Assembly (NCBI RefSeq): GCF_053078305.1
Contig: NZ_CP166879.1
Direction: 5' to 3' (one strand)
Length of the DNA stretch: 64,000 bases
Both the position numbers and the translations under genes were made by a program. This document shows positions 1-64,000 of the stretch, one piece after another (positions within the stretch are counted from its first letter, which is position 1; each line of letters begins with the position of its first letter). A model generated the notes under the pieces. That model worked only from the letters and a program-made list of their open reading frames with translations, had not been told where the DNA came from and did not search any database.

Positions 1-1203
1 GAGTTTTTGGGTGAGAAAGCCGCTTATGTTGCTGGCTGGATGTACTTCATCAACTGGGCGATGACGGGGATTGTTGATATTACCGCCGTCGCTCTGTATA
101 TGCATTACTGGGGTGCGTTTGGCGGCGTGCCGCAGTGGGTCTTTGCGCTCGCTGCACTTACCATCGTTGGCACCATGAATATGATCGGTGTGAAATGGTT
201 TGCGGAGATGGAGTTCTGGTTTGCGCTTATTAAAGTGCTCGCCATTGTGACCTTTTTGGTCGTGGGTACAGTGTTCCTCGGTAGTGGTCAGCCGCTGGAT
301 GGCAACACCACTGGCTTTCATTTAATCACCGATAATGGCGGCTTCTTCCCCCACGGTTTGCTGCCTGCGCTGGTGTTGATTCAGGGCGTAGTGTTTGCTT
401 TTGCCTCCATTGAAATGGTGGGTACAGCTGCCGGAGAATGTAAAGATCCGCAGACCATGGTGCCTAAAGCGATTAACAGTGTGATTTGGCGTATTGGCCT
501 GTTTTACGTCGGCTCCGTGGTGTTGCTGGTTATGTTATTGCCGTGGAGCGCGTATCAGGCGGGGCAAAGTCCGTTCGTGACGTTTTTCTCTAAACTGGGT
601 GTGCCATATATCGGCAGCATTATGAACATTGTGGTGCTGACCGCTGCCCTCTCCAGCCTGAATTCAGGTCTGTACTGCACCGGACGTATTCTGCGCTCAA
701 TGGCGATGGGCGGTTCCGCACCGAGTTTTATGGCGAAAATGAGTCGTCAGCATGTGCCGTATGCCGGGATTCTGGCGACACTGGTTGTGTATGTCGTCGG
801 CGTATTCCTCAACTATCTGGTGCCGTCGCGCGTATTTGAGATTGTGTTGAACTTCGCGTCGCTGGGAATCATCGCTTCATGGGCGTTTATCATCGTGTGC
901 CAGATGCGCCTGCGTAAAGCGATTAAAGCAGGCAAAGCAGCGGATGTCAGTTTTAAACTGCCTGGCGCGCCCTTCACTTCCTGGCTGACATTACTGTTTT
1001 TACTGAGTGTCCTTGTGCTGATGGCGTTCGATTACCCGAACGGGACTTATACTATCGCGGCGCTGCCGATTATCGGTATTCTGCTGGTTATAGGCTGGTT
1101 TGGTGTGCGCAAACGCGTTGCTGAAATTCACAGCACTGCGCCAGTCGTCGAGGAAGATGAAGAAAAACAGGAAATTGTGTTTAAGCCTGAAACGGCGAGC
1201 TAA
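1..1203 (+). CDS. ansP: L-asparagine permease (APC-family amino-acid permease), 5' end cut by window edge
   Basis: Reading frame of ORF 7..1203 stays open back to base 1 (the TTG at 7 is not a real start); polytopic hydrophobic translation ending EEDEEKQEIVFKPETAS; recognised as C-terminal ~400 aa of AnsP. Confidence 0.9.
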   Translation, partial: EFLGEKAAYVAGWMYFINWAMTGIVDITAVALYMHYWGAFGGVPQWVFALAALTIVGTMNMIGVKWFAEMEFWFALIKVLAIVTFLVVGTVFLGSGQPLDGNTTGFHLITDNGGFFPHGLLPALVLIQGVVFAFASIEMVGTAAGECKDPQTMVPKAINSVIWRIGLFYVGSVVLLVMLLPWSAYQAGQSPFVTFFSKLGVPYIGSIMNIVVLTAALSSLNSGLYCTGRILRSMAMGGSAPSFMAKMSRQHVPYAGILATLVVYVVGVFLNYLVPSRVFEIVLNFASLGIIASWAFIIVCQMRLRKAIKAGKAADVSFKLPGAPFTSWLTLLFLLSVLVLMAFDYPNGTYTIAALPIIGILLVIGWFGVRKRVAEIHSTAPVVEEDEEKQEIVFKPETAS

Positions 1204-1211
1204 TTGCAAAA

Positions 1212-1234
1212 TTGCCCGGCTACGTGCCGGGCAA
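1212..1234. terminator. Hairpin between convergent ansP and yncE (putative bidirectional intrinsic terminator)
   Basis: Perfect 9-bp inverted repeat ttgcccggc/gccgggcaa with 5-nt loop, A-run on one side and T-rich on the other; 9 bp after ansP stop. Confidence 0.5.
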
Positions 1235-1315
1235 ATTTAGATTACTGACGAAGGTGTCGCATGCGGCGTGATAAAAGTCAGGCAAGTCTCTCCGTTTTCA
1301 CCCTCGCCATATCTA

Positions 1316-2377
1316 TTACAGCGCAATACGAATCACATCGTCTGGCTGGGTAGCTTCCTGCTGTTTAGTGGATTTTTGTTTCACACTGACATACAGCGTT
1401 TTGCCATCGGCAGACAGCGCCAGGCTGTTCGGATGAGTCGGCGTATCGAACGTTTTCACCACTTTATAGCTTTTCGCGTCAATCACACTGACTTTACCTG
1501 CCTGACGATGCGTTACGTAGGCTTCATTACGCGCTGGGTTAAACAGCACAGCCAGTGATTCCGGTGCCGCAACCTTCGCCAGAATATTGCCATTACGGGT
1601 ATCGACCACTAACACTTCTGCGGCTTTAGAATCGGTGATAAATGCACGCTGCCTGGCGGTATCAAGGCTAATGTTGATAAAGAAGTGCTCTTTGCCGTCA
1701 TCCAGCAGCTTTTTACGGCTGAGGATTTTATTGTCGGCGGTGTCGATGGTAATCAATTCGCCGTCAGCGTTAGTGGTGTAAAGACGTTTGCCTTTGCTAT
1801 CCAGCGCCAGACCGGTACTCATTTTACCGGTGTTCTGGATGGCGGTTTTCAGTTTGATATTCTCGCCATCAACGACCCAAATCACGCTCTCTTTACCAAT
1901 ACCACTGATGTAAACGGTGTTCGTGGCATCATCAGCTACCAGCTCACGCGGTTGCAGCGGGCGCACCTCTTCCGTGCGCTTACGATCATCCAGCACCAGA
2001 CGGCCTTTCACTTCGCCCGTTTTGGCATCTATCGCCGTGACCGCGCTGTTTACGGTGTTACCAAACCACAACGTCTGAGTCGTGTTATTGATGGTGGCAC
2101 CAAACGGCTTGAGATCGTTATGGATCGCCTGCGTCACTTCCAGAGTGACCGGATCAAGACGATAAACCACGCCACCTTTATCCAGTTTGCGGCTTTGCGA
2201 AGTGGCGAGCCACAGCGCGTTTTCTTGCTGGCTATAAGCCATTTCGTAGGCACCTTTACCTACCGCTTTACGCAGCATTTCTTCTGCGGCCTGCGTACTG
2301 AATGATGAAGCAACAAGCAATGAACCTAACAGTAATGAACCACGCAGGCGCGATGAAAACAGATGACGTAAATGCAT
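1316..2377 (-). CDS. yncE: Periplasmic PQQ-like beta-propeller protein YncE
   Basis: 353-aa ORF; N-terminal signal peptide (LLLGSLLVASSFSTQAAEE); recognised as YncE. Confidence 0.9.
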   Translation of the reverse strand: MHLRHLFSSRLRGSLLLGSLLVASSFSTQAAEEMLRKAVGKGAYEMAYSQQENALWLATSQSRKLDKGGVVYRLDPVTLEVTQAIHNDLKPFGATINNTTQTLWFGNTVNSAVTAIDAKTGEVKGRLVLDDRKRTEEVRPLQPRELVADDATNTVYISGIGKESVIWVVDGENIKLKTAIQNTGKMSTGLALDSKGKRLYTTNADGELITIDTADNKILSRKKLLDDGKEHFFINISLDTARQRAFITDSKAAEVLVVDTRNGNILAKVAAPESLAVLFNPARNEAYVTHRQAGKVSVIDAKSYKVVKTFDTPTHPNSLALSADGKTLYVSVKQKSTKQQEATQPDDVIRIAL

Positions 2378-2461
2378 GACGACTCCCTTTGATGAACCGA
2401 TATTTTTGCTGCTTCACAATGCTTCGCTAAGCGTAATCATCGTTACGCTCTTGTTATAAAT

Positions 2462-2480
2462 GGGAATGGTAATCATTATT
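2462..2480. promoter_or_regulatory. Putative Fur box in yncE/yncD divergent promoter region
   Basis: gggaatggtaatcattatt matches about 15/19 of Fur consensus GATAATGATAATCATTATC; sits between an iron-associated gene pair (yncE, TonB-dependent receptor yncD). Confidence 0.4.
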
Positions 2481-2618
2481 TTCTCAAATGTGGAGCATTT
2501 CTTGCCGTTACGACTACAATTTTCTCAATTACTTAACGTATTGTGCCGTTTCATTTTCCATAAATTTACAATTTCATTACCATGACGGCGTTTTCCCATT
2601 CTTAACCTGGCTTTTTTC

Positions 2619-4721
2619 ATGAAGATTTTTTCCGTCCGACAGACCGTTTTGCCCGCCCTGCTTGTCCTTTCCCCCGTTGTTTTTGCCGCTGATGAACAGA
2701 CCATGATTGTCAGTGCCGCGCCGCAGGTGGTTTCAGAACTGGATACCCCTGCAGCAGTAAGCGTGGTGGATGGCGAGGAGATGCGCCTGGCAACACCGCG
2801 CATTAACTTGTCCGAATCACTGACCGGCGTGCCTGGTTTGCAGGTACAAAACCGGCAGAACTATGCGCAAGATTTACAGCTGTCGATTCGCGGATTTGGC
2901 TCCCGTTCCACTTACGGAATTCGCGGTATTCGCCTGTATGTGGACGGTATTCCCGCCACCATGCCCGACGGGCAAGGGCAAACATCCAACATCGATTTAA
3001 GCAGTGTGCAAAATGTGGAAGTGCTGCGTGGCCCCTTCTCTGCCCTGTATGGCAACGCGTCTGGCGGTGTAATGAATGTCACCACCCAGACCGGACAACA
3101 GCCACCAACCATTGAAGCCAGTAGTTACTACGGCAGTTTTGGCAGCTGGCGCTATGGGCTGAAAGCAACGGGCGCAACGGGAGACGGCACACAGCCCGGC
3201 GATGTTGATTACACCGTCTCAACCACGCGTTTTACGACCCACGGCTATCGTGACCATAGTGGCGCACAGAAAAATTTAGCCAATGCCAAACTGGGCGTAC
3301 GCATTGATGAAGCCAGCAAATTAAGCCTGATTTTCAATAGTGTGGATATCAAAGCAGATGACCCGGGTGGGCTAACCAAAGCAGAATGGAAGGCGAATCC
3401 ACAACAAGCGCCTCGTGCAGAACAGTACGACACGCGAAAAACCATCAAGCAAACTCAGGCTGGGTTGCGCTATGAACGTAGCCTGAGTTCGCGGGATGAT
3501 ATGAGTGTGATGATGTATGCCGGAGAGCGAGAAACGACCCAGTACCAGTCAATACCCATGGCGCCACAACTTAACCCGTCACATGCGGGCGGCGTGATTA
3601 CCCTGCAACGCCATTACCAGGGAATAGACAGCCGCTGGACACACCGTGGTGAACTGGGCGTTCCGGTCACGTTCACTACCGGCCTGAACTACGAAAACAT
3701 GAGTGAAAACCGCAAGGGCTACAATAACTTCCGCCTGAATAGCGGCATGCCGGAGTACGGGCAAAAAGGTGAGTTGCGTCGCGACGAACGCAATCTGATG
3801 TGGAACATCGATCCCTATTTACAGACGCAGTGGCAGCTGAGCGAAAAACTGTCGCTGGATGCTGGCGTGCGCTACAGCTCCGTGTGGTTTGATTCCAACG
3901 ACCATTACGTTACTCCGGGTAACGGCGATGACAGCGGTGATGCCAGTTATCACAAATGGCTACCAGCCGGATCGTTAAAATATGCAATGACCGATGCCTG
4001 GAATATCTATCTGGCAGCCGGGCGTGGTTTTGAAACGCCGACGATTAATGAGCTGTCTTATCGCGCTGATGGGCAAAGCGGTATGAACTTTGGTTTAAAA
4101 CCATCCACCAACGATACAATTGAGATCGGCAGTAAAACGCGTATTGGTGATGGGCTGCTTAGTCTCGCATTGTTCCAGACCGACACCGATGATGAAATTG
4201 TTGTCGATAGCAGTAGCGGTGGGCGTACGACTTACAAAAATGCTGGAAAGACCCGTCGTCAAGGCGCTGAACTGGCATGGGATCAACGTTTCGCGGGAGA
4301 TTTTCGCGTAAACGCGTCCTGGACCTGGCTTGATGCGACCTATCGCAGCAATGTTTGCAATGAACAGGATTGTAACGGTAATCGGATGCCAGGGATCGCC
4401 CGTAATATGGGCTTTGCGTCGATAGGTTATGTACCGGAAGATGGCTGGTATGCAGGCACGGAAGCGCGTTATATGGGCGATATTATGGCAGATGATGAAA
4501 ATACGGCCAAGGCGCCGTCTTATACTCTCATCGGCTTATTCACCGGGTATAAATACAATTACCACAATTTAACTGTGGATTTATTTGGTCGTGTCGATAA
4601 TTTATTCGATAAAGAATACGTTGGTTCTGTCATTGTCAATGAGTCAAACGGGCGATATTACGAACCTGCGCCCGGACGAAATTATGGTGTCGGCGTGAAT
4701 ATCGCATGGCGATTTGAGTAA
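2619..4721 (+). CDS. yncD: TonB-dependent outer-membrane receptor
   Basis: 700-aa ORF; signal peptide MKIFSVRQTVLPALLVLSPVVFA; plug/barrel-type sequence with aromatic-rich C-terminus; recognised as YncD. Confidence 0.92.
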   Translation: MKIFSVRQTVLPALLVLSPVVFAADEQTMIVSAAPQVVSELDTPAAVSVVDGEEMRLATPRINLSESLTGVPGLQVQNRQNYAQDLQLSIRGFGSRSTYGIRGIRLYVDGIPATMPDGQGQTSNIDLSSVQNVEVLRGPFSALYGNASGGVMNVTTQTGQQPPTIEASSYYGSFGSWRYGLKATGATGDGTQPGDVDYTVSTTRFTTHGYRDHSGAQKNLANAKLGVRIDEASKLSLIFNSVDIKADDPGGLTKAEWKANPQQAPRAEQYDTRKTIKQTQAGLRYERSLSSRDDMSVMMYAGERETTQYQSIPMAPQLNPSHAGGVITLQRHYQGIDSRWTHRGELGVPVTFTTGLNYENMSENRKGYNNFRLNSGMPEYGQKGELRRDERNLMWNIDPYLQTQWQLSEKLSLDAGVRYSSVWFDSNDHYVTPGNGDDSGDASYHKWLPAGSLKYAMTDAWNIYLAAGRGFETPTINELSYRADGQSGMNFGLKPSTNDTIEIGSKTRIGDGLLSLALFQTDTDDEIVVDSSSGGRTTYKNAGKTRRQGAELAWDQRFAGDFRVNASWTWLDATYRSNVCNEQDCNGNRMPGIARNMGFASIGYVPEDGWYAGTEARYMGDIMADDENTAKAPSYTLIGLFTGYKYNYHNLTVDLFGRVDNLFDKEYVGSVIVNESNGRYYEPAPGRNYGVGVNIAWRFE

Positions 4722-4730
4722 TTACCTTGA

Positions 4731-4750
4731 TGCCCGGTATTTGCCGGGCA
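4731..4750. terminator. Hairpin between convergent yncD and mcbR
   Basis: tgcccgg-tatt-tgccgggca inverted repeat followed by ttta; 10 bp after yncD stop. Confidence 0.45.
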
Positions 4751-4756
4751 TTTACT

Positions 4757-5422
4757 TTAACGATTGTATTGCTGGTATAAAATAGCAATATTTTGTTGCA
4801 TAATTTCAGCAAGACAATGTCTGCATCCCTCTTTGTCTTTTGCTTTTAACGCAGCGAGTAACAGATGATAGTTTTCTATATGCTCCCGTAATTCCGCTGG
4901 ATTAATCGCTTCATAGAGATAATGTAAACCAGGTCCCATCCTGACCCACAGTTGCTCAATCATCTCACACAGGATGGGCATATTTGAGCGATGATAAATC
5001 GCTAAGCGAAATAGCCTGTTTACATTAATGATTTGTTCCATGTCGCCCTTTTCTTGCGCCTGCTGTAATTTCTCGAGCAATTCCTGGAGTTCCGCCAGGT
5101 CTTGCGGGGTGAGGTTTTCAACAGCCAGAGCAACTGCCATTAATTCCAGTTCGTAGCGGATCCGATTGATTTCGTCTAATTGACGTTTCCCCACTTCCGG
5201 AACTGTAAATGCTTGCGCTGGTGCGACAGAAAGCGCATTCACCGAAACCAGACGTAATAATGCTTCACGCACAGGTGTAATACTCATACCTAATTGCTCC
5301 GCCAGATTTTTAGTAATCAGGCGTGCGCCAGGTTTTAGTGCGCCAATACTAAGCTGATGTTTCAGGTCGTTCTCAACCTGCAGAGTCAAACTGACATGTT
5401 TCATTTTTTCCGTTCCAGGCAT
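4757..5422 (-). CDS. mcbR: GntR-family transcriptional regulator McbR (YncC)
   Basis: ORF 4757..5479; start trimmed to internal Met (MPGTEKMKHVSL...) giving 221 aa; N-terminal GntR HTH (ITKNLAEQLGMSITPVREALLRL). Confidence 0.88.
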   Translation of the reverse strand: MPGTEKMKHVSLTLQVENDLKHQLSIGALKPGARLITKNLAEQLGMSITPVREALLRLVSVNALSVAPAQAFTVPEVGKRQLDEINRIRYELELMAVALAVENLTPQDLAELQELLEKLQQAQEKGDMEQIINVNRLFRLAIYHRSNMPILCEMIEQLWVRMGPGLHYLYEAINPAELREHIENYHLLLAALKAKDKEGCRHCLAEIMQQNIAILYQQYNR

Positions 5423-5619
5423 TTTAATTCCTTCGCGTGTTTTCTGTCCAACCCTGCCTGCATGGCAGAAGGAATTCACCTGGTGTATTAAAGTGAATAA
5501 TCATAAACCACTCACCTTTGTTGTTATTAGCAGCAGAACAATGATGTGGTTAGTTAATTAAAGCTGAAAATAAGCTTTTTGCCTGGATTTTTATGGCGGC
5601 TTACGCCGCCGTTGAAACT

Positions 5620-6657
5620 TTAATCATCACCCGCCACGCGGATCACCACTTTGCCGAAGTTTTTACCCTTCAGCAGGCCGATAAACGTCTGTGGCGCATT
5701 CTCTAAACCGTCAGTAATTTCTTCGCGGTAGTGGATTTTATCCTCTTTCACCCATTGCCCCATCTCCTTCTGAAACTCATGGATGCGGTGACCATAATCC
5801 TGAGCGATAATAAACCCTTGCAAGCGAATACGTTTTTTCAGCACCGTTGCCATCAACAGGGGTAAACGATCCGGACCGGGTGGTAGCTCTGTAGCGTTAT
5901 AGCTGCTCACTAAGCCACAAACGGGAATGCGCGCAGATGTATTAAGTAATGGTAGCACTGCATCAAATACCTTACCGCCCACGTTTTCATAATAGATATC
6001 AATACCTTTTGGGCACGCTTTCGCCAGTTGTTCGGCAAAATCGTCCGCGTGGTGATCAAGGCAAACATCGAAGCCTAACACCTCGGTAGCATGGCGGCAT
6101 TTTTCCGCGCCACCGGCTACCCCCACCACTCTGCAACCTTTAAGTTTGCCGATTTGCCCCACCGTCGCCCCCACTGGTCCTGTCGCCGCAGCTACCACCA
6201 ACGTTTCGCCCTCTTTAGGCTGACCGATATCCAGCAGCCCCATATAAGCGGTAAAGCCTGGCATCCCCAGCACACCCAGCGACCACGATGGATTTTGCGG
6301 ATGATCGCCAAGTTTCACCAGATCATCACCACTGGATATGTCATAGTCCTGCCATCCACTGTAGCCCAGCACCCAGTCGCCAGGCTGATAATCAGGATGA
6401 TTCGACTTCACGACACGGCTCACCGTACCGCCGACCATCACGCCGCCAATATCAACCGGCGGTGAATAAGATGGCTCATCGCTCATACGTCCACGCATAT
6501 ACGGGTCCAGGGACAAATAAACTGTGCGCAGTAACACCTGTCCTTCACCCGGTGTGGCGACATCATCTTCTTCAAGACGGAAATTCTCCGGAACCGGTGC
6601 GCCATGCGGACGCGAGGCCAGAACCCAACGTCGATTACGCTGCTTTTGTTGCCCCAT
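5620..6657 (-). CDS. curA: NADPH-dependent curcumin/dihydrocurcumin reductase (MDR-family oxidoreductase)
   Basis: ORF 5620..6750; start trimmed to MGQQKQRNRR (345 aa); nucleotide-binding motif AAATGPVGATVGQIGK. Confidence 0.88.
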   Translation of the reverse strand: MGQQKQRNRRWVLASRPHGAPVPENFRLEEDDVATPGEGQVLLRTVYLSLDPYMRGRMSDEPSYSPPVDIGGVMVGGTVSRVVKSNHPDYQPGDWVLGYSGWQDYDISSGDDLVKLGDHPQNPSWSLGVLGMPGFTAYMGLLDIGQPKEGETLVVAAATGPVGATVGQIGKLKGCRVVGVAGGAEKCRHATEVLGFDVCLDHHADDFAEQLAKACPKGIDIYYENVGGKVFDAVLPLLNTSARIPVCGLVSSYNATELPPGPDRLPLLMATVLKKRIRLQGFIIAQDYGHRIHEFQKEMGQWVKEDKIHYREEITDGLENAPQTFIGLLKGKNFGKVVIRVAGDD

Positions 6658-6837
6658 AATGCTCTCCTGTGCTTTTGGCATGAATCCATCAATAGTAGCA
6701 GGCTCACGGGATTGGTTTTGTTTGCAGCCGTCACATCCCCTCTGCAACACGCAATAATTTCATCGAGGAATCCGTTGCTTCGGGCTGTTTTCGATAGTAT
6801 TGATAACATCATCATCATTATTTTATTGAGGCCAGAC

Positions 6838-7356
6838 ATGTCCATCCGTTTTGCCCGCAAAGCCGACTGTGCTGCCATTGCGGAAATTTATAACCACGCC
6901 GTGTTGTATACGGCGGCTATCTGGAATGACCAAACGGTGGATGCAGATAACCGCATTGCCTGGTTTGAAGCGCGGACCATAGCAGGTTATCCGGTGCTGG
7001 TAAGTGAAGAAGATGGCGTAGTGACGGGATATGCCTCATTTGGCGACTGGCGTAGTTTCGATGGTTTTCGCCATACCGTGGAACATTCGGTTTATGTCCA
7101 TCCCGATCATCAGGGCAAAGGTCTGGGGCGTAAATTGTTAAGCCGATTGATTGATGAAGCGCGGGATTGCGGGAAGCATGTCATGGTCGCCGGGATCGAA
7201 TCGCAAAATCAGGCCTCGCTGCATCTGCACCAGTCGCTGGGATTTGTCGTCACCGCACAAATGCCGCAGGTGGGCACTAAATTTGGGCGCTGGCTGGATC
7301 TGACATTTATGCAGTTGCAACTCGACGAACGCACTGAACCGGACGCGATTGGATGA
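6838..7356 (+). CDS. mnaT: GNAT-family N-acyltransferase MnaT (YncA)
   Basis: In-frame ATG at 6838 (MSIRFARKADCAAIAEIYNH) within ORF 6604..7356; GNAT fold motifs; 172 aa. Confidence 0.88.
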   Translation: MSIRFARKADCAAIAEIYNHAVLYTAAIWNDQTVDADNRIAWFEARTIAGYPVLVSEEDGVVTGYASFGDWRSFDGFRHTVEHSVYVHPDHQGKGLGRKLLSRLIDEARDCGKHVMVAGIESQNQASLHLHQSLGFVVTAQMPQVGTKFGRWLDLTFMQLQLDERTEPDAIG

Positions 7357-7802
7357 ATCAGTCGCTCACCCTTGCCTTTTTGATTGCCGCCGGAATTGGT
7401 CTGGTAGTCCAGAACACGCTGATGGTTCGCATCACCCAGACCTCCTCTACCATTCTCATCGCCATGTTGCTGAACTCACTGGTGGGGATTGTGCTCTTTG
7501 TTTCTATTTTATGGTTTAAACAAGGTATGGCGGGGTTTGGCGAACTGGTGTCCAGCGTGCGCTGGTGGACACTTATACCTGGCTTGCTGGGATCGTTTTT
7601 TGTCTTCGCCAGTATCAGCGGATATCAGAATGTGGGAGCGGCGACAACTATTGCAGTACTGGTCGCCAGCCAGCTGATTGGCGGTCTGGTTCTGGATATC
7701 TTCCGCAGTCATGGCGTACCACTACGGGCGTTGTTCGGCCCAATTTGTGGCGCAATTTTACTTGTGGTTGGCGCCTGGTTGGTAGCCAGACGCTCATTTT
7801 AA
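7353..7802 (+). CDS. ydcZ: Inner-membrane protein YdcZ (DMT-like, DUF606)
   Basis: 149-aa hydrophobic ORF; start overlaps mnaT stop (ATGA). Confidence 0.85.
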   Translation: MNQSLTLAFLIAAGIGLVVQNTLMVRITQTSSTILIAMLLNSLVGIVLFVSILWFKQGMAGFGELVSSVRWWTLIPGLLGSFFVFASISGYQNVGAATTIAVLVASQLIGGLVLDIFRSHGVPLRALFGPICGAILLVVGAWLVARRSF

Positions 7803-8036
7803 TCACAGGATGGTGCCGCCTTTGGTTAACTGTTCATGGCGCGCTTCCATATCTTCTTTATGCTTGCGACCGTGATGAGCAATAGCGGTGCGCAAACGCT
7901 GCTGCTGGGTGTAGCGATCTTCCCGACTTAACTCCGCGTCATCGCTCAGGGCGATTAATAATTCGTTCATATGGGCAATGACGCTCTCTTCAATCGCGGC
8001 ATCCACACGCGCGATGACTTCATCCAGATGCGACAT
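7803..8036 (-). CDS. ydcY: Small protein YdcY (DUF2526)
   Basis: 77-aa ORF, recognised sequence MSHLDEVIARVDAAIEES. Confidence 0.8.
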   Translation of the reverse strand: MSHLDEVIARVDAAIEESVIAHMNELLIALSDDAELSREDRYTQQQRLRTAIAHHGRKHKEDMEARHEQLTKGGTIL

Positions 8037-8121
8037 ACTTTCTCCTTAGCCACTTGTGAAATTTATCGATTCATCCAAATGATATAAGTCTGCGTGGTGC
8101 CGTCAAGCCAGTGAGTAAGAT

Positions 8122-8295
8122 TTAAAACAGTGAAAACAACAGCGCCACCGGGAAACTCATCGGCCATGTTGCCCCCACCAGAAAGGCGCTTAAGAAACGG
8201 ATGCGTTTCTTATCGTGAGAAAGAAACCAAGTGATAAGAAATGCGATTGCTGCCATAACCGCATAAAAAACAAGCATGTGTTGATAGAGAGACAT
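8122..8295 (-). CDS. ortT: Small membrane toxin-like protein OrtT (YdcX)
   Basis: ORF 8122..8343 trimmed to MSLYQHMLVFYAVMAAIAFLITWFL (57 aa, two TM segments). Confidence 0.8.
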   Translation of the reverse strand: MSLYQHMLVFYAVMAAIAFLITWFLSHDKKRIRFLSAFLVGATWPMSFPVALLFSLF

Positions 8296-8489
8296 GTACG
8301 GGCGTCCAGCCAGATGAATAAAACGCGCGCAAATATGCGTCATTTTTTGACGTACATCAAGTTTTTTAACCGGTTTGAGAAAAAAACATCAAACAGCAAC
8401 TTGCCCTTATCCATCTTCAGAATGAGTATTATTGCGGATTTTCTTAACCCGTACTATACACATAGGGGCAATGATAAAAGGTGGCAAAA

Positions 8490-8585
8490 ATGAATGTTTC
8501 CAGTAGAACTGTAGTACTGATAAATGTCTTTGCTGCTGTTGGTTTGTTTACTCTTATCTCTATGAGATTTGGCTGGTTTATTTGA
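8490..8585 (+). CDS. yncL: Small single-TM protein YncL (31 aa)
   Basis: Below the 60-aa ORF-track cutoff; ATG at 8490 preceded by SD aaaggtgg; translation MNVSSRTVVLINVFAAVGLFTLISMRFGWFI; recognised as YncL. Confidence 0.75.
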   Translation: MNVSSRTVVLINVFAAVGLFTLISMRFGWFI

Positions 8586-8607
8586 TGTAGTGATTTTGCA
8601 CGCAGCA

Positions 8608-8642
8608 CGTACTGTCAGAGAAATCAGTGCTCTGACAGTACG
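8608..8642. repeat. Perfect 13-bp inverted repeat (hairpin) downstream of yncL and patD
   Basis: cgtactgtcagag-aaatcagtg-ctctgacagtacg; no adjacent T-tract on either strand. Confidence 0.6.
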
Positions 8643-8681
8643 CAAGATCATCTCATACTCTTACGATCTGCAATATTATCC

Positions 8682-10106
8682 TTAATGTTTAACCATGACG
8701 TGGCGGACGACGGTGTAATCCTCCAGCCCATAAAGTGACATATCCTTGCCGTAACCAGAAAGTTTCTGCCCACCGTGCGGCATTTCACTTACCAGCATGA
8801 AATGGGTATTGACCCAGGTACAACCATATTGCAGCCGTGCACTGACGCGATGCGCCCTGCCCACATCTTTCGTCCATACCGAAGATGCAAGTCCGTACTG
8901 GCTGTCATTCGCCCAGTTCACCACCTGTTCTTCGTTGTCGAAGAGCGTAACACTCACTACTGGACCAAATACCTCTTTTTGCACGATGGCATCGTCCTGT
9001 AATGCGCCAGCCAGCAGCGTCGGCGCATAGTAATAGCCATTACCCTTGCGCTTTTCACCGCCAGTGATCACTTTGATGTGCCCTGTCGCTTTCGCCTCTT
9101 CTACTGCCTTGCTGACGCGTTCGAGATGCGCCAGCGAGCTTAAAGGTCCAAGCTCCGTAGACTCGTCATCCGGCGCACCAGATTTTAACGTTGCCACCGC
9201 AGCACCCAGTTTTTCCACCAGCGTATCGTAAATGCCTTTTTGCGCGTAGATCCGACAAGCCGCAGTACAATCCTGTCCAGCATTGTAATAGCCAAATGTA
9301 CGTACACCTTCGACCACTGCTTCAATATCCGCATCATCAAAAACAATCACTGGCGCTTTGCCACCAAGTTCCATATGAGTACGCTTAATGGACGGCGCGG
9401 TATGGCTGATGATGTGCTCGCCGGTGGCGATAGAGCCCGTCAGCGACACCATCCGCACTTTAGGATGTCCGGTCAGCGGATCGCCCACGGTTTTGCCTCT
9501 GCCAAACAGTACGTTAATCACGCCTGCCGGGAAGATATCTTTCGCCAGCTCTGCCAACTTCAACGCGGTCAGCGGGGTAATTTCTGATGGTTTAAGCACT
9601 ACGCAGTTCCCTGCCGCCAGCGCCGGAGCCAGTTTCCACGCTGCCATCATCAGCGGATAATTCCACGGTGCGATAGAAGCCACGACCCCCAACGGATCGC
9701 GACGGATCATCGAAGTATGACCTTCAAGATATTCACCTGCCGCCAGACCATTCAGACAGCGCGCCGCACCCGCGAAAAAGCGAAAAACATCGACAATCGC
9801 CGGGATTTCATCATTGAACGCACTATGCAGCGGTTTGCCACAATTACGGGACTCCAGTTCGGCAAAAACCTGACCATTTTCTTCGATAACATCAGCCAGT
9901 TTCAGCAGACATTCCGCACGCACTTTCGGCGTGGTTTGCCCCCATTCGGCAAATGCTGCATCTGCCGCGCGCACAGCAGCATCGACCTGCTCTGCGGATG
10001 CCTCGGCAATCTCCAGTAAAACGTCCCCCGTTGCCGGATTATAGACAGGCTGTTTTTCCCCTTCGCCGCTAACCAGTTCTCCGTTAATCAGTAACTTATG
10101 TTGCAT
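8682..10106 (-). CDS. patD: Gamma-aminobutyraldehyde dehydrogenase (aldehyde dehydrogenase family)
   Basis: 474-aa ORF; ALDH motifs MELGGKAP and catalytic-Cys region GQDCTAACR. Confidence 0.92.
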
Positions 10107-10127
10107 AGCATATTCCTGTATCAGTGG

Positions 10128-10922
10128 TTATTGACCATTGTCGCCTTCGCGGGTTAGCCACCAGGCCCCCAGGATCGGCAAGGTTGTTACCAACATAACC
10201 AGCAGTGCCACCACGTTAGTTACCGGTACATCACGCGGTCGCCCAAGCTGATTGAGCAACCACAACGGTAACGTTCGTTCATGACCTGCCGTAAAGGTCG
10301 TAACGATGATTTCATCGAACGACAAGGCAAACGCCAGCATTCCTCCTGCCAGTAACGCCGAACTGAGATTCGGCAACACTACGTAGCGGAAGGTTTGCCA
10401 GCCATTGGCCCCAAGATCCATTGACGCCTCAACCAGACTCCACGAGGTGCGGCGAAAACGGGCGATGACATTGTTAAACACCACCACTACGCAAAAAGTC
10501 GCATGGCCGACCACGATGGTGAAAAATCCCGGCTCCAGATTGATGGTTTTAAAAGCGGTTAATAGCGCCAGACCAGTGACAATGCCCGGCAGCGCAATGG
10601 GCAGCAGCAGTAACAGCGAAATGGCGTTTTTGCCGAAAAAGTCTCGTCGCCACAGCGCGGCAGCTGCAAGCGTCCCTAACACCAGCGCGATTAATGTCGC
10701 CAGCGCCGCCACTTTAAGTGACAGTGTCACGGCATCAAGAATATCACTACGCTGTGCTGCCACGCTAAACCAGCGCAGCGTCAGGCCTTGCGGTGGAAAA
10801 CTAAACGCCGCATCTTCAGTGTTAAACGCATAGGCGGCGATAATCAGGATAGGAAAATGTAGGAAAACTACGCCGCCCCAGGCCGCCAGTTTGAGGAAAA
10901 ACGGTGCGCGTTCAGAGTGCAT
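10128..10922 (-). CDS. ydcV: ABC transporter permease
   Basis: 264-aa polytopic ORF with ABC permease-type sequence; overlaps ydcU stop. Confidence 0.88.
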
Positions 10923-11853
10923 CGAACGCTCCCAGACGTTTCACGAACGCCAGGTACAGTGCGATGAGAACAATCGGCACCAGGGTGAATGCCGCCGCCA
11001 TCGGCATATTGCCAATCGCCCCCTGCTGGGAATAAACCATATTGCCGATAAAATATCCTGGAGGGCCAACCAGTTGCGGGACGATAAAATCACCCAGTGT
11101 GAGTGAGAAGGTAAAGATAGAGCCAGCGGCAATACCCGGGATCGCCAGCGGCAGCACCACATAGCGAAAGGTTTGTCGTGGACGTGCGCCGAGATCAGCT
11201 GACGCCTGCAACAATGACGGCGGCAAACGCTCAAGCGCCGCCTGCACGGGCAGGATCATGAACGGCAGCCAGATATAGAGAAACACCAGAAAGCGCCCCA
11301 GCCCGGAAGTTGACAGCGTATTGCCGCCCACCGCAGGTAATGTAAGGAACGCAGTCAGCAGTGGTTCCAGCCCCAGATGTTGTAAAAACCACTGAGCCAC
11401 GCCATCTTTTGCCAGCAATAACGTCCAGGCATAGGCTTTAACAATGTAGCTCGCCCACATCGGCAACATTACCGCGATATAAAAAAACGCTTTCATTTTT
11501 CCGCTGGTATAGCGCGCCATATACCACGCCATTGGAAAAGCCAGAATGGCGCTGGCGATAGTGACTGCCACAGCCATAGTCAGCGTGCGGAGAATGATGT
11601 CGTAATTTGCCGGATTAAACAGCGCACGGATGTTCGCCAGCGTCAGTTCCGGCGTTACCGACATGGTGAAATCGTCAAAGGTATAAAAGCCCTGCCATAA
11701 CAGCGTTAGCAGCGAGCCGAAATAGACAATGCCAAACCACATTAGCGGGCCAAGCAGCAGCAAAAACAGCCCCAGCCCCGGATTCCGCCAGAAGAAACCG
11801 GACACCTTACCCAGACCTGGACGTGAAGGTGATTGCAATACGTTCATCGCCAT
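10912..11853 (-). CDS. ydcU: ABC transporter permease
   Basis: 313-aa polytopic ORF; adjacent to ydcT. Confidence 0.88.
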
Positions 11854-12867
11854 TCACCTCTCCTCAACCAGCGGCACCATCACATCACGCGACCAGGAAA
11901 CCATCACCTGTTGTCCGGGCGTGAGCGTGGCAGGCAGTTCTTCGCCTGTCATATTGGCCTGACTCACCAGCAGTTTTTCACCGCCGTTCAATTTCAGTTC
12001 AAAACGAGTTGCCGCGCCCTGATATTGCACCGCCTGGATCGTGCCATTGGCCTGCAGTTCACCTGGGGTGTTGAGACGGATATGTTCCGGTCGTAGTGCG
12101 AAGCTTCCCGTCATGCCACAAAGTTTCTCTGCCATCAGTCCATCAAAAACATTCGATGTCCCAACGAATCCGGCAACAAACGGCGTGCGCGGGCGCATAT
12201 AGAGATCGCGCGGGGAATCGACCTGCTCAATGCGTCCATTATTGAAAACCGCCACACGATCGGACATCGATAACGCTTCGCCCTGATCGTGGGTAACGAA
12301 GATAAAAGTGATACCGAGAGACTGTTGCAGTTTTTTCAGTTCCAGCTGCATCTGCTCACGCAATTTGAGATCCAGTGCGCCGAGCGGTTCATCCAACAGC
12401 AATACGCGCGGTTCATTCACCAATGCTCTGGCGATAGCAACCCGCTGGCGCTGACCACCAGAAAGTTGTGACGGTTTACGTTGCCGTACAAACCCCAACG
12501 CCACTTTCTCCAGCGCCTCTTGCGCCATTGCGTGCCGCTGCTTTTTATTCACGCCTTTGACCATCAGCCCATAGGCGACGTTGTCAAGAATCGACATATG
12601 CGGAAATAGCGCGTAGTCCTGAAAGACAGTATTCACGTCCCGCTCCCACGGTGGCAGATTGCTGGCGGGTTTACCAAAGATAGAGATAGCCCCGCCGGAA
12701 AGCTGTTCGAAGCCAGCAATCAGGCGCAGGCAGGTGGTTTTGCCGGAGCCGGACGGCCCCAGCATAGAGAAGAACTCACCATCTTTTATCGCAATACTGA
12801 CGCCATCTACTGCGCGCACGTCACCGTACAACCGCGAGACGTTGTCAAACTCCACTGCGTACGTCAT
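11854..12867 (-). CDS. ydcT: ABC transporter ATP-binding protein
   Basis: ORF 11854..12924 trimmed to MTYAVEFDNV (337 aa); Walker A GPSGSGKTT, ABC signature LSGGQRQRVAIARAL, Walker B LLLDEP. Confidence 0.9.
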   Translation of the reverse strand: MTYAVEFDNVSRLYGDVRAVDGVSIAIKDGEFFSMLGPSGSGKTTCLRLIAGFEQLSGGAISIFGKPASNLPPWERDVNTVFQDYALFPHMSILDNVAYGLMVKGVNKKQRHAMAQEALEKVALGFVRQRKPSQLSGGQRQRVAIARALVNEPRVLLLDEPLGALDLKLREQMQLELKKLQQSLGITFIFVTHDQGEALSMSDRVAVFNNGRIEQVDSPRDLYMRPRTPFVAGFVGTSNVFDGLMAEKLCGMTGSFALRPEHIRLNTPGELQANGTIQAVQYQGAATRFELKLNGGEKLLVSQANMTGEELPATLTPGQQVMVSWSRDVMVPLVEER

Positions 12868-12884
12868 AAAGCACCCCAGCGAAG

Positions 12885-14030
12885 TTAGCGACCGCCCATA
12901 ATGGCAATGTAATCCTGCGTCCAACGACTGTAGGGAACAAACTTGCCCCCTTCTGCTATAGGCGTTTTCCAGAAGGCGATTTTGTCGAAATAGTTAAAAC
13001 CGTTGGTTTCACAACCTTTTTCGCCTAATAACGGACTGGCTTTACACCCTTCCGGCACTACCGGTAACGAGCCAAACCAGGCCGCCACATCGCCCTGCAC
13101 TTTTGGCGTTAATGACCAGTTCATCCATTTGTAGGCGCAAACCGGATGTTTCGCTTCGCTATGTAGCATGGTGGTGTCAGCCCAACCGGTAACGCCCTCC
13201 TTCGGGAAAACGGTAGCGACAGGCTGACCTTCGGCTTTCAAGGCGTTGGCCTGATAGGGCCAGGCACTGGAAGCGACCACACCCTCGTTTTTGAAATCGC
13301 TCATTTGCACGGTAGTGTCATGCCAGTAGCGATGGATCAAACTATGTTGATCACGCAGCACTTTCAGCACCGCCTGGTACTGTTCTTCGGTGAGTTGATA
13401 CGGATCGCTGATGCCCAACTGCGGCTGAGTGGCTTTAACGAACAACGCAGCGTCCGCAATGTAGATAGGGCCATCATAAGCCTGAACGCGGCCTTTATTG
13501 CTCTTGCCGTCCGGCAGATTCTGCTCAACAAAAACCACTTGCCAGCTATCCGGCGGCGTCGGGAAGGTTTTAGTGTTGTACATCAGCAGGTTCGGCCCCC
13601 ATTGGTAAGGTGTACCGTAAACTTTGCCGCCAACGTTAAACCAGTCGCCTTTAACCACGCGCGGATCGAGCGTTTTCCAGTTGGGAATCAATGCGGTATT
13701 AATCGGCTGCACGCGTTTACCCATAATCAAACGCAGCGAGGCATCGCCGGACGCCGTGACCAGATCGTAACCTCCTTTGGTCATCAGGCTGACCATTTCA
13801 TCGGAAGTCGCCGCAGTTTTCACATTCACCGCGCAGCCTGTCTCTTTTTCGAATTGCTTTACCCAGTCGTATTGTTTATCAGTTTGTCCGCGTTCGATAT
13901 ATCCCGGCCAGGCGATAATATCCAGTCGCCCTTCCGGTTTATCTAAATTGGTAGGAGGTTCGGCGGCGTGAGCGGTCATTATTGTCATGCTGAGCGCACA
14001 CAGGCTGCTGCGGGCAAATGTCTTGCTCAT
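12885..14030 (-). CDS. ydcS: Periplasmic substrate-binding protein (polyamine-type ABC system)
   Basis: 381-aa ORF with signal peptide MSKTFARSSLCALSMTIMTAHA. Confidence 0.9.
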   Translation of the reverse strand: MSKTFARSSLCALSMTIMTAHAAEPPTNLDKPEGRLDIIAWPGYIERGQTDKQYDWVKQFEKETGCAVNVKTAATSDEMVSLMTKGGYDLVTASGDASLRLIMGKRVQPINTALIPNWKTLDPRVVKGDWFNVGGKVYGTPYQWGPNLLMYNTKTFPTPPDSWQVVFVEQNLPDGKSNKGRVQAYDGPIYIADAALFVKATQPQLGISDPYQLTEEQYQAVLKVLRDQHSLIHRYWHDTTVQMSDFKNEGVVASSAWPYQANALKAEGQPVATVFPKEGVTGWADTTMLHSEAKHPVCAYKWMNWSLTPKVQGDVAAWFGSLPVVPEGCKASPLLGEKGCETNGFNYFDKIAFWKTPIAEGGKFVPYSRWTQDYIAIMGGR

Positions 14031-14274
14031 AATGTCTTACTCCTGTCGTAATTAATTGTTCAGCCGCCGTGCCGTAAAAATATCTCCTTGTTTAACCATA
14101 GACGGCGGCTTGCAGGCACACCTTCGCCCCTGAGAAAATTTAATCAGGTTGTGAGCTACCGCGCATTATGCCGTCTGTAAGGTTATCTTCTGGAGTATAG
14201 ACAAGGAGTTAGGAAATATGACTGCTATTCGAAATTCATATTACCCAATCTAAGAGGAATTAAATTAAACGCTA

Positions 14275-15681
14275 TTACAGCCGTTCTTGAATAAGTTTGC
14301 CTAATTGTTTTACCGCCTGTTCTTCACGTTCTCCCCACTGCCACGCGGTATTAAAACGAAAAAAACGTGACCAGTTTTCACCGGTAGAAAACATTTTACC
14401 CGGCGCAATACTGATATGATGCGTCAGTGCCGCCAGGCTCAATTCGCCGGCATCTAACGGCTCGGGGAGCTCCAGCCAGAGAAAATAACCGCTGTCATTA
14501 TGATGAATTTTCACTTCCGCAGGCAGATAACGCAGCAGTGCCTGCCAGGCACGTTGTTTACGTTCCGCAAGCTGGCGACGCAGGCGACGAAGATGGGCGT
14601 CGTATCGGCGCGTGGAAAGGTAATCCACCAGCGCAAGCTGCATCGGTGAGCTGGTGGAAAGCGTACTCATCAACTGCAAGCGTTGAATTTTACGTGCATG
14701 TTTTCCGGCGGCGACCCAACCAATACGAAAACCAGGCACCAGACATTTCGAAAACGAAGAGCAATGCAAAACGCCATCGTGGCGATCCCACGCTTTCGCA
14801 GGCAGCGGTTTTTCCCGTCCAAAATAAAGTTCGCTGTAAACGTCATCTTCAATCAGCGTTACGTTGTACTGATTGAGTAACGCCACCAGTTTTGCTTTTT
14901 TTTGCGGCGTTAAGGTAAATCCGAGTGGGTTCTGGCTATTAGTCATCAGCCAGCACGCTTTCACCGGATACTCCTGCAACGCCAGTTCCAGCGCCTGAAG
15001 ATCGATCCCTTCTTTAACATCCGTCGCTACCGATAACGCTTTCAGCCGTAGCCGTTCCAGCGCCTGCAACGCGCCATAGAAACAAGGATTCTCTACTATC
15101 ACCCAATCGCCCGGTTCAGTTACCGCTTGCAAACTGAGGTTTAATGCTTCTAACGCCCCGGCAGTGATGACAATTTCATCAGGAGAAATGGTGATGCCCT
15201 GTAAGGCATAGCGACGAGCAATAGCCTGACGCAGTTCTGCGTTTCCTGGCGGTAAGTTTTCAATCACACTCATCGCTGTGGCGGTTTTGCTTACCTGCGC
15301 CAGCGAGCGGTTTAGTTGTTGGAGGGGGAAAAGTCGCGGGTCGGGAAAGGCCGAGGCAAACGGAACGACCGACGGATCGCGACTGGCCTGCAACATATCA
15401 AAAATATAAGTGTTGATATCGACTGCTTCATCTCGAGTGACTGGAATGACTGGCACTTTCGGCATTTTTATTGCCTGTGGCGCAACGTAATAACCCGACT
15501 GCGGTCGTGCGATAATATATCCCTGACTTTCGAGCAACTGATAGGCATGGCTGACAGTCATAAAGCTCATGCCAGAAAGCGCCACCTGGTCACGCAACGA
15601 AGGCAAACGATCGCCGGGTTGCCAGATACCCGACGCAATCTGCTCGCGTAATTGTTCTGCAAGCTGCTGGTATTTTTTCAT
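14275..15681 (-). CDS. ydcR: MocR-family regulator (GntR HTH fused to aminotransferase-like domain)
   Basis: 468-aa ORF; N-terminal HTH (LPSLRDQVALSGMSFMTVSHAYQLL) and large PLP-fold C-terminal domain. Confidence 0.88.
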   Translation of the reverse strand: MKKYQQLAEQLREQIASGIWQPGDRLPSLRDQVALSGMSFMTVSHAYQLLESQGYIIARPQSGYYVAPQAIKMPKVPVIPVTRDEAVDINTYIFDMLQASRDPSVVPFASAFPDPRLFPLQQLNRSLAQVSKTATAMSVIENLPPGNAELRQAIARRYALQGITISPDEIVITAGALEALNLSLQAVTEPGDWVIVENPCFYGALQALERLRLKALSVATDVKEGIDLQALELALQEYPVKACWLMTNSQNPLGFTLTPQKKAKLVALLNQYNVTLIEDDVYSELYFGREKPLPAKAWDRHDGVLHCSSFSKCLVPGFRIGWVAAGKHARKIQRLQLMSTLSTSSPMQLALVDYLSTRRYDAHLRRLRRQLAERKQRAWQALLRYLPAEVKIHHNDSGYFLWLELPEPLDAGELSLAALTHHISIAPGKMFSTGENWSRFFRFNTAWQWGEREEQAVKQLGKLIQERL

Positions 15682-15759
15682 TATCGAATCGTAATTATGT
15701 GCAGATGATTCGGCAGTCTATATCAGTTGTTAAAAATGACAACTTTTCGTTAACTGTAA

Positions 15760-16176
<417 letters not shown>

Positions 16177-16221
16177 AATTTCGACTGTCTCTCGCATGTC
16201 ATTAACCTTTTTAATTGGCGA

Positions 16222-16398
16222 TTAACTCAAACCGAGTTGTTTCAGGATTGCTTTACGCAATGGTTCTTTAATCTCATCGCAGGGGTGACGCGGCATGACA
16301 CTGCGCATCCCATGAAACCTGAGTTTCAAATGGTTGCTGCCATTCGCTACATCGACGCCCTGAGATTCGAGCCAACGTCTGAACTCGCTTTGTTTCAC
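16222..16398 (-). CDS. hicA: HicA mRNA-interferase toxin (type II TA), GTG start
   Basis: Missed by ORF track (58 aa); hand translation of minus strand gives VKQSEFRRWLESQGVDVANGSNHLKLRFHGMRSVMPRHPCDEIKEPLRKAILKQLGLS; SD GGGAGG 5 nt upstream of GTG. Confidence 0.85.
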   Translation of the reverse strand: MKQSEFRRWLESQGVDVANGSNHLKLRFHGMRSVMPRHPCDEIKEPLRKAILKQLGLS

Positions 16399-16430
16399 AT
16401 CGCCTCCCTGCCGCTGAGTATATCAACAAA

Positions 16431-16448
16431 GTAAACATTTGTGTTTAC
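16431..16448. promoter_or_regulatory. Palindrome in hicAB promoter region (candidate operator)
   Basis: Perfect 7-bp inverted repeat GTAAACA-tttg-TGTTTAC about 35-50 bp upstream of hicA start; TATACT -10-like hexamer nearby on minus strand. Confidence 0.3.
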
Positions 16449-16619
16449 CTCCGTGCGTAATTTGCTCGAAAATAGCAATAAATCGCCGCAACGGCAGAAT
16501 GCAATGCAAAATCAGGAAGGAAGATTCCAGAATTTCTTTGCGCTAATTTGCAAAACTGAATAATAACCTAAAGAAACTATCGGCATCATAGCGGCAAAAG
16601 GTAAGAAAAAGGTGGCAGG

Positions 16620-16850
16620 ATGTTTACGAAGGCGTTATCGGTTGTCTTATTAACGTGTGCGCTGTTCTCAGGACAACTCATGGCAGGGCACAAAGGACAT
16701 GAATTTGTGTGGGTAAAGAATGTGGATCATCAGCTGCGTCATGAAGCGGACAGCGATGAATTGCGTGCTGTGGCGGAAGAGTCGGCGGAAGGTTTGCGCG
16801 AGCATTTTTACTGGCAAAAATCGCGCAAACCAGAAGCGGGACAACGTTGA
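16620..16850 (+). CDS. yncJ: Small secreted protein YncJ
   Basis: 76-aa ORF with signal peptide MFTKALSVVLLTCALFSGQLMA. Confidence 0.85.
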   Translation: MFTKALSVVLLTCALFSGQLMAGHKGHEFVWVKNVDHQLRHEADSDELRAVAEESAEGLREHFYWQKSRKPEAGQR

Positions 16851-16857
16851 GTCGTTT

Positions 16858-16893
16858 GATGCCGGATGCGGCGTAACGCCTTACCCGGCAGGC
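16858..16893. repeat. REP (repetitive extragenic palindromic) element
   Basis: gccggatgcggcgtaacgccttacccggc matches the E. coli REP consensus family; lies just after yncJ stop. Confidence 0.65.
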
Positions 16894-16941
16894 AATATCA
16901 TGCAGATTCAATGAGTGGTGAGTAACCAGAAAACTGGCGTT

Positions 16942-18903
16942 TTACCCTTTTCGCTTCGGCAATGTTTTCAGCAGCTCATCCGGACTTACGGATGCCACTA
17001 CGCTTCCCGGTAAAGGCATTTTCAGTATGTGATTTTTGATTTTGCCAATGACGTGCATCTCGCATGGGCGGCAATCAAACTTTAGCGTTAATACTTCATC
17101 GCCGTTAACCAGTTGCATTGGCGTAGCCTTCCAGCTTTTGATATTGCCTTTCGCTTGTTTCGGGCACAGATTAAAGGCAAAGCGCAGACAATGCTTGGTG
17201 ATCATCACCGGGACTTCGCCCTTCTCTTCATGTGCCTCATACGCCGCGTCAATCAGCTGCACACCATAGCGATGATAAAATTCACGTGCTTTCTGGTTGT
17301 AAACGTTCGCGAGGAAACTCAGATGCGTTTGCGGATAAACCGGCGCAGGATCAGCAACCGGTTTACGGCTGCCGCGCTGGTAACTGGCAAGACGCGCAGC
17401 ATCCAGCATGTCAGCAGCTTCACGGCGGAACTGGTTTAACAGACTGTTTGGTACAAACAGCGCCCCCGGCAAATTAATTTGCACATCGCGGGCGTAATAG
17501 ATGGTTTGCCCCAGTTTTGCCAGACCCTCCTTCAGATTGTTCATTGCTTTTTCGGCGTTATTGGCTTCGTCGAACTGCCCATCCAGCGTATGCGTGATGC
17601 TGACCCCCTCTTCACTGGTGAGGGTCAGAATCAATTGTTCCTGCCAACCGCCCAGTTCAATGTCTACCGCCACCCGACGTTCGCTGGAGGTTTTTGTCAG
17701 TGCCTGCTGCCAGTTATGATCAAGATTACGGTTTAGTGGGTGATGCGGGCGAATTTTGTGCAAATCTGCTGGCATTTCATTGGGCCAGACGCGGTACTGA
17801 TTTTCTCCGGTTTTCTCGACCGTATTGGCACGAAAACCGACGACTTCACGTTTAATCAACACGTTCAGGCCATCGCCATTTGCCAGTGGATCGGTAACGG
17901 CAACATCGAGATGATCTTTCGCCACTTTCAATACTTCACCCACCGGCAGGCCGATAAATTTCGGCGAATCGAACGCGCCAATATCGCCTTTACGGGCATT
18001 CACAAAATAATCTGTGCTACCACGATGGAAAGTCTTTTCCGTCGATGGAACAAAGAAATGTTCAGTACGACCTGATGAAGCGCGCGTCAGATCGCCACGT
18101 TCTTCAATAATGGCATCCAGCATCTGGCGATAATGGGCGGTGATATTCTTCACGTAGCTCATATCTTTGTAACGCCCTTCAATCTTGAAGGAGCGTACGC
18201 CAGCATCAATCAGCGCGCCGAGGTTGGCAGTCTGATCGTTATCTTTCATCGACAGCAGATGTTTTTCATAGGAAACCACCCGCCCCTGATCGTCTTTCAA
18301 AGTGTATGGCAAACGGCACGCCTGCGAGCAATCGCCACGGTTGGCGCTACGCCCTGTTTGCGCATGAGAAATGTAGCACTGACCCGAATAGGCCACGCAC
18401 AGTGCGCCATGAATAAAGAATTCAATGGTCGCGTCCGTGGCCTGGTGAATCGCGCGGATCTGATCAAGATTCAGCTCTCGCGCCAGCACAATCTGCGTGA
18501 AGCCAACATCAGAGAGGAACTTCGCTTTTTCTACTGTACGAATGTCGCACTGCGTACTGGCGTGCAGTTCAATCGGCGGAATATCAAGTTCCAGAATCCC
18601 CATATCCTGAACAATCAGCGCATCGACACCGGTCTGGTAGAGGTCAGTAATCAGCCGTTGCGCGGGTTCCAGCTCATCATCATGCAAAATGGTGTTAAGC
18701 GTGACGAAAATTTTTGCACCATAACGATGGGCAAACGGCACCAGCTCGGCAATATCTTTCAGGCTATTACTGGCATTATGACGGGCACCAAAACCAGGGC
18801 CGCCGATATAAACAGCATCGGCACCGTGCAAAATAGCTTCGCGGGCAATGGCGGCATCGCGTGCCGGGCTTAACAGTTCAAGTCGATGAGAAGATACGGT
18901 CAC
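16942..18903 (-). CDS. rlhA: Peptidase-U32-family protein RlhA (YdcP; 23S rRNA hydroxycytidine synthase)
   Basis: ORF 16942..18945 (GTG at 18945); start set at second in-frame GTG (VTVSSHRLELLSPA) to match my recalled 653-aa length; start uncertain by 14 codons. Confidence 0.85.
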   Translation of the reverse strand: MTVSSHRLELLSPARDAAIAREAILHGADAVYIGGPGFGARHNASNSLKDIAELVPFAHRYGAKIFVTLNTILHDDELEPAQRLITDLYQTGVDALIVQDMGILELDIPPIELHASTQCDIRTVEKAKFLSDVGFTQIVLARELNLDQIRAIHQATDATIEFFIHGALCVAYSGQCYISHAQTGRSANRGDCSQACRLPYTLKDDQGRVVSYEKHLLSMKDNDQTANLGALIDAGVRSFKIEGRYKDMSYVKNITAHYRQMLDAIIEERGDLTRASSGRTEHFFVPSTEKTFHRGSTDYFVNARKGDIGAFDSPKFIGLPVGEVLKVAKDHLDVAVTDPLANGDGLNVLIKREVVGFRANTVEKTGENQYRVWPNEMPADLHKIRPHHPLNRNLDHNWQQALTKTSSERRVAVDIELGGWQEQLILTLTSEEGVSITHTLDGQFDEANNAEKAMNNLKEGLAKLGQTIYYARDVQINLPGALFVPNSLLNQFRREAADMLDAARLASYQRGSRKPVADPAPVYPQTHLSFLANVYNQKAREFYHRYGVQLIDAAYEAHEEKGEVPVMITKHCLRFAFNLCPKQAKGNIKSWKATPMQLVNGDEVLTLKFDCRPCEMHVIGKIKNHILKMPLPGSVVASVSPDELLKTLPKRKG

Positions 18904-18975
18904 ATTCTTATCCAGTAGCTGAAAAATGGCGGCTATTTTAGCCACAAGCGCGACGTTGCGAAATAGTTTTCCCGC

Positions 18976-19512
18976 TTAACTGCGCGGGTAATGGATGAGG
19001 GAATGAAAATGTACGGTTTGCTCCCCACCATTACGATAGATATGCGTGACGTCTGCAGCAAATCGAACGCCTTCCCCACAATTAAGGCTCTGCCATTCAC
19101 CATCAACGCACAGATCAAGTTGTCCATCAATGACGACGACATGTTCGATTACCCCCTTCTCATGGGGCGTCGATTCGCTTATTGCACCGGGTGCCATCTG
19201 AATCGAGAAGTGTTCAAAGCAGAGTTGTGGATCATAAGGAAACAGCGAAATGATCACCATCGCCTGCTGTTGTGGATCATAAACTGAAGGCGTAGCGGAC
19301 TGTGGCGGAGAAATAAATGTCGAAAATGGCACGTTCAACCCAGTGGCAATTTTCCATAATGTCGCGACCGTCGGGCTGGACTCATTACGCTCAATCTGTC
19401 CTAACATTGCTTTAGAAACGCCCGTCGCTTCTGCCAGTCGCGAAAGACTCCAGCCGCGCTGCTGACGTAGTTGTTTAAGTGTGGTGGATAAAAAGCGAGC
19501 GAGATTTTCCAT
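18976..19512 (-). CDS. ydcN: XRE-family HTH regulator with C-terminal cupin domain
   Basis: 178-aa ORF; HTH LKQLRQQRGWSLSRLAEATGVSKAMLGQIERNES. Confidence 0.88.
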   Translation of the reverse strand: MENLARFLSTTLKQLRQQRGWSLSRLAEATGVSKAMLGQIERNESSPTVATLWKIATGLNVPFSTFISPPQSATPSVYDPQQQAMVIISLFPYDPQLCFEHFSIQMAPGAISESTPHEKGVIEHVVVIDGQLDLCVDGEWQSLNCGEGVRFAADVTHIYRNGGEQTVHFHSLIHYPRS

Positions 19513-19603
19513 GCGACTCCTCCGGCAAAACGGAAGTTTATCACTTGTGCGTTATAACGGACAAATGCTACGGTGCCTGTACGCTATAACGCACGAGGTG
19601 ACT

Positions 19604-20779
19604 ATGCGTCTGTTTTCTGTTCCCCCACCCACGCTACTGGCGGGGTTTCTGGCGGTATTAATTGGCTACGCCAGTTCAGCGGCAATAATCTGGCAAGCAG
19701 CGATTGTCGCCGGAGCCACCACTGCACAAATCTCTGGCTGGATGACGGCGCTGGGGCTGGCAATGGGCGTCAGTACGCTGACTCTGACATTATGGTATCG
19801 CGTACCTGTTCTCACCGCATGGTCAACGCCTGGCGCGGCTTTGTTGGTCACCGGATTGCAGGGACTAACACTTAACGAAGCCATCGGCGTTTTTATTGTC
19901 ACCAACGCGTTAATAGTCCTCTGCGGCATAACGGGACTCTTTGCTCGTCTGATGCGCATTATTCCGCACTCGCTTGCGGCGGCAATGCTTGCCGGGATTT
20001 TATTACGCTTTGGTTTACAGGCGTTTGCCAGTCTGGACGGTCAATTTACGTTGTGTGGAAGTATGTTGCTGGTATGGCTGGCAACCAAGGCCGTTGCGCC
20101 GCGCTATGCGGTAATTGCCGCGATGATTATTGGGATCGTGATCGTTATCGCGCAAGGTGACGTTGTCACAACTGATGTTGTCTTTAAACCCGTTCTCCCC
20201 ACTTATATTACCCCTGATTTTTCGTTTGCTCACAGCCTGAGCGTTGCACTCCCCCTTTTTCTGGTGACGATGGCATCGCAAAACGCACCGGGTATCGCAG
20301 CAATGAAAGCAGCCGGGTATTCGGCTCCTGTTTCGCCATTAATTGTATTTACTGGATTGCTGGCACTGGTTTTTTCCCCTTTCGGCGTTTATTCCGTCGG
20401 TATTGCGGCAATCACCGCGGCTATTTGCCAAAGCCCGGAAGCGCATCCGGATAAAGATCAACGTTGGCTGGCAGCTGCCGTTGCAGGCATTTTTTATTTG
20501 ATCGCAGGTCTGTTTGGTAGTGCTATTACCGGGATGATGGCTGCCCTGCCCGTAAGTTGGATCCAGATGCTGGCAGGTCTGGCGCTGTTAAGTACCATTA
20601 GCGGCAGTTTGTATCAGGCGCTGCATAATGAGCGTGAGCGAGACGCGGCGGTGGTGGCATTTCTGGTAACGGCAAGTGGATTGACGCTGGTCGGGATTGG
20701 TTCTGCGTTCTGGGGATTAATTGCCGGAGGCGTTTGTTACGTGGTGTTGAATTTAATCGCTGACAGAAACCGATATTGA
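19604..20779 (+). CDS. ydcO: BenE-family inner-membrane transporter
   Basis: ORF 19481..20779; start set at ATG 19604 (MRLFSVPPPTLLAGF) preceded by gaggtg SD; 391 aa, polytopic. Confidence 0.85.
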   Translation: MRLFSVPPPTLLAGFLAVLIGYASSAAIIWQAAIVAGATTAQISGWMTALGLAMGVSTLTLTLWYRVPVLTAWSTPGAALLVTGLQGLTLNEAIGVFIVTNALIVLCGITGLFARLMRIIPHSLAAAMLAGILLRFGLQAFASLDGQFTLCGSMLLVWLATKAVAPRYAVIAAMIIGIVIVIAQGDVVTTDVVFKPVLPTYITPDFSFAHSLSVALPLFLVTMASQNAPGIAAMKAAGYSAPVSPLIVFTGLLALVFSPFGVYSVGIAAITAAICQSPEAHPDKDQRWLAAAVAGIFYLIAGLFGSAITGMMAALPVSWIQMLAGLALLSTISGSLYQALHNERERDAAVVAFLVTASGLTLVGIGSAFWGLIAGGVCYVVLNLIADRNRY

Positions 20780-22525
20780 CATCCTCCACGCCCTGAAGGA
20801 CGTGGATCCCTGCTACGTTCAGGCTGTCGCCTGAATCATTTCGGTGGGTTCCTGCTTCAACGGGCGGCCTGACTGCACCATCTCTCCACAGGCAAGAACG
20901 GCGTGCCCCGCCGCTAAAATGTTACGAGCGCCATTTACATCGGCGTTCGCTGTATATCCACATACCTGGCATCTGAATTTACTTTGTGACAGGCGGTTCT
21001 CTTTCGCTGTATGACCACAGTACGCGCAACGCTGGCTTGTATACGCTGGCGGAACAGCAAGCACCTGACCGCCACGCCAGAGCTGCTTGTACTCAAGCTG
21101 GCGGCGCATTTCATACCAGCCCTGATCCAGTATCGAACGGTTTAAACCTGATTTTGCCCGGACATTGCGCCCCGGCTGGCTGACCGTACCCGCTGCTGAC
21201 TTTGACATGTTGCTGACCTTCAAATCCTCAATGACTATCATTGCGTGGTTTTTGCTGACGGCCGTTGTGACTTTGTGAAGGTAGTCCCTGCGGATATTTG
21301 CGATACAGGAATGCAGTCGCTGTATTTTGCGTTTCTGCTTCTGCCAGTTGTTGCTGAATTTGACCTTGCGGCTTAACTGTCGCTGAAGTCTCGCCAGCGT
21401 CTTCTGGTTTTTCTGAAAACTGTTTACAGGCTCAAAGACTGTGCCATCTGACAGCGTGGCGAGTTTAGCCACGCCAGCATCCAGCCCGACCATTGATGCT
21501 GAAGGGTGAGCCGGAGTGGATACTTCACTTTCTGTCTGAATACTGATGTACCACTTACCGCAGGACTGGCTGACAGTGACATTTTTCACAACACCCGTGA
21601 CCTGACGGCTATTCCGGTAGCGCATCCAGCCCAGTTTCGGCAGAAAAATACGGCTGTTTTCCTGATCGAGCTTAACGCCCTGCGGGTAGCGGAATGCATC
21701 ATTCTGTCCCCGCTTTTTGAATCGGGGAAAAGCAGCCCGCTTCCGGAAGAAGTTTTTGTAAGCCCGCTCAAGGTCTTTCAGTGACTGTTGCAATGGCTGT
21801 GAGGGAGAATCTTTAAGCCATTGCGTTTCAGTGGCATTTTTCCACTCAACCAGCCAGGAAGCCATTTTCCCGTAAGGGATGTATTTATTACCGGCCTCAT
21901 GATTCTCATTCTGACGTGCCAGAGCACGATTGAAAACGAAACGACATGCGCCTGCGAAGCGCCTCATTTCACACTCCTGTTGACCACCTGGTCTTAACTG
22001 GAATTTAAATGCCTGTAATCGTTTCACAGGTCAAATGATACTTTGGTCTGTGAAAAAAGAAACCGATATCCGGCGTGGAAGGCATTGTGTTTTCCTGATG
22101 CATGTTCACCTGGTCTTTGTCACCAGATACCGACGCCAGATTTTTGACCATGACGCGACAGAAAAACTACGCACTTACTTTTCAAATGTATGTGCTTATT
22201 TTGAAGCTGAACTGGTTGAAATGGATGGCGAACCAGATCACGTCCATTTGTTAATTAACTAACCTCCCAAACTGGCGATATCCAGTCTGGTAAACAGCCT
22301 CAAAGGCGTATCGGGTAGGTTACTGCGACGAGATCGACCAGATATTGCAGTCAGGTATTACTACAAAGGCGTTTTGTGGAGTCCTGGCTATTTTGCCAGT
22401 AGCTGCGGAGGTGCGCCAATATCCGCCATCCGTCAATACATTGAACAACAGCAAACACCTGGTCAGGTGGAAAACCGCGCCTTATATCCCCGCCCTGAAG
22501 GATGGGGTTTTACGGCGCACCGGAT
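20780..22525 (-). mobile_element. IS200/IS605-family insertion sequence (IS609-like), tnpA and tnpB divergent
   Basis: Divergent tnpB (20819..22027) and tnpA (22035..); subterminal imperfect hairpins sharing loop ccctgaagga near both ends (20785..20806 and about 22485..22505); no terminal inverted repeats, as expected for this family; boundaries approximate. Confidence 0.75.
20819..22027 (-). CDS. tnpB: TnpB (IS605 OrfB-family RNA-guided nuclease, OMEGA effector)
   Basis: 402-aa ORF; Ruv[17 protein letters not shown], Ruv[11 protein letters not shown], zinc finger CAYCGH...CQVCGY, Ruv[14 protein letters not shown] all present; N-terminus [13 protein letters not shown] typical of TnpB. Confidence 0.9.
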
Positions 22526-22541
22526 AAAAAGCGCCATCTAA
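22035..22541 (+). pseudogene. tnpA: IS200-type Y1 (HUH) transposase TnpA interrupted by in-frame TAA
   Basis: N-terminal 75 aa ends ...EPDHVHLLIN then TAA at 22260..22262; the same frame continues PPKLAISSLVNSLKGVSGRLLRR...SPGYFASSCGGAPISAIRQYIEQQQ, matching the TnpA C-terminal half; 3' boundary uncertain. Confidence 0.75.
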
Positions 22542-22550
22542 CGATGGCGC
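22526..22550 (-). terminator. Intrinsic terminator of ydcL
   Basis: gcgccatc-gtta-gatggcgc hairpin followed by T5 on minus strand, 9 bp after ydcL stop. Confidence 0.6.
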
Positions 22551-22558
22551 GTCTGGAA

Positions 22559-23227
22559 CTACTTTTTGTTAACGTCAAACATGGTGGCATCGGTCGCCAT
22601 GTCATCAATAACTTGTTTAATATTTTCGAAAGCCATTGGCGTACTTTCGTTATTCAGGTCTTTACCTTCGCCCTGACGAACGACTTTGATAACCGGTTTA
22701 TTAGTCGCTGCATCAATCAGCTCACCTTCAAAATAGAGGCGAGTATCCATGGTACGGTGGCCTGTAGCCATTTGCGTCCCCGCAACCACTAATGCAACAG
22801 GAACCACTTCATAGAATTGCAGCCCTTCTTTGCTGGTATCTACACCGGTAATGGCCCCACGGAAAATCAGACTACGCGGCCCAGCGGTGGTAACCACTGG
22901 TTTACGCTGCGCTATCGCTTCTTTCATTTCGGTGTTGGTATAGTTCAAAATTTTATCCAGAACTTTCTGCCCTACCTGGGTAGAAGGTTTTGGTACCGGA
23001 TAATAAGTGATTGGGTTCCAGACGATGCTGTCATATTTGCTTTGATCAAAACTCGGGTCTACCCAACGTAAAACAGGTTTACCTGTTGCTGAGGTTGTTT
23101 CTTTTAAATCAGAGTAATTGTTTAAAAAACCAGAATATTTATCTGGCTGGGTGATTTTAGAGGCACAACCAGACAGAGCCAACAAGCCGCATAAAGCTGC
23201 AACTTTCGCAAATGATGTGGTACGCAT
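22559..23227 (-). CDS. ydcL: Lipoprotein YdcL
   Basis: 222-aa ORF; lipobox LALSGC after signal peptide. Confidence 0.88.
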   Translation of the reverse strand: MRTTSFAKVAALCGLLALSGCASKITQPDKYSGFLNNYSDLKETTSATGKPVLRWVDPSFDQSKYDSIVWNPITYYPVPKPSTQVGQKVLDKILNYTNTEMKEAIAQRKPVVTTAGPRSLIFRGAITGVDTSKEGLQFYEVVPVALVVAGTQMATGHRTMDTRLYFEGELIDAATNKPVIKVVRQGEGKDLNNESTPMAFENIKQVIDDMATDATMFDVNKK

Positions 23228-23530
23228 GAATAGTTTCCTGAGATGATTATATTACTTTTTAAGTTATAGCAAAAAGCGCCGCTTCGTGTTGTGGCAAAAA
23301 AAGTGTTGGTGAAAATAAATTTTTTTAGCCCCTTTTCAGACGACATAGTCAATGCCGCAAAAGGGGCTAAGTCAATCATCAGTAGTTAAATTTCAGTAAG
23401 TTAAGCTGCTAAAAAACTTCGACTACTGTGATTAATTTCACATCCCTTCGATAAAAAATATGCTTACCGAAAAGAAGGACAGTAAACCATCTCAGCGTGG
23501 GGAATTTTCACGCGCTTTGTTCTTACCGGG

Positions 23531-24124
23531 TCATTTTTTACGTGCCAGCATCGTGGCGAAACGCAGTTTAATACGATTACCGTTGGCGTCGGTGCGGTGC
23601 AGCTCGCCGACGTCTTCATTGTATTTCACCATCTCCCAGCCTTCGTAATATCGACGTAATTCTCCCTCTTTGAAGGCAAACGGGAAGCCGACGGTACATG
23701 GATAATCAGCGGTATCCATCGCCGCCACAATCAGGTTGTAACCGCCAGGTTTAGTGCAACGTTGCATATTGGCAATCAGCCCTGGGATGGTTTTAGCCTC
23801 AAGGAACATCAGCACCACAGTCGAAAGAATAAAATCGTACTGTCCAGCAAATGTGAGGTTATTCAGATCAACGACCCGGGTGTGTAAATTATCCAGATTT
23901 TCAATAGATTTAATGCGCTCGACGTTGGCGATACTCATGGCATTTTTATCCCATGCGTCAACATCATAACCATTGGCTGCCAGGTAAAGACTGTTACGAC
24001 CATTGCCACAGCCCAGATCCAGCGTTTTACCCGGTTTAACCACTTTCACCGCTTCCAGTACTTCAGAGTGTGTGCGGGTTAATTCATATTTATCAGTAAA
24101 ATAATTTTCGTCACGAATGATCAT
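23531..24124 (-). CDS. tehB: Tellurite resistance SAM-dependent methyltransferase
   Basis: 197-aa ORF; SAM-binding motif [15 protein letters not shown]; overlaps tehA stop. Confidence 0.92.
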
Positions 24125-25113
24125 TCTTTGTCCTCTGCTTTCATTAAAACGGCGCGCTCGGTTCTGACTAACAATTTTCCCTGCATCAGAAGCGCAAAAG
24201 TACGGATGAGCAGTATTGCAATAATAAAATTGGTAAAGATAAACAGCGGCACCGCCAGCGTATGGAAAAATCCATTATCGCTGCCACTCCCCAGATGCAA
24301 ACCGGTGGTTGCCAGTGCAGATACGCCGAACGAGAAACTCCAGAATGAAGCATTAAATGGCTGGGAGAGATACCAGGGCATCAGACGTAGCATAAACAGC
24401 AGTTGCAGCAGTCCATAACCGAAAAGCATTTTCGCCAGCGTGTCACCCTCGCCGCCGTTGACGCTCAGCCAGGCACTACAGGCCACCAGCGCAGGAGCGA
24501 GTTGAATGCCGAGTGATGTCCGCAGTGCCGTGGGTAATTCTCCCGAACTGCGCAGACGCTGCAAGATCACCGGTTCAAGGCTTAGCCATGAGAAAACGCC
24601 TGCGCCTAAAAACACCAGACCGGCGTCGGTGTAGCCCAACGCACCACAGGCCATTGCGCTGATAAAGTTGTTGGCAACTGTCGGCAGATACAGTCCAGGC
24701 GTGGTAGCTTCTTCAGGGTGAGATCCGCGCCATAATCCCGCAGTTTGCCAGGCGGCATAAGCCAGTTGCACCACGACACCAAAACTGAACAGGCACACCG
24801 CCAGTGGGCGAAACCACGGAACAAAACCAATCGCCACCAGCATCGTCGTTGCCGGAAACAAACTCACAAAACTGCTCAGCACTGGATGGCGAACTTCCGC
24901 CAGCACGCTATGCGGAAAGCGTATGAGTCGGGTAATAAATGCGCTAGTCAATAATCCCCAGATGATCATCGCCAGAATCACCAGCCCATCCCCTAACCAG
25001 TGGCTGACCTGCCAAACCTGGCTGGCATAGCGCCAGGCAAATCCCATCCCTATCGTCCCCAACACAATACCAAAGTAGCCTGCCGGCAAATTGAGCACTT
25101 TATCGCTCTGCAT
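24121..25113 (-). CDS. tehA: Tellurite-resistance/dicarboxylate-transporter (TDT) family membrane protein
   Basis: ORF 24121..25221 trimmed to [19 protein letters not shown] (330 aa); polytopic. Confidence 0.9.
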
Positions 25114-25236
25114 CTTCTTACTCATTTTGTTTAATTTATAAAGTATATTTGAAATGCATTTTATGGAATTTTCTCGAGCATAGCCAGAGCCGCAGAATTT
25201 GCTACGGTTATAGTAAGTCACCTGTGGGAAAACGCT

Positions 25237-26217
25237 ATGCGCAAATATCGTCTAAGTGAAGAACAGCGAGCCTTTAGTTATCGGGATGATGGCACTAAAA
25301 AAAGTGTGTTATTACGGCAGATTATCGCCATGAGCGATTTTAACGATGTGATAGCAGGAACCGCTGGCGGCTGGATCGATCGCGAAACGGTGTTAGCACA
25401 GGAAGGAAATTGCTGGATTTACGACCAGAATGCTATTGCGTTCGGCGGAGCGGTGATTTCCGGTAATACGCGCATCACCGGCACCAGCGTGCTGTGGGGA
25501 GAGGTTTACGCAACGGATAATGTCTGGATCGATAATAGTGAAATCAGCCAGGGTGCATATATAAGTGACAGTGTCACCATTCATGACTCACTGGTTTGCG
25601 GGCAATGTAGAATATTTGGTCACGCCTTAATTAATCAACATTCTATGATCGTCGCAGCACAAGGCTTAACGCCCGACCATCAACTCCTGCTACAAATTTA
25701 TGATCGCGCAAGGATTAGCGCCTCGCGTATTGTCCACCAGGCACAAATTTATGGCGATGCCGTCGTCCGGTATGCTTTTATTGAACATCGCGCCGAAGTT
25801 TTTGATTTTGCCAGTATTGAAGGTAATGAAGAGAACAACGTCTGGCTATGCGATTGCGCTAAAGTCTACGGTCACGCGCAGGTGAAAGCTGGCATAGAAG
25901 AAGATGCCATTCCGACGGTTCATTACAGTTCGCAGGTGGCGGAATATGCCATTGTGGAAGGTAATTGTGTGTTAAAACATCATGTCTTGATTGGCGGAAA
26001 TGCCGTGGTACGTGGCGGACCGATTCTGCTCGACGAGCACGTTGTAATACAAGGTAAGAGCCGTATTACAGGTGCGGTGATAATTGAAAACCATGTGGAG
26101 TTAACCGACCACGCCGTCGTTGAAGCCTTTGATGGCGACACGGTTCATGTCCGTGGTCCAAAAGTCATTAACGGCGAGGAGCGCATTACGCGAACGCTGC
26201 TGGCAGGGTTATTGTGA
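25237..26217 (+). CDS. ydcK: Uncharacterised protein YdcK (left-handed beta-helix / hexapeptide-repeat-like)
   Basis: 326-aa ORF; repeated short hydrophobic-Gly periodic segments. Confidence 0.85.
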
Positions 26218-26748
26218 ATCGATAATACGCGCGTATAAGTTCACATCATCATAGGCATCATTCAGGAACTCAGCCTGTTTCAGGCAACCTTCAAGGATAA
26301 AACCATTGCGCAAAGCGACCTGGTTGCTTTGCGGATTGTCCACCCGACATTTGATCACGAAGCGTCTAAGTTCACCAGACTGGGCGTAATGATGAATCAG
26401 TGCCTGCAGCGCCTGAGAAATGATCCCCTGCCCCTGATGAGATTCGTCCAGCCAGTAGCCGATTTCAGCGGTTTTGTTCAGTGGTTCAATACGATTAAAC
26501 GAGATAACGCCGATAAGTTCATCTTCTTTGAAAATCATGAACATTTTGGCATAGCCGCGTTGATGCAACATCACATTACCCTGCACCGTTTTTCGCGTGT
26601 CCTCTTCACTCTGAACGAACTGCGGCCAGTTTAGCGACTGCTGTAACCAGGTTTTATTTTTACAGATTAACTGATAAAGAGGAGTGACGTGATTTTCTGC
26701 AACAGCATGTAATTCAAGTGATTCGCTTACTTTTATCGTTTCAGTCAT
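26209..26748 (-). CDS. rimL: Ribosomal protein bL12 serine N-acetyltransferase (GNAT)
   Basis: ORF 26209..26763 trimmed to [16 protein letters not shown] (179 aa); 3' end overlaps ydcK on opposite strand. Confidence 0.88.
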
Positions 26749-26775
26749 CTTATCTCCAGTCAATCCATGCAGTTG

Positions 26776-26802
26776 TTAAAAAAGCCGCCTGGCTGGCGGC
26801 TT
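26776..26802 (-). terminator. Intrinsic terminator of ydcH
   Basis: Minus strand reads gccgccagccaggcggc followed by T6; 9 bp after ydcH stop. Confidence 0.65.
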
Positions 26803-26810
26803 AGGAAAGT

Positions 26811-27035
26811 TTACACCTCTTTGACGCTCTCATGCTGCAGGATTTTGAGCATCTCATCTTTTAACTGTAGCTTTTGTTTTTTCATGCGGACCACTTCCGC
26901 ATTGTACCCTCGACCGTCGGAACCTTCCTTTCTGGCAATTTCATGATCAAGTTTATTGTGTTTATCGAACAAGGACATAAAGCGAGGATTTTCGTTTTTC
27001 AGACGGGATATTAAATCTCGATATTCTGGAAACAT
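26811..27035 (-). CDS. ydcH: Small protein YdcH (DUF465)
   Basis: ORF 26811..27041 trimmed to MFPEYRDLISRLKNENPRF (74 aa). Confidence 0.8.
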   Translation of the reverse strand: MFPEYRDLISRLKNENPRFMSLFDKHNKLDHEIARKEGSDGRGYNAEVVRMKKQKLQLKDEMLKILQHESVKEV

Positions 27036-27174
27036 ACGCACTCCCTGTTAGTGGCTGACAAGGTGTATCTGAAATACACACCATCAGATTACTCATTTAA
27101 CTTAGGGAAAAATGCGAGCGGGATCGTGTTTAACCAGACGGCACCTCCCGAAGAAGGTGCCGAAGAAAAAACGA

Positions 27175-28830
27175 TTAACTCATCACGCGGTCGTCAACAT
27201 ACTGACGTTTATCCGGCGCTGGCGGGAAATACTGATACAGCCATGTTTCACTGATAGCGTCCCCCTGACAACGCAGATACATCCGCATATCGACCGGATC
27301 AGTGGAGTCCGAAGTCGGATACCAGTCAAACTGAATACGATAACCATCAATGGGTTCAATATAGAGAATTTCGATTTGCTTCGCTTCCCCACTGGAAAGC
27401 GTAATCACCGGCTCAATGCCTTTTGGTGCGGCAGCTTTCAGATCACCACCAACGAAATCGACGGCAAAACGACGCGCCCATTTTTCGGGATAGTGTTCAC
27501 CTGGCGCCCAACCTTCCGGGAAACCGCCCATGCCGGTACGCGTCGCCATAACGCGCGCTAATGGGCAATGAACAGGCGGTTGCGCACTCCAGTACAGACG
27601 ATACTGGAATGCAAACTCATCACCCGCTTTTACAGCTTTTTCTGGCTGCCAGAAGCAGACAATGTTATCCAGCGTTTCGCCCGTTGTTGGGATTTCCATC
27701 AGGCCGATGGTGCCCTTACCCCACTTGTTACGCGGTTCCACCCACAGACTTGGGCGTTTGTTATACCAGCCCATGATGTCCTGATAATGGGAGAAGTCAC
27801 GATCCAGTTGCAATAAACCAAACCCTTTCGGGTTGTTGTCGGTGTAAGCATTGAACTGCAATTTTTGCGGATTATTCAGCGGACGGCAAATCCACTCGCC
27901 GTTGCCCCGCCACATGGACAGACGATCAGAGTCATGAATTTGCGGATGAATGGTGTCGCACATCCGACGTTCATTAGTACCGCAGCTGAACATACTGGTC
28001 ATCGGCGCAATGCCCAGCTGTTTAATGTCTTTGCGCGCATACAGGTGATTTTCCACATCCATAATCACCTGACTTTTCTCACAATGGATAGTGAACTTAT
28101 AGGCACCAGTAATACTGGCGCTATCGAGCAACGCATAAACGGTAAAGGTAGTTGCCCCCGGTTTTACCGTATCAAACCAGAAGGCGGTAAAGTCGGGGAA
28201 TTCTTCTTTACTGTCGGTGTAAGTGTCGATCGCCAGGCCGCGAGCCGACAAACCGTATTGATATGTGTCATCAACGGCGCGGAAATAACTCGCACCGAGG
28301 AATGATACTACATCACGACGCGCCAGTTCGGGGGCTTTAAACACGCGAAAACCGGCAAAGCCGAGATCGCTTTGCCCTTCTAATTGTTTGGTATCAACAC
28401 CTGCATCGTTGTATTTGAACAACTCCGGGCGAAAGTGAATTTCACGCGCCAGATGTGTTGCTGGATCTACAGAAAACATACGAACGCGGCGACGGAATCC
28501 CATTCCCATATGGAAGAACTGAGCGTCCAGTTGACGGTTCTCAACGTTATGCCAGAGCGATTTTTCGGCGTCGTATTGAATACTGTTATAAGCCTGCGGC
28601 GTCATTGTCGCCAGCGTGTCAGGTAACGGACGAGGCGCACCACGCCACGCTGTTTGCGCTAAGTCGTGCGCCATTGACTGTAGAATGGAGAAGTCAAAAC
28701 GCTGGGTTTGCCCGTCGGCAATATCAGAATCTGCCGCGAATGCCGCCTGAGAAAAAAGAGAAGCAATGCCGCTGGTACCGCACACGGCGGCCATAGCCAT
28801 TGAACCTTTAATAAATCGTCTACGATCCAT
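27175..28830 (-). CDS. opgD: Glucans biosynthesis protein D (osmoregulated periplasmic glucan)
   Basis: 551-aa ORF; twin-arginine signal [32 protein letters not shown]. Confidence 0.92.
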
Positions 28831-29054
28831 ACCTGAAAGTGAGTCCTTCTGGTGTTGTGAATGGTCCCGCGCTGGTCGTTTTCAGCGGCAAGAAAGTGCT
28901 TATTTATGACCGCTCACTCTAGACAATATTTATTAATAATCCAATTGTTGAACTCAGAGAATATGCATAAATCGGCAATTTTTTTATGTCGATGGGATGA
29001 GCCTGATTCGTTTGTAAAATCAGGCAAATTTTTGCAAAGGCGGATGGTCAGAAT

Positions 29055-30398
29055 TTAAAGCAAACCACAGCGACGTTTACTGCGTTCTTCCGCTTCCTGA
29101 TAAAGCTGGAACTCATCCAAAACCGGACAACCCAACGCCTGCTCAAATGCTTCGCGACTGGCATTACCGTGGCTGCGTGCCTGCGTTTCATTACCCAGAT
29201 TTGACTGGAAGATCCCCGCCGCGCTAACGGGCAAGAAATCTTCATAGGTAATGGGTTGCGCCGCGACCCAACCACGTTCAATTAAGGGTTGTGGATCGTC
29301 TCCGGGATGAATCGCCTGACGATGCGCCTCACCCGAAGGCGTCAGACGGTACCGGAACCATGCCAGCCCTTGCTGACGCATTAAAAACTCACTGTCAGGA
29401 AAAGTGCGGAAGGTTTCCTGTAAATGCATTTGGTGAGTGAGATTATCCTGCCCGGTTCCAGCGTTACGCAGAAGATCATCATACAGTTGTCGCCCTTTCG
29501 GCGTTAATGCCACGCCACGCTGCTCAATTTCACCAAAGCGCGCAGTATGCGTGCCCTGTTTCTGCCCCGCAAACAACACCGTCTCTTCCAGTGCTTTAAA
29601 GCTGGTCTGGCGTAGTAAAATCGGTACCTCGCGGCGCGGCGGCCCTTCGATCAGAATTTTTGGTTCAATTCCGCATTCAGGCATCATCGACTGCACCCGG
29701 TCAATATCCAGCGTACGTGGCGTCAGATGGTTGATATGGCATCCAGGAAAACAGACCACATCAGCAATCAACCGATGTTCGTTGTGCAAGGCGCGATAGG
29801 TTTCGTCATCTACCGTTGCTGACTGGTGCCAGCGAAACGTTTCCAGGGCCTCCTGCACAAACTCCTGTGCCTGTGTTTCGTTAAAACCGCCCTGCTGCTC
29901 ATATTCCTCTAACAGTTGTCGACAACGTGGGGTGAAGATATCGCGCTGACGCAGAATCTCCGCCGCTTTCTGGCGCAAAATTTCGTTCTCGATAAGCTCA
30001 AGGCGGAGTAAGGAGGTAAAAACGCGGAAGGGATTACGCGCCAGAGAAGCATCATCAATGGGCCGAAATGCTGTCGAATGTACCGGCCCCCCTGCCTGCG
30101 AGAGATCGTAATAGCTCACCGGGTACATCCCCATAATGGCAAACATCCGCCGAAGAGTAGCAAGCTCTTGTGCAGTCCCAACGCGAATCGCCCCATGACG
30201 TTCAACATTCAGCCGCGCCAGCTCGTCTGCATTTACCATTTTTTCGTGCAGTTGAGGATTGTTTTCCAGCACAGCCAGATTCACATCAGCTACCAGTTCC
30301 AGCAGCGTGCCATATTGCGGAACTTCTTGCTGGTACATGGCTGACATTGCCTGCGAAAACTGTTCCCGAATCTCATCCGCCGTGATGCTGTTCGCCAT
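29055..30398 (-). CDS. ydcJ: DUF1338-family protein YdcJ (homolog of 2-oxoadipate dioxygenase/decarboxylase HglS)
   Basis: 447-aa ORF recognised as YdcJ; family assignment is from memory. Confidence 0.85.
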   Translation of the reverse strand: MANSITADEIREQFSQAMSAMYQQEVPQYGTLLELVADVNLAVLENNPQLHEKMVNADELARLNVERHGAIRVGTAQELATLRRMFAIMGMYPVSYYDLSQAGGPVHSTAFRPIDDASLARNPFRVFTSLLRLELIENEILRQKAAEILRQRDIFTPRCRQLLEEYEQQGGFNETQAQEFVQEALETFRWHQSATVDDETYRALHNEHRLIADVVCFPGCHINHLTPRTLDIDRVQSMMPECGIEPKILIEGPPRREVPILLRQTSFKALEETVLFAGQKQGTHTARFGEIEQRGVALTPKGRQLYDDLLRNAGTGQDNLTHQMHLQETFRTFPDSEFLMRQQGLAWFRYRLTPSGEAHRQAIHPGDDPQPLIERGWVAAQPITYEDFLPVSAAGIFQSNLGNETQARSHGNASREAFEQALGCPVLDEFQLYQEAEERSKRRCGLL

Positions 30399-30614
30399 AG
30401 TGTCTGCCTCCAGTGGTCAGTAATCTGGAGTGTAGGTAACCGCATTCACTCTGGCGGGAAGAATTTACAAACTGTGATCTCGCCGCGAAAACATCAATAT
30501 TATCCATTTTGCTGTAACATAATTGCTTTAATTGTTAATAATATTTTGCAATCAAGTTATCATAATCAAACAACTTCACTTGTCAGCGACACCGCTTCGT
30601 TTTTAACATCGCTT

Positions 30615-31538
30615 ATGGAAAAAAATAGTCTGTTTAGTCAGCGCATCCGTTTGCGCCACCTTCATACATTCGTAGCTGTCGCACAACAAGGAACTTTGGG
30701 GCGCGCGGCTGAAACCCTTAATTTGAGTCAACCTGCGCTCTCTAAGACATTGAATGAACTGGAGCAACTGACGGGCGCTCGCTTGTTTGAGCGTGGTCGT
30801 CAGGGGGCGCAACTTACCTTACCCGGCGAACAATTTTTAACGCATGCAGTCAGAGTTCTTGACGCCATCAACACTGCCGGACAGTCGCTTCATCGTAAAG
30901 AAGGTCCTAATAATGATGTCGTCAGGGTTGGTGCACTACCTACTGCGGCACTGGGGATATTACCTTCGGTTATAGGTCAGTTTCATCAGCAACAAAAAGA
31001 GACGACCTTGCAAGTTGCGACAATGAGTAACCCTATGATTCTGGCGGGTTTGAAAACCGGGGAAATCGATATCGGCATTGGTCGGATGTCAGATCCTGAA
31101 CTGATGACCGGGCTTAATTACGAACTGCTGTTTCTTGAATCGCTGAAGCTGGTTGTCCGCCCTAATCACCCGCTACTTCAGGAGAACGTAACGCTAAGCC
31201 GGGTGCTGGAATGGCCGGTCGTTGTATCACCAGAAGGCACTGCGCCACGCCAGCATTCAGATGCATTAGTGCAGAGCCAGGGATGTAAAATTCCTTCGGG
31301 TTGTATCGAAACGCTGTCTGCTTCGCTATCCCGTCAACTTACGGTTGAATACGATTACGTGTGGTTTGTCCCTTCTGGCGCTGTAAAAGACGACCTGCGT
31401 CATGCCACGCTGGTGGCCCTGCCTGTTCCGGGACATGGTGCAGGCGAACCGATTGGAATACTGACCCGCGTAGATGCGACGTTCTCTTCTGGTTGCCAGT
31501 TGATGATTAACGCTATTCGAAAATCAATGCCGTTCTGA
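30615..31538 (+). CDS. ydcI: LysR-family transcriptional regulator
   Basis: ORF 30474..31538; start set at ATG 30615 (MEKNSLFSQRIRLRHLHTF); LysR HTH LRHLHTFVAVAQQGTLGRAAETLNLSQPALSKTLNELE; 307 aa. Confidence 0.88.
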   Translation: MEKNSLFSQRIRLRHLHTFVAVAQQGTLGRAAETLNLSQPALSKTLNELEQLTGARLFERGRQGAQLTLPGEQFLTHAVRVLDAINTAGQSLHRKEGPNNDVVRVGALPTAALGILPSVIGQFHQQQKETTLQVATMSNPMILAGLKTGEIDIGIGRMSDPELMTGLNYELLFLESLKLVVRPNHPLLQENVTLSRVLEWPVVVSPEGTAPRQHSDALVQSQGCKIPSGCIETLSASLSRQLTVEYDYVWFVPSGAVKDDLRHATLVALPVPGHGAGEPIGILTRVDATFSSGCQLMINAIRKSMPF

Positions 31539-31544
31539 AAGGTG

Positions 31545-31564
31545 AAGGGATCTGTCGATCCCTC
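31545..31564. terminator. Weak hairpin between convergent ydcI and trg
   Basis: gggatc-tgtc-gatccc inverted repeat then T-rich ttgaacatttt. Confidence 0.3.
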
Positions 31565-31575
31565 CTTGAACATTT

Positions 31576-33216
31576 TCACACCGTAGCGAAACTAACTGGT
31601 TTACCAACTCCGCGAGGTTCTGCCAACACAGATTGTTTGTTCAGACGGAATACGTCCACCGCCTCAGTTAATCGTGCCGCCTGTTCTTCAAGGGACACCG
31701 CCGCTGCTGAGGCCTCTTCTACCAGAGAAGCATTCTGTTGCGTCACCTTATCCATTTCAGAAATCGCCTGGCTAACCTGAGTTATGCCTCTACTTTGCTC
31801 ATCCGAGGCGGCGGCGATTTCCTGCATGATATGTGTGACACTCGCGACGGCATCAACAATAGTGCTCATGGTTTTCCCGGCCGTTGCCACCTCATCCGAT
31901 CCCAGGTCAATTAACCTGACTGATTCACTGATCAAGCCTTCAATCTCTTTCGCCGCCTGGGCGCTGCGGCTTGCGAGTGTCCGTACTTCGCTGGCGACAA
32001 CGGCAAATCCACGCCCTTGCTCACCCGCTCGCGCAGCTTCAACGGCAGCATTCAGTGCCAGAATATTCGTCTGGAAAGCAATACTGTTGATGACGGCGGT
32101 GATCTCAGAAATTTTCTTCGAACTCGTGGAGATAGCGCCCATCGTTTTTACTACACCGGAAACCGTCTGCCCGCCATCGCTGGCTTTAATAGAAGCCTCT
32201 TGCGCCAGTTTACTGGCATAATGCGCGTTATCCGCATTCTGTTTCACCGTCGCAGTGAGTTGCTCCATGCTGGCGGCAGTTTGTTCAATTGCCGCCGCTT
32301 GTTCTTCGGTGCGAGATGAAAGGTCCGCATTGCCAGCGGAAATTTCGCTGGTGCCACGATAAATCTCTTCCGCGCCCTGTCGAACAGTCCCTACTGTCAT
32401 CCCCAGTGAATGCTGCATTTGCTGTAAATGACGACTTAAGCGACCGATTTCATTACGACCCGCCGGTTCATCATTCATCGTCAGATCGCCACTGGCGATT
32501 TTTTCAATCCGTTGTGCGGCATGTTGCAGTGGACGAATGACGATCCGACGTAGCACCATAAATGTTATCAGCGTCATGACCAGGGCAAGCACAAACGCGC
32601 CAATCATAAACATCCCACCCAGGCTGGTGCGCTGATGGGCCAGTTCCGCCAGTTGGTTGGCTCTGGTGCTACGTATCTTAACGGCTTTGTTCAAAATATC
32701 GGTATAAGCATTATCCAGCGTTCGGATCTGCTCACTTTCATGATTGATAATCGCTTCAAACATGCCATTTTTGGCATATTTCATCATAGGTTGCATACCC
32801 GTGATATAAGCCTGGAAGCGTTGATTTAATTCAGTGTCGAGGGCTTCATCAGCAGGTGTTTTCACCGGCCTATTCTGATAAGCACGATAACCTTGCTGCG
32901 ACTGTTTAATCTCCGATTCGGCTTGCGCAATATTTCGCTTCATTGCTTCCATTTCCGCAATACGACTCGCAGCCCCGGCCTGAATCATATTGATCCGGGC
33001 TGAACGCAAAAAATCTGAACTGTTCGCTAACCCGGTCCGAATCTCAATCTCCGCAGTAACATCACGCTGATCGCGATCGGCCTGCCAGAGGAAATAGCCA
33101 GCCAGGGCTGAACTTAATGCGAATAGAACTAAGATACCGCCTAGAATGCAGGCAAATAACGGAACCAACCTGATGTGATGCAAAAAACCTAATCGCTGTG
33201 AGGGAGTTGTATTCAT
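31576..33216 (-). CDS. trg: Methyl-accepting chemotaxis protein III (ribose/galactose sensor)
   Basis: 546-aa ORF; two TM segments, HAMP, conserved MCP signalling region ([28 protein letters not shown]). Confidence 0.93.
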
Positions 33217-33497
33217 TACCGTTGTCTCTCGTCCAGGTTTACTCCTGATAGAAAGTCATCGGCATTTGACGGTAATTACTTACGACTAAAAGCCTCTTTG
33301 CGTCACATTTTTACAACAATTATTGCAGAGAAGATTAATGCTATTGGAATGAAGAGAGTAACGAATGGCTAAACCGAATGACGAAAAATTCTGGAAAACA
33401 GCACGCAATTTCGTGAAGTGATTATTTCGTCCCTAAGGAAACCTCATAGGATGCCTGCGGGTGCCTGAGACTTTCTGTTTTCAGGCTAACCGGGAAT

Positions 33498-33546
33498 CAG
33501 AAAGACGAAGGCCCCGACCGATATTTCTATCAACCGAGGCCAACGA

Positions 33547-33558
<12 letters not shown>
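33498..33558 (-). ncRNA. sokB: SokB antisense RNA (type I antitoxin), approximate
   Basis: Minus-strand promoter: -35 TTGCCG, 17-bp spacer, -10 TAAGAT (plus coords 33588..33593 and 33565..33570); transcript would be antisense to mokB start and end at a hairpin followed by U-rich UUCGUCUUUCUG; ends not mapped. Confidence 0.5.
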
Positions 33559-33754
<196 letters not shown>

Positions 33755-33825
33755 GGGCAAGCGCGGGGATTTTCCCCGCGCATCTGACTAGCAGATTCAT
33801 TTTCTCATGGCACCCCTTTTACACT

Positions 33826-33999
33826 TCAGTTAGTGCATGTTTTTTTCGATGCACTAATAGAACCATCATTACAGACAAATTTGCCGCCTGCCGTACAGTG
33901 TGAGATCCCCCCTTTCGAACCAGAACAGGGTTTGCGCCCGGCATCGGCATAAAAGGAAACAAGCGCTCCCATAAACAAAATAAGTGCCAGTTTTTTCAT
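33826..33999 (-). CDS. ydcA: Small Cys-rich secreted protein YdcA
   Basis: 57-aa ORF MKKLALILFMGALVSFYADAGRKPCSGSKGGISHCTAGGKFVCNDGSISASKKTCTN; SD ggaggtt upstream; missed by ORF track. Confidence 0.8.
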   Translation of the reverse strand: MKKLALILFMGALVSFYADAGRKPCSGSKGGISHCTAGGKFVCNDGSISASKKTCTN

Positions 34000-34193
34000 A
34001 TAACCTCCATGGTTTATCGAATCTTATGTTCGATTTGAACGTTATACGCTGGTTTATTTTGATACCGTTGATGAGATCAAAGATCGGGTGAATTGATTAA
34101 AAATAAGCCAGATGGACGTATGGGCAAGGATTATGGTTTTATTTGTCATACAAATAAATATAATAGGCGCTTCCGATGTAGACCCGTATTCTT

Positions 34194-34234
34194 CGCCTGT
34201 ACCACGGGTCGGTTTTAGTACAGGCGTTTTCTTT
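34194..34234 (+). terminator. Hairpin plus T-tract in ydcA-cybB intergenic region (terminator-like, plus-strand polarity)
   Basis: 9-bp stem cgcctgtac/gtacaggcg with 15-nt loop followed by ttttcttt on plus strand; alternative stem gacccgt/acgggtc. Confidence 0.35.
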
Positions 34235-34243
34235 AAATATCCT

Positions 34244-34774
34244 TCAGGAACGTTTACGCGGCATCATGCGTAGAAGTGTGTTGTCCTTCCAGAAATAGTG
34301 GTGTGCCAGTGCAGCCGCAGCGTGCAAACCGATGACAAAATATCCCAGATTCGCCAGCGTTTCATGCCACGACTTTAAGCTATCTACCCGTTCGAAATTG
34401 GCCTCTGAAGCGTAAGGCATCGTCAAACCAAACGCAAACCACGGGTTGCCTCGGTTATACATCATCACCAAACCAATCACTGGCAGCGCAATAAACAGGA
34501 GATAAATCACCAAATGTCCCAAATGCGCCAGTCCCGTCATCATCGGTTTTGGCTTAGGTATAATCGGCGGGGTTGGGTATTTCAGCCTTAACAAAAGACG
34601 AACGACCATCAGCACGAGAATTGATATGCCGCAGGAAACATGAATCATGTTGATGAGTGGCCGATCGCTACGTGGGAAGAAACCCCGAAACTCCATTGCG
34701 CAATACGCTGCGATAACCAGCAAAAAGACCAGCCAGTGAATGCTGATTTGTAACCTTGAGTATTTATTTTCCAT
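34244..34774 (-). CDS. cybB: Cytochrome b561
   Basis: ORF 34244..34810 trimmed to MENKYSRLQISIHWLVFLL (176 aa); polytopic with conserved His. Confidence 0.9.
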   Translation of the reverse strand: MENKYSRLQISIHWLVFLLVIAAYCAMEFRGFFPRSDRPLINMIHVSCGISILVLMVVRLLLRLKYPTPPIIPKPKPMMTGLAHLGHLVIYLLFIALPVIGLVMMYNRGNPWFAFGLTMPYASEANFERVDSLKSWHETLANLGYFVIGLHAAAALAHHYFWKDNTLLRMMPRKRS

Positions 34775-34962
34775 AACATTTCCTGCTTTAACATAATTTT
34801 CCGTTAACATAACGGGCTTTTCTCAAAATTTCATTAAATATTGTTCACCCGTTTTCAGTACGTTACGTTTCACTGTAAGAATGGAGATTGCCCATCCCGC
34901 CATCCTGGTCTAAGCCTGGAAAGGATCAATTTTCATCCGAACGTTCCTGACAGGAGAAAACC

Positions 34963-35964
34963 ATGAGTAAAGTTGGTATTAACGGTTTTGGTCGTATCGG
35001 TCGACTGGTGTTGCGTCGATTACTTGAAGTCAAAAGCAACATAGACGTTGTCGCTATTAATGATCTCACTTCTCCAAAAATTCTCGCCTACCTGCTGAAA
35101 CATGATTCAAACTACGGACCGTTCCCCTGGAGCGTTGATTTTACGGAAGATTCACTTATCGTTAATGGGAAAAGTATCGCGGTTTACGCCGAAAAAGAGG
35201 CTAAAAATATTCCGTGGAAAGCGAAAGGTGCAGAAATCATTGTCGAATGTACTGGCTTTTATACCTCCGCCGAGAAATCGCAGGCGCATCTCGATGCTGG
35301 CGCGAAGAAGGTGTTGATTTCCGCCCCTGCCGGTGAAATGAAAACTATCGTTTATAACGTCAATGACGACACTCTGGATGGCAACGATACCATTGTTTCC
35401 GTGGCGTCATGCACCACTAACTGCCTTGCGCCGATGGCCAAAGCCTTGCATGACAGTTTCGGGATAGAAGTCGGCACGATGACGACCATTCATGCCTATA
35501 CTGGCACCCAGTCACTGGTGGATGGCCCGCGTGGTAAAGATTTACGTGCTTCACGCGCCGCGGCAGAAAATATCATTCCCCACACTACGGGCGCGGCAAA
35601 AGCCATTGGTCTGGTGATCCCGGAACTGAGCGGCAAACTGAAAGGTCATGCGCAACGCGTGCCGGTGAAAACAGGTTCGGTCACTGAACTGGTATCGATT
35701 CTCGGAAAAAAAGTGACTGCCGAAGAGGTGAATAACGCACTTAAACAAGCAACCACCAATAACGAGTCATTTGGTTATACCGATGAAGAAATAGTCTCTT
35801 CCGATATCATTGGCAGCCATTTCGGTTCGGTGTTTGATGCCACGCAAACGGAAATTACCGCCGTGGGCGATTTACAACTGGTGAAAACGGTCGCCTGGTA
35901 CGATAACGAATATGGCTTCGTCACGCAGCTTATTCGCACCCTCGAAAAATTCGCTAAACTCTGA
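34963..35964 (+). CDS. gapC: Glyceraldehyde-3-phosphate dehydrogenase (intact GapC)
   Basis: 333-aa uninterrupted ORF; NAD-binding [10 protein letters not shown]; active-site [10 protein letters not shown]. Confidence 0.92.
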
Positions 35965-35972
35965 CGCGCACA

Positions 35973-36000
35973 GGCGGAGGAAAAAACCTCCGCCTCTTTC
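35973..36000. terminator. Terminator between convergent gapC and aldA
   Basis: ggcggagg-aaaaaa-cctccgcc hairpin followed by tctttc. Confidence 0.6.
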
Positions 36001-36005
36001 ACTCA

Positions 36006-37445
36006 TTAAGACTGTAAATAAACCACCTGGGTCTGCAGATATTCATGCAGGCCATGTTTACCATCTGCGCCGCCAATACCGGATTTACGCCATCCGGCGT
36101 GGAAGCCTTGCATAGCTTCGAAGTTTTCACGGTTGATGTAAGTTTCACCAAACTTCAGCCCTTTAATGGCTTTCATCGCGACGTTCAGATTTTGGGTATA
36201 GATTGATGAGGTCAGGCCGTAATCACTGTCATTAGCCATTGAGATAGCATCTTCCAGCGTGTCAAATGCGACTACCGGCAGAACCGGGCCAAAGGTTTCC
36301 TCATGCATAATCGACATTTCCTGGCGAACATCCAGCAGCAATGTCGGCGGATAATAATATCCTTTCCCCTCTACCGCTTTGCCACCCAACGCCACTCTCG
36401 CCCCTTCTTCTACTGCGCGCGCCACTTTTTGCTCGACCCTTTCCAGCGCCGCGGCGTTAATCAACGGCCCCATCGCAATGTCGTTGCGTTCAGCGGGGTT
36501 ACCAAATTGAACCGCCTGCATCGCTTCACCCAGCCGATTGACGAACTGATCATAAATGCCTTTCTGTACATAAACACGTTCTGCACAGTTACACACTTGC
36601 CCACTATTAATGACGCGTGAATCAACGATGGCTTTGACTGCCAGTTCAAGATCGGCATCGTCCATTACGATAGCTGGTGCTTTACCCCCCAGTTCCAGGC
36701 ACACTTTGGTGATGTTTTTCGCCGCAGTCGCCATGATCTTCTCACCTGCAGAGACGCTGCCTGTCATACTGACCATTGCGACCTTTGGGTTACCCGCCAG
36801 TTCTTGCCCAACGGTTTCACCACGCCCCAGAACAAGGTTAAACACGCCGCGCGGAAGGCCTATTTCATCGACGATTTTGGCGAATGCAATCGCATTGTTT
36901 GGCGTAAATTCACTGGGTTTAATGACGATGGTATTACCGGTCAAAAGAGCGGGAGCCATTTTGCGGGCAATGAGGAAGAACGGGAAGTTCCACGGCAGAA
37001 TGCCGGTAGTCACACCAAGCGCACGTTTAAACAGAAGAATATTTTCTCCTGGACGATCGCTTTGAATAATCTCGCCCTCGTAACGCCGTGCCCACTCCGC
37101 CATGTAATCGATATAGTCGGCAGTAAAAGCCACTTCGACTTCAGCCAGCTGCTGGATCTTGCCCCCTTCTTCAACAATCAGCGCACTGATTTCACTGGCG
37201 CGTTCGCGGATCCCGGCGGAGATTTTGCGCAACCAACTGGCGCGTTCAATAGCAGGCAACGCTTCCCATTCTGGTTGTGCACGTTCTGCTGCATCGATTG
37301 CCTTACGGGCATCCTCGGCCTGACCATCGGGTATGCGGGAAATGACAGCCTCTGTAGCAGGGTTTACCACATCAATCCATGCGTCTCCACGCCAGGTAAC
37401 AAACTGTCCATCGATATACATAGGATGTTGAACGGGTACTGACAT
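36006..37445 (-). CDS. aldA: Lactaldehyde/glycolaldehyde dehydrogenase (NAD+)
   Basis: 479-aa ORF; ALDH motifs LELGGKAP and GQVCNCAER. Confidence 0.93.
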   Translation of the reverse strand: MSVPVQHPMYIDGQFVTWRGDAWIDVVNPATEAVISRIPDGQAEDARKAIDAAERAQPEWEALPAIERASWLRKISAGIRERASEISALIVEEGGKIQQLAEVEVAFTADYIDYMAEWARRYEGEIIQSDRPGENILLFKRALGVTTGILPWNFPFFLIARKMAPALLTGNTIVIKPSEFTPNNAIAFAKIVDEIGLPRGVFNLVLGRGETVGQELAGNPKVAMVSMTGSVSAGEKIMATAAKNITKVCLELGGKAPAIVMDDADLELAVKAIVDSRVINSGQVCNCAERVYVQKGIYDQFVNRLGEAMQAVQFGNPAERNDIAMGPLINAAALERVEQKVARAVEEGARVALGGKAVEGKGYYYPPTLLLDVRQEMSIMHEETFGPVLPVVAFDTLEDAISMANDSDYGLTSSIYTQNLNVAMKAIKGLKFGETYINRENFEAMQGFHAGWRKSGIGGADGKHGLHEYLQTQVVYLQS

Positions 37446-37641
37446 GGGCGACTCCTGTGATTTATATGTTTGTTTTCGGTGAATGCATTGTTAATTAACA
37501 TCAATCATCAGAGAGACGGCATCGCGAAAGGACAATTCTGTGAAGGGCTTCATAAAAACAAGTGTAAAAGGAATAAAAGGCAGAAATAAAAGTCAGGAGT
37601 CATGCCCGTTTGCAAACAAGTGGTTCACAAACGGGCAATTT

Positions 37642-38442
37642 TTAACGTAACGAGCGACTTTCCATCGCCTCGATGAGCACCGCATCGTGTTTCAGCGTTT
37701 GCCATGCATGGATGACTTCTGCCGGAAAATCAACGTGAACGATAAAATCTCGCCCGCGGGGACCGTAGCCATCGCTATCATCGCGTAAACGCGGCAGCTC
37801 GCCAGTGAGTAGTGAGAGATAACGCTCAACCGGCCATAATCCTTGTAACTGATTAATAAAGATTACACTGTCTGCGTTATTTCCTAACTGAGGAACGAAT
37901 CCGGGATAACTTAACCAGCGTGGTGCATCGGGATTGTCCCCGGTCATACGGCGGAACGTCGCCATCGTGCGCCGCTGCATGGTGGGGTCCTGTACAACGA
38001 TAGCTGTGTGAACTCGTTCTACGGCCTGATTCAATAGCGCGATGCTAAAGCGTGCGTTTTCACCGCAGTTTGTTGACTGGTCTTCAATCCAGATTTTTTC
38101 ATGCGGAATATGCCAGAACTGATGAGCGATATCCGCCAGGATGGTCGCTTCTGCTCTGCCAGTGGTGCGGATAGTGTTGTAGTGCGGATGCTGTGCGATG
38201 GCGCTATACAAAAAAGTGGTCGAGTGACCGATACCACCACTAATCAGTAAAGGAATTTGCTGATCGCGAGCAATCTTACATGCCGCATCGATAGTCGGCA
38301 TAACCGCATTTCCTGCAAGTATGACGCAATCAGCCTGATACGGCACCTCACCGGAGAAATCATCCTGCGCCAGCCACTGTCCGATAACATTTATGGCATC
38401 TATAGTTGCCGTCGAAAGCGTCGGAAACGGGGTAATGTTCAT
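37642..38442 (-). CDS. ydcF: DUF218-domain protein YdcF
   Basis: 266-aa ORF recognised as YdcF. Confidence 0.85.
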
Positions 38443-38655
38443 GGTTCCTCCTTATCGTTCCCTTAAGAATACTGCGTGAGATAATAGTGAGAAGCGGAGC
38501 ACTCTGAAAGGAGGATGTCGTATTTCCTTAACCGCCACTCCGCAAGCCTGACATATCTTTTAAGGAAATGCTGTAGATAAACATTATTCATCTTGCAGCA
38601 GAGAATTGTATTTTTCTGAATTCCTGAATTTTTGCCCTTACCGTTTTAGAATTAA

Positions 38656-38689
38656 TAAAAAACCCGGCGCTAAATGCTTACCGGGTTTT
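38656..38689 (-). terminator. Intrinsic terminator of hrpA
   Basis: Minus strand: aaacccgg...ccgggtttttt hairpin with T-run, about 25 bp after hrpA stop. Confidence 0.55.
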
Positions 38690-38713
38690 ATATTTATCAG
38701 GCAAATAGCCGCG

Positions 38714-41700
38714 TTAACCGCTAATTTGCTCCATCGCCTGCAAAATACGCTTATCTGAAATCGGATAAGGTGTACCGAGTTGTTGGGCAAAATAGCTGAC
38801 GCGCAGCTCTTCTATCATCCAGCGGATCTCTTTCACGTCTTCATCCTCACGACGTGCGGGCGGAAGTTTGTTGATCCATTGCTGCCACGCCTGCTGGACG
38901 TTTTCGACTTTCAGCATCTGTGCACGGTCGCGATGTGGATCAATCGCCAGTTTTTCCAGTCGTTTTTCAATCGCCTGCAAATATCGCAGCGTGTCGCCCA
39001 GCCGTTTGAAGCCGTTACCAGTCACAAAACCGCGATACACCAACCCGCCCATCTGCGCTTTAATATCAGAAAGCCCCAGCGCCATGGTCATATCCACCCG
39101 CCCTTTCAGACGTTTGTTGATATTGAACACTGCCGTAAGAATTTGCTCGACCTGCTTCGCAATATCCACCACCGTGTCATTCAGTTCGGCGCGCACTTTT
39201 TCATGCAGCGCAGCAAAGCCTTCTTCCGTCCAGACCGGGCCACCATTGGCGTCGATCAGTTGATCCACACCGCAGGAGATACAGTCGTCTATCAACTCCA
39301 GCACTTTGCCATACGGGTTAAAGTACAGTCCAAGCTTGGCTTTGTTTGGTAACTTCTCATGCAAATACTTGATCGGCGATGGAATATTTAGCAGCAGTAG
39401 ACGGCGAAGACCGTTCCACATTGCCTGCTTTTGTTCCAGCGGATTATCAAACAGTTTGATCGCCACGCTGTCGCGCTCATCCACCAGCGCTGGCCACGCC
39501 TTCACTTTGTAGTTGCCACGCTTCTGCTCGTAGCTTTCCGGCAGTTGTCCAAAGCTCCAGATATGTAAGCCGCTCTGCTCGATACCGTCATCCGCCACCG
39601 CAGATAGCGTTTCCTGCACTTTGCCTTTCAGCGCATCTTTCAGATCTTGTAGCGAGCGTCCTTCTTTTAGCTTCTTGTTTTTGTCATCCACCACGCGGAA
39701 GGTGATTTTCAGGTGATCGGGCACCTGATCCCAGTGCCAGTCTTCGCGGTCAACGGTAACGCCGGTCATCCGCCGTAACTCGCGCTCAAGGCTGTCGAGC
39801 AACGGTAACTCCAGCGGTTTGACGCGGCCTAAAAACGCTTCAGCGTAGTTTGGCGCGGGCACAAAATTACGGCGTACCGGTTTCGGCAACGATTTAATCA
39901 GAGCAATCACCAGTTCGCGGCGCAGACCAGGGATCTGCCATTCAAACCCGCTTTCCTCAACCTGGTTAAGTAACGGCAGCGGAATATGTACGGTCACACC
40001 GTCCGCGTCCGCGCCTGGCTCAAACTGATAGCTCAAACGCAGCTTGAGATTGCCCTGATGCCAGAAGTTCGGATAATCCAGCTTGCTGATCTTTTCCGCC
40101 CCTTCTTTGATCAACATGCTCTTTTCAAAGTTGAGCAAATCAGGCGTTTCGCGGCTGACTTTTTTCCACCAACTGTCGAAGTGACGAGCGGAGATTACAT
40201 CGTGGCTGATGCGCTGGTCGTAGAACTCAAACAACGTTTCGTCATCAACCAGAATATCGCGGCGACGTGATTTGTGTTCCAGCTCTTCCACTTCGGCCCG
40301 CAGTTTCAGGTTTTCACGGAAGAATGCGTGACGCGTCTGCCAGTCACCTTCCACCAGCGCGTGGCGAATAAAGAGTTCACGACATAACGCCGGATCGATC
40401 TGGCTGTAGTTGACCTTGCGCGCGGCAACAATCGGCAAACCATAAACGGTGACTTTTTCCGTTGCCATCACCGCGCCCTGCGCCCGTTCCCAGTGCGGTT
40501 CGCTGTAGGTACGTTTAATCAAATGCTGAGCGACGGGTTCCACCCATTCTGGATCGATGCGTGCCGCAATACGTCCCCACAGGCGGCTGGTTTCTACCAG
40601 TTCCGCCACCATTACCCATTTCGGCGGTTTTTTGAATAAACCAGAACCGGGGAAGATGGAGAAACGCGCGTTACGTGCGCCGGTATATTCTTGTTTATCG
40701 GCATCTTTCATGCCGATATGGGAAAGCAACCCCGTCAGCAACGCAATGTGAATTTCACGATACTCCGCCGGTTCGCTGTTCACCGGAATGCCGAGTTCTT
40801 TCACCACCTGGCGCAACTGGGTGTAGATATCCTGCCATTCGCGCACGCGCAGATAGTTGAGATAATCGGTACGACACAGGCGACGGAAGGCGTTGGAAGA
40901 AAGCGCCTTTTGCTGCTCGCCAAGATAATTCCACAGATTCACAAACGCGAGGAAGTCAGACTCTTTGTCGTGGAAGCGACGATGTTTTTCGTCCGATGCC
41001 TGCTGTTTGTCTATCGGACGTTCGCGCGGATCCTGAATGGAGAGCGCGGACGTGATAATCATCGCCTCACGCACGCAGCCATGTTTTTGCGCTTCCAGCA
41101 CCATACGCGCCAGACGTGGGTCGACAGGCAACTGCGAGAGCTGGCGACCGAGCGGCGTCAGTTTATAGGCGCTGGCCTGTTCATCAGTGGTGATCGCGCC
41201 CAGCTCTTCGAGCAGACGCACGCCATCCTGGATATTGCGTTTATCCGGTGCTTCGACAAACGGGAACGCAGCGATATCGCCCAGCCCCAGCGCGGTCATC
41301 TGCAAAATAACCGAGGCCAGGTTGGTACGCAGAATTTCCGGGTCGGTAAACTCCGGGCGCGAGAGGAAATCGTCTTCGGAATAGAGACGAATACAGATCC
41401 CTTCGGACACACGACCACAGCGGCCTTTACGCTGATTGGCAGACGCCTGCGAAATGGGCTCAATCGGCAAACGCTGCACTTTGGTGCGATAGCTGTAGCG
41501 GCTGATACGCGCCGTACCGGGGTCGATAACGTATTTAATCCCCGGTACAGTCAGCGAGGTTTCCGCGACGTTGGTCGCCAGCACAATGCGTCGCCCGCTG
41601 TGCGACTGGAACACGCGGTTCTGTTCGCTATTCGAAAGCCGCGCATAAAGCGGCAAGATTTCGGTATGGCGTAAGTTCAGCTTGTTCAGCGCATCGGCGG

Positions 41701-42616
41701 TATCGCGAATTTCCCGCTCGCCGCTCATAAAGATCAGAATGTCGCCGGGGCTTTCCTGGCTTAGTTCGTCTACGGCGTCAAAAATCGCCTGCAACTGATC
41801 GCGCTCGGTGTCATCGGCTTCTTCAACAATCGGGCGATAGCGCACTTCCACCGGATAGGTCCGACCGGAGACTTCAATAATCGGCGCATTATTAAAGTGG
41901 CGCGAAAAGCGTTCCGGGTCGATAGTCGCGGAAGTGATAATGATTTTTAGGTCAGGACGCCGCGGCAGCAACTCTTTCAAATAGCCGAGCAGAAAATCGA
42001 TATTCAGGCTGCGTTCGTGCGCTTCGTCAATAATGATGGTGTCGTACTGCATCAGCAGGCGGTCTTGCTGGATCTCCGCCAGCAGGATACCGTCGGTCAT
42101 CAGCTTGACCATCGTGTTATCACTTACGTGATCGCTGAAACGCACTTTGTAACCGATGCAACCGCCCGGCTCCGTTTTCAGCTCTTCCGCAATACGGTTC
42201 GCCACCGTTCTTGCCGCCAGGCGACGCGGCTGGGTATGGCCGATCAGCCCTTTAATCCCGCGCCCCAGCTCCATACAGATTTTCGGTAACTGAGTCGTTT
42301 TACCAGAACCCGTTTCCCCGGCGACGATCACCACCTGGTGATCACGAATCGCTTCGAGAATGTCCTGCTTTTTCTGACTAACCGGTAAATTGTCAGGATA
42401 AGTAATTTCCGGTCGTGCCGCTTCACGCAGCAGGACTTTCCCTGCCGCCTGGTCAATCTCTTTCGCCATCTCCTGGAAAATGGCCTGTTGTGCATCAGGA
42501 TTTTTAACCTTCTTCACGCCGTGCAGACGGCGAGAAAAACGCAGTCTGTCACGCAGCATCAGCGAATCCAGCCGCTGCTGCAAGGCCGTAAAGGTCAATT
42601 TTTGTTGTTCTGTCAT
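38714..42616 (-). CDS. hrpA: ATP-dependent RNA helicase HrpA (DEAH-box)
   Basis: 1300-aa ORF; Walker A GETGSGKTT, DEAH box IIIDEAHERSL. Confidence 0.95.
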   Translation of the reverse strand: MTEQQKLTFTALQQRLDSLMLRDRLRFSRRLHGVKKVKNPDAQQAIFQEMAKEIDQAAGKVLLREAARPEITYPDNLPVSQKKQDILEAIRDHQVVIVAGETGSGKTTQLPKICMELGRGIKGLIGHTQPRRLAARTVANRIAEELKTEPGGCIGYKVRFSDHVSDNTMVKLMTDGILLAEIQQDRLLMQYDTIIIDEAHERSLNIDFLLGYLKELLPRRPDLKIIITSATIDPERFSRHFNNAPIIEVSGRTYPVEVRYRPIVEEADDTERDQLQAIFDAVDELSQESPGDILIFMSGEREIRDTADALNKLNLRHTEILPLYARLSNSEQNRVFQSHSGRRIVLATNVAETSLTVPGIKYVIDPGTARISRYSYRTKVQRLPIEPISQASANQRKGRCGRVSEGICIRLYSEDDFLSRPEFTDPEILRTNLASVILQMTALGLGDIAAFPFVEAPDKRNIQDGVRLLEELGAITTDEQASAYKLTPLGRQLSQLPVDPRLARMVLEAQKHGCVREAMIITSALSIQDPRERPIDKQQASDEKHRRFHDKESDFLAFVNLWNYLGEQQKALSSNAFRRLCRTDYLNYLRVREWQDIYTQLRQVVKELGIPVNSEPAEYREIHIALLTGLLSHIGMKDADKQEYTGARNARFSIFPGSGLFKKPPKWVMVAELVETSRLWGRIAARIDPEWVEPVAQHLIKRTYSEPHWERAQGAVMATEKVTVYGLPIVAARKVNYSQIDPALCRELFIRHALVEGDWQTRHAFFRENLKLRAEVEELEHKSRRRDILVDDETLFEFYDQRISHDVISARHFDSWWKKVSRETPDLLNFEKSMLIKEGAEKISKLDYPNFWHQGNLKLRLSYQFEPGADADGVTVHIPLPLLNQVEESGFEWQIPGLRRELVIALIKSLPKPVRRNFVPAPNYAEAFLGRVKPLELPLLDSLERELRRMTGVTVDREDWHWDQVPDHLKITFRVVDDKNKKLKEGRSLQDLKDALKGKVQETLSAVADDGIEQSGLHIWSFGQLPESYEQKRGNYKVKAWPALVDERDSVAIKLFDNPLEQKQAMWNGLRRLLLLNIPSPIKYLHEKLPNKAKLGLYFNPYGKVLELIDDCISCGVDQLIDANGGPVWTEEGFAALHEKVRAELNDTVVDIAKQVEQILTAVFNINKRLKGRVDMTMALGLSDIKAQMGGLVYRGFVTGNGFKRLGDTLRYLQAIEKRLEKLAIDPHRDRAQMLKVENVQQAWQQWINKLPPARREDEDVKEIRWMIEELRVSYFAQQLGTPYPISDKRILQAMEQISG

Positions 42617-42807
42617 AACGTTAGTGGGCAGTAGTCTGCCTGATTAATTTTCTTTGAAATGATAGATATAGAGTACCACATCGCGGCTTTCTATGCGTTG
42701 TTCAATAAATTCGAACATAGGCTTCGATTTATTGCGCTATCTCTGTGGCAGGATTGTGAATAAAGTGTCAACAAGCAACGGGGCATCGCCCATTCAAATA
42801 TCCATAA

Positions 42808-43422
<615 letters not shown>

Positions 43423-43436
43423 CCGGACACGATCTT

Positions 43437-43463
43437 GATGTGGACTGTAGTTCAGTCCACATC
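43437..43463. terminator. 11-bp-stem hairpin between convergent azoR and ynbD
   Basis: gatgtggactg-tagtt-cagtccacatc; weak T-tract. Confidence 0.4.
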
Positions 43464-43472
43464 TCAATCCAC

Positions 43473-46536
<3,064 letters not shown>

Positions 46537-46551
46537 TTTCTCTATTTTCCT

Positions 46552-47448
46552 TCAGTAACAGCAGTAGCGAATAAAATAAAAAAATACCGGAGCGGTGAAA
46601 ATTAATGAGTCAATCCTGTCAAGGAGTCCGCCATGTCCTGGTAATAGTTTTCCGCTATCTTTAACACCCACATCTCGTTTGACGGCTGACATCACTACAT
46701 CGCCGCAAAAACCACTAATACCAATTAACAAACCCGCTAATAATGCCTGTAATGTATTTAGCGGTGTCAGCAACGGTCCAATAATCAGTGACGCAATCAT
46801 GGTGGTGATTACGCCCCCCACCAGACCTTCCAGCGTTTTTCCCGGGCTGACTTTGGGGACCACTTTTCTTCTGCCGCAGGATTTCCCCCATAAATACTGT
46901 GCAATATCGTTTGACTCTGTTAACGCCAAAAGAAATAACACCAGTAACGCCCCGCCCTGGGTATTTGTGGTTGGCAACATTAATAACCAGGCGGCATGAC
47001 TCAAGGCGAAAACGGTCATTATCCAGCCCCAAAAAATGGCGCTCACGGTATGCAGAAAACCGGAGGTATCACCTACTAAAACTCGCCAGGTGGTTAATAT
47101 CAGAAACCCAGCCAAAGGTATAAATAACAGAAACAGCTCAAAGCAATTAAAACCGATAAGCAAATAGTTAAGAGGAATAACCCAATATAACCAACGCGGA
47201 AAATGTACGGATATAAGCGTACAATATTCTTTCAATGCCAGAAAACTTATCAGCGCAAAAAACGTCAACGTCATCCAGCGTGGACCTGAAATCACCAGTG
47301 AAAAACAAATGACGATACCCCACCAGGTACGAATACGTAATGTAACTTCATCCTCTTTTCTCTCCGGTAACCGCCATACCCGAAAACGGTTTATCAGCGT
47401 TGCTAAAATTAACAACGCGAAAAGTGTTGCCAGAGATTTTTCCAGCAT
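46552..47448 (-). CDS. ynbB: CDP-diglyceride synthetase-like (CdsA-family) membrane protein
   Basis: 298-aa polytopic ORF; C-terminal CdsA signature SAVKRDVGVKDSGKLLPGHGGLLDRIDS. Confidence 0.85.
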   Translation of the reverse strand: MLEKSLATLFALLILATLINRFRVWRLPERKEDEVTLRIRTWWGIVICFSLVISGPRWMTLTFFALISFLALKEYCTLISVHFPRWLYWVIPLNYLLIGFNCFELFLLFIPLAGFLILTTWRVLVGDTSGFLHTVSAIFWGWIMTVFALSHAAWLLMLPTTNTQGGALLVLFLLALTESNDIAQYLWGKSCGRRKVVPKVSPGKTLEGLVGGVITTMIASLIIGPLLTPLNTLQALLAGLLIGISGFCGDVVMSAVKRDVGVKDSGKLLPGHGGLLDRIDSLIFTAPVFFYFIRYCCY

Positions 47449-48053
47449 TATCTTTCAGCACTCATCAGGAGCACACTCCGACAACGATTAATCGCAGTCC
47501 AGATAAGCAGAATTGAAGCAATGCCCCATAAAAGATTATTCCATTGCATCCACTGTGGATAAATGGCAACGGCCAGCCCCCACAACCCAAATATTAACGC
47601 ACGATCGCTTTTGCCGAATGGACCGGCATAACTGCGAATACCGTTAATCGTCTGCGCGAGTAAACCGCAAAACTCAGTCAATATGGTGAAAAATAACATG
47701 AGTATTACGAGTGATGCGTTACTTTCTGGTAAAAATAAAAACGGTAAATAGAGCGCAATATCGGAAATAACATCGCCAGTTTCATTCAAAATCGCCCCCA
47801 GACGTGTTTGCAGATTGCACTCACGCGCCAACATGCCATCCAGCGCATTGAGTGCCATACGGATAAAAAGCACGATGGGCAATAGCAAAAAGAGGATGGG
47901 TTGTGCGACCAACATCAACAGCAATCCGGTAATAAGAGAAAGCGCCAGTGCAGCAAGAGTGATGTGATTCGCTGTAACATGGTGCTTATAAAGCCAAAAC
48001 ATCGTCGGCCTTAACAGCGACTGAAAGAGCGGTTTTATCTGGTAGAGCGTCAT
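47448..48053 (-). CDS. ynbA: CDP-alcohol phosphatidyltransferase-family membrane protein
   Basis: ORF 47448..48059 trimmed to MTLYQIKPLF (201 aa); motif region ALDGMLAR...G...D...D; stop overlaps ynbB start. Confidence 0.85.
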   Translation of the reverse strand: MTLYQIKPLFQSLLRPTMFWLYKHHVTANHITLAALALSLITGLLLMLVAQPILFLLLPIVLFIRMALNALDGMLARECNLQTRLGAILNETGDVISDIALYLPFLFLPESNASLVILMLFFTILTEFCGLLAQTINGIRSYAGPFGKSDRALIFGLWGLAVAIYPQWMQWNNLLWGIASILLIWTAINRCRSVLLMSAER

Positions 48054-48222
48054 TATCAATCCTTGATAATTCGGTTTGCGCTATGGTGCATCAATTCCCC
48101 TGACGGAGATATCGCAACACGACGCTTCATTAAAAATTCAGAATATATCAAGGTATTGGGGACTCACTGTCAGGAATGATTATCCCAATAAATCAAGTGG
48201 TTAAAAATTATTACGCTGTTAT

Positions 48223-50529
48223 TCAATACAACTCATCAAGTTTTCTCATCGCTTGTTCCCGTATTGCGCGCGTCTTACCGTTAAGCGCCAGCTGGCGAAC
48301 TAAATCCAGTTCAGGGTTAACAAGCTCTAACGCCAGCAAAGGATCACGTTTCAGCCTCGCCTTTAATACATCAACTGGAAAACGGGGATTATTCATCGCC
48401 ACAATCCACCACTCGGGATCAATTTCTGCCGCCAGTACTGCAGGCGGTGTGTGGCGGTTGTTAAGTGCGCCGAACTTGAAAAATGTGAGATTGCTTTTCG
48501 CCAGTGTACTCCACCATATACGATCCGGTTGTTTTGCCAGTACATCCAGTTGTGCTAACGCATCGGGGTCTAGTGCATAATAAACACGTAACGCTTCGTT
48601 AACCTGCGCACGGGAACTGTTTTCCTGCCTCAGAAAAAACTTCGCCCAAATATCATTGCGTGGCGTGTTTTGCTGTAATTCCTTGAGAACAACAGCGGGT
48701 AAATTATCCCAACTAATTAATGCTCTCTCTAAAAAGTCCCAGTCGTCCGAACGTATCAGAGAGGTGGCATTTAATAGCATCTGGTCATCAACTTCACCGT
48801 AGCTGATAAGCTCAGACAAAATCATATCAGCGCTGGTTTCATATGCATCTGAATCTGCTTTGGGATTATTTTTCCGATGCGATAAAGCACGTTGCCAAAT
48901 TTTTTGTTTCATCGACGTGCTCAGATACTGATTTTTCGCCAGATTACTCCACCCCTCAGGATCGTTGAAACGTGTCAATAACCGTTGTAAAGCAGCGTCA
49001 GAGTGAATTATCTGCATATCCCGACAGCAAAAGTAGGCAGGGGATTTTTTCTCCATCCTTTTAACAAAATTAAACTGTAAGTTATCTGGCAACGCTAAAA
49101 ATAACGCACCTATTAGATCATCGTCATTCTCGAATTTTTGGTATAAATATACTGCTATTTTGTCACTCTCTTGTGGCGTCATCCGCAACAATTGACCATG
49201 GTGTTTCATCTCTGCCAGCTTTAACGCTAAGCTTGTGACAACATCGTTTGATGAATCGTTCGCCAACTGCATTGCCTGATTGTAGGTGAGTTGTCCTCCA
49301 GCACCGACCTGACGAATAGAGGAATCATCACTGCGGATATAGCCATCAATAATGGATTCGGGCAATAACCACGCATCTTTATAAAGCTCCTGAATGATCA
49401 TATCCCAATCTCTTTTCGCCAGAGTCATGACGATATCCAGAGGGAGATTTTCACGTAGCGCAAGATTCAACGGACCGACACCATCAGGTAGATGACTCAT
49501 TCGCGTCATTATTTCGACAGAGAGCGGTTCACGGTCGAGCAACCCCAGAACAACAGGCTGGTAACCCAATTGCTGATCGGTCAACTCCAGAATCTCATTG
49601 TCAGGCATATATCTCGCCATACTTGCAATCGTTTGTCCATCATTGCTATTAATAAGTTGTTTGCGTAGGTTAGCTGAAATTCCTTTAAGCCTTGGGAGAG
49701 TTCGCATTATGGCAAGATCAAATGTCGCAATATCTCGTCCTTCAAATGCAGCAACGTTGCCTTCATCCAGCATTTGCAATTCCTGCACTAACTCAGGAGA
49801 AGGCTTAGGGCGAAACAGCGCTTCTTTTTTCATCTGATTACAGACATTCCCTGCCATGCGAATATTGCTTCGCTTAAAAATTTCTTTCAGAGCATCTTCA
49901 TCATTTATTAGACCCCAATAATATGCATCAGGATTTATTATCTTCAACGCTTTTTTGACATTTTCAGTGTCATTTTTATCACTCGCACGGACCATGAATT
50001 CACTATTTGTCGAAGACGCAACAACAGGTGCAATTATGTCATTGATAAATATCCCACGCGCATTAATACTCCCCTTAATCGTAGACGGATTATCGTAATA
50101 TGAGTCGATAAATACCAGTCCACTTGCATTTATCGAACCGGTAATTAACAGTGGTGAATCCGTAACTATATTCGTTGCCGTCACGTTACCGAGAATAACC
50201 CATGGATTAGAAAGAGAGAAAGTGGAAATATTACCTTTGACTGTCAAATTGCCAAGAACAATCAATTTTTGATTACTCTCTATATTACCTTCTACCACTA
50301 AATCGCCACGATGCACTTTCCAGTCCGATGCAGATAAACCGAAGGGGACAAGATTCACGCTACTGTTGATAGCTTGTTCAACTTGTTGTTTATCTTCAGC
50401 GGTAGCCGCAGAAAAAAATGGTTCAATATCAACTGCATTTGCAACACATCGAAGTTCCGCCTGTACTGGAAGACTCAGCATAAACAGGGGGAGTAAACCT
50501 ATCCAGCTGCAAATCCTGGGCTTAAACAT
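48223..50529 (-). CDS. ydbD: Large secreted protein of unknown function YdbD
   Basis: ORF 48223..50535 trimmed to MFKPRICSWIGLLPLFMLSLPVQA (signal peptide); 768 aa. Confidence 0.85.
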   Translation of the reverse strand: MFKPRICSWIGLLPLFMLSLPVQAELRCVANAVDIEPFFSAATAEDKQQVEQAINSSVNLVPFGLSASDWKVHRGDLVVEGNIESNQKLIVLGNLTVKGNISTFSLSNPWVILGNVTATNIVTDSPLLITGSINASGLVFIDSYYDNPSTIKGSINARGIFINDIIAPVVASSTNSEFMVRASDKNDTENVKKALKIINPDAYYWGLINDEDALKEIFKRSNIRMAGNVCNQMKKEALFRPKPSPELVQELQMLDEGNVAAFEGRDIATFDLAIMRTLPRLKGISANLRKQLINSNDGQTIASMARYMPDNEILELTDQQLGYQPVVLGLLDREPLSVEIMTRMSHLPDGVGPLNLALRENLPLDIVMTLAKRDWDMIIQELYKDAWLLPESIIDGYIRSDDSSIRQVGAGGQLTYNQAMQLANDSSNDVVTSLALKLAEMKHHGQLLRMTPQESDKIAVYLYQKFENDDDLIGALFLALPDNLQFNFVKRMEKKSPAYFCCRDMQIIHSDAALQRLLTRFNDPEGWSNLAKNQYLSTSMKQKIWQRALSHRKNNPKADSDAYETSADMILSELISYGEVDDQMLLNATSLIRSDDWDFLERALISWDNLPAVVLKELQQNTPRNDIWAKFFLRQENSSRAQVNEALRVYYALDPDALAQLDVLAKQPDRIWWSTLAKSNLTFFKFGALNNRHTPPAVLAAEIDPEWWIVAMNNPRFPVDVLKARLKRDPLLALELVNPELDLVRQLALNGKTRAIREQAMRKLDELY

Positions 50530-50545
50530 ATGCACTCCATGCCAT

Positions 50546-50584
50546 TAAAAAAGAAACAAAAGGGAAATGCATCTTTCCCTTTTG
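50546..50584 (-). terminator. Intrinsic terminator of pdxI (ydbC)
   Basis: Minus strand: aaagggaaa-gatgca-tttcccttt hairpin then gtttctttttt. Confidence 0.55.
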
Positions 50585-50592
50585 TATATTCG

Positions 50593-51453
50593 TTATTCTC
50601 GCGAAATACCATCCAACGTAGACAACACTTCCTCAGAAAGATGCAATTTTTCAGCAGCCATATTCTCCCGTAAATGCGCAACAGAAGACGTCCCTGGGAT
50701 CAGCAAAATATTCGGTGAACGTTGTAACAGCCACGCCAGCGCCACCTGCATTGGTGTTGCACCCAGGCTCGCAGCAACATCGGAAAGCGTGGAAGATTGC
50801 AGCGGCGTAAAGCCCCCGAGCGGAAAGAACGGCACGTAGGCAATGCCGTCACGAGCCAAAGCTTCAATCATTGCGTCATCAGCACGATGAGCAATGTTGT
50901 ATTCGTTCTGCACACAGACGATTTCGGCAATCTTGCGCGCCTCTGCAACCTGCGTCGGTGTGACGTTGCTCAGGCCAATATGTTTTACCAGGCCTTGTTG
51001 TTGCATCTCTGCCAGCACGGTCAGGCTGGCTTCAATCGATCCTTCCGCCGGGCCATGACCATCCCCCATCATCACGCGCAGGTTAACCACATCCAGTATG
51101 TCCAGGCCGAGATTACGTAGATTATCGTGTACCGCTTTTTGCAGCTCTGCCGGAGAAAATGCGGGCAACCAGGATGCGTCCTCTCCACGCCGCGCACCAA
51201 TTTTAGTGACAATTGTCAGATCGTCAGAGTAAGGATAAAGCGCTTCGCGGATAATCTGATTGGTGACGTGCGGACCATAAAAGTCGCTGGTATCAATGTG
51301 ATTGACGCCCAATGCCAGCGCCTCACGCAGCACGGTTATAGCGACGTGGCGATCTCTTGGGGGGCCAAAAACCCCAGGACCTGCCAGTTGCATCGCGCCA
51401 TAACCAAGACGGTTAACGGATTTTGTACCGAGAGTAAATGTATTGCTGCTCAT
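50593..51453 (-). CDS. pdxI: Aldo-keto reductase (pyridoxine 4-dehydrogenase PdxI / YdbC)
   Basis: 286-aa ORF with AKR-family sequence (GYGAMQLAG..., IDTSDFYG). Confidence 0.88.
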   Translation of the reverse strand: MSSNTFTLGTKSVNRLGYGAMQLAGPGVFGPPRDRHVAITVLREALALGVNHIDTSDFYGPHVTNQIIREALYPYSDDLTIVTKIGARRGEDASWLPAFSPAELQKAVHDNLRNLGLDILDVVNLRVMMGDGHGPAEGSIEASLTVLAEMQQQGLVKHIGLSNVTPTQVAEARKIAEIVCVQNEYNIAHRADDAMIEALARDGIAYVPFFPLGGFTPLQSSTLSDVAASLGATPMQVALAWLLQRSPNILLIPGTSSVAHLRENMAAEKLHLSEEVLSTLDGISRE

Positions 51454-51619
51454 CGCACCCTGCCCTGTAATAAAACGGATTAAGAAAAATCAGTATAGAA
51501 ACGAAAAGAGATAAATAATGCGAAGGCGTAAACAAGATTTCTGGATGAGTAGCACTATTGTCCTGAAAGACACCAAAACATTAGACAGCAAAAGATAAGT
51601 CAAGCGTCGCATCCGGCAA

Positions 51620-51650
51620 TAAAAAACCGCAACCTGTATCAGCGTTGCGG
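51620..51650 (-). terminator. Intrinsic terminator of ydbA
   Basis: Minus strand: ccgcaac-gctgatacag-gttgcgg hairpin followed by ttttttatt; about 20 bp after ydbA stop; a REP-like half-site gcgtcgcatccggca lies adjacent. Confidence 0.6.
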
Positions 51651-51672
51651 TTTGTGTATCACATGCTAAAAA

Positions 51673-54600
51673 TTAGAACGTTTTCTTAAAGTTCAGCATC
51701 ACGCCTTTGTCGCTGATGCCGTCCTCTTTCCAGTGATACGCATCCAGATTCAGCGAACTTTCTTTGCTACTGTACTTCACGCCGACGCTCGCCAGGCTGT
51801 TGATACCGCCGCCCTTCTGACCGTCATCGACGTTAAAGTGCTGGCTGCCTGCCCCTGCAAGGCTTGCCGTGCGCTGGCTCTTGCTGTAGCTCAGGTTCGG
51901 CCCGCCTTCCAGCGTCGCATTCGCGCTCCAGCCGCCTTTCCCTGCGTAGTCCAGTTTCAGCCCGACGATGCTGTCCACCGCCGTTTCGCTGCCGCTGTTC
52001 ATGCTCAGGTTAAAGTCTCCGGCATTGCGCTCCTGATAGCCGCCTTCCAGCGTGTGACGCAGTTTCACTCCGGCGTACGGGGTGATTTTCAGCCCTTCGC
52101 GCGGTTCAAAGGTTTTTGCCCCTTCGCTGCGGAACTCCAGGTACTGCTGTTTCACATCCGTGTCTGCCGTTTTGCTGACGTCGCCGTAAGCCACCGAGCG
52201 GCTGCTGTCGAGGTTATGCACGTCATAGCGCAGGGCGTTGTTCCAGTTCATCCCGTTGTCGAAGAACATCTGGTGCTTCAGGCCGAAGAACTGGCTGTAA
52301 CCACCGGTTACGCCGTTGTCGCCCGCTTTCTGCGCACCGTCGCCATCCAGACGGGCGATACCGTACTCCAGACTCAGGCTCTGGCTTTCGCTCAGGTCAA
52401 CGGTTTTACGCAACGCCAGCATGTCGTACTCGGTGTTATTTCCGAGTTCAGCACGCGGGTCGCCTTTCGCCACCACGTTAAACGCCAGACCGTTGCCCAT
52501 CTTCGGCGCGGCGTCCGCCAGCATGCTGAAGCGGTTGCTCAGCACGCGCGCCTCGCGGAATACCGTGGTTGCCTGGCTGCCGCTCACCTGCTTCAGGGCG
52601 CTGTTCAGTTCGGCAGTAGTGCCGACGTTCAGGCTGGTATACAGCTCGTTGTTGGTGTAACCCGCATCCAGTGCCTTCGCCACATCGTTCACCGAAGCAT
52701 CGGTCGCCACATCGGTGTAGGCGTTTTTGCTCATGGTGACGTCAACGTTGCCGCTGGCATCGGTGCTGCCTTTGGCGGTCCACACCACAGACGTTGAGGT
52801 GATGGCATCGGCGTCGGTCAGGTTGCTGCCTTCCACCACGTTGTCGAAACTGACCGTGGTGTCTGCCGTACCGGCGGCGAAACCGGTGTTGATCCCGACA
52901 CCGTTCATGCTGGCGTTGTTGACCTTGAGCTTACCGGCGCTGCCGTCAACGTTGGTACCGACCACATAACCGTTGAGGTTGTTGCTACCGCTGCCAGTCG
53001 CATCTCCCCCTGTTGTTACGCCACCAGAACTGGTGTTCGGCACTTCCGGCAACGTGTAGTCGGTGTAATGCACTTCGGTATTATTACCGTTGTTGCCGTT
53101 CACCCCTTCCACGTTCACGCTGTCGCCCTGCTTAATCAACCCGGAACCGGTCACGCCATCGGCAATCACCACGGTACCGTTGTTAACGATATGGCCTTGT
53201 GTTCCCAACACACTGAATGCAAAGGAATCGTTAGCATAGATATTAATCGTGCCGTTGTTCTCGATCACCGCGTCTGCGGTAGCGTTGGCATCCAGTTGCA
53301 TACCAATTAACCCGGTATCGGTGGTACCTTCGGTGCCGAGATTGATAACGCCGTTGTTAACCAGTTGTGCGTTTTTATCACCTTCCATCGCCACGGCATT
53401 GTTGCCGCTGATGTTCATCACGCCATCGTTGAGGGCAACATAGTTGTTGTGGGTGAATTTAACTGCGCTGGCGTTGTCTTTATCGAAGTTAATCACCCCG
53501 CCATCCTGGTTCCACAGGAAGGCATCGCTTTCTGTCGCACCAGCGGTACTTACCGCCACAGTGACTTTCGCATCCACCACGCCCTTGTTAATAAACTGGC
53601 TGGCGCCGTCGTCATAGTGAATAGCGCCCGCGCCAAGTGCGGCATCCAGCGTCATTTCACCGGTGTTATATAACGTGGCGTTAGCATTGCTTCCCTGGAA
53701 GCGAATGGCGTTTTTACTGTTATCAAGGATGAGCTTGCCGCTGTTGTTGAACGTTGATTGGTCGTCAATATCCAGCGTCCCGGCATTGTTATTTTCATCC
53801 TGATAACCCATTTTCCAGGTCCCCGCGTTATTCACCACCGCAGAGTTATAGAGAATGGCACCTTTACGCGCCTCGCCGCCTGCAAGGTTATTGAATACCG
53901 CATCGCCCTGAGCGTTAACGCGCGCCGACGCAATACCGCTGTTATTCACCGTACCATCGTGAAGTTGTAAAGTTGACAGGGAACCGGTGTTATTAATTAC
54001 CGCGTTGCTGTTTTTCTCAATTTTTACGACGTCATTAAGCGTTCCGTTGTTATTGAAGGTTCCTCCTTCCAGAGTCACCGTGTTCAATACACCTTCATTG
54101 GTTAACGCACCGCCTTCATTCACGACGATGGCTGAGCTAATGGTTCCGCTCGACTCGTTAACCAGCGCACCATTTTCGAGTATCCTGATCGTTCCATTTT
54201 TAACAGCACCCGCACTGGTGACATCCCCGTTGATAATCGCACCTGACGATAATAATACGGTCTCACCCGCAGAACTTAATACATCGCCATCATCATATAA
54301 ATCGGCAATATAATTATCCGTTGGATTATATTCATCGGCCCCCTGGCAAACGCCAAAGGTACAAATTGTGCCATAGTTGATAATAAGCCCAGTGCCATCG
54401 TTATAGAATGCCTGACCATTTTCCGCGTTAATGTTGATTACGCCTGTCTGGTCATTAATGGCGGTGCCTTCGTGATAAACCGCCATGCCGACGAGTTTAT
54501 TCACACCGAGAGAATCGTTGTAATTTTCATTTTTCTCCAGGTTGATGGTTCCCTGGTTAATGACCGTGTTGGTATTACCATACGCCGCCATCCCCGCACC

Positions 54601-57528
54601 CGCGTTGTAGACGGTAATCACACCATTCTCGTGGTTGGTAGACGTCGCTTTGGTTAATGCTCCATAGTAAGCATCGGTTCCCGAAGCCATTCCCACACCG
54701 AAATCTTTCGCCGTGCTATTTGCGATGTTATTACGCAGCGATGTTTCATCATTTTCATCGACCCACAGCGTATCCAGGGTGATTTGCCCTTCGTTATCCG
54801 CGGTTGATTTATCGATAGCCAACATCCCCACGCTGCCACGACCATACATCTCAATAATGCCCGTTTCGCCGTTCAGAATGGATGACGAGTAGCTGGCAAG
54901 CATACCTGTCAAACCTAATGCTCTGTTATTGAAAGAGGTACCGTCAGACAAGTTCCACTCTGCCGGATAATTCAGCACGCTGTGCTGATTCATCATTTTG
55001 GTGGTCAAGGTGCCATTGTTAACGCCAATCCCCCCGTATTCAACATCGAAGACTTTTGGTGCCGGGTCGGTACCAAAATCGTACATCGCCAGGCCAATGG
55101 ATCCGTTATTGATGACCGTTGAATCTTTATTCCAGGCAGCCGCAAAACCGATATTTTTCAGTTCAACTTCACCGTTATTGGTCGCCTTCGCACCAGAATC
55201 AATACTAATGGTGGATAACGCTACACGATAATAATAAGTGAAAGAATCCACATCACTCATATCAAACGTTGCGTCAGCGCCAATCTCCAGCTCCGCGCCA
55301 TGGCTCAACTGAATGAGATTTTCGAACCCCAGCGGGAACTCGCCGCTGATGGTTGACTCACCATTCAGGTAGACCGAGGAATGCCCATCAACGTTAATAA
55401 GCGGTGTGTCTCCGATACCACGACGAGATGCGGCAGGTTTTGAGCCATCATCCATGACATTTTTTTCACCGACAAAATGAACACCGCCATTAAGCGTAAA
55501 GGTATTGTCATCGCCAGCAATAACAATACCCGCAATGTGTTCCTGAGCACCGTCGTAACTCGCATAGGAACGCGACGTGGTTTCACTATCAGCAACAACG
55601 GTTAACTGACCATCCAGCGTGACGTCGTTGTTGTCACCGCTGATATTTACCCCGGTTGAGGGATTAAAGAAGTAAGGCTGCGCATTATCGGCTTTCTGAT
55701 CTTTATCAACCAGAATACTGCCCGCTATTTCGATAGTATTACCATCACCCGAAACATTAACACCTGTCGCTTCTTGCCCTGTCACATTCAGCCCATAAGT
55801 CGACAGCGTCATGTTGTTATTATCGCCAGAGACATCAAGACCGGTGGAGAAATCCCCAACGTCTAACCCGCCCGCAAGTGAAATATTGGCTTTATCCCCT
55901 GCAACGCTGACACCGGTTCCGGCGTTGGTCGCGGTAATATCACCGACGTTAACAAATGTCGCATTATTACCGTCGATCTGAATGCCGATTGCATTTTCAC
56001 CTGTAGCGGCCTGGCCAACATTGAGGTCGCCCATGTTGATCACGCTGACGCCATCACCATCAAGCAGCATGCCAATAGAGTTATCTTCGATGACCGTAAT
56101 ATTACCTTTGTTGCTAACGAACGTATCATTGCCGTCAACGTCAATACCGTGCGCACCACCGCTTACGTATAAGTCGCCTTCCTGTTTGATGGTGGCACCG
56201 TCACCGACAATTTTCGAGCCAGTGGAATTCTCACCGTCAACGCTCATGGTACCTTGATTATCGACCCGCGCATTATCGCCATTGATAAGGCTACCCGTAC
56301 CACCATTGGTGATGGTCGAGTCGCCCGCAGTGTTCAGCGTAGCATTATCGCCATTGATGATTACTGCGGTACCGCCGTCAACTTCCGTCTCGCCGTTGTT
56401 ATTGATAGTGATATCGTCACCAGTAAGGATACCAACGACCGAACCCTCGCCGATGGCGGTCGTTTTACCGTCGTTGTTGAGGGTGATGTTGTCACCCTCA
56501 ACCGTCATGACAGTACCGCCATTCAGCGCCGTATTGCCGCCCTGATCGGTGATGATCGCATTACCAAAATCAATCGCAGTTCCGGTTGTGCCATCAACAA
56601 CGACACCGGCCTCTTTAGTGATATGGATGAGCCCATCATCGTCGTAGCTCCAGGTGATGCCACCTGCCGTATTTACGCCATCAAAGATGACGGTGTTGCT
56701 GTCGTCATGGACTGTCCAGCCCTTGACTATCGTCGTCAGGCCATCAGGCGCGGTTAAGGTGTAACTCCCATCGGCATTTTGGCTGTAGGTAAAGGTGGTT
56801 TCGCGAATTTTGACGGTTTTCGCGTCCTGATCCCAGGTTACGTCATTTTTATAGACGACAGGATCGTGTTTAACCGGGGTATCGCCACCATCGTCTGGCG
56901 GAACAGGCGTATCACCGCCGTCGTCTGGAACTGGCGTATCACCGCCATCATCTGGTGGAACCGGCGTATCACCGCCGTCATCTGGTGGAACCGGCGTATC
57001 ACCGCCGTCATCTGGCGGAACTGGCGTATCACCGCCGTCATCTGGCGGAACTGGCGTATCACCGCCGTCATCTGGCGGAACCGGCGTATCATCGCCGTCA
57101 TCTGGCGGAACTGGCGTATCACCGCCGTCATCTGGCGGAACTGGCGTATCACCGCCGTCATCTGGCGGAACCGGCGTATCACCGCCGTCGTCTGGCGGAA
57201 CAGGCGTATCACCGCCATCATCCGGAACTGGGGAGTTATTATGGTGGTGATTGTCATCGTCACTTAAGGTATATATAGCAATTCCCGTAGCTACTGCAGC
57301 AAGACCTGCAGCTGCCCATGGTAAAACTGCACTATCTTTATTTTCTCTGCACTCCGCGGATAAATTTTCTAGCTGCTCTTTGCTCAGGGAATGAATATTT
57401 GCCGGACATGTTATCTTACTGGACTTACGTGTTTTTTCGGTTGAGTCGGGTATTGAAGTATCCGCAGCCCATGTCTGGCTACTTAACGCCATGGCAACAC
57501 AAACAGACAATAATTTTTTCCTTTGCAT
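51673..57528 (-). CDS. ydbA: Giant AIDA-like autotransporter (type Va) YdbA, intact
   Basis: ORF 51673..57567; start set at ATG 57528 (MQRKKLLSVCVAMALSSQTWA signal peptide, SD aagga 8 nt upstream); Pro/Asp-rich repeats, long Gly/Asn/Thr-rich passenger, C-terminal beta-barrel ending ...LNFKKTF. Confidence 0.88.
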   Translation of the reverse strand: MQRKKLLSVCVAMALSSQTWAADTSIPDSTEKTRKSSKITCPANIHSLSKEQLENLSAECRENKDSAVLPWAAAGLAAVATGIAIYTLSDDDNHHHNNSPVPDDGGDTPVPPDDGGDTPVPPDDGGDTPVPPDDGGDTPVPPDDGDDTPVPPDDGGDTPVPPDDGGDTPVPPDDGGDTPVPPDDGGDTPVPPDDGGDTPVPDDGGDTPVPPDDGGDTPVKHDPVVYKNDVTWDQDAKTVKIRETTFTYSQNADGSYTLTAPDGLTTIVKGWTVHDDSNTVIFDGVNTAGGITWSYDDDGLIHITKEAGVVVDGTTGTAIDFGNAIITDQGGNTALNGGTVMTVEGDNITLNNDGKTTAIGEGSVVGILTGDDITINNNGETEVDGGTAVIINGDNATLNTAGDSTITNGGTGSLINGDNARVDNQGTMSVDGENSTGSKIVGDGATIKQEGDLYVSGGAHGIDVDGNDTFVSNKGNITVIEDNSIGMLLDGDGVSVINMGDLNVGQAATGENAIGIQIDGNNATFVNVGDITATNAGTGVSVAGDKANISLAGGLDVGDFSTGLDVSGDNNNMTLSTYGLNVTGQEATGVNVSGDGNTIEIAGSILVDKDQKADNAQPYFFNPSTGVNISGDNNDVTLDGQLTVVADSETTSRSYASYDGAQEHIAGIVIAGDDNTFTLNGGVHFVGEKNVMDDGSKPAASRRGIGDTPLINVDGHSSVYLNGESTISGEFPLGFENLIQLSHGAELEIGADATFDMSDVDSFTYYYRVALSTISIDSGAKATNNGEVELKNIGFAAAWNKDSTVINNGSIGLAMYDFGTDPAPKVFDVEYGGIGVNNGTLTTKMMNQHSVLNYPAEWNLSDGTSFNNRALGLTGMLASYSSSILNGETGIIEMYGRGSVGMLAIDKSTADNEGQITLDTLWVDENDETSLRNNIANSTAKDFGVGMASGTDAYYGALTKATSTNHENGVITVYNAGAGMAAYGNTNTVINQGTINLEKNENYNDSLGVNKLVGMAVYHEGTAINDQTGVININAENGQAFYNDGTGLIINYGTICTFGVCQGADEYNPTDNYIADLYDDGDVLSSAGETVLLSSGAIINGDVTSAGAVKNGTIRILENGALVNESSGTISSAIVVNEGGALTNEGVLNTVTLEGGTFNNNGTLNDVVKIEKNSNAVINNTGSLSTLQLHDGTVNNSGIASARVNAQGDAVFNNLAGGEARKGAILYNSAVVNNAGTWKMGYQDENNNAGTLDIDDQSTFNNSGKLILDNSKNAIRFQGSNANATLYNTGEMTLDAALGAGAIHYDDGASQFINKGVVDAKVTVAVSTAGATESDAFLWNQDGGVINFDKDNASAVKFTHNNYVALNDGVMNISGNNAVAMEGDKNAQLVNNGVINLGTEGTTDTGLIGMQLDANATADAVIENNGTINIYANDSFAFSVLGTQGHIVNNGTVVIADGVTGSGLIKQGDSVNVEGVNGNNGNNTEVHYTDYTLPEVPNTSSGGVTTGGDATGSGSNNLNGYVVGTNVDGSAGKLKVNNASMNGVGINTGFAAGTADTTVSFDNVVEGSNLTDADAITSTSVVWTAKGSTDASGNVDVTMSKNAYTDVATDASVNDVAKALDAGYTNNELYTSLNVGTTAELNSALKQVSGSQATTVFREARVLSNRFSMLADAAPKMGNGLAFNVVAKGDPRAELGNNTEYDMLALRKTVDLSESQSLSLEYGIARLDGDGAQKAGDNGVTGGYSQFFGLKHQMFFDNGMNWNNALRYDVHNLDSSRSVAYGDVSKTADTDVKQQYLEFRSEGAKTFEPREGLKITPYAGVKLRHTLEGGYQERNAGDFNLSMNSGSETAVDSIVGLKLDYAGKGGWSANATLEGGPNLSYSKSQRTASLAGAGSQHFNVDDGQKGGGINSLASVGVKYSSKESSLNLDAYHWKEDGISDKGVMLNFKKTF
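56877..57228. repeat. 27-bp coding tandem repeat, about 12 copies, encoding P(P)DDGGDTPV
   Basis: Near-identical 27-nt units (ccgccgtcatctggcggaaccggcgtatcac and variants) visible directly; one 24-nt unit and one G-to-D variant; generates artefactual ORFs on the opposite strand and other frames. Confidence 0.9.
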
Positions 57529-57935
57529 ATAAAATTCCTTAGATCTAGACCGTGCGTAACAAGCCATGCAGAATTTGAAGATAAATCGTAGTAAATATTC
57601 ATAGTGAAATAAGCAATAAAGAAATGCTTATATAATTCACAAAATCAATATTAAAATCAGGCAAGTAAAAGCATACAAAAAAACAGTTGATGGAATTATA
57701 TTCCACAAAAAACTCACTTCAATCTAAAAATTAACGACAAAAAACAAAAACACACTAATAATTCATTGACGCTGCATATATATTTTGTGATTACATATAT
57801 ATTGGTAATGATTTGTTATTTAAGGGAAGGATATATAAGGTTTTTGTAGAAATACCCACGGTAATTAAGCATGCTAACGTCAGTTTAAATACTGTAAAAG
57901 ATCATTAATAGATACATTTTGTAGCCAACTATAAT

Positions 57936-58262
57936 TTATTTGCGCAACCATTTACCATTAATTCCCTGAACATATTGCCCCGACTTCGCGCGAGCAACAA
58001 GCTTTTGTCCAGCCAGTTTGGCTATCTCTTTAGTGGATACATTATTTTGCTTTGCCAGTTGTTGGTAACTATGGTTACGAGCTTCATTAATATCTTTTAC
58101 TAATGCCTGTGTTTCGGCATCCGTTTGTAGCGCCACCAGGTAACCGTTAAGCGTTTCACCTACCCGCCCCTGACTTCTGGCTTCGTTCAGGGTTAAAGCC
58201 ATTGCACTGTCGCTCATCAGGCCAATGGCCCATACAGCTATGAGTAATGTTCTTTTCATCAT
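57936..58262 (-). CDS. ydbL: Periplasmic DUF1318 protein YdbL
   Basis: ORF 57936..58340 trimmed to MMKRTLLIAVWAIGLMSDSAMA (signal peptide); 108 aa. Confidence 0.82.
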   Translation of the reverse strand: MMKRTLLIAVWAIGLMSDSAMALTLNEARSQGRVGETLNGYLVALQTDAETQALVKDINEARNHSYQQLAKQNNVSTKEIAKLAGQKLVARAKSGQYVQGINGKWLRK

Positions 58263-58266
58263 CACC

Positions 58267-58452
58267 TCAAAATAGATCGCTACGGGTTTTGAGCAGGTCT
58301 TCAACGTCCTTATCCGCTTTAATGATGATTTCATGCTCAATTTTAACGTTCATATTAATGGTGATTGGCTCTTTCGGCGCAGCTACTTCAATGCGAGGCG
58401 TGCAACCAACCAACATAAAAGAGGACGCAAACGCGGCTATCACTATTTTCAT
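58267..58452 (-). CDS. ynbE: Lipoprotein YnbE
   Basis: 61-aa ORF; lipobox MLVGC; start overlaps ydbH stop (ATGA). Confidence 0.85.
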   Translation of the reverse strand: MKIVIAAFASSFMLVGCTPRIEVAAPKEPITINMNVKIEHEIIIKADKDVEDLLKTRSDLF

Positions 58453-61088
58453 TGTTTTTCCTCACACTCTTTTCCTGATGGGCAGCCAGTTTCCGGTAGC
58501 TGGGCATTCTGCTCCAACCATGCCTGGAGATTATCGCCAAAGCGTAAACTGCGCCACAGCGTAAAAATATTCTCTTCATGATGGTAATTAAGGTTTACCG
58601 TACCGCTTTTACCATCAACGCGACTGGTACCTGTAATGTTGGCCTGCATGGTTAATAAACCGAGATTATCTAAATTAATATTTGTCGATGAACGGCTAAT
58701 TTCCATATAGCGCAACCAGTTAATTGCTGAACCCGCAGTCATATTGTCTTTCACCACCGCATCTGCGGTGTCTTTATCCAGCCGCAAGGTCATTGGCCCG
58801 CTATTTGCCAGCCAACCATCTTTCACTATCCATTTTTCATTGTTCAGCCATAGTGGCAAGGCCCCACTGAATGCCCCGGACATGGCAAATTGTTTCGGAT
58901 TGACGGCGCTAACCAGTTCGCTGGATGAGAGATTATTCAGCCGCAACAGCGCCGGGTCATGTTGCGGCATACGTAATTGTTTCATCAGCACGTTACCGCC
59001 TAACACATCGACGCTAACATCAGTCAACAGCAATGGTTCTTCTTCAGTCCACGGATAACGCCCTTGCAAATCAGCCGTAATATTTTTCGCTGTCACCAGA
59101 TTAATCACTTCGGCAATTCGCAACGTAACGGGGCCGCGAGTCCCCAGATGCCAGGCTCCATCGGCAAAACGGAAAGGCAGGACAAAATCGACACCGTTAA
59201 CCTGATTATCTGACATCCAGGCACTACCGCCTTTCAACACGCCGTGTCCTCCCGCGCGGAATCCTTGTTCAGGCGCAGCAGAAAATGCAACCTGAGCATA
59301 CAGTTCACCATCGCGTAAGTTCATCTTCCAGTCGGGTGGCACCAGCGGCTGGAATACAGTCAGTGATTGTTTAGGCCACCAGGCGTTACCGCGCAGACGA
59401 ATACCGTCCCAGCGACCATTTACCCGAACCGGGCCAATCTCACCAGCATGTAAATCGCCTTTAAAGAGGAAATACGTCGGATCGCGCCCATCGACGCTAA
59501 ATTTTAAGGTTGATGGCGGTAACACACTGCCGCCAGTGAACAGCGTTTGCCCGGCGTCCAGTGACAGCGCGCCGCTGAAGGAGGGATGCTGTGCGTCACG
59601 TACCCAGACGACGGGCTTGTCGAGAATTAATCGCGGCTTTTCTACCGTCATCGTACCGTATTGTAACTGGTCGAAACCGGTGGAGAGATCGGTCAGCGTA
59701 ATCGTGCTGTCATGCCACTCACCTTTTCCTGCGACATCCCAGGTGGCATTCATCGGTGTAAAACTCCCTTTTCCCCAGTAGCGCCACTGCCAGCGGCCAG
59801 CGTCAGGGAGAAAATCATTCGCCAGCCCATCCATATGCAGCACGAAATCGCCCAGTTCATTTTCATGCGCCTGCAAAATGGCCTGCAAACGTCCGTCAAC
59901 ACCACGTTGGGTGACTTTTACACCCGCTAAAGGCCAGCGGATTTCATCGATGTCCAGCGAATCGATGACTCTTCCCTTTGAACGAAGTAACGCGCCTGGC
60001 TCAAAGGTCAGCGTTGGGTCAGACAGACTTCCACTTACCTGCGCAGGTAAACGGGCATATAAAATGAGGTCCGCCTGTTTCGCTTCACCGGTCAGCTGCA
60101 GAGGCAGCTGGCTGTTATCCATGCTTAATTTTCCTGGGCCAAAATTAAGCACCGCGTTGCCTTTACCCGCTTGCCCCTGGGTCAGCACACTAAGTCGTCC
60201 GCTGATCAGAGCGTTCTCAAGCCCTGCCTGCCAGTTGTCGACTTTGACACCCAGTCGGCCACTCAAAGGAAAACCTGCATACGGCCAGCTCCAGCGACCA
60301 TCGCTTACGGTCAATTGTTGACGCGTAATTTGCCACGGCAAATCGAGCAACGGATCGCCGTTATCCCGTGCCAGCACAATCAATTGCCCGCTATTCTCCT
60401 GCCAGTCCAGCTCGGCATCTACCAGTGACGGTTCCTGCGGCAAGTTTAACGTCGCAGTAGCATGACCACTTACAGGAAGTCCATCCGGCACGAGCGGCAT
60501 AGTAAATTCCCCCACCAGTTTAACCGGCGGCTGATTTTCAAACGCGACGACATCCAGTTCGCTGACTGTAAGTTGTTGCCCTTTCAGCTGGCCTTGAAAT
60601 TTAACTTTTTCGCCCTGATAACGCAGTTGCTGGATATCGGAGGTTAATGCGAGAGAGAGTTTTCCCTGCCATTCCTGCCAGGGAGAAAAAATCAGTTTAT
60701 CGATATTGATCCAGGTGTTAGGCAGCATGGACTGCCATTGCGCGAGGGTTTTTGGAGCAGCTGGCGATTGCTCCGTCTGCGGCAATTTCGCCAGACAAGC
60801 AGAATCAAGTTCTACCGTGCCGACGTTCAATAACCAGCGGCTCGGATGTGAAAGGCTGGCGTTGGTGATATGCGCAAGCTGACAATCTCCCACCAGATAA
60901 CGGAGATCGGGAATGATTAAACCTTTACGCGTAATGCGTGGGCTTTCATCTAATGCAATACGTGTCCCGAGCGGTAGCCAGATGCCCGCCAGCGTGGGAA
61001 CCCACAGCCCGAGCGTCATCAGCAGCGTCAACGGCACAAGAATAATCAGTAATAACAGCGCGAGAACGGCTTTATATTTACCCAGCAT
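58449..61088 (-). CDS. ydbH: AsmA-like protein YdbH (TamB/YhdP paralog)
   Basis: 879-aa ORF with N-terminal TM anchor MLGKYKAVLALLLLIILVPLTLLM. Confidence 0.9.
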   Translation of the reverse strand: MLGKYKAVLALLLLIILVPLTLLMTLGLWVPTLAGIWLPLGTRIALDESPRITRKGLIIPDLRYLVGDCQLAHITNASLSHPSRWLLNVGTVELDSACLAKLPQTEQSPAAPKTLAQWQSMLPNTWINIDKLIFSPWQEWQGKLSLALTSDIQQLRYQGEKVKFQGQLKGQQLTVSELDVVAFENQPPVKLVGEFTMPLVPDGLPVSGHATATLNLPQEPSLVDAELDWQENSGQLIVLARDNGDPLLDLPWQITRQQLTVSDGRWSWPYAGFPLSGRLGVKVDNWQAGLENALISGRLSVLTQGQAGKGNAVLNFGPGKLSMDNSQLPLQLTGEAKQADLILYARLPAQVSGSLSDPTLTFEPGALLRSKGRVIDSLDIDEIRWPLAGVKVTQRGVDGRLQAILQAHENELGDFVLHMDGLANDFLPDAGRWQWRYWGKGSFTPMNATWDVAGKGEWHDSTITLTDLSTGFDQLQYGTMTVEKPRLILDKPVVWVRDAQHPSFSGALSLDAGQTLFTGGSVLPPSTLKFSVDGRDPTYFLFKGDLHAGEIGPVRVNGRWDGIRLRGNAWWPKQSLTVFQPLVPPDWKMNLRDGELYAQVAFSAAPEQGFRAGGHGVLKGGSAWMSDNQVNGVDFVLPFRFADGAWHLGTRGPVTLRIAEVINLVTAKNITADLQGRYPWTEEEPLLLTDVSVDVLGGNVLMKQLRMPQHDPALLRLNNLSSSELVSAVNPKQFAMSGAFSGALPLWLNNEKWIVKDGWLANSGPMTLRLDKDTADAVVKDNMTAGSAINWLRYMEISRSSTNINLDNLGLLTMQANITGTSRVDGKSGTVNLNYHHEENIFTLWRSLRFGDNLQAWLEQNAQLPETGCPSGKECEEKQ

Positions 61089-61295
61089 GGGTAGTTAATA
61101 TCCTGATTTAGCGAAAAATTAAGCATTCAATACGGGTATTGTGGCATGTTTAACCGTTCAGTTGAAGGTTGCGCCTACACTAAGCATAGTTGTTGATGAA
61201 TTTTTCAATATCGCCATAGCTTTCAATTAAATTTGAAATTTTGTAAAATATTTTAAGTGGCTTAAATGTGATTCAACATCACTGGAGAAAGTCTT

Positions 61296-62285
61296 ATGAA
61301 ACTCGCCGTTTATAGCACAAAACAGTACGACAAGAAGTACCTGCAACAGGTGAACGAGTCCTTTGGCTTTGAGCTGGAATTTTTTGACTTTCTGCTGACG
61401 GAAAAAACCGCTAAAACTGCCAATGGCTGCGAAGCGGTATGTATTTTCGTAAACGATGACGGCAGCCGCCCGGTGCTGGAAGAGCTGAAAAAGCACGGCG
61501 TTAAATATATCGCCCTGCGCTGTGCCGGTTTCAATAACGTCGACCTTGACGCGGCAAAAGAACTGGGGCTGAAAGTAGTCCGTGTTCCAGCCTATGATCC
61601 AGAGGCCGTTGCTGAACACGCCATCGGTATGATGATGACGCTGAACCGCCGTATTCACCGCGCGTATCAGCGTACCCGTGACGCTAACTTCTCTCTGGAA
61701 GGTCTGACCGGCTTTACTATGTATGGCAAAACGGCAGGCGTTATCGGTACCGGTAAAATCGGTGTGGCGATGCTGCGCATTCTGAAAGGTTTTGGTATGC
61801 GTCTGCTGGCGTTCGATCCGTATCCAAGTGCAGCGGCGCTGGAACTCGGTGTGGAGTATGTCGATCTGCCAACCCTGTTCTCTGAATCAGACGTTATCTC
61901 TCTGCACTGCCCGCTGACACCGGAAAACTACCATCTGTTGAACGAAGCCGCCTTCGATCAGATGAAAAATGGCGTGATGATCGTCAATACCAGTCGCGGT
62001 GCATTGATTGATTCTCAGGCAGCAATTGAAGCGCTGAAAAATCAGAAAATTGGTTCGTTGGGTATGGACGTGTATGAGAACGAACGCGATCTGTTCTTTG
62101 AAGATAAATCCAACGACGTAATTCAGGATGACGTATTCCGTCGCCTGTCTGCCTGCCACAACGTGCTGTTTACCGGGCACCAGGCATTCCTGACAGCAGA
62201 AGCTCTGACCAGTATTTCTCAGACTACGCTGCAAAACTTAAGCAATCTGGAAAAAGGCGAAACCTGCCCGAACGAACTGGTTTAA
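61296..62285 (+). CDS. ldhA: Fermentative D-lactate dehydrogenase (NAD-dependent)
   Basis: 329-aa ORF; NAD-binding GVIGTGKIGVA; D-2-hydroxyacid dehydrogenase family. Confidence 0.95.
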   Translation: MKLAVYSTKQYDKKYLQQVNESFGFELEFFDFLLTEKTAKTANGCEAVCIFVNDDGSRPVLEELKKHGVKYIALRCAGFNNVDLDAAKELGLKVVRVPAYDPEAVAEHAIGMMMTLNRRIHRAYQRTRDANFSLEGLTGFTMYGKTAGVIGTGKIGVAMLRILKGFGMRLLAFDPYPSAAALELGVEYVDLPTLFSESDVISLHCPLTPENYHLLNEAAFDQMKNGVMIVNTSRGALIDSQAAIEALKNQKIGSLGMDVYENERDLFFEDKSNDVIQDDVFRRLSACHNVLFTGHQAFLTAEALTSISQTTLQNLSNLEKGETCPNELV

Positions 62286-62292
62286 TCTTGCC

Positions 62293-62315
62293 GCTCCCCT
62301 GCATTTCAGGGGAGC
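62293..62315 (+). terminator. Hairpin downstream of ldhA
   Basis: gctcccctg-cattt-caggggagc, 8 bp after ldhA stop; weak T-tract. Confidence 0.4.
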
Positions 62316-62395
62316 TGATTCAGATAATCCCCAATGACCTTTCATTCTCTATTCTTAAAATAGTCCTGAGTCAGAAACTGTAATTGAGAACCACA

Positions 62396-62818
62396 ATGAA
62401 GAAAGTAGCCGCGTTTGTTGCGCTAAGCCTGCTGATGGCGGGATGTGTAAGTAATGACAAAATTGCTGTTACGCCAGAACAGCTACAGCATCATCGCTTT
62501 GTGCTGGAAAGCGTAAACGGTAAGCCCGTGACCAGCGATAAAAATCCGCCAGAAATCAGCTTTGGTGAAAAAATGATGATTTCCGGCAGCATGTGTAACC
62601 GCTTTAGCGGTGAAGGCAAACTGTCTAATGGTGAACTGACAGCCAAAGGGCTGGCAATGACCCGTATGATGTGCGCTAACCCGCAGCTTAATGAACTCGA
62701 TAACACCATTAGCGAAATGCTGAAAGAAGGTGCACAAGTGGATCTGACCGCGAACCAGTTAACGCTGGCGACCGCGAAACAGACATTAACTTATAAGCTG
62801 GCGGATTTAATGAATTAA
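62396..62818 (+). CDS. hslJ: Heat-shock lipoprotein HslJ (META domain)
   Basis: ORF 62384..62818; start set at MKKVAAFVALSLLMAGC (lipobox); 140 aa. Confidence 0.88.
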   Translation: MKKVAAFVALSLLMAGCVSNDKIAVTPEQLQHHRFVLESVNGKPVTSDKNPPEISFGEKMMISGSMCNRFSGEGKLSNGELTAKGLAMTRMMCANPQLNELDNTISEMLKEGAQVDLTANQLTLATAKQTLTYKLADLMN

Positions 62819-63081
62819 TAGCTGCCACAGCTCCCGGCGGCAAGTGACTGTTCGCTACAGCGTTTGCCGTTGGGTAATGCACACATCCCAATCGCCGTAC
62901 CATCCAGTTGACGGGCTACAGAAAGCGAACCGCCGATCATTGCGCAATTTGCTTCTCCACTACTGGACATCGACGCTTTTAAACCTGGCGCTACGTGCGC
63001 CGCAGTCGCCTGCTGAACAGGCTCACTACTACACGCCGACAACAATAAAGCGGCACACCCTACCCAAAACGCTGCTCGCAT
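62815..63081 (-). CDS. ydbJ: DUF333 lipoprotein-like small protein YdbJ
   Basis: 88-aa ORF with signal peptide and lipobox LLLSAC; 3' end overlaps hslJ stop. Confidence 0.82.
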   Translation of the reverse strand: MRAAFWVGCAALLLSACSSEPVQQATAAHVAPGLKASMSSSGEANCAMIGGSLSVARQLDGTAIGMCALPNGKRCSEQSLAAGSCGSY

Positions 63082-63345
63082 CTTTTCTTCCTCTGATCTT
63101 CAAGCCAAACGACACCGCCATAAATAATAGGCAGCACAGAGGGCGACGTCGAGAGCTGTCCTGAGCGTTGCCCCGCATTTTTACTTTTTTATGGCTATTT
63201 TTTTGCCCTCTGTTTGATCAAAACATTCATTACGCTGATGTGGGGGACACAAAAGCGAAAATGCAGAAGAAAGCCATTTGCTAAAATTGAAGGATTACTA
63301 CTGGGCGCGCAGCAATTTCGTGCGCCCCTCATTTGCGCAATGTAA

Positions 63346-64000
<655 letters not shown>

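Follow-up and report, generated by a model that had tools for sequence, protein, structure and literature searches.

Does the tandem repeat near the 5' end of ydbA differ in copy number among E. coli strains, and what would such differences do to the encoded protein? The question arises from a window of 64,000 nucleotides (NCBI RefSeq assembly GCF_053078305.1, contig NZ_CP166879.1), for which a preliminary description made from the letters alone had noted about twelve in-frame units of 27 bp at 56877-57228, one of them of 24 bp. The array is indeed present and these coordinates were almost right, as codon-level parsing of the minus-strand ORF delimits 12 units running from 57225 down to 56872. 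However, the period is 30 bp rather than 27 bp according to both TRF (56872-57222, period 30, 11.8 copies, 91% matches, score 548) and the parsing, which resolves ten units of 30 bp (PPDDGGDTPV) and two shorter units, both of 27 bp (PDDGGDTPV); a 24-bp unit is absent. The unit barcode of the window array reads ABCCDCCEFGHI, with A opening all 21 alleles that were read. The G-to-D exchange already noticed in the letters maps to unit 5 and is the sole amino-acid variant within this allele. TRF detected no other tandem repeat in the 64-kb window.

Coordinates of the array and of features of the ydbA locus.
Feature	Position	Strand	Basis
12-unit in-frame tandem array, 354 bp	56872..57225	-	TRF and codon-level parsing
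Unit 1, 27 bp, PDDGGDTPV, edge unit A	57199..57225	-	codon-level parsing
Unit 5, GGT to GAT (G to D)	57079..57108	-	codon-level parsing
Unit 11, second 27-bp unit (H)	56902..56928	-	codon-level parsing
Shadow ORF, 162 aa	56779..57267	+	ORF list
Shadow ORF, 141 aa, other frame of coding strand	56838..57263	-	ORF list
Shadow ORF, 107 aa	56955..57278	+	ORF list
ydbA CDS, 1951 aa from likely start M14 (MQRKK...)	51673..57528	-	PGAP starts homologous gene at MQRKK codon
Signal-peptide-like N-terminus MQRKKLLSVCVAMALSSQTWA, then AD	57466..57528	-	inspection; conserved in family alignment
Conserved two-cysteine segment CPxxIxxLxxxxxxxLxxxC	57349..57408	-	family alignment; AF2 pLDDT 75-79
Gly/Ala-rich hydrophobic segment AVLPWAAAGLAAVATGIAIYTL	57265..57330	-	family-conserved (alignment); AF2 confidence low
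Acidic, His-rich patch SDDDNHHHNNSPV, directly preceding array	57226..57264	-	translation, alignment
BigA_N beta-barrel domain (PF25784), directly after array	56617..56859	-	Pfam, 109 bits
BigA beta-sandwich domain, BigA_beta (PF25783)	52720..52971	-	Pfam, 89.6 bits
Autotransporter beta-domain (PF03797), C-terminal outer-membrane barrel	51763..52362	-	67.8 bits vs cutoff 26
Promoter-like site TTGAAG-16-TATAAT, upstream of ydbA	57695..57722	-	consensus match only, 10/12

ydbA is uninterrupted in the window and lies in the syntenic gene order pdxI-ydbA-ydbL-ynbE-ydbH. An in-frame ATG further upstream at 57567 extends the ORF to 1964 aa, and the promoter-like site is embedded in a region of 25-27% GC. 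The array is located inside the CDS, 300 nt from its start, and encodes residues 115-232 of the 1964-aa ORF (102-219 if counted from M14). With three Pro and three Asp per ten residues it is an acidic, Pro-rich stretch near the N-terminus, as the preliminary description had stated. That description also held that the array creates three artefactual ORFs, which was borne out (Table); the 162-aa ORF stays open because the repeat unit contains no stops.

Matches to PF25784 and PF25783 exceed their cutoffs, revealing domains of the BigA/YdbA family, and together with the C-terminal barrel they classify the product as a predicted classical (type Va) autotransporter of this large, uncharacterised family. 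Homologues are labelled 'pectate lyase-fold' or 'beta strand repeat-containing' by PGAP. Salmonella BigA, which has been assigned an AIDA-I-like passenger and a NalP-type barrel (Celik et al., PMC3419190), likewise possesses BigA_N, BigA_beta and the autotransporter barrel. Against the NCBIfam model auto_BigA (NF033178) the window protein scores 1099 bits, mainly through its C-terminal third, while the cutoff is 3400; by this measure it is a family relative of BigA and not BigA itself.

The family shares a conserved N-terminal cap comprising the putative signal peptide, an invariant C-P...C segment and the Gly/Ala-rich hydrophobic segment. MQRKK, a hydrophobic core and TWA/AD make up a conserved N-terminus that looks canonical by inspection and is a putative Sec signal peptide. 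A lipoprotein was considered and rejected upon inspection, as LSVC at residues 7-10 is too near the N-terminus and has Val at -1. C41, P42 and C60 are invariant across the 26 family members aligned. The Gly/Ala-rich segment exceeds even the signal peptide in hydrophobicity (Kyte-Doolittle mean 1.86; Hessa-scale sum +2.5 kcal/mol over 19 residues). A PDB sequence search with the N-terminal region gave no significant match. AF2 modelling of the N-terminal 338 aa was confident for BigA_N only, which is all-beta with pLDDT >90, whereas the array had no secondary structure at pLDDT 53-60. Thus, the array is predicted to be a linker lacking secondary structure.

To compare copy numbers we used complete E. 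coli genomes, 373 of 5,426 of which (~7%) carry the array-bearing allele. When the flanks plus the array served as BLAST query, alleles exceeding the query in length gave ambiguous spans, as the pieces overlap in the repeat; therefore, lengths were taken from a flank-only query and tabulated for 109 of the 373 carriers. Copy number is not invariant: in these 109 genomes the array measures 57-534 bp, corresponding to 2-18 units, in 15 length classes that are all multiples of 3 (Nei diversity 0.70), with the proviso that the numbers derive from genome assemblies, some of which may mis-size repeats of 60-530 bp. Length steps are 27, 30, 57 bp and larger. Direct reading of 21 loci gave lengths matching those deduced from the spans, and all 21 alleles were in frame through the array. 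The K-12-type allele, found in 2,404 genomes, has no tandem array in its N-terminus and served as control: among the 40 matches listed, all full-length ones span 656-664 bp. An exact two-unit pattern scan of genome contigs, which is too strict for diverged arrays, hit Escherichia sp. E1V33 only.

Array length differs even among alleles with identical 602-nt flanks; flanks scoring the same 1122 bits enclose arrays of 57, 324, 354, 414 and 444 bp. Within the O157:H7/O55:H7 lineage 2, 4, 5, 6, 7, 8 and 9 units occur, with 7 as the mode. Seven units were present in 31 of 49 genomes of this class in an even-step sample, and a 204-bp array in 35 of the 56 tabulated. The same allele is found within the pairs UCPROB-001/002, TUM18780/18530 and EC1515/EC974 and in two 86-24 derivatives. 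Because the allele is nearly always the same in close relatives, the rate of instability is modest, and "hypervariable", as the array had been called at first sight, is too strong a word. The array appears to be a minisatellite of moderate instability rather than a high-frequency contingency locus. Its copies are arranged head to tail, strains differ by whole units, and the unit is a multiple of 3 with the frame kept; the ydbA array is a coding minisatellite (VNTR) that stays in frame, an unremarkable type of repeat polymorphism for a surface-protein gene. As such polymorphism is already well known, it comes as no surprise.

The unit-by-unit comparison of alleles reveals how arrays differ. The O157 alleles AJAJAJKCI, AJAJKCI and AJKCI are distinguished by a 57-bp AJ block, the GPEC1446 array contains (BN)x3 and that of UCPROB-002 (CNEE)x2. 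Compared with the window allele ABCCDCCEFGHI, one C unit is lost in ETEC6335 (ABCCDCEFGLI). The Santai array equals that of THO-010 minus 90 bp and includes a chimeric unit, PPDDGDDMPV, and a 2-unit allele, AI, is present in two allele classes. Such block duplications, single-unit losses and chimeric units are as expected if units misalign in register during replication slippage or unequal recombination, which is in line with the in-frame copy-number change that had been proposed. Each misalignment would add or remove whole units or blocks, at times leaving a chimeric unit behind. As units are of 27 or 30 bp, the linker would change in steps of 9-10 residues and the frame would never be broken; hence, the array could tune length, and could not switch ydbA on or off. 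In the window, 12 units would form a strongly acidic, Pro-rich, non-globular linker of 118 residues joining the N-terminal module (signal peptide, two-cysteine segment, Gly/Ala hydrophobic segment and Asp/His patch) to BigA_N, and probably acting as an extended spacer with only loose constraint on its exact length. An in-frame minisatellite in which unit misalignment changes the length of the linker preceding BigA_N is thus, with high probability, the correct account of this locus.

On/off switching deserves mention, since phase variation classically acts through tandem repeats in genes for surface proteins and ydbA is intact in some strains and inactivated in others. Yet a contingency locus, in which copy-number change toggles expression at high frequency, finds practically no room here: all units are of 27 or 30 bp, 21 of 21 alleles and 15 of 15 length classes preserve the frame, and sister isolates share alleles. 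Moreover, the inactivating lesions, where read, reside elsewhere in ydbA as downstream stops, IS insertions or frameshifts. With the array inside the CDS and no frame shift arising from repeat change, switching is effectively refuted. Collapsed or mis-resolved repeats could in principle also feign length differences, and assemblies from short reads are indeed interrupted at the array, as in Escherichia sp. E1V33, where the locus begins within it; many database proteins are truncated there as well. Nonetheless, assembly artefacts are very unlikely to account for most of the differences, because the genomes compared are labelled 'complete genome', related strains assembled independently give the same result (the 204-bp class and the identical pairs), lengths track flank haplotypes, and the structured block changes and chimeric units fit biology. 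Finally, the Gly- and Asp-rich units, described initially as nonapeptides, with their DDGGD recall the Gly/Asp-rich nonapeptide of calcium-binding RTX beta-rolls. This resemblance merits hardly any credence: the real unit is a decapeptide containing three prolines and departs from the GGxGxDxUx pattern, neither RTX nor HemolysinCabind was matched in Pfam, the array lacks beta structure in the AF2 model, and relatives have PVD, PIPDPT or PDPKPG repeats in its place. The RTX-like reading was rejected at motif level.

A more serious contender is a selectively neutral minisatellite, without phenotypic consequence of its length, in a gene decaying across E. coli. ydbA is split into two CDS in O157:H7, interrupted by IS1 in 23CRST027 and by IS2/IS30 in K-12, and frameshifted in NCTC9112 and OkiPb01695; pseudogenes thus occur in K-12, the O157:H7/O55:H7 lineage and several other strains. 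Among the loci read, every one of the shortest arrays, those of 2-9 units, belongs to a disrupted gene and intact ORFs have 10-18 units, which fits a deletion bias after loss of selection. On the other hand, intact ORFs of 1934-2014 aa are common in the non-O157 class. Furthermore, the distinct unit variants differ by 12 synonymous and 3 non-synonymous changes although synonymous changes make up only 24 of the 90 possible (binomial P = 2.5e-5), and in two other arrays read variation is likewise nearly all synonymous. This strong excess in three independent arrays suggests selection on the peptide.

Repeats also recur at this position across the family. Homologues carry PPDDGGNVT x16, PDDGGNT x14 or PIPPDDGGDT x7, i.e. 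units of 9, 7 and 10 residues, and others have repeats of PVD, PIPDPT or PDPKPG, or hardly any linker. Copy number also varies in another allele class of E. coli, with 44 carriers, in which a 21-bp unit is repeated 13 to 16 times. One homologue search, performed with the N-terminal 338 aa, returned 14 mostly truncated proteins; it shows other arrays and is unfit for copy-number statistics. Because relatives bear different repeats at the same position, the linker position is a hot spot of repeat expansion across the BigA/YdbA family, and since members with almost no linker exist, a long linker would not be essential for the fold. Intact ORFs, synonymous bias and recurrence in the family point to present or past selection on the peptide, and make wholly neutral variation possible rather than likely. 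It nevertheless overlaps with the minisatellite reading favoured above, in which the sequence is constrained and the length only loosely so; because ydbA is often inactivated, much of the array variation may be neutral drift in a decaying gene.

Among known systems, Bordetella pertactin (Prn) offers the closest parallel in a classical-autotransporter passenger: copy numbers of (GGxxP)n in region 1 and (PQP)n in region 2 define its alleles (PMC2631898, PMC1459169). Both proteins have short, Pro-rich, in-frame tandem repeats of strain-variable number. However, pertactin's 15-bp and 9-bp units encode immunodominant loops of a beta-helix, with evidence of vaccine-era allele shifts, whereas the ydbA units are of 30 bp, vary over a much larger range (2-18) and reside in an N-terminal linker outside the folded domains; ydbA is often a pseudogene and has no known immune role. 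The array also resembles the VNTR loci of E. coli MLVA (Vhec, TR, O157-n, CVN), where whole-unit gain or loss separates strains even within O157:H7, although in the literature covered these mostly have units of 6-7 bp. A slippage model has been described for such loci, as has the greater stability of those with long units (PMC3777172). For Vhec2 the same paper gives a detection limit of roughly 4e-5 per generation. Unit size and copy range rule out that the array is Vhec1 (21-45 copies; PMC3519732) or Vhec2 (18-bp unit; PMC3777172). Our literature search, with primary MLVA papers outside its range, retrieved no paper on the ydbA 30-bp array, on Z2322-Z2325 or on the peptide.

The more interesting point is that different repeats have expanded independently at one linker position of the BigA/YdbA family; together with the almost exclusively synonymous unit differences, these expansions would mark the linker and its conserved N-terminal cap as a functional part. 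TonB is held by an uncleaved signal-anchor and has an (EP)n(KP)n spacer of fixed length. It shares with YdbA a charged, Pro-rich, probably extended segment between an N-terminal hydrophobic segment and a folded domain, but in YdbA the hydrophobic segment comes after a signal peptide that looks cleavable, and an outer-membrane barrel forms the C-terminus. By analogy, the hydrophobic segment might interact with or tether to a membrane, in which case the array would be a rod of adjustable length setting a physical distance. Though improbable, such a tether could keep the N-terminal end of the passenger at the inner membrane while export proceeds, or could itself insert into another membrane afterwards; the number of repeats would in that event serve as a functional length dial instead of being a neutral polymorphism.

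In practical terms, the array is a clean, easily sized marker, with at least nine structural alleles in the O157:H7/O55:H7 lineage and many more elsewhere. It also explains noise in the annotation of ydbA, namely the shadow ORFs, proteins that are truncated or called 'proline-rich domain-containing protein', and the breaking of contigs when short reads are assembled. Of note, one database protein, P0013, displays an off-frame repeat (LFHQMTVVIH...) at the place of the homologues' array.

Tandem Repeats Finder detected a sole array in the 64-kb window (56872-57222, period 30, 11.8 copies, 91% matches, score 548), and codon-level parsing of the ydbA frame resolved it into twelve back-to-back units. 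The tandem array inside ydbA, its copy number of about twelve and its single G-to-D variant had all been recognized correctly in the preliminary description, while the unit sizes given there, i.e. a period of 27 bp with one 24-bp unit, were too short by 3 bp. The three ORFs on other frames and strands that had been dismissed as artefacts are present as well; they are open for the sole reason that the repeat unit contains no stop codons in those frames. One database protein (P0013) carries an off-frame repeat at the site where its homologues have the array.

Features of ydbA and its repeat array (residues numbered from M14 unless stated otherwise)
Feature	Window position (strand)	Residues	Details
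Array host ORF	51673-57567 (-)		1964 aa
Signal-peptide-like segment		1-21	
Two-cysteine segment		C41, C60	after signal-peptide-like segment
Gly/Ala-rich hydrophobic segment	57265-57330 (-)	67-88	AVLPWAAAGLAAVATGIAIYTL
Asp/His patch			between hydrophobic segment and array
Array, twelve units	57225 down to 56872 (-)	102-219	followed by BigA_N
Units 1 and 11	(-)		27 bp, PDDGGDTPV
Other ten units	(-)		30 bp, PPDDGGDTPV
Unit 5	(-)		GGT to GAT, G to D
BigA_N (Pfam PF25784)		237-317 of 1964-aa ORF	
BigA_beta (Pfam PF25783)			in same ORF
Autotransporter beta-domain (PF03797)		C-terminal 575	67.8 bits, cutoff 26
Artefactual ORF	56779-57267 (+)		
Artefactual ORF	56838-57263 (-)		
Artefactual ORF	56955-57278 (+)		

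As the window protein scored 1099 bits against NCBIfam auto_BigA (cutoff 3400), it is a relative of BigA rather than BigA itself. In E. coli ES5, the closest complete genome (99.1% identity over 16.4 kb, array region identical), pdxI flanks the gene on one side and ydbL-ynbE-ydbH-ldhA on the other, which is the ydbA position; the paa/fea cluster found on that side in K-12 is absent. In the window (~57950-58450) and in all array-type genomes read, ydbA directly adjoins ydbL-ynbE-ydbH, whereas in K-12 MG1655 the paa/fea/tynA cluster and ynbG separate them; every array-type allele read comes from a genome without this cluster at this position. The start assigned by PGAP (MQRKK, window 57528), which yields 1951 aa, is likely the true one. 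In ES5 (window 51673-57528; 4097-9952 of the fetched locus) PGAP gives two partial pseudogene pieces and an unannotated gap, and the O157:H16 Santai gene is annotated much the same, although the ORFs are actually continuous (1951 and 1934 aa, respectively). Other genomes show the same problem, under product names ranging from 'proline-rich domain-containing protein' and 'hypothetical protein' to 'EntS/YbdA MFS transporter'. Annotation of ydbA is unreliable.

A query comprising array and flanks found the window-type allele in 373 of 5,426 complete E. coli genomes, chromosomal every time. Because alleles longer than this query gave split alignments, we adopted a 602-nt query consisting of the two flanks only and took the span minus 602 as array length. 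Both flanks matched in 371 genomes, and lengths were tabulated for 109 distinct genomes, obtained by combining the 60 best matches with 59 sampled in even steps. Arrays measured 57-534 bp, corresponding to 2-18 units in 15 length classes, all multiples of 3. Hence, copy number is not invariant but differs between strains, and it does so without breaking the frame, both as proposed from the sequence. For 21 fetched loci read directly, lengths agreed exactly with the span-based values. Outside the O157:H7/O55:H7 class the tabulated genomes mostly had 13 (20 genomes) or 15 units (15 genomes), the remainder 2, 10, 11, 12, 14, 16 or 18; within this class 2, 4, 5, 7, 8 or 9 units were tabulated, with 7 units in 35 of 56 genomes, and one O55:H7 strain read directly had 6. 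For the even-step sample as a whole Nei diversity was 0.70, and for its O157 class alone 0.58.

Arrays of 57, 324, 354, 414 and 444 bp shared a flank score of 1122 bits, which we took as essentially identical flanks, so array length evolves faster than substitutions accumulate in the 600 bases around it. Nevertheless, close relatives share alleles (UCPROB-001/002, TUM18780/18530, EC1515/EC974, two 86-24 derivatives, TT12A/B, TW14359 and RM6067W), so the rate is moderate, in keeping with the published statement that 6-bp loci are more variable than those with units above 8 bp (PMC3777172). The K-12-type allele served as control. It has the same architecture, but its Pro-rich stretch is degenerate and non-tandem (PPTPPDDESDDTPVPPTPGGDEIIPDDPDDTPTPP). 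This allele is present in 2,404 genomes, and among the 40 matches listed the full-length ones span 656-664 bp, except one with an IS1 insertion. Instability thus belongs to the tandem array and not to the locus. The K-12 MG1655 gene has a 294-bp repeat of its own (3.2 copies, L002 3053-4006) inside the passenger; it is absent from the window allele, where Tandem Repeats Finder detected the 30-bp array only.

Lettering of distinct unit sequences allowed us to read each allele as a barcode. All alleles read begin with unit A and finish with unit I, GHI being the ending of most alleles outside O157. A single unit was lost between ABCCDCCEFGHI (window) and ABCCDCEFGLI (ETEC6335), a two-unit 57-bp block AJ was gained or lost among O157/O55 alleles (AJKCI, AJAJKCI, AJAJAJKCI), and bigger blocks were duplicated in GPEC1446 (BN, three times) and UCPROB-002 (CNEE, twice). 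The O157:H16 Santai allele equals that of THO-010 minus 90 bp and contains a chimeric unit, PPDDGDDMPV, whose 5' portion stems from the G-to-D unit and whose 3' portion stems from the T-to-M unit; likewise, units U and V of O157/O55 alleles are A/J-type hybrids. All nine O157/O55 structural alleles are derivable from AJAJKCI by one or two events. The minimal allele AI occurs in both the O157-type (2017C-4109) and a non-O157 flank class (OkiPb01695), which means that arrays have shrunk to two units more than once. Such footprints would be expected from in-register misalignment through replication slippage or unequal recombination: near-identical 30-bp units would misalign, adding or removing multiples of 9-10 residues between N-terminal cap and passenger. 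The array would then act as a spacer of variable length; it cannot be an on/off switch.

Is the repeat peptide under selection? When 20 unit types had been catalogued, 15 distinct single-base variants were known, of which 12 were synonymous and 3 non-synonymous (G to D, T to R, T to M). With 24 of 90 possible changes in the consensus unit being synonymous, the binomial P is 2.5e-5. Two further ydbA alleles at the same syntenic locus behave alike: in one, with 27-bp units, PPDDGGNVT is encoded in 10 different ways and a single N-to-D change occurs; in the other, with 21-bp units, all 8 nucleotide variants specify PDDGGNT. The synonymous excess and the pattern common to these arrays argue for protein-level constraint on the peptide, now or in the past. 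The frequent breakage of ydbA speaks against a strong role today. In O157:H7, O55:H7 and related strains the gene is split into two CDS (~960-1030 and 819 aa) separated by ~220 bp (4042-4262 in O157:H7 loci L003-L005) and is probably inactive, though the array still changes length there. It is disrupted by IS1 in 23CRST027 and by IS2/IS30 in K-12, and frameshifted in NCTC9112 and OkiPb01695. Among the loci read, intact ORFs (1934-2014 aa) have 10-18 units, and arrays of 2-9 units sit in disrupted genes in every case, as do some of 12 and 14; in a small and phylogenetically clustered sample this does no more than hint at a deletion bias following inactivation. Our best estimate is that the type of peptide is constrained and its length only loosely so.

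An AlphaFold2 model built from a 26-sequence family alignment gave an all-beta BigA_N (pLDDT above 90), pLDDT values of 75-79 for the two-cysteine segment, low confidence for the hydrophobic segment and no secondary structure for the array (53-60). We therefore regard the array, whose net charge is ~-36 over 118 residues, as most plausibly a highly acidic linker, either extended or disordered. Only 63 family representatives were found among 1.84 billion representative proteins searched. Their N-termini are built alike (C41, P42 and C60 never vary, and the hydrophobic segment is conserved), but linkers differ: PPDDGGNVT x16, PDDGGNT x14, PIPPDDGGDT x7, PTPPDDGGDT x4, PDDGGDSGT x4-5, repeats of PVD, PIPDPT, PDPKPG or DNGG, or nearly none. 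Repeats thus expanded independently at this one position. The PDDGGNT allele occupies it in 44 complete E. coli genomes (L024 1501-7413), with 13-16 copies among the ten full-length matches listed (H321-H330). The PPDDGGNVT class (15 tandem copies by strict regex) comes from a metagenome contig that shares this synteny; it had no close match among complete E. coli genomes. The locus of Escherichia sp. E1V33 (L010 1-60) begins within the array, probably because a short-read contig broke there. The array or its vicinity is also where many family proteins in the database (among P0001-P0015) are truncated, and it is consequently underrepresented in draft genomes and metagenomes.

A conserved hydrophobic segment at the N-terminus of a passenger is unusual for an autotransporter. 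It lies ~45 residues past the signal peptide, whose own core it exceeds in hydrophobicity, is preceded by the invariant C-P...C segment and shows the family pattern W.W.AGG.AA.AA.GIA (alignment A1). Its Kyte-Doolittle mean is 1.86 and its position-independent Hessa-scale sum +2.5 kcal/mol, K-12 being similar. This value is borderline, so the segment would probably be translocated and not serve as a stop-transfer. That it interacts with the membrane, in which case the repeat linker would set distance as a rod, we consider improbable.

The closest analogue is Bordetella pertactin, likewise an autotransporter, whose Pro-rich repeats are polymorphic (PMC2631898, PMC1459169). With respect to typing, the ydbA array is comparable to the VNTRs employed in E. 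coli MLVA; it is distinct from Vhec1 and Vhec2 (PMC3519732, PMC3777172). Our literature search found no paper that names the ydbA array.

The ~400 bp upstream of ydbA (57530-57950) have 25-27% GC and include a near-consensus promoter-like site, TTGAAG-16-TATAAT (57722-57695, minus strand). Silenced surface-protein genes typically have AT-rich sequence of this sort upstream.

Follow-up and report, generated by a model that had tools for sequence, protein, structure and literature searches.

How does ydbL come to lie next to an autotransporter gene in a genome where, by comparison with Escherichia coli K-12, a large catabolic cluster should separate the two? In K-12 MG1655, ydbL and ydbA are 19,185 bp apart, and the 19.2 kb between them holds feaR-feaB-tynA-paaZ..paaY. 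The complete order is ydbH-ynbE-ydbL-feaR-feaB-tynA-paaZ-paaABCDEFGHIJK-paaXY-(ynbG)-ydbA-pdxI, and the MG1655 annotation places neither an integrase nor a tRNA at either end of this island. In the 64,000-nucleotide stretch analyzed here (the window; contig NZ_CP166879.1 of assembly GCF_053078305.1), only a short AT-rich spacer lies between ydbL and an autotransporter gene at the ydbA position. An earlier note on this DNA, which gave the K-12 gene order correctly, read this junction as an empty site of the island and the spacer as the island boundary. We find that the junction represents one allele of a gene-content polymorphism that is already known, and that this allele is a whole haplotype rather than a deletion junction.

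The ydbL-autotransporter junction

The features of the locus are listed below by window coordinates, strand, and content. E1V33 is a non-coli Escherichia that is compared with the window in the next section.

51450..52000, no strand: approximate left edge of the divergent block, taking in the sequence between pdxI and the autotransporter gene and the 3' end of the latter
51673..57528, minus strand: intact BigA/YdbA-family autotransporter gene, 1951 aa, a divergent allele of K-12 ydbA
56872..57222, minus strand: 30-bp tandem repeat (11.8 copies) in the autotransporter gene, encoding a proline-rich decapeptide array
57529..57935, no strand: AT-rich spacer (27% G+C) from ydbL to the autotransporter gene, 407 bp long with the more likely start codon
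57695..57722, minus strand: candidate promoter, the best sigma-70-like match (TTGAAG-16-TATAAT), located ~170 nt before the start codon of the autotransporter gene
57936..58259, minus strand: ydbL, divergent allele, 73% aa and ~78% nt identical to K-12, with its stop codon at 57936
58267..58452, minus strand: ynbE, divergent allele in the same tract, 90% aa identical to K-12
58449..61088, minus strand: ydbH, E. coli-type (98–99% identical to K-12) apart from ~20 codons at its 3' end and a small patch
58507..58521, no strand: right-hand crossover interval inside ydbH, ~19–23 codons before the stop
58853..58887, no strand: residual E1V33-type patch inside the otherwise E. coli-type ydbH

Beyond these, ldhA occupies 61296–62285 on the plus strand, and pdxI and ydbD lie to the left of the autotransporter open reading frame (ORF).

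The gap of 368 bp between ydbL and the next ORF (57568–57935), as first reported, was borne out by both the ORF listing and the sequence, but it is measured to the longest ORF (51673..57567, minus strand, 1964 aa). The true intergenic spacer is more likely the 407 bp at 57529–57935, because three observations converge on a start at 57528. The RefSeq start in strain A16, which has an identical junction, corresponds to this position; the ATG here has a ribosome-binding site, TAAGGAA, in front of it, and a typical signal peptide, MQRKKLLSVCVAMALSSQTWA, comes next; and the same ATG is conserved in a remnant of the gene in Escherichia whittamii. The description of the spacer as AT-rich was likewise accurate, given a G+C content of 49.7% across the window. 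Searches of the whole window with all 18 island proteins (tblastn, E ≤ 10) and with island DNA (blastn, word size 7) recovered no fea/paa remnants, with nothing in or near the spacer, and the sole matches to island proteins were the paralogous aldehyde dehydrogenases patD and aldA at 32–38% aa identity. The fea/paa cluster is thus absent from the ydbL-ydbA locus, and the spacer is free of remnant ORFs, both as the earlier note had held.

Judged by its sequence, the spacer is probably the 3' end of ydbL together with the promoter and leader of the autotransporter gene. The region upstream of K-12 ydbA is also very AT-rich (25% G+C), and although the two have no sequence in common, this shared composition fits an equivalent upstream-regulatory role. 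The candidate promoter is a lead only, since a promoter and terminator scan of the spacer region returned as many promoter-like sites as shuffled sequence did. No Rfam family matched between 57300 and 58300 (E ≤ 1), and a search for direct and inverted repeats in or beside the spacer (57400–58050) returned only short AT-rich matches at chance level.

The gene beyond the spacer is a member of the BigA/YdbA autotransporter family. Its 3' end is 92% nt identical to K-12 ydbA, and identity falls to 81–86% at 52000–52900 and to 76–80% at 53000–53400; beyond 53525, in the N-terminal two thirds, the two genes could not be aligned. At the protein level, the A16 copy, which is 98% aa identical to that of the window, shares 71% aa identity with K-12 YdbA across 1177 aa at the C terminus and 42% across a segment of 477 aa in the N-terminal part. 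Pfam domains BigA_N, BigA_3rd, BigA_4th, and BigA_beta are recorded for the 1951-aa homologues in two other genomes (L056 and L063, the latter GCA_025442155.1), and the L063 gene is 99.9% nt identical to that of the window over the two gene stretches compared. The NCBIfam model auto_BigA scored 1099 bits, under its curated cut-off of 3400, which places the protein outside the equivalog of Salmonella BigA. NCBIfam models gave no match for YdbL or YnbE.

Among genomes carrying the same junction, the length of the autotransporter ranges from 1901 to 1961 aa, and carriers are 91–99.9% identical to one another in this gene vs. at least 99.3% in the flanks. The window copy is intact, whereas EDL933 (O157:H7) has the gene broken into two ORFs. 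At ~52000–52500, A16 (L002), L060, and L062 have a K-12-type patch where the window is of the divergent type. In L058 (10325–14074), which also has the window-type ydbL, an IS1 lies immediately past the spacer, giving the order ydbL - IS1 - ynbD, and the autotransporter gene, pdxI, ydbD, and ynbA-C are missing. We also note that in the RefSeq records of strains ZH063 (L051, 5078–9077) and UPEC132 (L052, 4375–8374), the ~8-kb autotransporter gene at the ydbA position is named “EntS/YbdA MFS transporter,” evidently a mix-up of the names ydbA and ybdA in annotation.

A divergent block shared with another Escherichia

From position 64000 down to ~58534, the window was 97–100% identical to K-12 per 100 bp, except for a dip to 91–93% at 58734–58933. 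By contrast, identity was 72–86% per 100 bp through the tip of ydbH, ynbE, and ydbL, with the ynbE-ydbL segment ~78–79% nt identical to K-12. We compared the window with K-12 and E1V33 at the informative sites that distinguish these two; the last site of K-12 type was 58522, and the first of E1V33 type was 58506. To the right of this switch, K-12-type sites dominate, broken by the patch at 58853–58887 and a few isolated sites; past it, there are more than 100 E1V33-type sites, the exceptions being two K-12-type sites and one unassigned. The left limit is a gradient rather than a sharp edge. Differences from K-12 amount to 2–6% per 200 bp in pdxI, which is mostly 95–100% identical to K-12 per 100 bp, and then rise to 8% at 51600–51900 and to at least 15% from 52000.

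The divergent block therefore runs from the pdxI side at ~51,500–52,000 to the switch in ydbH at 58522/58506, with the spacer inside it. This outcome changes how the junction should be read. The spacer does not mark the island boundary, as divergence from K-12 starts inside ydbH, and the term “empty site” does not fit a spacer that is unlike both K-12 junctions and is flanked by different alleles of the neighboring genes. Hence, of the earlier interpretation, the absence of the island and the K-12 gene order stand, but the empty site and the spacer as boundary do not. Because divergence begins in ydbH and runs on through the autotransporter gene, the difference from K-12 is a block replacement, with no insertion or excision at 57568–57935: a ~28-kb block has been replaced by a ~7-kb block of another haplotype.

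To place this haplotype among relatives, we scanned species-representative genomes with a YdbL alignment, which yielded 47 loci, none of them from E. fergusonii, Salmonella, E. marmotae, or E. ruysiae. Among the 47, one non-coli genome, Escherichia sp. E1V33 (L004), had a near-identical tract, and its YdbL is 100% aa identical to that of the window. Through ldhA and ydbH, the window is 77–98% (mostly 82–93%) identical to E1V33; identity rises to 99–100% from ~58500 to ~57100, an interval that takes in ynbE and ydbL as well as the spacer and ~400 bp at the 5' end of the autotransporter gene. The E1V33 contig stops at ~57100, ~770 bp beyond ydbL, and near-identity covers the tract to that point only. 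Overall, identity to E1V33 is 99.5% in the tract vs. 88.5% in the flanking core, and the identity profiles of the window against K-12 and against E1V33 are mirror images. E1V33 and E. whittamii are 89% identical to each other in the tract and 88% identical in ydbH.

The island is missing next to ydbL in E. albertii, E. whittamii, and E1V33. In E. whittamii (L005, 10325–11011), ydbL is followed by a diverged spacer, the start of the autotransporter gene with its signal peptide (first ~100 nt), and then pdxI, and spacer positions 112–407 (counted from ydbL) align with this region. The E. whittamii remnant indicates that an island-free ydbL-spacer-autotransporter order is old outside E. coli. In E. 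albertii (L007, 5298–5470), pdxI comes almost directly after ydbL, so that this species, like E. whittamii, has neither the island nor the autotransporter. Against what lies downstream of ydbL in E. albertii and in MOD1-EC7003, a divergent Escherichia sp., the spacer scored no higher than shuffles. Outside Escherichia, ydbL, feaR, and feaB stand side by side in Citrobacter, Pseudocitrobacter, Pluralibacter, and Cedecea, some of which continue with tynA and then paaZ/paaA; Raoultella has about 4 kb between ydbL and feaR.

The K-12-type ynbE-ydbL is found in phylogroup B2 strains and in MOD1-EC7003, at 94–96% identity to K-12 (96% for B2 and 96% for MOD1-EC7003). Its presence in both, with divergence that tracks phylogeny, indicates that this allele is old in E. 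coli. The K-12-type ynbE-ydbL (L001, 5641–6202) is just 80% identical to E. whittamii and E. albertii, compared to 86% and 83%, respectively, for the adjacent ydbH body, and the majority E. coli ynbE-ydbL allele is thus an outlier within the genus. A genome labelled E. coli SCPM-O-B-8794 (L006; NZ_JAATUR010000011.1, 2465–11337) has a ydbH only ~88% identical to that of E. coli and a third ydbL allele, 88% aa identical to that of the window and 75% to that of K-12. Its flanks are 84–91% identical to K-12 and its island 94–97%, and the change is sharp and falls between ydbL and feaR. Because this island is closer to K-12 than its flanks are, the locus swaps alleles between Escherichia lineages in both directions.

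Within E. coli, we searched 5426 complete genomes with a 993-bp junction query made up of the 5' end of the autotransporter gene, the spacer, and ydbL. The window-type junction was matched at ≥95% identity in 373 of them, and 325 of these 373 hold at least 80% of the query in one place. In the remaining genomes listed, just the ydbL/ynbE/ydbH end of the query matches, at ~81%. The N-terminal part of the autotransporter, the spacer, and ydbL are thus completely linked. At least 80% of the 19-kb fea/paa interval is present in 3097 of the same 5426 genomes. A chimeric query of the spacer and paaK, the one paa gene used, showed the two together in none of these complete genomes. Strain 510016 (NZ_CP025851.1; L065 and L066) was the sole genome with two places for this query, and the two record ends examined are without the spacer. 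Its paaK-to-pdxI region stands at the start of the record, and the ydbA-to-pdxI part is repeated near 4.855 Mb. The double place therefore reflects a duplicated paa-to-pdxI region in a poor assembly; many genes are frameshifted in this assembly, which looks like an artefact that inflates place counts in searches.

The junction query was 99.1% identical over 993 bp to O157:H7 EDL933 and to other O157:H7 genomes, and the window is of the O157:H7-type fea/paa-negative haplotype, with no cluster between ydbL and the autotransporter gene and with the same junction. The E. coli carriers of the haplotype are O157:H7, O55:H7, and relatives. Ten further carrier loci, found by exact look-up of the YdbL protein, were compared beside EDL933. 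EDL933 and 7 of these 10 loci are E1V33-type at 23–26 of 27 informative sites at 58600–58799, and patchily so up to ~58905. By contrast, the window and L063 have a short tract that ends at ~58506, with the leftover patch at 58853–58887, and L061 is intermediate. This patch is a remnant of a longer original tract, and such ragged, patched ends fit foreign DNA that is being eroded by resident alleles. The flanking core shows close relationship among the carriers: on the right, 12 carriers are 99.3–99.9% identical to the window, compared to 99.0% for K-12, and on the left 99.4–100%, compared to 97.4%.

How the haplotype reached this locus

We consider it probable that an island-free haplotype of a non-coli Escherichia replaced the resident segment by homologous recombination. 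Two observations bear directly on introgression: ancestry switches abruptly inside conserved sequence (58522–58506), and the tract is 99.5% identical to a lineage, E1V33, whose flanks are 88.5% identical. Under this scenario, a ~6.8-kb block (~51,700–58,506) would be native to non-coli (“cryptic”) Escherichia lineages in which the autotransporter gene directly follows ydbL and the fea/paa cluster is lacking. Besides the AT-rich spacer, the block would have brought in ynbE, ydbL, the final ~20 codons of ydbH, and the BigA/YdbA-type autotransporter gene. Homologous recombination would have carried it into the ancestor of an E. coli clade (O157:H7, O55:H7, and relatives) by way of two conserved flanks, namely ydbH and the autotransporter 3' end/pdxI. 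The resident ~28-kb segment would have been replaced, and feaR-feaB-tynA-paaZ..paaY lost with it, in a single event. Further exchange with ordinary E. coli DNA would later have trimmed and patched the tract, in our window cutting its ydbH end back to 58,506. The spacer would be the native ydbL-autotransporter region of the imported haplotype, most likely serving as promoter and leader. In this account, the absence of the island, the breakpoint, the near-identity to E1V33, the variable tract ends, and the linkage of the parts are all observed, while the direction of transfer, the loss of the island in a single step, and the role of the spacer are inferred.

The direction could be the reverse, with the island-free haplotype native to the E. 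coli clade as an old polymorphism and recently exported to the E1V33 lineage. Identity of 99.5% between the window and E1V33 shows that exchange took place but not which way it went, E1V33 itself could be the recipient, and identities of 90% to E. whittamii and 87% to E. albertii are also compatible with a window-type allele native to E. coli. Still, we think this direction unlikely. The K-12 type is common to B2 and MOD1-EC7003 and diverges along the phylogeny, whereas only 373 genomes have the window type, and flanks are closely related among the 12 carriers compared. Moreover, it is within E. coli that the E1V33-type tract has ragged and differently eroded ends, and E. whittamii has the same ydbL-spacer-autotransporter architecture.

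The remaining alternatives place the event at the spacer itself. If the site were truly empty, this lineage would never have had the island, and K-12-type strains would have gained a 19-kb fea/paa insert in the spacer. The lack of remnant ORFs in the window and the equally island-less state of E. albertii, E. whittamii, and E1V33 beside ydbL are in line with this, and the contrast in SCPM-O-B-8794 between island (94–97% to K-12) and flanks (84–91%) implies that the island can move as a unit. However, an insertion leaves its flanks alike, and here ydbL, ynbE, the ydbH tip, and the autotransporter gene are 15–50% divergent, with 98–99% identity just outside. Neither K-12 junction resembles the spacer above shuffles, as local alignment scores were 10 (ydbL-feaR) and 19 (paaY-ydbA) vs. 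shuffled means of 10.8 and 16.6, and we found no notable direct repeats of the kind expected at a target site. The ydbL-feaR-feaB order in Citrobacter, Pseudocitrobacter, Pluralibacter, and Cedecea further indicates that the cluster is old at this position and not a recent insertion in the K-12 lineage. Taken together, these results make a truly empty site very improbable. Considered separately as the empty attachment site of a mobile island, the locus was rejected, for it shows neither joined flanks, nor the same flank allele, nor repeats, a tRNA, or an integrase.

Deletion in place followed by local sequence divergence can be regarded as effectively refuted, even though independent deletions at this locus do exist in ZH063, HCM-24C-3, and UPEC132. 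The scars in these strains keep K-12-like sequence at 83–98% identity, and the window has none; nor did the spacer match the B2-type scars of other island-less E. coli above shuffles. Divergence of 20% that is limited to 7 kb, with a 15-bp breakpoint and 98–99% identity on both sides, is not attainable by mutation, and a deletion would not leave a tract 99.5% identical to another species.

Import of a non-coli haplotype thus remains our preferred reading. A more far-reaching one is conceivable. The ydbH-pdxI interval could be a hotspot, and homologous replacement between Escherichia species the only route by which the 17 genes of the catabolic cluster come and go there. In that case, it is most E. 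coli that would have an imported haplotype (K-12-type ynbE-ydbL with fea/paa), and the window type would be near the genus-ancestral arrangement. Hints in this direction are the lower identity of K-12-type ynbE-ydbL (80%) than of ydbH (86% and 83%) to E. whittamii and E. albertii, the switch beside the island in SCPM-O-B-8794, and the island-less loci of E. albertii, E. whittamii, and E1V33. We regard this broader proposal as possible but doubtful.

Comparison with known variation and replacement systems

The absence of the cluster from O157:H7 and phylogroup E is already known. We take the O157:H7 fea/paa-negative state to correspond to the “K-island” of the comparison between K-12 and EDL933 (Perna et al. 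2001). In published strain collections, tynA was PCR-negative in 28 of 28 O157:H7 isolates (PMC4640556), and one study of a strain panel reported that its B2 and E genomes were missing the paa determinant (PMC5422975). Another paper describes a “region of heterogeneity” here, lying between ydbH-ynbE-ydbL and core genes beyond ydbA (PMC4951805). A further source, PMC13001218, makes no mention of the phylogroup-level distribution of paa. Our literature search, whose scope did not extend to the original O157:H7 genome paper, returned nothing relevant on introgression at this locus. The published work cited here on O157:H7 and phylogroup E concerns presence and absence; by contrast, we find that ynbE-ydbL and ydbA were also replaced, by a divergent haplotype shared with non-coli Escherichia.

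By published accounts, strains with this haplotype are without the genes for growth on 2-phenylethylamine and phenylacetate. What our analysis adds is the route of the loss, which was most likely the import of a shorter foreign allele and neither a deletion nor a failed acquisition. The same import would have given its recipients another version of the YdbL/YnbE pair and of the surface autotransporter. The distinction is relevant to anyone using the junction as a marker and to efforts to infer paa gain and loss on the E. coli tree. It also bears on work on YdbH, YnbE, and YdbL, which form or regulate an intermembrane lipid-transport bridge (PMC11126948, PMC8593681), in that natural E. coli variants of YdbL can be just 73% identical to the K-12 protein.

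Other island-less E. coli differ from the window in how they reached this state. ZH063 has a deletion scar with feaR' and paaY' fragments, 88.7% identical to K-12; UPEC132 has a 374-bp junction with K-12-like flank DNA; and HCM-24C-3 retains feaR'-paaX'-paaY, has also lost ydbA, and continues with pdxI as the next gene. Like the window, all three have no functional fea/paa cluster after ydbL at the same locus. Unlike the window, they have kept the K-12-type ydbL (ynbE-ydbL 96–99% nt identical). These three are therefore deletions, whereas the window type is a replacement.

A closer parallel is the switching of the O-antigen (rfb) locus between gnd and galF in E. coli, for which homologous recombination in flanking core genes is the accepted mechanism. 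The window resembles such replacements in its sharp identity switches in conserved flanks, its foreign block, and a change of content without mobile-element machinery. It differs in that the imported allele is shorter and removes a 17-gene catabolic cluster, and in that the apparent source is another Escherichia species. We therefore see the introgression origin of the haplotype as an ordinary refinement of a known absence, involving a standard kind of event. It is a tidy case of interspecies recombination altering metabolic gene content rather than a new kind of system.
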